Below, in pieces: positions 1 to 20,000 of a stretch of 20,000 bases of DNA. The notes below the pieces were generated by a model, which saw only the letters and a list, made by a program, of their open reading frames with translations, was not told where the DNA came from and made no database searches. Position numbers and translations under genes: made by a program. Each line of letters opens with the position of its first letter. Position 1 is the stretch's first letter. Source of the stretch: an uncultured virus (IMG/VR IMGVR_UViG_3300037245_001637) (Duplodnaviria > Heunggongvirae > Uroviricota > Caudoviricetes); the IMG/VR virus record IMGVR_UViG_3300037245_001637; one strand, given 5' to 3'.

Positions 1-399
1 GTGCATAGTTCCATGAGGCTTAACTGTATTCATCCTTTTTAGTAATACACTAAAAGCAGAACTCATGTTTGCCTTTATCTTATAGAGGGGACTGTCTTTA
101 TGCAAATCTTTACTATTTTTTAGTGGCGCTGAGGTTTTCTTTTTTATTACATTCCTTTGGGAGCCTTTTATTTTTTTCTTAAATCCCTCTTTTTTATATT
201 CTTTACCGTATTCTTTTTGATAATCTTTATACTCTGGTAATGCTCTATAATCTTTCATATACTCTTTCCTGCAACTTTTGCATTGGTTATCAAACCCATT
301 ACGTTTTGTTTTGTCTTTATAGAAAAATTCTTTTGTTTGCTCTTTTGTCTCTTCACATTTTGGACATTCATACAGGGCTACTTTTTCTTCTTTGTTCAT
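1..399 (-). CDS. HNH-family endonuclease with N-terminal CxxC...CxxC zinc finger (runs off the window; not in ORF track)
   Basis: Manual translation from ATG at 399 (AAAGGA upstream) stays open to position 1: MNKEEKVALYECPKCEETK...DNQCKSCRKEY...SPLYKIKANMSSAFSVLLKRMNTVKPHGTMH. The end aligns with NPKNKLRQVLSSSLTMQLKKVGTTKPSSTMIY in the HNH protein at 15468-16355. The catalytic motif would lie outside the window. Confidence 0.75.
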   Translation of the reverse strand, partial: MNKEEKVALYECPKCEETKEQTKEFFYKDKTKRNGFDNQCKSCRKEYMKDYRALPEYKDYQKEYGKEYKKEGFKKKIKGSQRNVIKKKTSAPLKNSKDLHKDSPLYKIKANMSSAFSVLLKRMNTVKPHGTMH

Positions 400-422
400 T
401 TTGGGATTCCTTTATAAGTAAA

Positions 423-507
423 TAAAAAAGATTTCTGTTAAGTACGGTTCCCCCAGTTTTAAGATAAATCACACAAATCTTACAACACCCGTACTTAACA
501 GAAATCT
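423..507 (-). terminator. Long hairpin plus U-tract (terminator/attenuator) in the HNH gene leader
   Basis: Perfect 19-bp inverted repeat 429-447/489-507, inner stem TAAGAT/ATCTTA, followed on the minus strand by TTTTTATTT just before the RBS. Confidence 0.7.
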
Positions 508-593
508 CTTACTTACTTTCCTGTTACTTTCGATTAAAATGTGATTTCTAATTTATTAGAAGTTGGGGAACTTCTTTTTTTATGTCTATCTCT

Positions 594-614
594 ATTATAG
601 CATAGTGGGAATTT
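594..614 (-). promoter_or_regulatory. Extended -10 promoter (TGCTATAAT) for the HNH leader
   Basis: Minus strand AAATTCCCACTATGCTATAAT; 19/21 identical to plus-strand 16501-16521. Confidence 0.6.
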
Positions 615-642
615 ATTTAGCCTTTCGTTGTAGTTTATAAAT

Positions 643-670
643 AAAAACCCTCAAAACCGAAGCCTGAGGG
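643..670 (-). terminator. Rho-independent terminator downstream of the tRNA
   Basis: Minus strand CCCTCA-GGCTTCGGTTT-TGAGGG followed by TTTTTATTT. Confidence 0.65.
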
Positions 671-736
671 AAAAATACATGAATATATTTTATTAAATGA
701 AAAAGAGGACTAAAATGAAAAGATTATCATTTGTTT

Positions 737-808
737 TAGCAGGAGACGGATTTGAACCGCCGACCGTTGGGATATGAGCCCACTAAGCTACCACTGCTCC
801 ATCCTGCT
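737..808 (-). tRNA. tRNA-Met(CAT), initiator-like
   Basis: Cloverleaf AGCAGGA-TG-GAGC-AGTGGTA-GCTT-A-GTGGG-CTCATAT-CCCAA-CGGTC-GGCGG-TTCAAAT-CCGTC-TCCTGCT-A. Three consecutive G-C pairs in the anticodon stem and A11-U24 are initiator hallmarks. CCA is not encoded. Confidence 0.93.
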
Positions 809-819
809 ACGTTTTAAAT

Positions 820-1003
820 AATCCTCCCAATTTCTCAGGAGGATTTCATTGAGCCTTATTTTGATTAAGGTGTTCATCCGCTCTGGGAACACAATTTTAG
901 CTACAAACTTAAAGGTATTGTCTCACCTGATTTTAGCTCTCCTCCTCAAAGGGGAGCTCATATAGATCCACTAATGAATCCAGCTAACTACTTAAAGTTA
1001 GTC
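820..1003 (-). ncRNA. Candidate structured RNA (about seven consecutive hairpins) between the histone gene and the tRNA
   Basis: No ORF. Minus-strand stems: CTAACT/AGTTAG, GGATTCA/TGGATCT, AGCTC/GAGCT, AGGT/ACCT, GTGTTC/GAACAC, CCTTA/TAAGG, AATCCTCC/GGAGGATT. Confidence 0.4.
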
Positions 1004-1040
1004 TTAAAAATTAAAGAACCTACTGTAGATTCTCTTCTAC

Positions 1041-1226
1041 CTAAGAAAAGTGGCGAGGCATAATAGTTTTAACTTTACCCCGTTTAGCTTCTTCCATTGC
1101 TCCTGCTAATACTTCATACAGTTGGTTTGATAAGGCTGTTGCTGTATCACCTGCGCAGTTAAAACCTTCGGCCTTAAGGAATTTTTTCATCTTACTAACC
1201 ACAATTAAACATTCTTTTTCATCCAT
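1041..1226 (-). CDS. Bacterial-type histone-fold protein (Bd0055/HBb- and Leptospira HLp-like)
   Basis: 61 aa, AGGAG RBS. LIVVSKMKKFLKAEGFNCAGD..ALSNQLYEVL..AMEEAKRGKVKTIMPRHF matches, as recalled, Bd0055 LVVTSKVKKLIK...TSAE...LS...AKADGRKTVMARDI and Leptospira IVASKVKAYIKSKGFMTSGD. Confidence 0.85.
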   Translation of the reverse strand: MDEKECLIVVSKMKKFLKAEGFNCAGDTATALSNQLYEVLAGAMEEAKRGKVKTIMPRHFS

Positions 1227-1286
1227 TTTCTAAATCTCCTATCGATTTCTTTTTAATTTTATTTTAAATCTACTTAGAGTAGATAT

Positions 1287-1472
1287 TTATGCTCTTTCTT
1301 CTGGTATAAAATGAATACTCAAATTAACCAACTGTCCATCTTCTTGTCTTTCCCACGATAATGCCTCGACTGAGCAAAGATTGATGCCCATAGTGTTAGG
1401 TATTACTTCCAAGGGTAAAGGGCTAGAATTATCCTCTATTAGTTCGTCTACTGTTTTGTAAATTTTTGTCAT
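1287..1472 (-). CDS. Hypothetical protein
   Basis: 61-aa ORF, AGGA RBS, co-oriented with neighbours. Confidence 0.7.
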   Translation of the reverse strand: MTKIYKTVDELIEDNSSPLPLEVIPNTMGINLCSVEALSWERQEDGQLVNLSIHFIPEERA

Positions 1473-1480
1473 TTATTATC

Positions 1481-1837
1481 CTATTTAAATTTTAAATGTA
1501 TTTGATATAAAGGTTTCGCTTTTATATAGGAAGTGGAATCTATAAAATCCTTTAAACAACTTGCTGTTTTCAGCCAAGTAAGCTCAGTGTTTGCTTTCTC
1601 TTCGACATTACCTGAGTAATACCAGAAAGTCTCCTCTCCTTCAGCTATAGCTTTCTCTATTAAAGTAAATAAATCATATCCTGTTTCAGATTTCCCATTA
1701 TCCTCACTAAAACCCTTCCCTAGTTTTGTTATTATGTCTTGTTTAAACTCATTAAATGCTATAGATCTTTGTCTTACTTTGTGTAAGTTTTCTACTTTCT
1801 CTCTTGATATGTCTTCTTTTATAATTTTTCTTGTCAT
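1481..1837 (-). CDS. Hypothetical protein
   Basis: 118-aa ORF with AAGGAG RBS. Confidence 0.8.
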   Translation of the reverse strand: MTRKIIKEDISREKVENLHKVRQRSIAFNEFKQDIITKLGKGFSEDNGKSETGYDLFTLIEKAIAEGEETFWYYSGNVEEKANTELTWLKTASCLKDFIDSTSYIKAKPLYQIHLKFK

Positions 1838-1856
1838 TACTGCTCCTTTTTAAATA

Positions 1857-1970
1857 AATAGTCTTTCCTATTAGTCATCGGTTTGACTTTCTTACGAAAA
1901 ATCCACCCTCTTCACAGAGGTCATACCTACAATGGTATCTTTGGCGCACCCGACACGAAACGCTCGCAAT
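1857..1970 (-). ncRNA. Candidate compact structured RNA with two GNRA tetraloops, upstream of the 1481-1837 gene
   Basis: Minus-strand stems: ATACC/GGTAT, CCTCT-GTGA-AGAGG, TTTC-GTAA-GAAA, AGTCA-AACCGA-TGACT, AATAG-GAAAGA-CTATT. Locally GC-rich and non-coding. Confidence 0.5.
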
Positions 1971-2014
1971 CAATACTCTATATAAAAATATTCACTGAGG
2001 ACTATTTCTTAAAT

Positions 2015-2055
2015 AAAAACCCTCACCAAGAAAACTAATAACTCAGTGAGGGGTT
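2015..2055 (-). terminator. Terminator hairpin with an alternative pairing partner
   Basis: CCCTCACTGAG pairs with CTTGGTGAGGG, followed by TTTTTATTT. The 5' arm TCACTGAG could instead pair with CTCAGTGA at 1992-1999. Confidence 0.55.
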
Positions 2056-2137
2056 GAAGATACTCTCATACCTTCATGAGGAAAAAACCAAAACTTTTTA
2101 ATGCTACTTTTTTAAATATATACTATAAAGAAAAAAA

Positions 2138-2500
2138 CTAATTCTTATTAAACATCTCACAGACATACTTGAATAATACTTCTGCTGACTTATCTAAATC
2201 TCCTTCAAAACAAAGTAATCCATCTTTCTTGAATAGTTTACCTATTGCTTCATTATCTTGTATATTAAAGACAATTTCAGAAGGTTGTATGTTTTGAAGA
2301 GAGGCTGTATAAGCTAATTGGGTTTTATCCTGAAACTCTTCAAAATTTTTGTACTTTACTGTATCTGTTGTACTATTATTTATTGTTACTTCTTTTTCTG
2401 GTTGCTGTATATGTGTACAACCTGAAGAGCATACCTTTAAACCTATGTTGTGTTCTTTCATGTGTTTCTGAACTTCTTGTTCATGCTTTTCGTTTATCAT
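2138..2500 (-). CDS. Hypothetical phage protein
   Basis: 120 aa, ATGA overlap with the upstream gene. The C-terminal FEGDLDKSAEVLF resembles a motif recurrent in uncharacterised phage proteins. Confidence 0.8.
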   Translation of the reverse strand: MINEKHEQEVQKHMKEHNIGLKVCSSGCTHIQQPEKEVTINNSTTDTVKYKNFEEFQDKTQLAYTASLQNIQPSEIVFNIQDNEAIGKLFKKDGLLCFEGDLDKSAEVLFKYVCEMFNKN

Positions 2501-2916
2501 TCAAACTCTCCTGTAAGATACTGCTCATTATCGGCTTTAATCTTCTCTATATCTTCAAAAGCTGTTTCGATAGCTTCTAAAGCCTCTGCATCTGTTTCAA
2601 ATATAACATCTTCATCCTCGACATCTTTACCTAATTGTTTTTTGAGGTAGTCTGATGTGTTGATAGCTACTTTTAATAGTTTATGGTAACTATTTGTTAA
2701 TACAACAAAGTCTTCTATTTCTTCCCCAAGAAAATTATCTATAACTGTTTGTTGCTTGAGGTAATGACTTCTAGCGTTAATTTTATCCATGGTATACGTC
2801 ATATCGGAGAGAATTTTCCAATCTTTATCCTGGATAAGCCTCCCTGAGCAATACATTCTTCTTATCCAGTGTAAATACTCATGGTATCTTGTTTTATTTA
2901 TATTTTCATCATACAT
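2497..2916 (-). CDS. Hypothetical protein
   Basis: 139 aa, first gene after the promoter at 2960-2988. Confidence 0.75.
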   Translation of the reverse strand: MYDENINKTRYHEYLHWIRRMYCSGRLIQDKDWKILSDMTYTMDKINARSHYLKQQTVIDNFLGEEIEDFVVLTNSYHKLLKVAINTSDYLKKQLGKDVEDEDVIFETDAEALEAIETAFEDIEKIKADNEQYLTGEFE

Positions 2917-2959
2917 ACTTTTATATTACCTTTTTAAATCTTTTTATTTAACTTTCTAT

Positions 2960-2988
2960 AGTATAGCACACTTTTCTTTATAAGTCAA
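2960..2988 (-). promoter_or_regulatory. Sigma70-type early promoter
   Basis: TTGACT-17 nt-TATACT with TG extension. Confidence 0.75.
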
Positions 2989-3023
2989 CCCCTTTTCCTG
3001 ATTATTTTCAATTATTTTCAATT

Positions 3024-3329
3024 TTAATGAAATTTAAGAACTATTCTATCCTGAAACAGACATGAATCTGCTCTAATATACTCAGAATAAGGGCTTTCTC
3101 TCATCCACCAGTGTAATTCTTTCATCATTTCTTCCGTAGTATCTAAATAAGGGAAGTAGTTGAATCCAGTAAACCTATTTGTTAAAGCCTCTTCCACCTC
3201 TTCAAAGATAGTCATCCCTCTACAAACATTCTCTCGTACATATTCTCGAAACTCAGAAATAGCCTTCTCTCTTTCTCTTGATTGTTCAATTGTTTCTTGT
3301 TTTTCTTTTATGATATCTTTAAAGTTCAT
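3024..3329 (-). CDS. Hypothetical protein
   Basis: 101 aa, GGAGG RBS. Confidence 0.8.
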   Translation of the reverse strand: MNFKDIIKEKQETIEQSREREKAISEFREYVRENVCRGMTIFEEVEEALTNRFTGFNYFPYLDTTEEMMKELHWWMRESPYSEYIRADSCLFQDRIVLKFH

Positions 3330-3617
3330 TTAATCCTCCTTCTTTCTATAATAAAGTACATTAGGGTAGTAATCATAACAGTTTTCACACTCTGCAATAC
3401 CCTTTCTCACACAACGTACTTCATCTGGATTGTGTTTATTATACCTGATTAGTAAATGACATTCTAATTTAGTTTGTAAATCCCTAATAGTTTTACTCTG
3501 CTCATGTATAAAATCACAACCCTTGTTGATCGGATCGTAATTTAAATCCTTAGGTACAATTGAATCCAGTGCCGTTATTACTTTAGCTAATGGAGTTTCT
3601 AAATAGTCTTTTGTCAT
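3330..3617 (-). CDS. Hypothetical protein, Cys-rich C-terminus (start revised to MTKDY)
   Basis: AAGGAG precedes the ATG at 3617; the longer track start overlaps the upstream gene. Confidence 0.7.
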   Translation of the reverse strand: MTKDYLETPLAKVITALDSIVPKDLNYDPINKGCDFIHEQSKTIRDLQTKLECHLLIRYNKHNPDEVRCVRKGIAECENCYDYYPNVLYYRKKED

Positions 3618-3618
3618 C

Positions 3619-3819
3619 TTATCTAATCTCCTTACTATACTGTGTTGTCTCTCTTGGGGCATTTACTAAAACTTCTTTTTGATACTTAGTTAAGGGTTCC
3701 CCAAACATATTTAACTTAAACAGCAAAGTTTGTTCTTTTTGTGTTAACGTTTCCCATGTTACTTCTGCCCAAGGAATATCTTCCCATTTACGTGTTTTTT
3801 TCTTGTCTTCTTTAATCAT
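3619..3819 (-). CDS. Hypothetical protein
   Basis: 66 aa, AAGGAG RBS. Confidence 0.75.
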   Translation of the reverse strand: MIKEDKKKTRKWEDIPWAEVTWETLTQKEQTLLFKLNMFGEPLTKYQKEVLVNAPRETTQYSKEIR

Positions 3820-3829
3820 CTTATCTCCT

Positions 3830-4039
3830 TTAATTATACTTAAGCATCTCTATCTTTATTTCTTGTTTCTCTTCTCTAAGTCTTTTAGTATTCTTTTTCA
3901 ATTCTATACATAACTTCCTATTGTGTTCTTTATGTGTATTCATAGCATAAGATATACTCCCTGCTGTCCAAGATATTCTTGCACCTTCTTTATGCTTATC
4001 TGCTAGATGCATTTCTTTAAACCATTCTTCAAAATTCAT
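3830..4039 (-). CDS. Hypothetical protein
   Basis: 69 aa, GAGG RBS, MNFEEWF start typical of small phage proteins. Confidence 0.75.
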   Translation of the reverse strand: MNFEEWFKEMHLADKHKEGARISWTAGSISYAMNTHKEHNRKLCIELKKNTKRLREEKQEIKIEMLKYN

Positions 4040-4192
4040 TTATGTACCTCTCTTATATTTCTTATATCTTGAACACTGTGTATAGCTTCTGTAAAACATA
4101 TTACAGGTCTTCAACCCTCGCTTATTATCTAAACATTGCCTCTTACATGGATTGTTTAAAGGAGTATGATAGCAATCTGTACATTGCTCCAT
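4040..4192 (-). CDS. Small Cys-rich hypothetical protein (below ORF-track cutoff)
   Basis: MEQCTDCYHTPLNNPCKRQCLDNKRGLKTCNMFYRSYTQCSRYKKYKRGT; its stop abuts the next ATG. Confidence 0.65.
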   Translation of the reverse strand: MEQCTDCYHTPLNNPCKRQCLDNKRGLKTCNMFYRSYTQCSRYKKYKRGT

Positions 4193-4211
4193 CTACTGTA
4201 TCTTCTCTAGT

Positions 4212-4607
4212 TCATAAAAAGTATCTATAAAAAATATTACCCTTTGCTTTGTACTTATACACCTTCCCTTCATCTAAGAGTATCCCTTCTTTTAGAGTTA
4301 TAGCATAATACTTTCCTAATCCTCTTTCTTGTTCATCACTAAATTCCTGAACAGGTGTGTTTTTTATTAATATTTCTTTTAACTGTGTTATATAGCTTAT
4401 TCCTTCTGTCTCTCCTGTGATTACTCTATATACATAACCATTATCCACTATAATAAATACATAGGGCTTTACACTGTATATTTCTGAATCAGGGTATGCT
4501 TCTTTTACAGTATCTATTCTTGCCAACCTATTTGTATAATCTTCTTTGTAATCCTCAGAACATCCTAATACTAGAAGTACTATTATGATTGTTGCAATAT
4601 TTTTCAT
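4212..4607 (-). CDS. Putative lipoprotein (start revised to MKNIA)
   Basis: AGGAG RBS; signal MKNIATIIIVLLVLG-C with lipobox-like Cys. Confidence 0.7.
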   Translation of the reverse strand: MKNIATIIIVLLVLGCSEDYKEDYTNRLARIDTVKEAYPDSEIYSVKPYVFIIVDNGYVYRVITGETEGISYITQLKEILIKNTPVQEFSDEQERGLGKYYAITLKEGILLDEGKVYKYKAKGNIFYRYFL

Positions 4608-4608
4608 T

Positions 4609-4917
4609 TTATTTCTCCTTCTTAACCATATCAAAATACGCTTCTTTAGTCTCAGCACATCTCCTCCGAACTTCTGTCTGGAAATACATATCAGCTAAAA
4701 ACGAATCTTCATATCGATCACAAACACAAACACACTGACCACAATCCATAATGTGTATAACAATTAAATGCTCAGGTTTGCTATCATTACAATCTCCTAC
4801 CCATAGTTTAGGAAATTGATGTTGTTTCTTTATTAAGGTCTTTTTGTATTTGTTCCTTAAATAAGTTGCTTGATCAAATTGGTCTTTTATCTGGTAGTTC
4901 TTTTTATTTCGTTTCAT
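4609..4917 (-). CDS. Hypothetical protein
   Basis: 102 aa, AGGAG RBS. Confidence 0.8.
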   Translation of the reverse strand: MKRNKKNYQIKDQFDQATYLRNKYKKTLIKKQHQFPKLWVGDCNDSKPEHLIVIHIMDCGQCVCVCDRYEDSFLADMYFQTEVRRRCAETKEAYFDMVKKEK

Positions 4918-4927
4918 TTATTTCTCC

Positions 4928-5209
4928 TTAATTAAAATCTGGTTCATAACTCTTAACAACAGCCTTTTCTTTCTTAGTATATTCTACTGTTCCACAGAGA
5001 TTACATTTTCTTGCATATCTTACAACGTTTTTATCATAATAATTGTATATAGGGTGTGGATCAGAACCATGCCCTTCTAAATGAGAGTAAACTGCTTCTT
5101 GCTCTGTTGTATCGTCTCTATATGTTTTGCTTCAAGTATGTTTACACATTCCTATTTTACTTCTTTCATAATCCATTTCTCTTTGTAGTTCTTGCATTCT
5201 CTTTTTCAT
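4928..5209 (-). pseudogene. Zinc-ribbon-like protein gene (CxH...CxxC) interrupted by an in-frame TGA
   Basis: AGGAG RBS. MKKRMQ...GMCKHT-[TGA 5132-5134]-SKTY...RKCNLCGTVEY...DFN-TAA fills the gap between neighbouring genes. Confidence 0.65.
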
Positions 5210-5391
5210 TTATTTCTCCTTATATGTCTTTTATATCCATCTACTATTTCTTTTTCCATATAATTTTTAAGATAAGTTGTAAATGATTCTCTCTCATCAT
5301 TAGGGACACAGAATTGTATATCTAAATCTCCTATAATACAATCATCAAACTCATCGTAAACAATGTCATTTATTATGTCTGCTGTTATCAT
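5206..5391 (-). CDS. Hypothetical protein
   Basis: 61 aa, AAGGAG RBS, ATGA overlap with the downstream gene. Confidence 0.75.
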   Translation of the reverse strand: MITADIINDIVYDEFDDCIIGDLDIQFCVPNDERESFTTYLKNYMEKEIVDGYKRHIRRNK

Positions 5392-5504
5392 CTTAGTACT
5401 CCTTCAAGCCCCATACGACGCTCTTTTTCACTTGGATGAACCCATACACCTTTTCCTATGTAAGTCTCTCTTAAACTGTCTGGGAGTAGTAGAATTGGAT
5501 TCTA

Positions 5505-5834
5505 TTAATACTCCTCTAACTCTTCATCTCTATCTTTAAAATATCCTCTCTCAGGAGTATAACTATATCCACCATATTCCCATAGATTCTCTGAGATCAA
5601 CTCTCCTCCACCAATTAAATTATAATGTTCATCTGAAAGTTGCCCTGCACCATAAGCTAAATCTGTAGCATATAGTCTATTAACAAATCTTCCTTCAGAA
5701 GTTACAAATCCCTGATCATCCCTACCAGTAGCACAGGATCCTTTCTCAGAAGTTTCTCTTACATCCACATGACTCTTACCTATACCAATAGATCCATCTG
5801 TTCTTCTTATTCCTGCATGTGCTATTCTTTCCAT
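5505..5834 (-). CDS. Conserved uncharacterised phage protein (QGFxTxxGRFVxR...AGQ...SExLW type)
   Basis: Motif DQGFVTSEGRFVNR...AYGAGQL...LISENLW, recalled as recurrent in phage hypotheticals. Confidence 0.8.
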   Translation of the reverse strand: MERIAHAGIRRTDGSIGIGKSHVDVRETSEKGSCATGRDDQGFVTSEGRFVNRLYATDLAYGAGQLSDEHYNLIGGGELISENLWEYGGYSYTPERGYFKDRDEELEEY

Positions 5835-5837
5835 AAT

Positions 5838-6065
5838 CTATTTCCAGTCCGTATTGTAATGCTTTATACTATCACAATTACCTGTACTTACCCATGCAAT
5901 AACTTTTTTGTCTAAGGGCATTCCAATACCTTTACACCATGAAGTACCTCCACCAGCACCATAGTAAGCGAACCCTGTTGTTCCATCTTCAAACTTTACC
6001 TTGCAATCATTACAATCATTTGGGACTTCCTCAGTTACATTTACCCAGTTTTCTAAATCTTCCAT
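5838..6065 (-). CDS. DUF551-like small phage protein
   Basis: WVNVTEEVP...W...KVIAW pattern. Confidence 0.65.
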   Translation of the reverse strand: MEDLENWVNVTEEVPNDCNDCKVKFEDGTTGFAYYGAGGGTSWCKGIGMPLDKKVIAWVSTGNCDSIKHYNTDWK

Positions 6066-6093
6066 ATTATTGTTTTCCTCTCTTTATACTTTT

Positions 6094-6122
6094 ATACTAT
6101 AGGAATTGTTCTTACTTGCCAA
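6094..6122 (-). promoter_or_regulatory. Sigma70-type early promoter
   Basis: TTGGCA-17-TAGTAT with ATTCCTA before the -10. Confidence 0.6.
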
Positions 6123-6125
6123 CCC

Positions 6126-6290
6126 TTATTTAATAATACTACCACATTTTCTACAAACACTATGTATATATGTTTTACTATTTTCTACCAATAGTTTTCT
6201 TGTTCTGTAATGTTCTGTAAATAGATTATACTTTTTCATTTTATTATACACTGGTTTGTATTTATGTTTACATGTTATTTCCTTATCCAT
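6126..6290 (-). CDS. Small CxH...CxxC zinc-ribbon protein (below cutoff)
   Basis: MDKEITCKHKY...HSVCRKCGSIIK, GAGAGGA RBS, has its own promoter. Confidence 0.7.
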   Translation of the reverse strand: MDKEITCKHKYKPVYNKMKKYNLFTEHYRTRKLLVENSKTYIHSVCRKCGSIIK

Positions 6291-6309
6291 ATTTTCCTCT
6301 CTTATCTTT

Positions 6310-6339
6310 ATACTATAGGGGATTATTGATCTGTGTCAA
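6310..6339 (-). promoter_or_regulatory. Sigma70-type early promoter
   Basis: TTGACA-16-TATAGT or TTGACA-18-TAGTAT. Confidence 0.65.
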
Positions 6340-6613
6340 GTCCTTCCTCTGATTTCATTTCAGGCCATGGAGGATGTACTTTTAATACTATTTTATTAGA
6401 GTATGTTCTCATATACATTATTTCTTCTGTTCCTTCCTCATAGTTTTCTTGTTTTACAGATTCAATCCACTCTTCAACAAGCCCTAATTTATATTGAGTT
6501 TGTATATAGTAGGTGTATTCTTTAAACTCATCTCGTTCTATGAATGATGTGTCTCCACTTCGATGACAACTAACTAGTAGAATAATTAATATAATTGTTA
6601 GTATTTTCTTCAT
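6323..6613 (-). CDS. Putative lipoprotein (start revised to MKKIL)
   Basis: GGAGG RBS; MKKILTIILIILLVS-C lipobox. Confidence 0.75.
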   Translation of the reverse strand: MKKILTIILIILLVSCHRSGDTSFIERDEFKEYTYYIQTQYKLGLVEEWIESVKQENYEEGTEEIMYMRTYSNKIVLKVHPPWPEMKSEEGLDTDQ

Positions 6614-6614
6614 G

Positions 6615-6944
6615 TTAAATACCCTCCATAAATTCAGAAATCTCATCAAATGTAATTTCTCCATCATCCAACCATGTAATATCCACATCATATGTCTTCT
6701 CAGCAACTAAAGTATTTACAGGTGCTGTCCAGTGATATCCATCTGCTTCCCCGAGATATATAGCATAGTTTCCATAACAGATAACTATTCTCACCTCATC
6801 GGACTCTTCTAAAACAACAGAGTCAAATCCTTGGACAGGAATTGAGATAGCTTGTACTGGTTTAGCATTGTGGGTTAAAGCTTCTTTTATTGTTTCTCTT
6901 ATTTCATCTGTTTCAAAGAATGTTTCTTTATTATTTGTTTTCAT
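6615..6944 (-). CDS. Hypothetical acidic protein
   Basis: 109 aa, AGGAG RBS. Confidence 0.8.
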   Translation of the reverse strand: MKTNNKETFFETDEIRETIKEALTHNAKPVQAISIPVQGFDSVVLEESDEVRIVICYGNYAIYLGEADGYHWTAPVNTLVAEKTYDVDITWLDDGEITFDEISEFMEGI

Positions 6945-6956
6945 TTTATTTCTCCT

Positions 6957-7127
6957 TTACTCTGCTGACCCGATGGCAATAAATGTTATAAACTGCCCAA
7001 ATCCAAATATACCTAACATCATGAAAAAACTAAAACTTATATCAGGTCTCACAATGCTCCCTATAATTAGTGCTAGGTCTACTATCACTGAGGATATAAG
7101 AATACCCCAAATCATTTTATCTGTCAT
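6957..7127 (-). CDS. Small two-TM membrane protein (below cutoff)
   Basis: MTDKMIWGILISSVIVDLALIIGSIVRPDISFSFFMMLGIFGFGQFITFIAIGSAE; ATGA overlap with the upstream gene. Confidence 0.7.
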   Translation of the reverse strand: MTDKMIWGILISSVIVDLALIIGSIVRPDISFSFFMMLGIFGFGQFITFIAIGSAE

Positions 7128-7945
7128 CCTATTTGTTTCTCTCCTATATGCTTCTCATAATGTCTTTCAATAATAAAATTAGCTAAAGGTCTATACCACT
7201 CCCAAGATCCATGAAGCATATCTAGTGGTTTTGACTGTCTTCTCCAACTTTTATATTGTCCTGACTCCTGAGTTTTTTTCTTAACTTGGAATAAGTAGTT
7301 ATCTTTTCTCTCTATTAACTGTGTCATAGTAGGTAATTTATCGGAAAAAGGATACTCTGAAATATCTACTAATACTTCTTGATACTTACCATAAGCCCTA
7401 AAATAATCCTTCAAACAATGTCTCAACATCCGTAGATTAGTTAAATGACTTATCTCTCCAACATAATCCTCTGCTTTACCAAAATGTGTTATATACTCAA
7501 TCATATGTTTAAAAGAATTAAAATCCTTTCTACCTATAGCTAATTTGGGAGTTCTCTTTAAGACTTTTCCATTATTATCTGCTTTATATTTGAACTCTAT
7601 TCCTAATCTCCATTTTAAACCTTTATAGAAAGTAAAGTTCTCATTATTCTTATATATTTCTGTGTCTGTTGAGGAAGCATGAGAATCATAAGCAGGATAA
7701 TCCCCTGAATAACCCCTATAAGGTTTTAACTCTTCTGTATCCCAATTTTTGTAATAAAAATCTCCGTATGCATCCCAGAATCCATTAGCTACTGTATTAG
7801 CCAGACATTTATCATCTGCACATACAAAAGTCTCTCTTAAAGGTCTTCTAAGAGCGTTTGGATCGGACACATGATCTGAAAGTGTTTCGAATTCTTCATA
7901 TTTGCCTTGTACTAGTTCTGTTTGCTCACAAAATCTGCATTTCAT
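7124..7945 (-). CDS. Hypothetical protein with N-terminal Cys motif (CRFC...CADDKC)
   Basis: 273-aa ORF, AGGAG RBS, ATGA coupling. Confidence 0.85.
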   Translation of the reverse strand: MKCRFCEQTELVQGKYEEFETLSDHVSDPNALRRPLRETFVCADDKCLANTVANGFWDAYGDFYYKNWDTEELKPYRGYSGDYPAYDSHASSTDTEIYKNNENFTFYKGLKWRLGIEFKYKADNNGKVLKRTPKLAIGRKDFNSFKHMIEYITHFGKAEDYVGEISHLTNLRMLRHCLKDYFRAYGKYQEVLVDISEYPFSDKLPTMTQLIERKDNYLFQVKKKTQESGQYKSWRRQSKPLDMLHGSWEWYRPLANFIIERHYEKHIGEKQIG

Positions 7946-8217
7946 AGCTTCTCTCCTTTTCCATTATAAAATTTATTGTCTCTTACACAAACACCTAAAA
8001 TAGACAAACCTAGTGTAAACCCATTTGCAAATGTTTGCAGTTCTTTTAACTCTTTTCCTGCTTCCTGTCTCATAAAATAAGATTCCCCACTGTGCCCTAC
8101 TTCCTCATCTGTCAACATCATTTGTTTAATACAACTACTCTGTTCCCATATAATTTCTTTGTATGCCTTTTTCAACTTGGCTAAATGTTTTTGTTTAATA
8201 TTTATTTCTACTTTCAT
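7942..8217 (-). CDS. Hypothetical protein (start revised to MKVEI)
   Basis: GAGAGGG RBS; the track start lies inside the promoter. Confidence 0.75.
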   Translation of the reverse strand: MKVEINIKQKHLAKLKKAYKEIIWEQSSCIKQMMLTDEEVGHSGESYFMRQEAGKELKELQTFANGFTLGLSILGVCVRDNKFYNGKGEKL

Positions 8218-8240
8218 ACTATCCCTCTCTTTATATTTAC

Positions 8241-8269
8241 ATAATATAGGAATTATCATTCATTGTCAA
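8241..8269 (-). promoter_or_regulatory. Sigma70-type early promoter
   Basis: TTGACA-17-TATTAT. Confidence 0.8.
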
Positions 8270-8275
8270 GTATTT

Positions 8276-8599
8276 CTATGAAAAAGTAGTAAAACTTATT
8301 GACACACCTTGTCTCCGTAGTAGCTTACAGAATTCATAATCAGACTTATGTGGATACACTCTCTTTGTTGGAACATAATCACTATTATATTCTATAGATC
8401 TATAAATCCTTTGTTTTGAATGGAAATCTATAGTGTAAGATCTTATCTCTCCATCTTCTAGTTCTGTTATGAATGTATCTCTGGCACATGTGTATCCTGA
8501 TATTAAAATTCTATCCTCTTTATTATTTAAATCATATTCTGTTAACAAATGTGTTTCTCTATCGATATTTTCTATTTCTTTTAGTTCTTCTCTGGTCAT
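8276..8599 (-). CDS. Hypothetical phage protein
   Basis: 107 aa, AGGAG RBS. Confidence 0.8.
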   Translation of the reverse strand: MTREELKEIENIDRETHLLTEYDLNNKEDRILISGYTCARDTFITELEDGEIRSYTIDFHSKQRIYRSIEYNSDYVPTKRVYPHKSDYEFCKLLRRQGVSISFTTFS

Positions 8600-8622
8600 C
8601 TTTATTCTCCTATCTAGTTGTC

Positions 8623-8874
8623 TTAGTAGTTTGTGTTTGTCTCCTTACATATCCATAAGTCTGTCTCTAAAACTTTTACATTGTCTTTAAGCTTACATTT
8701 TTGCTTCTGTAATTTCTTAATCTTACTCTTAAGTTGATTCTTATATTTTCTATCATTTACTTTGTGTTTCTCCAAGTCAAGTATATATTCAAACATCTCT
8801 TTTGAAAGCTTTGCTGAGGGTCTTTCAACTATCTCAAACTGTTTATGTATCTGATCCATGTCTGGTCTTTTCAT
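8623..8874 (-). CDS. Hypothetical basic coiled-coil protein
   Basis: 83 aa, AGGAG RBS. Confidence 0.75.
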   Translation of the reverse strand: MKRPDMDQIHKQFEIVERPSAKLSKEMFEYILDLEKHKVNDRKYKNQLKSKIKKLQKQKCKLKDNVKVLETDLWICKETNTNY

Positions 8875-8885
8875 TTTATTTCTCC

Positions 8886-9191
8886 TTAAAACTTAGTCTT
8901 GATCCAAGCTATTCTATCTCCTGCAAATTTATCATCTAATTTAGTGTCTCCAAAATCATATAACCACCCTAGAAGATCATTAAACTCGTTGTAGTCCTCA
9001 CATTCATTCTCTACTAACTCATTAAACTCCCACACTATGTCATCTCTTATATCAAGGTGTTCTTCATCGAGATTTGTGATTTTATTTAAATCTCTGATAA
9101 TATCTTTACATACCTCTACTAATAGTTTAGGTGTGTCTTGGGCTTCTTCCCATACTCTTGTTAAATCTATTGTATTTTTCCAATTTGCCAT
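8886..9191 (-). CDS. Hypothetical acidic protein
   Basis: 101 aa, first gene after the promoter at 9218-9246. Confidence 0.8.
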   Translation of the reverse strand: MANWKNTIDLTRVWEEAQDTPKLLVEVCKDIIRDLNKITNLDEEHLDIRDDIVWEFNELVENECEDYNEFNDLLGWLYDFGDTKLDDKFAGDRIAWIKTKF

Positions 9192-9217
9192 AATTTGTAT
9201 CCTCTCTTTATATTTAT

Positions 9218-9246
9218 ATCTTACCTTGTATTGTAAGTTGTGTCAA
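9218..9246 (-). promoter_or_regulatory. Sigma70-type early promoter
   Basis: TTGACA-17-TAAGAT. Confidence 0.8.
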
Positions 9247-9253
9247 GTACAAT

Positions 9254-9285
9254 AAATAAAAAAGCCCTCTAATTAAAGAAGGCTT
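9254..9285 (-). terminator. Rho-independent terminator after capsid-like copy 2
   Basis: AAGCCTTCT-TTAATT-AGAGGGCTT followed by TTTTATTT. Confidence 0.75.
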
Positions 9286-9289
9286 CATG

Positions 9290-9953
9290 TTATTTCATTA
9301 TTGTTATGTTAAATGTTTGTATTTTATCTGTTTTTCCTTTCCAATTTAATGGGTCAGATAGTTCCTTATCTGTTGGTCCATCTTCATATTCTGATAGACC
9401 ATCAAAGGAACAACCATCAACAATGATGTTAAGTTTCTTAGTGGTGGTTAAAGTTTGCTCCTCGAATACCTCTCCTTCTGTTATAAAGGGCTCTGATAAA
9501 TCCACATAGTCATTATATAAAATAGCCCCTTCCTTTAGTAAATAAGCAGGGTAAACATTGTATAGATCTGTTTCTTTATTATTACATCTATCATCTACAA
9601 TAACAGGAATTCCTTTGTAAGTTCCTATAGACATGTTACTTCCTTCTTCAATAGGAATAAACTTGTAATCTTTGTGTTTTCTCAGTAAGGTGTTAACTCT
9701 TGAATGAATAATAAGGACTTTGTACTCATCTAGATCTTCATATATAAAATCTTCTACGTATCCTGAATATTCTTCTGTTAATAATGCTCCTATTATCTTT
9801 ATAAACGTGTTTTGAATAGAAGTGTTCCAAACAGCTTCTTGTCTTTGTATAATCCATCTCGTAAGGGGTCAATCCAATTAACAATAGATTCACCACACAC
9901 AGTTTCGAGATGACATAGATATTTATGTAGTAGTCTCATTTTTTAAGTTCCTA
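9290..9953 (-). pseudogene. Disrupted, N-truncated SPP1-gp13-like major capsid protein homologue (copy 2); C-terminal 114-aa ORF 9290-9634 is intact
   Basis: Reconstruction: AGGAG-AATT-[TAG 9951-9953]-ELKK-[TGA 9936-9938]-DYYINIY...LIGLTPYEM-[extra G at 9854/9855]-IIQRQEAVWNTSIQNT...IIHS...GTYKGIPVIVDD...YLLKEGAILYND...PTDKELSDPLNWKGK. Collinear with the protein at 13380-14303. Confidence 0.75.
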
Positions 9954-9962
9954 AATTCTCCT

Positions 9963-10130
9963 TTATAGTCCTAGTATAACATTACAAAAAGTACCCCACA
10001 TACCAACACATATAAAGATTATGATGAAGTTCTTTATAGAGGGTTCTCCTGTGAACACATCAAATACAACACACCCTTTATCTCCTAGATAGATACCTAT
10101 CATTATAGCTCCTAATAATTTTATTAACAT
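9963..10130 (-). CDS. Small membrane protein (below cutoff)
   Basis: MLIKLLGAIMIGIYLG...NFIIIFICVGMWGTFCNVILGL, AGGAG RBS. Confidence 0.7.
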   Translation of the reverse strand: MLIKLLGAIMIGIYLGDKGCVVFDVFTGEPSIKNFIIIFICVGMWGTFCNVILGL

Positions 10131-10140
10131 TTATTCTCCT

Positions 10141-10359
10141 TTAATATGTAAAAAATTGAATAGTGTATGTTTCATTCTCCACTATTTTATCATATGTTCC
10201 ATTATCAGTTTTGTACTTAGGTTTTATTTTCTTCTTCATCTGATCAACCATTTTGTCTAAATCATCTGCATCAAAACAAGCATAAGATTCTATAACCTTT
10301 TTATCATAACCTGTTCCTTTACTTAATTCCACATGTATTGCATTGTTCACTTCTAACAT
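10141..10359 (-). CDS. Hypothetical protein
   Basis: 72 aa, AAGGAG RBS. Confidence 0.75.
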   Translation of the reverse strand: MLEVNNAIHVELSKGTGYDKKVIESYACFDADDLDKMVDQMKKKIKPKYKTDNGTYDKIVENETYTIQFFTY

Positions 10360-10394
10360 TATTTCTCCTTACCTACCCCATTAAGAGGCTGTTA

Positions 10395-10655
10395 TTAAAC
10401 AACTTTCGTTCTTTCGCCACACATACATTTAGAATAACGTCTTGAAGTTTTCACAATTGAACCACAGGTTGTTTTATATTCCTTAATGGTACTATCTGTT
10501 TGTGAAGGTTGTTCTGTCCATTCACAAACAGGGACAGTCCCTTTCCCGTTACAATTACTACAAGATGAATAACTTACGCACCCGAATTGATCTTGATCCC
10601 CAACTTCACCGTTACTACAATATGGACATTCCATTGTTTTTACTTCCTCTTTCAT
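10395..10655 (-). CDS. DnaJ-type (CxxCxGxG) zinc-finger protein
   Basis: CPYCSNG...CSNCNGKG plus further Cys residues. Confidence 0.75.
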   Translation of the reverse strand: MKEEVKTMECPYCSNGEVGDQDQFGCVSYSSCSNCNGKGTVPVCEWTEQPSQTDSTIKEYKTTCGSIVKTSRRYSKCMCGERTKVV

Positions 10656-10656
10656 T

Positions 10657-10986
10657 TTATTTCTCCTTTCTAGTATATTCTGTTAAATTTACATACCCTA
10701 TAGACACTAACATCCGTGATATATCTTCTTGAGAACTATTCTTATCAGTAAGTTCCCCTAGTTTTTGTAATAATATAGTTTCTTCAGACAAAACTTTCCA
10801 TGCATCATCGTAAACTTTTAATCTAGGTATAAGGTCTCCACCAAGAAGTTCCCAATCAATACTAAATTCTCCTCCTGTTCCTCCACTCTCAGGATAATCA
10901 CCAATCATTATTTGAGGAACAAGTCTATCTATACTCTCTGCATACCACATTTTATTCATTATCATAAATCCCATTCTTCTTTCCAT
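10657..10986 (-). CDS. Uncharacterised phage protein
   Basis: 109 aa, AGGAG RBS, GGTGGEFSIDW...PRLKVYDDAW motif. Confidence 0.8.
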   Translation of the reverse strand: MERRMGFMIMNKMWYAESIDRLVPQIMIGDYPESGGTGGEFSIDWELLGGDLIPRLKVYDDAWKVLSEETILLQKLGELTDKNSSQEDISRMLVSIGYVNLTEYTRKEK

Positions 10987-10987
10987 A

Positions 10988-11071
10988 TTATTCTTCTCCT
11001 TCTGGTTTCATACTCTCCCATAACTCTAATCTAACTGCTTGTAGTTCTTTCTCTGTAACAAAGGTGAGCAT
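10988..11071 (-). CDS. Possible 27-aa peptide
   Basis: MLTFVTEKELQAVRLELWESMKPEGEE fills the gap between a TAA and the next gene. Confidence 0.4.
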   Translation of the reverse strand: MLTFVTEKELQAVRLELWESMKPEGEE

Positions 11072-11221
11072 TTAATCATTTTGTTTCTCCTCTTCTGGTT
11101 TGTAATCTACATCAGCAGATCCACACTCTCTATGAATCTGATCTCCATCTATAATATCCACGTCCTCTGGTTCGATGTCTTTGTAACATCCATAACAATG
11201 TAATTGGTCTGTATATTCCAT
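11072..11221 (-). CDS. Small CxxC...HxxC zinc-binding protein (below cutoff)
   Basis: MEYTDQLHCYGCYKDI...IHRECGSADVDY, AAGGA RBS. Confidence 0.7.
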   Translation of the reverse strand: MEYTDQLHCYGCYKDIEPEDVDIIDGDQIHRECGSADVDYKPEEEKQND

Positions 11222-11231
11222 ATCTTTTTCC

Positions 11232-11489
11232 TTATTTATATAAGTTTATAATTTTTTTATTTAACGTTTTGCCTAGCCTTCCTCTTCTATACATTACAAC
11301 GTTATTCTTTGAAGAAACAATTTCAATATCAATGTCATCTAATCTAGTGTGTATTTCTTTGCTAAATGATAGCTTCTCAAATTCTCTCGCTACCTTTAAA
11401 ACCATAGCACTTGCTGTTTTAGTTGGTTCAACAATATACGTCTTACAGTCTGTGTTATCAAATAACCTAATAAAATAATTTTTGTCCAT
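11232..11489 (-). CDS. Hypothetical protein
   Basis: 85 aa, first gene after the promoter at 11517-11545. Confidence 0.8.
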   Translation of the reverse strand: MDKNYFIRLFDNTDCKTYIVEPTKTASAMVLKVAREFEKLSFSKEIHTRLDDIDIEIVSSKNNVVMYRRGRLGKTLNKKIINLYK

Positions 11490-11516
11490 CTTGTTTCTCC
11501 TCTTAATCTAATTACT

Positions 11517-11545
11517 ATACTATAGGAATATTTATTTCTTGTCAA
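11517..11545 (-). promoter_or_regulatory. Sigma70-type early promoter
   Basis: TTGACA-17-TAGTAT. Confidence 0.8.
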
Positions 11546-11547
11546 GC

Positions 11548-11961
11548 CTAATGTATAAATTCCATATATGTCTTACGATAATCTTCTTTCACACTCTCTA
11601 GGTAAAATAAATCGAAGGTGTAGCTGCTCATGTATCCGTCTGTGTATATATTATCTATCATGTAAGGGGTTTCTACTTTCCTTACACCTCCTACTAGTGT
11701 TCCTTTCTCGACTTCTAAAGAAGACACTTGCTCAACCTGATCTTTTAGCATAAGCAGAGCAAATAAAACCTTTTCTCCTTTTATTATTTTATTGTTGGAA
11801 ACGATTATAAGTGGGTTTGGTGAAGAAGATCCTAAGGCTACACATAATCCCTCTAAATATTCTTGCGTTATTTCTTCTTCATATCTCCCAACAGGTAAGA
11901 GAAGTCTCCCCGAAGTTAGTCTAGTTATTATTGTGTCTAATGGTGTTGTTATTTGTTTCAT
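11548..11961 (-). CDS. Degenerate DUF262/ParB-like domain protein (tentative)
   Basis: LDTIITRLTSGRLLLP...LEGLCVALGSSSPNPLIIV...IIKGEKVLFAL follows the DUF262 layout, but QR and DGQQR are replaced. The CDS is solid; the family call is tentative. Confidence 0.5.
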   Translation of the reverse strand: MKQITTPLDTIITRLTSGRLLLPVGRYEEEITQEYLEGLCVALGSSSPNPLIIVSNNKIIKGEKVLFALLMLKDQVEQVSSLEVEKGTLVGGVRKVETPYMIDNIYTDGYMSSYTFDLFYLESVKEDYRKTYMEFIH

Positions 11962-11983
11962 TTTTGCTCCTTCTCCTTTTAAC

Positions 11984-12196
11984 TCACATGTATTCGGTTG
12001 TGATAATTGTGTCTACTTCCTCAAAAGCATCTTTTCTACCTTTCAGAAAATAGTATTGTTTAAGTAATTCCATATATTTACTTCCATCAAGAGCAAGACT
12101 TACTTCACTTAATTCTTGTTGCATTGTCCTCTCTTCTCTTTCTGCTTTATTTATCTTTCTTGACATGTCTCGTAATAGTATTTCTAAATCTGTCAT
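11984..12196 (-). CDS. Hypothetical coiled-coil protein
   Basis: 70 aa, AGGAG RBS. Confidence 0.8.
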   Translation of the reverse strand: MTDLEILLRDMSRKINKAEREERTMQQELSEVSLALDGSKYMELLKQYYFLKGRKDAFEEVDTIITTEYM

Positions 12197-12223
12197 TTTT
12201 GTTTCTCCTCTCTTTATTCTTAT

Positions 12224-12252
12224 ATATTACAGGAATACTTATTCTTTGTCAA
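12224..12252 (-). promoter_or_regulatory. Sigma70-type early promoter
   Basis: TTGACA-17-TAATAT. Confidence 0.8.
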
Positions 12253-12665
12253 GTAATATTTAAAGGAAATGAACTCAATCCTCTATTATTCCATTCTATA
12301 GCATCTGCTTCACAACTAGAACACCATTTACTTTGTTTAGGTTCTAAGACATTACATATAGGGCATAGGAAAAGGTATGTTTTGTTACTTGGTGCTAAGG
12401 TGTAGATTGTGCCTGATGAAGCTTCCCATGTGCCTGTTTCAGTGATTTGTATACGATCTTGCTTCCTATTGTTGTATAATCTTTCATTCTCTTGAATGTT
12501 CCATGCTATATTGTCTTCTTTACAAGCTGTACACTCCCCTATGCATTCTGATGTTTGTTTACATATATCACAGTCGATGTTGAGGCTATATGTGTAATTA
12601 CACCACCAAGGGTTGTAGATTGTTCCTGATGGTCCTATCCATCTGTTTAGTGTTGGTTTTTTCAT
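12249..12665 (-). CDS. Protein with two tandem C4 zinc-finger-like repeats
   Basis: WxxxSGTIY...CxIC...CxxCxxDxIxWN occurs twice. Confidence 0.8.
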   Translation of the reverse strand: MKKPTLNRWIGPSGTIYNPWWCNYTYSLNIDCDICKQTSECIGECTACKEDNIAWNIQENERLYNNRKQDRIQITETGTWEASSGTIYTLAPSNKTYLFLCPICNVLEPKQSKWCSSCEADAIEWNNRGLSSFPLNIT

Positions 12666-12666
12666 A

Positions 12667-13092
12667 CTACTCTTCTACCTCTTCAAATTGTTCTTGTAAA
12701 GTGTTTAGTTCTTTTTGTAATAATGAGGAAAACTTTATTGTATATTGCTCCATATCTGTTTCAGTTAACTGATACTTCTTTTTGATGTCTGTTAGTTGGT
12801 CTAGTACACCACAAATGCTATCAGCCACATCCTCTGTTATATTCTTAACTACCGTTTCTAAGGGTTTTTTATAGTGTCTAGCTCTAAAGCCACTAGGGAG
12901 ATCGTGGAAACCAGTACATCTGATTTGATTACCATGTCCCACTAAAAAGAACACTTCAACAAAGTGTGGGCAGGATGTACAATCAGTAGATCCAATTTTT
13001 ATATCTATATAATGTGGACAGGTAGCAATAAGAAGATCATCTTCTGTCTGCTGTTCATTTCTTCTATTAGTTTTTCGTATAGTGTATCCCAT
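12667..13092 (-). CDS. Hypothetical protein, Cys motif plus C-terminal coiled coil
   Basis: CPH...GSTDCTSCPHF...C; 141 aa. Confidence 0.8.
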   Translation of the reverse strand: MGYTIRKTNRRNEQQTEDDLLIATCPHYIDIKIGSTDCTSCPHFVEVFFLVGHGNQIRCTGFHDLPSGFRARHYKKPLETVVKNITEDVADSICGVLDQLTDIKKKYQLTETDMEQYTIKFSSLLQKELNTLQEQFEEVEE

Positions 13093-13098
13093 AATTTG

Positions 13099-13275
13099 TT
13101 ATTCTCCCTTTTTTGGATAGTAATGTTTATTTAATTTAGTCAATATTTTCTTATATCTTTTGGCTTGCCTTACAAACTCATCATTCTCTTCTTCATCATC
13201 TAAGCAATACCCATCAAATAGGGTATAGCCTGTTTCAAGTGCATCGAGATCGTCTTTTGTTATTTCAATTTTCAT
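13099..13275 (-). CDS. Hypothetical protein (58 aa, below cutoff)
   Basis: MKIEITKDDLDALETGY...HYYPKKGE, GAGGAG RBS, first gene after a promoter. Confidence 0.75.
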   Translation of the reverse strand: MKIEITKDDLDALETGYTLFDGYCLDDEEENDEFVRQAKRYKKILTKLNKHYYPKKGE

Positions 13276-13301
13276 GTTTTACTCCTCTCTTTATAGTTGT
13301 T

Positions 13302-13330
13302 ATCTTATAGGAGTTGAATTGTTTTGTCAA
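13302..13330 (-). promoter_or_regulatory. Sigma70-type early promoter
   Basis: TTGACA-17-TAAGAT. Confidence 0.8.
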
Positions 13331-13341
13331 GTGGATTAAGC

Positions 13342-13370
13342 AAAGAAAAACCCTCTTTTTAGGGAGGGTT
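13342..13370 (-). terminator. Rho-independent terminator after capsid-like copy 1
   Basis: AACCCTC...GAGGGTT followed by TTTCTTT. Confidence 0.7.
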
Positions 13371-13379
13371 AATTATTAT

Positions 13380-14303
13380 TTAAATGGTTACTTCCCAGAC
13401 TTCTATAAGATTACTTTTACCTTTCCAATTAGCTTCATTTGCTAATTCTGCATCAGTTGGTCCGTTTTCGTCATTCTCACCTATAAAGGTGCAATTAGGA
13501 ATTGTTATGTTAATGTTCTTCCCTGTAGATAAGACTTCTGGATGAGTTCCTTTTGTAGTATCTATATAGATTCTTGTATCCTCTACAGATATGCTATCAT
13601 TGTAAATGACAGCTCCTTCTGACAGAATATATACTAAATGTAGTTTCTCTTCATCTCCTTTTCTAATAAAAAAATCATCAACGCACACAGGCATAGATCG
13701 ATAAAAAGGAAAACTTTGATTACTTCCTTCTTTCTCTTCATAAACTATTTCATCTCCCAAAGCCTTGAATAAATAACTATTCATGAATACAAGTTTACCT
13801 AATGCTGGGACAGGTGTTTTAGCTAGTTCAGAAATATTTAATTGTGTTGTTTCTGTATTAGAACCAAATAAACTAGACACAATAGTTTTCTGAACACCTA
13901 CTCCCCACACAGCATTTACTCTTTGTATAAGTGCTTCTTTCGGAGTACGTCCAGCTAAAATTGAGGCTATTTGGTATTCACTAGCTTGGTATATTCTTTT
14001 TGTTGTAATATCCCACTCGTCTTGATCTTTCATAGATACAGCTCCTGATGTAAATAATAACTGGTCTGATACATCTAGATTAACTTGATCTTTTAATTCT
14101 CCCTCGGTAAATAATTCTGCTAGGGGGCTTTTACCATTAGTTCTTTGCTGAAGAATTATAAGTAAGTCTTGTAAGGTATACTCAAAATCATCAAATGCCT
14201 CTAGTGAGTTATTTCCTTCTTTAAAAGATTTTCTGTAATCTCTTATCTCTCTGTTAATTTCCTTGAATACTATTTCAAGTCTTTCTTGTTTTGTTTCTTG
14301 CAT
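13380..14303 (-). CDS. Divergent, internally deleted SPP1-gp13-like (HK97-fold) major capsid protein homologue (copy 1)
   Basis: Motifs ELF, LFTSG, IASILAGRTPKEALIQRVNAVW...QK, MNS, FPFYRSMPVCVDD, YILSEGA and PTDAELANEANW are collinear with SPP1 gp13 as recalled (ELF, FFQSG, LAATLSGSDPMQAIGSRVAAYW...QK, MHS, FPTYMNKRVIVDD, YLFGAGA, PTDEELANGANW). Confidence 0.8.
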   Translation of the reverse strand: MQETKQERLEIVFKEINREIRDYRKSFKEGNNSLEAFDDFEYTLQDLLIILQQRTNGKSPLAELFTEGELKDQVNLDVSDQLLFTSGAVSMKDQDEWDITTKRIYQASEYQIASILAGRTPKEALIQRVNAVWGVGVQKTIVSSLFGSNTETTQLNISELAKTPVPALGKLVFMNSYLFKALGDEIVYEEKEGSNQSFPFYRSMPVCVDDFFIRKGDEEKLHLVYILSEGAVIYNDSISVEDTRIYIDTTKGTHPEVLSTGKNINITIPNCTFIGENDENGPTDAELANEANWKGKSNLIEVWEVTI

Positions 14304-14304
14304 T

Positions 14305-14574
14305 TTAACAACCTTCTATAATGTAATAGTATCCTTTAGAGCAGTAACAATCAGAAACAATATCTAAATGCTCTTCCAGAACATTATATAGAGGAAGGAA
14401 TTTATTCTTGAACTTCTCATTGTCTACCTCAGACAGATATATGCCTTCTCTATTTACCCAATGATCTTCTATCATAGTAATCCATTTTTGGAACTGTTCA
14501 TTTCCTGCTAGTTCCTGTCTTTTCTCTTCATCTCTTGCTTCTCTTAATTTGCAAAGCTCTTCATCTGTTCTCAT
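14305..14574 (-). CDS. Hypothetical protein (start revised to MRTDE)
   Basis: AGGAG RBS before the ATG at 14574; the track start overlaps the promoter -10. Confidence 0.75.
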   Translation of the reverse strand: MRTDEELCKLREARDEEKRQELAGNEQFQKWITMIEDHWVNREGIYLSEVDNEKFKNKFLPLYNVLEEHLDIVSDCYCSKGYYYIIEGC

Positions 14575-14605
14575 TTTATTTCTCCTATTTGTGTTTATTC
14601 TTATC

Positions 14606-14634
14606 ATTATACACTACTTTTAGTTATAAGTCAA
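14606..14634 (-). promoter_or_regulatory. Sigma70-type early promoter driving the capsid-like copy 1 operon
   Basis: TTGACT-17-TATAAT. Confidence 0.8.
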
Positions 14635-15043
14635 GCACTTTACCAACATAATTCTGTAAATTATTACATTTCCTGTACTTAAATGCATTCTTTATTAACT
14701 TTATTATAGGTGCTTCATATAGATCATTAGCTATTTTAGTGAGTTGTTTATCTTTCTTCCTAACTTTCCTGTCTGCTCTGTATTGCTCCCTATACATTGT
14801 AGTTAACTTCTTTCCCACATCCGTTTGTGGTCTGTTGGGTGTAAGTACAGTTGTTACATTATCCTCTCTTATTGTTAGCAGGATGCTTTTATGTAAGTAT
14901 GTTACTACTCTATATTCTGTATTATCTTTATAATCTAGGATAACGAAACTATTTGGGTAGCTTATATGAGTTAAGAATTCCTCTGTGACGTATATGTTAA
15001 AGCGTTCTATTAGCCTATCTTGGGCGTGGGTTGTGAATTTCAT
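14624..15043 (-). CDS. DUF4258/BECR-fold RNase-like protein
   Basis: N-terminal FTTHAQDRLIERF and strand-end VTTVL, followed by a basic tail. Confidence 0.6.
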   Translation of the reverse strand: MKFTTHAQDRLIERFNIYVTEEFLTHISYPNSFVILDYKDNTEYRVVTYLHKSILLTIREDNVTTVLTPNRPQTDVGKKLTTMYREQYRADRKVRKKDKQLTKIANDLYEAPIIKLIKNAFKYRKCNNLQNYVGKVLDL

Positions 15044-15471
15044 TTTACCTTCTTTCTAAACAGTAAAAGAAACTTATATAGTAAACCTTCTTCTTTAGGC
15101 TTAGGTACATTTGTTAATAATTCTATCTGTTTCTGAAGCTCTTGCATATTATTAAGGAACATTCTCTCGTTCATACTATATATATTATAATATGTTTCCT
15201 TTAAATAATATAATTCGTTTTCCATAGAGTAAACAAATGTTACAGGTATAACTGATTCTATTTTGTCTGTTATAGGATTTATAACACAATCAATCTCTGA
15301 TCCTAAATAGGAAACTCTTCTTATCTCTCTATTGTTTGGTGTTAAATTTATTAAAGAATAGTCTCTTATGTGTAAAAGGGACTGAGCTATTTTAGTACAA
15401 TTTAAAGGAGAGCTTCCTATATAAGGGTATCTCTCATCTAATCTTTCTTTTGCGTGTTGTGTCCATTTCAT
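15040..15471 (-). CDS. DUF4258/BECR-fold RNase-like protein (paralogue)
   Basis: N-terminal WTQHAKERLDERY and IDCVINPITDKIESVI. Confidence 0.6.
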   Translation of the reverse strand: MKWTQHAKERLDERYPYIGSSPLNCTKIAQSLLHIRDYSLINLTPNNREIRRVSYLGSEIDCVINPITDKIESVIPVTFVYSMENELYYLKETYYNIYSMNERMFLNNMQELQKQIELLTNVPKPKEEGLLYKFLLLFRKKVK

Positions 15472-16355
15472 ATTGTTTCTCCTAGTGTTAATAAGTCTTC
15501 TATTTCGTGTTGTTTTATTAATTCTGCATCTATGTTGTTTGATTTACTAATGTTATCTATAGCAGGCCAGACACGTAAATTTCTGTAATTCCACCATTTA
15601 TATAGGATGTCTTCATTCACAATGTTGTTCTCTTCAGCTAACACAAGTTGATCCATGTAATAACTAGATGGGATAATATGATCTATATGAAACAGGATGT
15701 TACCTTTAGTGTTCTTATTATAATCTTCCATCGTATATTGTCCTTTGTTTAAGTGCTTTACTAGTAGTTCTTTTGTTGTTCCCACATAAATCATTGTGGA
15801 AGATGGTTTTGTTGTACCGACTTTTTTTAGTTGCATAGTTAGCGAGGAGGATAATACCTGCCTTAACTTATTTTTAGGGTTACTGTTGTATTTTCTACTG
15901 TACGTTGCCCTGTGTTTTTTATTTTGTTTTGCCCACTTTTTGTGTCCTCTTTTACGTGTAAATTGTAGTTTTGTTTTATTTTTTTCTTCATATTCTTTTC
16001 TTTTAATGTGTTCACAGATAAAACAAAAGTTTCTTCCAAAAGGGAATACTTTTAAAGTATGGGGTTTTTCTTGCTTACATCCCCAACAAATTTTATTATC
16101 CTTATTACTAGTCCTATCATCCCCTACTGTATTTCCTGCCATGAGTTTCTGTTTGTTAGTCAGTTTTAGAAAGTTATTGGGGAAGCTAACTACATATTGT
16201 GTATTTGTGTATTTGTCTATAAGTCCTTGCCCAACAATCTCCGCATCTCCCCAGTTATTAGTAGGATGATTTGTTCCTGTAGCATATTTCTTAGAAGTAT
16301 TTTTATCTCTTAATAAAACAACTTCTCCTGAACTTAATGTAAATTCTGTTGGCAT
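15468..16355 (-). CDS. HNH endonuclease with zinc finger
   Basis: CWGC...CFIC; FHIDHIIP...NYRNLR...DNISKSN. Confidence 0.85.
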   Translation of the reverse strand: MPTEFTLSSGEVVLLRDKNTSKKYATGTNHPTNNWGDAEIVGQGLIDKYTNTQYVVSFPNNFLKLTNKQKLMAGNTVGDDRTSNKDNKICWGCKQEKPHTLKVFPFGRNFCFICEHIKRKEYEEKNKTKLQFTRKRGHKKWAKQNKKHRATYSRKYNSNPKNKLRQVLSSSLTMQLKKVGTTKPSSTMIYVGTTKELLVKHLNKGQYTMEDYNKNTKGNILFHIDHIIPSSYYMDQLVLAEENNIVNEDILYKWWNYRNLRVWPAIDNISKSNNIDAELIKQHEIEDLLTLGETI

Positions 16356-16391
16356 ATATCTTTTCCTCTCTTAAATCTTTAATATAATGTA

Positions 16392-16420
16392 ACTATACCC
16401 GATGTGGGGAAGTGTGTCAA
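16392..16420 (-). promoter_or_regulatory. Leftward promoter of the divergent region
   Basis: TTGACA-17-TATAGT. Confidence 0.8.
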
Positions 16421-16491
16421 GATCTATTTAAAATAAAGTTTATCTTTCTGAGAGTGCCCTAGAATGGAGTTGAGCAGAAAACTCAAACGAA

Positions 16492-16521
16492 GTGCCAAAA
16501 AAATTCCCACTGTGGTATAAT
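16492..16521 (+). promoter_or_regulatory. Rightward promoter (extended -10) for the KilA-N operon
   Basis: GTGCCA-18-TATAAT with TGG extension. Confidence 0.65.
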
Positions 16522-16577
16522 GGTTATAGAAGAAACTGTAATCACAGAATAAAATGAAAGCATAAAGGAGAACAAAA

Positions 16578-16904
16578 ATGTTAAAAGACAGTTGGATAGC
16601 AAGAGAGGATGGATGGGTAAATGCCACGGAATTAACTAAAGAAGGGAATAAGTTAAGAGCATTAAAGGGAAGGAAACCTGCTCGGATAGGATCGTACATG
16701 GAGACAAGAGAAACTAAAGAGTTTGTGGCATTCATCAAAAAGCAAGAGAATATTAGAAAAGTAACTAAAGGTGTGATAGGTTATCAAGGAGCAACATGGA
16801 TGCATCCTATAGTAGCTTTGGATTATTCATGGTATTTATCCTCCGAGGATAAGTTGGAAGGTATGGCAGAAGTCAGAGAAATGATTTTAAAGGGAGCAAA
16901 GTAA
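16578..16904 (+). CDS. KilA-N domain DNA-binding protein
   Basis: DGWVNATEL...TKEFV...GATWMHPIVALDYSWYLS matches KilA-N motifs; AAGGAG RBS. Confidence 0.88.
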   Translation: MLKDSWIAREDGWVNATELTKEGNKLRALKGRKPARIGSYMETRETKEFVAFIKKQENIRKVTKGVIGYQGATWMHPIVALDYSWYLSSEDKLEGMAEVREMILKGAK

Positions 16905-16906
16905 TT

Positions 16907-17806
16907 ATGGAAGAGAAGAAGATAGTACCTTTAGATGAGGTGATAGCTTATAGAAAGGAACATAAGTTGTGGTCGGAGGATCGGGATGTGTGTAGGGAGC
17001 GAGAGTGGAACTTTTGGGACTATATGGGAGAGGAAATTGGTGTTGGGTTTTATGGTTGGATGTGGAATTACTATGCAGGAGGACCCGCGGGAAATTTACA
17101 CTATGAGGAGGGTGCAAAAGAGTTTGTATGTATGACATGGAAAGAGAAAGTTATATGGGAACATATAAGAACTAAAAATCCTGATTGTCATGATGTAGAG
17201 GTTAATTATGAAACACTATGTGACTTAATTAATGAGCAAGATGTGACAGAAGAACTATTTAGATTGGAAGCTAAAGGACTTATTATTGTGTATAATCGGA
17301 GTCTTTATGAAGAAACACCTGAAATATTTGCTGTGGATGTAACACACAAAGGATTTGAGAAGGATAATGCAGAATACTCTTGGGAGACGATTATGAAAAA
17401 TATCAAGACTCAGGGTATTAAGGAAGAAAAAGAAAGGATAAGATTAAAAAACAAAGAAGAGAAGCCTAAGAATGGATATATTTATTATATGCACTCCGAT
17501 TTAGGGACAAAAATAGGATTGAGTGTTAATAAAACAAATAGGACAGGACAGTTAAAAACAATAATGCCTTGTGAAGAACTAAGAATAGATGTCTTTTCTG
17601 TTAATAACAGAGTTAAAGCAGAAAAGAGACTGCATAAAGAATTCAAAGATAAAAGATTCAAAGGAGAGTGGTTTCATTTAAAACTAGAGGATTTTTCGAT
17701 AGGGGAACAAATACTTAAAGAGGAATTTGAAGGAAAAAGAGTAGATGAAAACACAGAGAGTTATGTAGAAACTTATAAAAGATTTCCAAATGTACTTGAC
17801 AAATAG
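16907..17806 (+). CDS. Protein with central wHTH-like region and C-terminal T5orf172/MUG113 (GIY-YIG-like) domain
   Basis: GYIYYM...TKIGLS...R...L...AEKRLHKEFKDKRFKGEWFHL. Confidence 0.8.
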   Translation: MEEKKIVPLDEVIAYRKEHKLWSEDRDVCREREWNFWDYMGEEIGVGFYGWMWNYYAGGPAGNLHYEEGAKEFVCMTWKEKVIWEHIRTKNPDCHDVEVNYETLCDLINEQDVTEELFRLEAKGLIIVYNRSLYEETPEIFAVDVTHKGFEKDNAEYSWETIMKNIKTQGIKEEKERIRLKNKEEKPKNGYIYYMHSDLGTKIGLSVNKTNRTGQLKTIMPCEELRIDVFSVNNRVKAEKRLHKEFKDKRFKGEWFHLKLEDFSIGEQILKEEFEGKRVDENTESYVETYKRFPNVLDK

Positions 17807-17825
17807 ACCTACTTCATGTTAAACT
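17796..17825 (+). promoter_or_regulatory. Promoter for the replication module
   Basis: TTGACA-18-TAAACT with TG extension. Confidence 0.6.
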
Positions 17826-17847
17826 CTTTAAATGTAAGGAGAAATAT

Positions 17848-18174
17848 ATGGATAAAGTAGGAAGATTTGATATGACAGTGGCTAGAAGAATGGGTGTATC
17901 CTGTGGTATTATTTTACTAGAGTTACAAAGGGATATGGATTTTGTAAAGTTAGGCTTAGGGGGACAGATTGTAGAGGGTTGTCCTTGGATACTCTCCTCG
18001 GCAAAGGTCTTGGAGCAAAAACACCCTTACTTAACAAAAGATAAAATAAAAACGACATTAAAGAAACTAAAGGAAAATAATATGATTAAAACAAGACAAG
18101 ATATTAATGAACATATAGGGAACAGGGCTAATTGGACTACAGTTAACAAGGAAGAAGAATGGAAGAACAATTAA
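17848..18174 (+). CDS. Stand-alone wHTH protein, paralogous to the N-domain of the downstream initiator
   Basis: RFDMTVARRMG...W...HPYLT...KKL...RQDIN...NRANWTT aligns with KFNVTVAMEVG...W...MPYFT...QKL...RLDLN...DRTAWYT. Confidence 0.75.
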   Translation: MDKVGRFDMTVARRMGVSCGIILLELQRDMDFVKLGLGGQIVEGCPWILSSAKVLEQKHPYLTKDKIKTTLKKLKENNMIKTRQDINEHIGNRANWTTVNKEEEWKNN

Positions 18175-19607
18175 AGAATATAAATAAAACACAAGAGCAT
18201 AAGTTTAACGTAACAGTAGCTATGGAAGTAGGCCTCAATGCAGCTACTTTATTTTCTAGGATAAGTCACTGGGTAACTGATAATGAAGCAAATGAAAAAA
18301 ATAAAAAAGAGGGCAAGTATTGGACATATGACTCTAGGAAATCTATTATTGAACGTATGCCTTATTTTACAATGGATTCATTAAAAAGAGCAACGCAGAA
18401 ATTAGTAGATGCAGAATTTATAGAGGTTAGACTGGATTTAAATAGAAACTCATGGGATAGGACAGCTTGGTATACAATAGGTATTAGAGGATTTGATCCT
18501 AAAGTAAAAATCAAAAAACCCTCAGGCAAAAACCCTACCACCCTGAATGGGAATATCACTAATGATTATAACACTTATAAAGACACACATATAGACTTAG
18601 ATTTATCTAAAGATAAATTAGGAGATGAAGGATCTCCTAAAGATAATTTAATAGGAATTACTTCTAATGATAATTTAAATAGTAGTACTCCTATAGAAAA
18701 AGAAAGGGTAATTCCTATAGATTCCTATAATAAATTTAAGGTTTGGGTTAAGACATGGAGTGATAAAGTAGGCACCACAAGTCACACAGTCAAATCCCAA
18801 GAGCAAACACAACAAAAGAATGTATGGAGAATGTTCCTATACACCCAAGAAGCCTTTAAAGGCTTTCTCTCCTTCTATGATAACTACATAGAGGATTTAG
18901 ATGAGGGGTGGATGAAGCGAAATGCAATCACAAGAGAAAATATTATTGAAGCATCTAAGAAAAATACATTAAAAACCCTCTTAACTGATTATACTGCACA
19001 ACTAATTAAAGGACAAACAGTTAAAGATAACAATACTCACCTAGTAAATAAGTTTGATGAGTTCTTCTTAACTGAAAAAGTTGCTCCTGCTAATGAAAAA
19101 GGCTTTGTTAAGAAAAGTCTAATGTTACAGTGGTTATGTAGATCTATAAGATTAGCTGATCAGAAGGAAAACAAAAAAGAACTCCCAATACAAAGAAAAC
19201 ACGAAACACACAAAAGTATGTACCCAATGATAGACAAACTATTTGGAGTAAATAGAAAGAAACTAGATAAAACAACAGTAGACTTACAGAATCAATGTAT
19301 CAGATTAGCAGATGCTTTAATAGATGAGATCATTCTTAAAAAGCTTACATTAAAGGAGAAGCGTAAAACAGATAAATCAATACCTAAACTACCATCCTAC
19401 CAGATAAATAGTTTAGTCAATGATTTTAATGCCTATCACCCCACTACAGAGATATATTTAAAGAACTGGCAGTTACCTAGAACATTTATGCCTGGACGTA
19501 AGAGTTGGAATACATTTGTAGACTACCTAGCAAATAAACCAGATAATAAGCATGAAGTAAAACTATTTAATATTTACAAGCATGATGTGATTGAATACCA
19601 AGGCTAA
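18159..19607 (+). CDS. Putative phage replication initiator (N-terminal wHTH)
   Basis: HKFNVTVAMEVGLNAATLF..I.HWV..NEAN....EGKYWTY.S......MPY...DRTAWY is characteristic of phage replication-initiation wHTH domains, followed by a low-complexity linker. Confidence 0.75.
   Translation: MEEQLKNINKTQEHKFNVTVAMEVGLNAATLFSRISHWVTDNEANEKNKKEGKYWTYDSRKSIIERMPYFTMDSLKRATQKLVDAEFIEVRLDLNRNSWDRTAWYTIGIRGFDPKVKIKKPSGKNPTTLNGNITNDYNTYKDTHIDLDLSKDKLGDEGSPKDNLIGITSNDNLNSSTPIEKERVIPIDSYNKFKVWVKTWSDKVGTTSHTVKSQEQTQQKNVWRMFLYTQEAFKGFLSFYDNYIEDLDEGWMKRNAITRENIIEASKKNTLKTLLTDYTAQLIKGQTVKDNNTHLVNKFDEFFLTEKVAPANEKGFVKKSLMLQWLCRSIRLADQKENKKELPIQRKHETHKSMYPMIDKLFGVNRKKLDKTTVDLQNQCIRLADALIDEIILKKLTLKEKRKTDKSIPKLPSYQINSLVNDFNAYHPTTEIYLKNWQLPRTFMPGRKSWNTFVDYLANKPDNKHEVKLFNIYKHDVIEYQG
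18514..18730. repeat. Origin-like direct and inverted repeats inside the initiator gene
   Basis: AAAAACCCT x2 (18514, 18528); CTAA(A/T)GATAA x3 (18607, 18637, 18664); inverted repeats ATTTATCT/AGATAAAT and TTAGGAGAT/ATCTCCTAA; A(T/C)TCCTAT x4. Confidence 0.5.
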
Positions 19608-19714
19608 TCCTTTATTCTAGGCGTCTGACACCTGTTTCCTACGACTTTCTAACAGAAAAGGTATATGGGTTCAACTTTGGAAAGAAGACCGTTCTGAGAG
19701 ATAAAAATAAGGGG

Positions 19715-19743
19715 TTGACATAAGTATTCTATTAAGCTATATT
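19715..19743 (+). promoter_or_regulatory. Sigma70-type promoter
   Basis: TTGACA-17-TATATT. Confidence 0.75.
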
Positions 19744-19779
19744 AGAAGAAGATTAAGAGTAAAAGAGGAGAAAAAGGTA

Positions 19780-20000
19780 ATGATGAAATTAGTAAGCCTT
19801 AAAGATTATTTAGAAGACAGAGAATTATGGGTGGACATAGTTACTAAAAGTTTCTGGAGTAAAATACCAGATATATCAGGGTATGCAAAGCTTGTATATG
19901 TCAAAGCAGTTTCGGACCAAGCTCTTTTTGAGGAGGTGTATGGGATAGCCACTAAAAAATTTCACTCTATTCTGGATAGCTGCTTAGCAAATGCACCATA
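19780..20000 (+). CDS. Hypothetical protein, partial (runs off the window)
   Basis: GAGGAG RBS; MMKLVSLKDYLEDRELWVDIVTKSFW... open to the window end. Confidence 0.75.
   Translation, partial: MMKLVSLKDYLEDRELWVDIVTKSFWSKIPDISGYAKLVYVKAVSDQALFEEVYGIATKKFHSILDSCLANAP

Follow-up and report, generated by a model that had tools for sequence, protein, structure and literature searches.

Genes and features of the locus

The window, i.e., the whole 20,000-nt stretch of DNA that was analysed, has G+C content of about 32%. Small ORFs run on its minus strand from about position 16355 down to the left end, and a tRNA-Met gene is located at 736-809. A divergent block on the plus strand starts at 16578 and encodes a KilA-N protein, a T5orf172/MUG113 protein, and two replication-initiator-like proteins (phrog_11233). 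Judged by its gene content, the window probably comes from an uncultured tailed phage and covers the region of its accessory and replication genes. The gene designated as P0001 lies among the small minus-strand ORFs, and the following features belong to it and to its immediate surroundings:

13380..14303, minus strand: mini-MCP gene P0001, an ATG-started ORF of 307 aa coding for an SPP1-gp13-type HK97-fold protein without E-loop
14139..14303, minus strand: P0001 residues 1-55, an added N-terminal helical hairpin, unique to P0001 within its family
14043..14138, minus strand: P0001 residues 56-87, the N-arm equivalent with LLFTSG at its end
13977..14042, minus strand: P0001 residues 88-109, a short hairpin stub at the position of the E-loop
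13383..13976, minus strand: P0001 residues 110-307, spine helix, P-domain, and reduced A-domain (A-loop present, one A-domain helix gone)
14305..14574, minus strand: upstream ORF of 89 aa without known family, predicted to be co-transcribed; ATG at 14574 after TAGGAGA (100 aa if started from the ATG at 14607)
14606..14634, minus strand: sigma70-type promoter-like site TTGACT-17-TATAAT, 11/12 matches
13349..13370, minus strand: terminator-like hairpin with T-run, ten bases after the P0001 stop
13302..13330, minus strand: next promoter-like site TTGACA-17-TAAGAT, followed by the RBS of the next gene, AAAGAGAGGA (13283-13292)

The plus strand opposite P0001 is full of stops, and the minus strand carries a single ATG-started ORF there. 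A preceding sequence-only reading, made without database searches, had placed P0001 last in a two-gene unit under a near-consensus promoter, and this order was found again, with the 11/12 promoter-like site, the 89-aa ORF, P0001, and the terminator-like hairpin following one another. The stop of the 89-aa ORF lies one base before the ATG of P0001, and translational coupling of the two genes is predicted. The 89-aa protein has no match in Pfam, PHROGs, NCBIfam, or PADLOC, and a word search among 5.8 billion proteins returned only the protein itself. The RBS of P0001, GAAGGT, is weaker than the AAAGAGAGGA of neighbouring genes.

The total number of promoter-like sites in the window is not raised (29 versus 35.8 expected after shuffling). 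As to their positions, 9/14 strong sites on the minus strand (at least 10/12 matches) have an ORF start 22-44 nt downstream, versus 7% expected (p = 7e-8); the ORF starts at 14574 and 8217 were picked after their RBSs had been seen, and without those two the count is 7/14. These positions support transcription by the host polymerase with its primary sigma factor. Genes transcribed in this way in lytic phages are usually early or middle genes, and an early timing of P0001 may be proposed from the promoter-like sequences alone.

No portal, scaffold, terminase, protease, or tail family was matched by any of the 42 ORFs of the window in Pfam and PHROGs, in agreement with the sequence-only reading, in which portal, scaffold, terminase, and tail genes were not recognisable there. 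A canonical MCP gene is placed in the head-assembly module after the scaffold gene, and such a placement was not found for P0001 within the window. Five named phages were compared: in four, an annotated scaffold gene lies directly upstream of the capsid gene or one small gene further (SPP1), and in the fifth, BA3, the gene upstream of the capsid gene is annotated as 'hypothetical'. In three IMG/VR relatives that carry the full-length capsid protein P0006, the MCP is preceded, going by the sizes and order of the ORFs, by one ORF of portal size, one of 355 aa, and one of 260 aa at the place of the scaffold gene, in this order. A scaffold remnant, in the form of either the 89-aa ORF or the N-terminal extension of P0001, was considered and rejected, as neither has significant similarity to scaffolds. 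NCBIfam gave no match for P0001 or for 17 other window ORFs scanned, and PADLOC gave none for P0001 and two weak matches for its neighbours, AbiO (E = 6e-4) and PDC-S57 (E = 2e-3).

Homology and fold of P0001

In a phmmer search against all PDB chains, P0001 matched the SPP1 capsid protein only (6r3a/4an5, E = 4.2e-5), with P0001 residues 107-294 aligned to chain residues 95-304. The PHROGs matches were phrog_247 'major head protein' (E = 2.2e-10, limited to P0001 residues 171-295) and phrog_15288 (E = 1.7e-7). No Pfam family was over the threshold, and the top match there was unrelated (E = 0.059). When P0001 was compared with 50,697 phage records by tblastn, six records were matched, all from Bacillus phages and with 25-28% identity; the matches fall on coat or major head/capsid genes, with SPP1 at E = 4e-4. 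A VIA search of P0001 also matched capsid proteins.

The AlphaFold2 model of P0001, computed from a 9-row alignment, has mean pLDDT of 83.6 and pTM of 0.73. Foldseek recognised 67 matches to this model in the PDB at E<=1e-3, SPP1 6r3a_A among them (E = 1.5e-8), and the best 35 of the 67 are all phage capsid-shell or encapsulin-shell entries. In BFVD, 152 matches were obtained at E<=1e-3; among the best 50 of these, the named rows are capsid or vertex proteins except for three 'uncharacterized' and one 'prohead protease'. The own model of P0001 in ESM Atlas is poor (pLDDT 0.33), and its matches were uninformative. Two properties of a phrog_247-type MCP are therefore found in P0001, namely the significant sequence match and the HK97 fold with spine helix, P-domain sheet, and A-domain. 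P0001 is a real homologue of the SPP1 gp13-type capsid protein, beyond chance, and the gp13-type resemblance noticed earlier from the sequence is confirmed.

Deletions relative to canonical capsid proteins

P0001 and its relatives were aligned with seven canonical capsid proteins, namely SPP1 gp13 (reference L001:313-1287), Javan117, BL3, Siara, BA3, P0006, and P0007. The limits of gp13 parts follow its published description, where the N-arm is Ala2-Ala28, helix alpha1 Asp39-Ala45, the E-loop Pro57-Gln84, and the A-loop Asp194-Arg207 (PMC6813328); the interface statements for P0001 are drawn from alignment to this description.

The E-loop columns (gp13 57-84) contain no residue in 6/6 full-length mini proteins, versus 28-31 residues in 7/7 canonical ones, and the stretch between the equivalents of Gly33 and Ala102 has 24-27 residues in 6/6 mini proteins and 68-71 in 7/7 canonical ones. 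In P0001 itself, exactly 22 residues were counted between FTSG (residues 84-87) and YQIASILAG (residues 110-118), the same number as in the sequence-only reading, and the equivalent span of gp13 is about 65 residues, at the lower end of the 65-70 given for it in that reading. At the E-loop site, the AlphaFold2 model has a strand (89-91), a 7-residue turn, and a second strand (99-108) leading into the spine helix (121-148). The loss of the E-loop proposed at first sight is thus borne out both by the empty Pro57-Gln84 columns and by the short stub in the model, and the extended hairpin that covers the neighbouring subunit and provides contacts between capsomers in phrog_247-type MCPs is absent from P0001.

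A second deletion concerns the A-domain helix (gp13 156-177), whose columns hold 4 residues in mini proteins (12 in P0009) and 20-22 in canonical ones. The A-loop columns (gp13 194-207) have 12-15 residues in mini proteins (14 in P0001) versus 13-14 in canonical proteins, and the P-loop region is also present in mini proteins. Residues 56-87 of P0001 align with gp13 residues of about 5-33, including E-L-F (gp13 Glu13-Phe15). P0001 therefore lacks the whole E-loop and one A-domain helix, and it retains the HK97 core, i.e., N-arm, spine helix, P-domain, A-domain sheet, and A-loop. SPP1 gp13 (6r3a, 4an5; phrog_247) differs in having 28 E-loop residues and the A-domain helix at about 156-177, in its length of 324 aa versus 225-265 aa of mini-MCPs without extension, and in its gene position near scaffold and portal genes, which is not the position of P0001 within the window. 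The unrelated helical N-terminal extension of about 55 aa that had been described from the ORF is indeed there: its 55 residues are predicted as two helices in the AlphaFold2 model (H5-28 and H34-55), and it is absent from the four other mini-MCP clusters.

The retained A-loop, N-arm, and core motifs are equally expected of a real, if odd, virion subunit as of a protein that only mimics one. P0001 could be a true part of the virion whose gene lies apart from the head module, either a specialised vertex or minor shell subunit beside a canonical MCP or the sole capsid protein with other contacts, and this is given a minor but real chance. Portal, scaffold, protease, and terminase genes are absent within 13 kb on one side and 6 kb on the other, the gene is flanked by a host-type promoter and its own terminator, and it is duplicated with one of the copies truncated, all of which speak against a virion component. 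We know of no shell-forming HK97-fold protein without E-loop, and no capsid paper on an absent E-loop was found in a limited full-text literature search. T4 gp24 (PDB 1yue), the head vertex protein that occupies the pentons of its own phage, works beside gp23, has an E-loop, and is made late from a structural gene adjacent to gene 23; P0001, in contrast, is surrounded by small unknown genes and preceded by a host-type promoter. The rank of gp24 may only reflect the shared fold.

Mini-MCP family

An exhaustive phmmer search of P0001 against 1.84 billion representatives gave nine proteins at E<=1e-3, query included. Four of them represent other mini-MCP clusters:

P0002: 248 aa, E = 4e-33
P0003: 224 aa, E = 1e-30
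P0004: 265 aa, E = 5.5e-21
P0009: 228 aa, E = 3.6e-4

These clusters are 25-35% identical to P0001, all have open frames, and all come from metagenomes only; they have 1-2 members each, no informative names, and contigs of 4-13 kb. The sequence of P0003 breaks off within the GPTD motif and is probably incomplete. The remaining matches are P0005, which is the second copy in the window, and P0006 (335 aa) and P0007 (297 aa), which are full-length capsid proteins; P0008, a repeat protein, was taken as spurious. Both deletions are common to all four other clusters.

In the maximum-likelihood tree (14 rows, 253 columns), the seven mini rows were placed on one side of a branch with support 100/100. 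P0001 pairs with P0003 (95/93), and the second window copy pairs with P0002/P0010 (86/88); the two copies in the window thus belong to different mini-MCP sublineages. P0006 is the nearest canonical protein. P0009 is on a long branch, and its position is therefore unsure.

Among isolated phages, no mini form was found, as tblastn of P0002 and P0004 matched full-length genes only, in 24 and 10 records, respectively; 21/24 and 10/10 of these rows are annotated as capsid, coat, or head. No relatives were found in viral contigs scanned with P0001, P0002, P0004, and P0009 singly, and no match in metagenome contigs scanned with P0001 and P0010 or in genome contigs scanned with P0001. A word-based homologue search returned the query alone with P0001, and the query and P0009 with the profile. 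In the phages carrying P0006 (L002-L004), the family profile matched only the single full-length capsid gene of each, and two window proteins searched there had no match. A degenerate DNA motif for P-x-D-x-[ED]-L-x4-N-W-[KE]-G was also tried on viral contigs; its one locus was an unrelated ATPase-like ORF and was rejected. By these sequence comparisons, the mini-MCPs are a rare, old, and conserved family found in metagenomes only, and not a lone relic.

Second copy and possible third relic

A second capsid-like copy is located downstream of P0001 on the same strand, with these features:

9290..9862, minus strand: second mini-MCP paralogue, 5'-truncated, with 190 open codons, of which the ATG-started ORF covers just 9290-9634 (114 aa)
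9218..9286, minus strand: terminator-like hairpin (9286-9261) and promoter-like TTGACA-17-TAAGAT (9246-9218) after copy 2
9137..9196, minus strand: start of the gene after copy 2 (MANWKNTIDLTRVWEE), resembling the last 18 mini-MCP codons; the gene is 8886-9191

The 9290..9634 ORF shares 38% identity with residues 201-307 of P0001 (E = 1e-20) and matches phrog_247 with E of 1.5e-13. Its homology runs in frame upstream of the ATG, as 9853-9296 is 43% identical to P0002 residues 70-247, and three stop codons stand directly upstream of this homologous stretch. The family profile matches copy 2 at positions 69-252 only, with none for 1-68 in the three minus-strand frames, and the copy is therefore 5'-truncated; N-arm, stub, and start of the spine helix are gone. 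A frameshifted N-terminal part, suspected by eye, was rejected on the same profile result for 1-68 in any frame. The open stretch has no ATG, GTG, or TTG before 9634, and a purine-rich GAAGGAAG immediately precedes that ATG. Upstream of it there are 78 open codons, for which the chance is about 9e-4 by base composition, and this points to a recent truncation or to some continued translation of the stretch. Both capsid-like copies end a transcription unit with identical layout, i.e., terminator, TTGACA-17-TAAGAT, and AAAGAGAGGA; the TTGACA-17-TAAGAT pattern occurs twice, versus 0.25 expected.

The gene start at 9137..9196 is a possible third mini-MCP relic by its sequence. When the MANWKNTIDLTRVWEE region was compared with the last 18 codons of P0001, the local DNA score was 37 versus 17.8 +/- 3.1 in shuffles, and 0/2000 shuffles reached 37. 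In tblastn of the whole window, E is only 0.26, and the region is therefore counted as a hint of a third scrap.

With a truncated copy preceded by three stops and a possible third scrap in the same window, P0001 might itself be a functionless relic of a duplicated capsid gene on its way to loss. This is very improbable. The frame of P0001 is intact over 307 codons, the structure models are confident, and even the truncated copy keeps its 78 open codons at a chance of about 9e-4. Furthermore, both deletions are common to four clusters at 25-35% identity, all of them open, and long purifying selection would be required for this.

Possible function of P0001

An E-loop-less copy of a shell protein suggests that the HK97 fold is put to a use other than the phage's own head, and P0001 is probably not a shell subunit of its own phage. 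The favoured reading, held tentatively and on grounds of sequence, is that P0001 is an accessory capsid-protein mimic, unable to build a shell and binding capsid partners. In SPP1, the scaffolding protein has its binding sites on gp13 at helix Phe15-Leu26 of the N-terminal segment and at the spine-helix end, according to the gp13 structure description (PMC6813328). With N-arm, spine-helix end, capsomer-forming surfaces, and A-loop kept, P0001 could dock onto partners of a full-length SPP1-type capsid protein, with neighbouring subunits, the scaffolding protein, or a host sensor as candidates. As there is no E-loop clasp over the neighbour and no contacts at the three-fold axis, P0001 would cap, weaken, or misdirect assembly and not extend the lattice. 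Its most likely target would be the capsid assembly of another element in the cell (rival phage, prophage, or satellite), and modulation of the head of its own phage would be the second possibility.

A canonical capsid gene elsewhere in this phage is assumed as a premise of the mimic reading. An assembly poison would damage its own phage, should that phage have an SPP1-type capsid protein, and this speaks against a mimic. The sequence-only reading had already interpreted P0001 as a candidate capsid decoy or assembly poison that could absorb capsid sensors, hinder satellites from hijacking the capsid, or spoil head formation in competing phages. What stood of this are its premises, i.e., HK97 fold, E-loop loss, helical N-terminus, and a host-promoter block of small unknown genes away from the head-assembly module, and the family with shared deletions and the truncated paralogue add weight to them; the activity itself stays a proposal.

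The nearest described logic to a mimic is Ccm of SaPIbov5 (PDB 7rwz), which alters the capsid assembly of another element: this satellite-encoded capsid-protein homologue takes penton positions and redirects phi12 capsids, as reported (PMC8569155). The same source describes Ccm as having the full HK97 fold with E-loop and being built into procapsids, whereas P0001 lacks the E-loop. Ccm is also carried by a satellite and P0001 by a phage, and the two have no sequence relationship beyond the shared fold. The Ccm work and an unrelated phage-plasmid study were all that a limited literature search on capsid-protein homologues in interference brought up.

CapRel and Lit are host defences sensing capsid protein. 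A host sensor as partner leads to the alternative, already put forward in the sequence-only reading, of an immune decoy or sponge, which would be produced ahead of the true capsid protein and occupy capsid-recognising host sensors without activating them. The host-type promoter and accessory-gene context, the fast divergence and duplication of mini-MCPs, and the established sensing of capsids by hosts (type I Thoeris in addition to CapRel and Lit) are all consistent with it. Type I Thoeris senses the capsid protein, as cited in the introduction of a preprint (doi 10.64898/2026.06.04.730250), and DSAD1, acting against DSR2, is reported as a precedent for a competitor occupying a sensor that recognises a virion protein (PMC11087589). 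A decoy is nevertheless quite improbable, as an early capsid look-alike could activate a sensor just as easily as blunt it, and P0001 has no defence or anti-defence match, with only the AbiO and PDC-S57 matches mentioned above for its neighbours. A phage-encoded capsid decoy was not found in the portions of the literature searched, where 'decoy' had other meanings.

The fold may also have been reused apart from capsids and sensors, e.g., as a small oligomeric platform or chaperone, which is unlikely. Roles of this kind, outside a shell, have been suggested for truncated HK97-fold proteins of archaeal cells, the Family 4 A-domain encapsulins (PF08967; PMC8346489), and they resemble mini-MCPs as natural truncations of the HK97 fold that are kept in genomes with a function proposed outside a classical shell. 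The predicted coupling with the 89-aa protein of no known family fits such a role, and the modelled helical hairpin of P0001 could be a new interaction module. Family 4 encapsulins, however, are of about 100 aa, consist of the A-domain only, are cellular, and are located beside enzymes, according to the same source (PMC8346489). P0001 is unlike them with its 307 aa, N-arm, spine helix, and P-domain, and without Pfam match to PF08967 (DUF1884) or any family; only the 114-aa ORF of copy 2 approaches their size. The N-arm and spine helix, which P0001 keeps, are known for capsid and scaffold contact, and this also speaks against a use apart from capsids.

Extended from P0001 to its relatives, the mimic reading would make mini-MCPs an undescribed accessory class of phages, i.e., E-loop-less capsid mimics with host-type promoters outside the head module, acting as dominant-negative poisons or silent decoys. 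Such a class is possible, though doubtful. The duplication and turnover of mini-MCPs would then reflect an arms race.

Tailed phages, herpesviruses, and encapsulins all build their shells from the HK97 fold, in which the E-loop is one of the defining working parts. A conserved E-loop-less family outside head genes would show that the fold has been reused beyond closed shells. Should a mimic activity of P0001 be real, a phage would for the first time be seen to carry a counterpart of the satellite Ccm, and structural-protein mimicry would join the known means of phages against rivals, satellites, and host sensors. The mini-MCP is also a natural minimal HK97 core (about 225-250 aa) in which capsomer-forming contacts could be separated from lattice-forming ones.

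Occurrence in sequence collections

No related phage was found by megablast of 5.5 kb from the window, and the larger window proteins, searched for phage kinship, had remote matches or none. P0001 is present in two contigs of the protein collection, the longest of them being 75,288 bp. The only sequencing run in which the DNA stretch was matched, with no RNA run listed, is a DNA run from a marine sediment metagenome, which may be its source.

Mini-MCP copies and their full-length relative

9290-9862, minus strand: mini-MCP copy 2, 5'-truncated paralogue, 190 open codons
9137-9196, minus strand: mini-MCP-like stretch at the start of a 101-aa gene downstream of copy 2

Copy 2 of the mini-MCP (SPP1-gp13-type capsid-protein homologue without E-loop) has an ATG-started ORF of only 114 aa within its 190 open codons. 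It is nearer to the 248-aa metagenomic relative P0002 (43% identity) than to the window copy at 13380-14303 (32-38%). The 101-aa gene located 3' of copy 2 opens with 16 codons that, at the DNA level, resemble the last 18 mini-MCP codons. The score of this likeness was reached by none of 2000 shuffles, but the E-value was only 0.26 in tblastn at the whole-window level. The stretch may represent a third mini-MCP scrap, left as a remnant of recombination.

The nearest full-length capsid relative is the P0006-type protein (335 aa), coded in an ordinary head module at 5262-14136 of the 154-kb viral contig IMGVR_UViG_3300037245_001320. When the mini-MCP family profile was run against this contig, the one full-length capsid gene was the sole match.

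Accessory region and surrounding genes

2960-16420, minus strand: series of strong sigma70-like sites
736-809, minus strand: tRNA-Met (CAT), within a block of small ORFs
1-399, minus strand: endonuclease-like ORF at the left edge, matching endonuclease VII PHROGs
15468-16355, minus strand: endonuclease-like gene, 295 aa
16907-17806: T5orf172 protein gene

Nine of the 14 strong minus-strand sigma70-like sites lie 22-44 nt ahead of an ORF start, which suggests an accessory region with many promoters. Ribosome-binding motifs of the AAAGAGAGGA type were matched 16 times (4.3 expected), suggesting that the host employs Shine-Dalgarno pairing. The 295-aa protein matched an Azospirillum phage Cd gene annotated as endonuclease VII (E 2e-7). 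Taken together, the two endonuclease-like genes and the T5orf172 gene suggest mobile nuclease genes surrounding the region.

Paralogous gene pairs

14624-15043, minus strand: ORF, 139 aa
15040-15471, minus strand: ORF, 143 aa, adjoining the former
17848-18174, plus strand: replication-initiator-family gene
18159-19607, plus strand: replication-initiator-family gene, overlapping the former

The two adjoining ORFs are weak paralogues (36% identity over 61 aa, E 1e-3) with a shared N-terminal start, MK[FW]T.HA..RL.ER. No family matches were found for them beyond a weak PADLOC match of one ORF to AbiO (E 6e-4). The two overlapping genes are paralogues (E 1e-8), each with a match to the N-terminal region of phrog_11233, a replication-initiator family.
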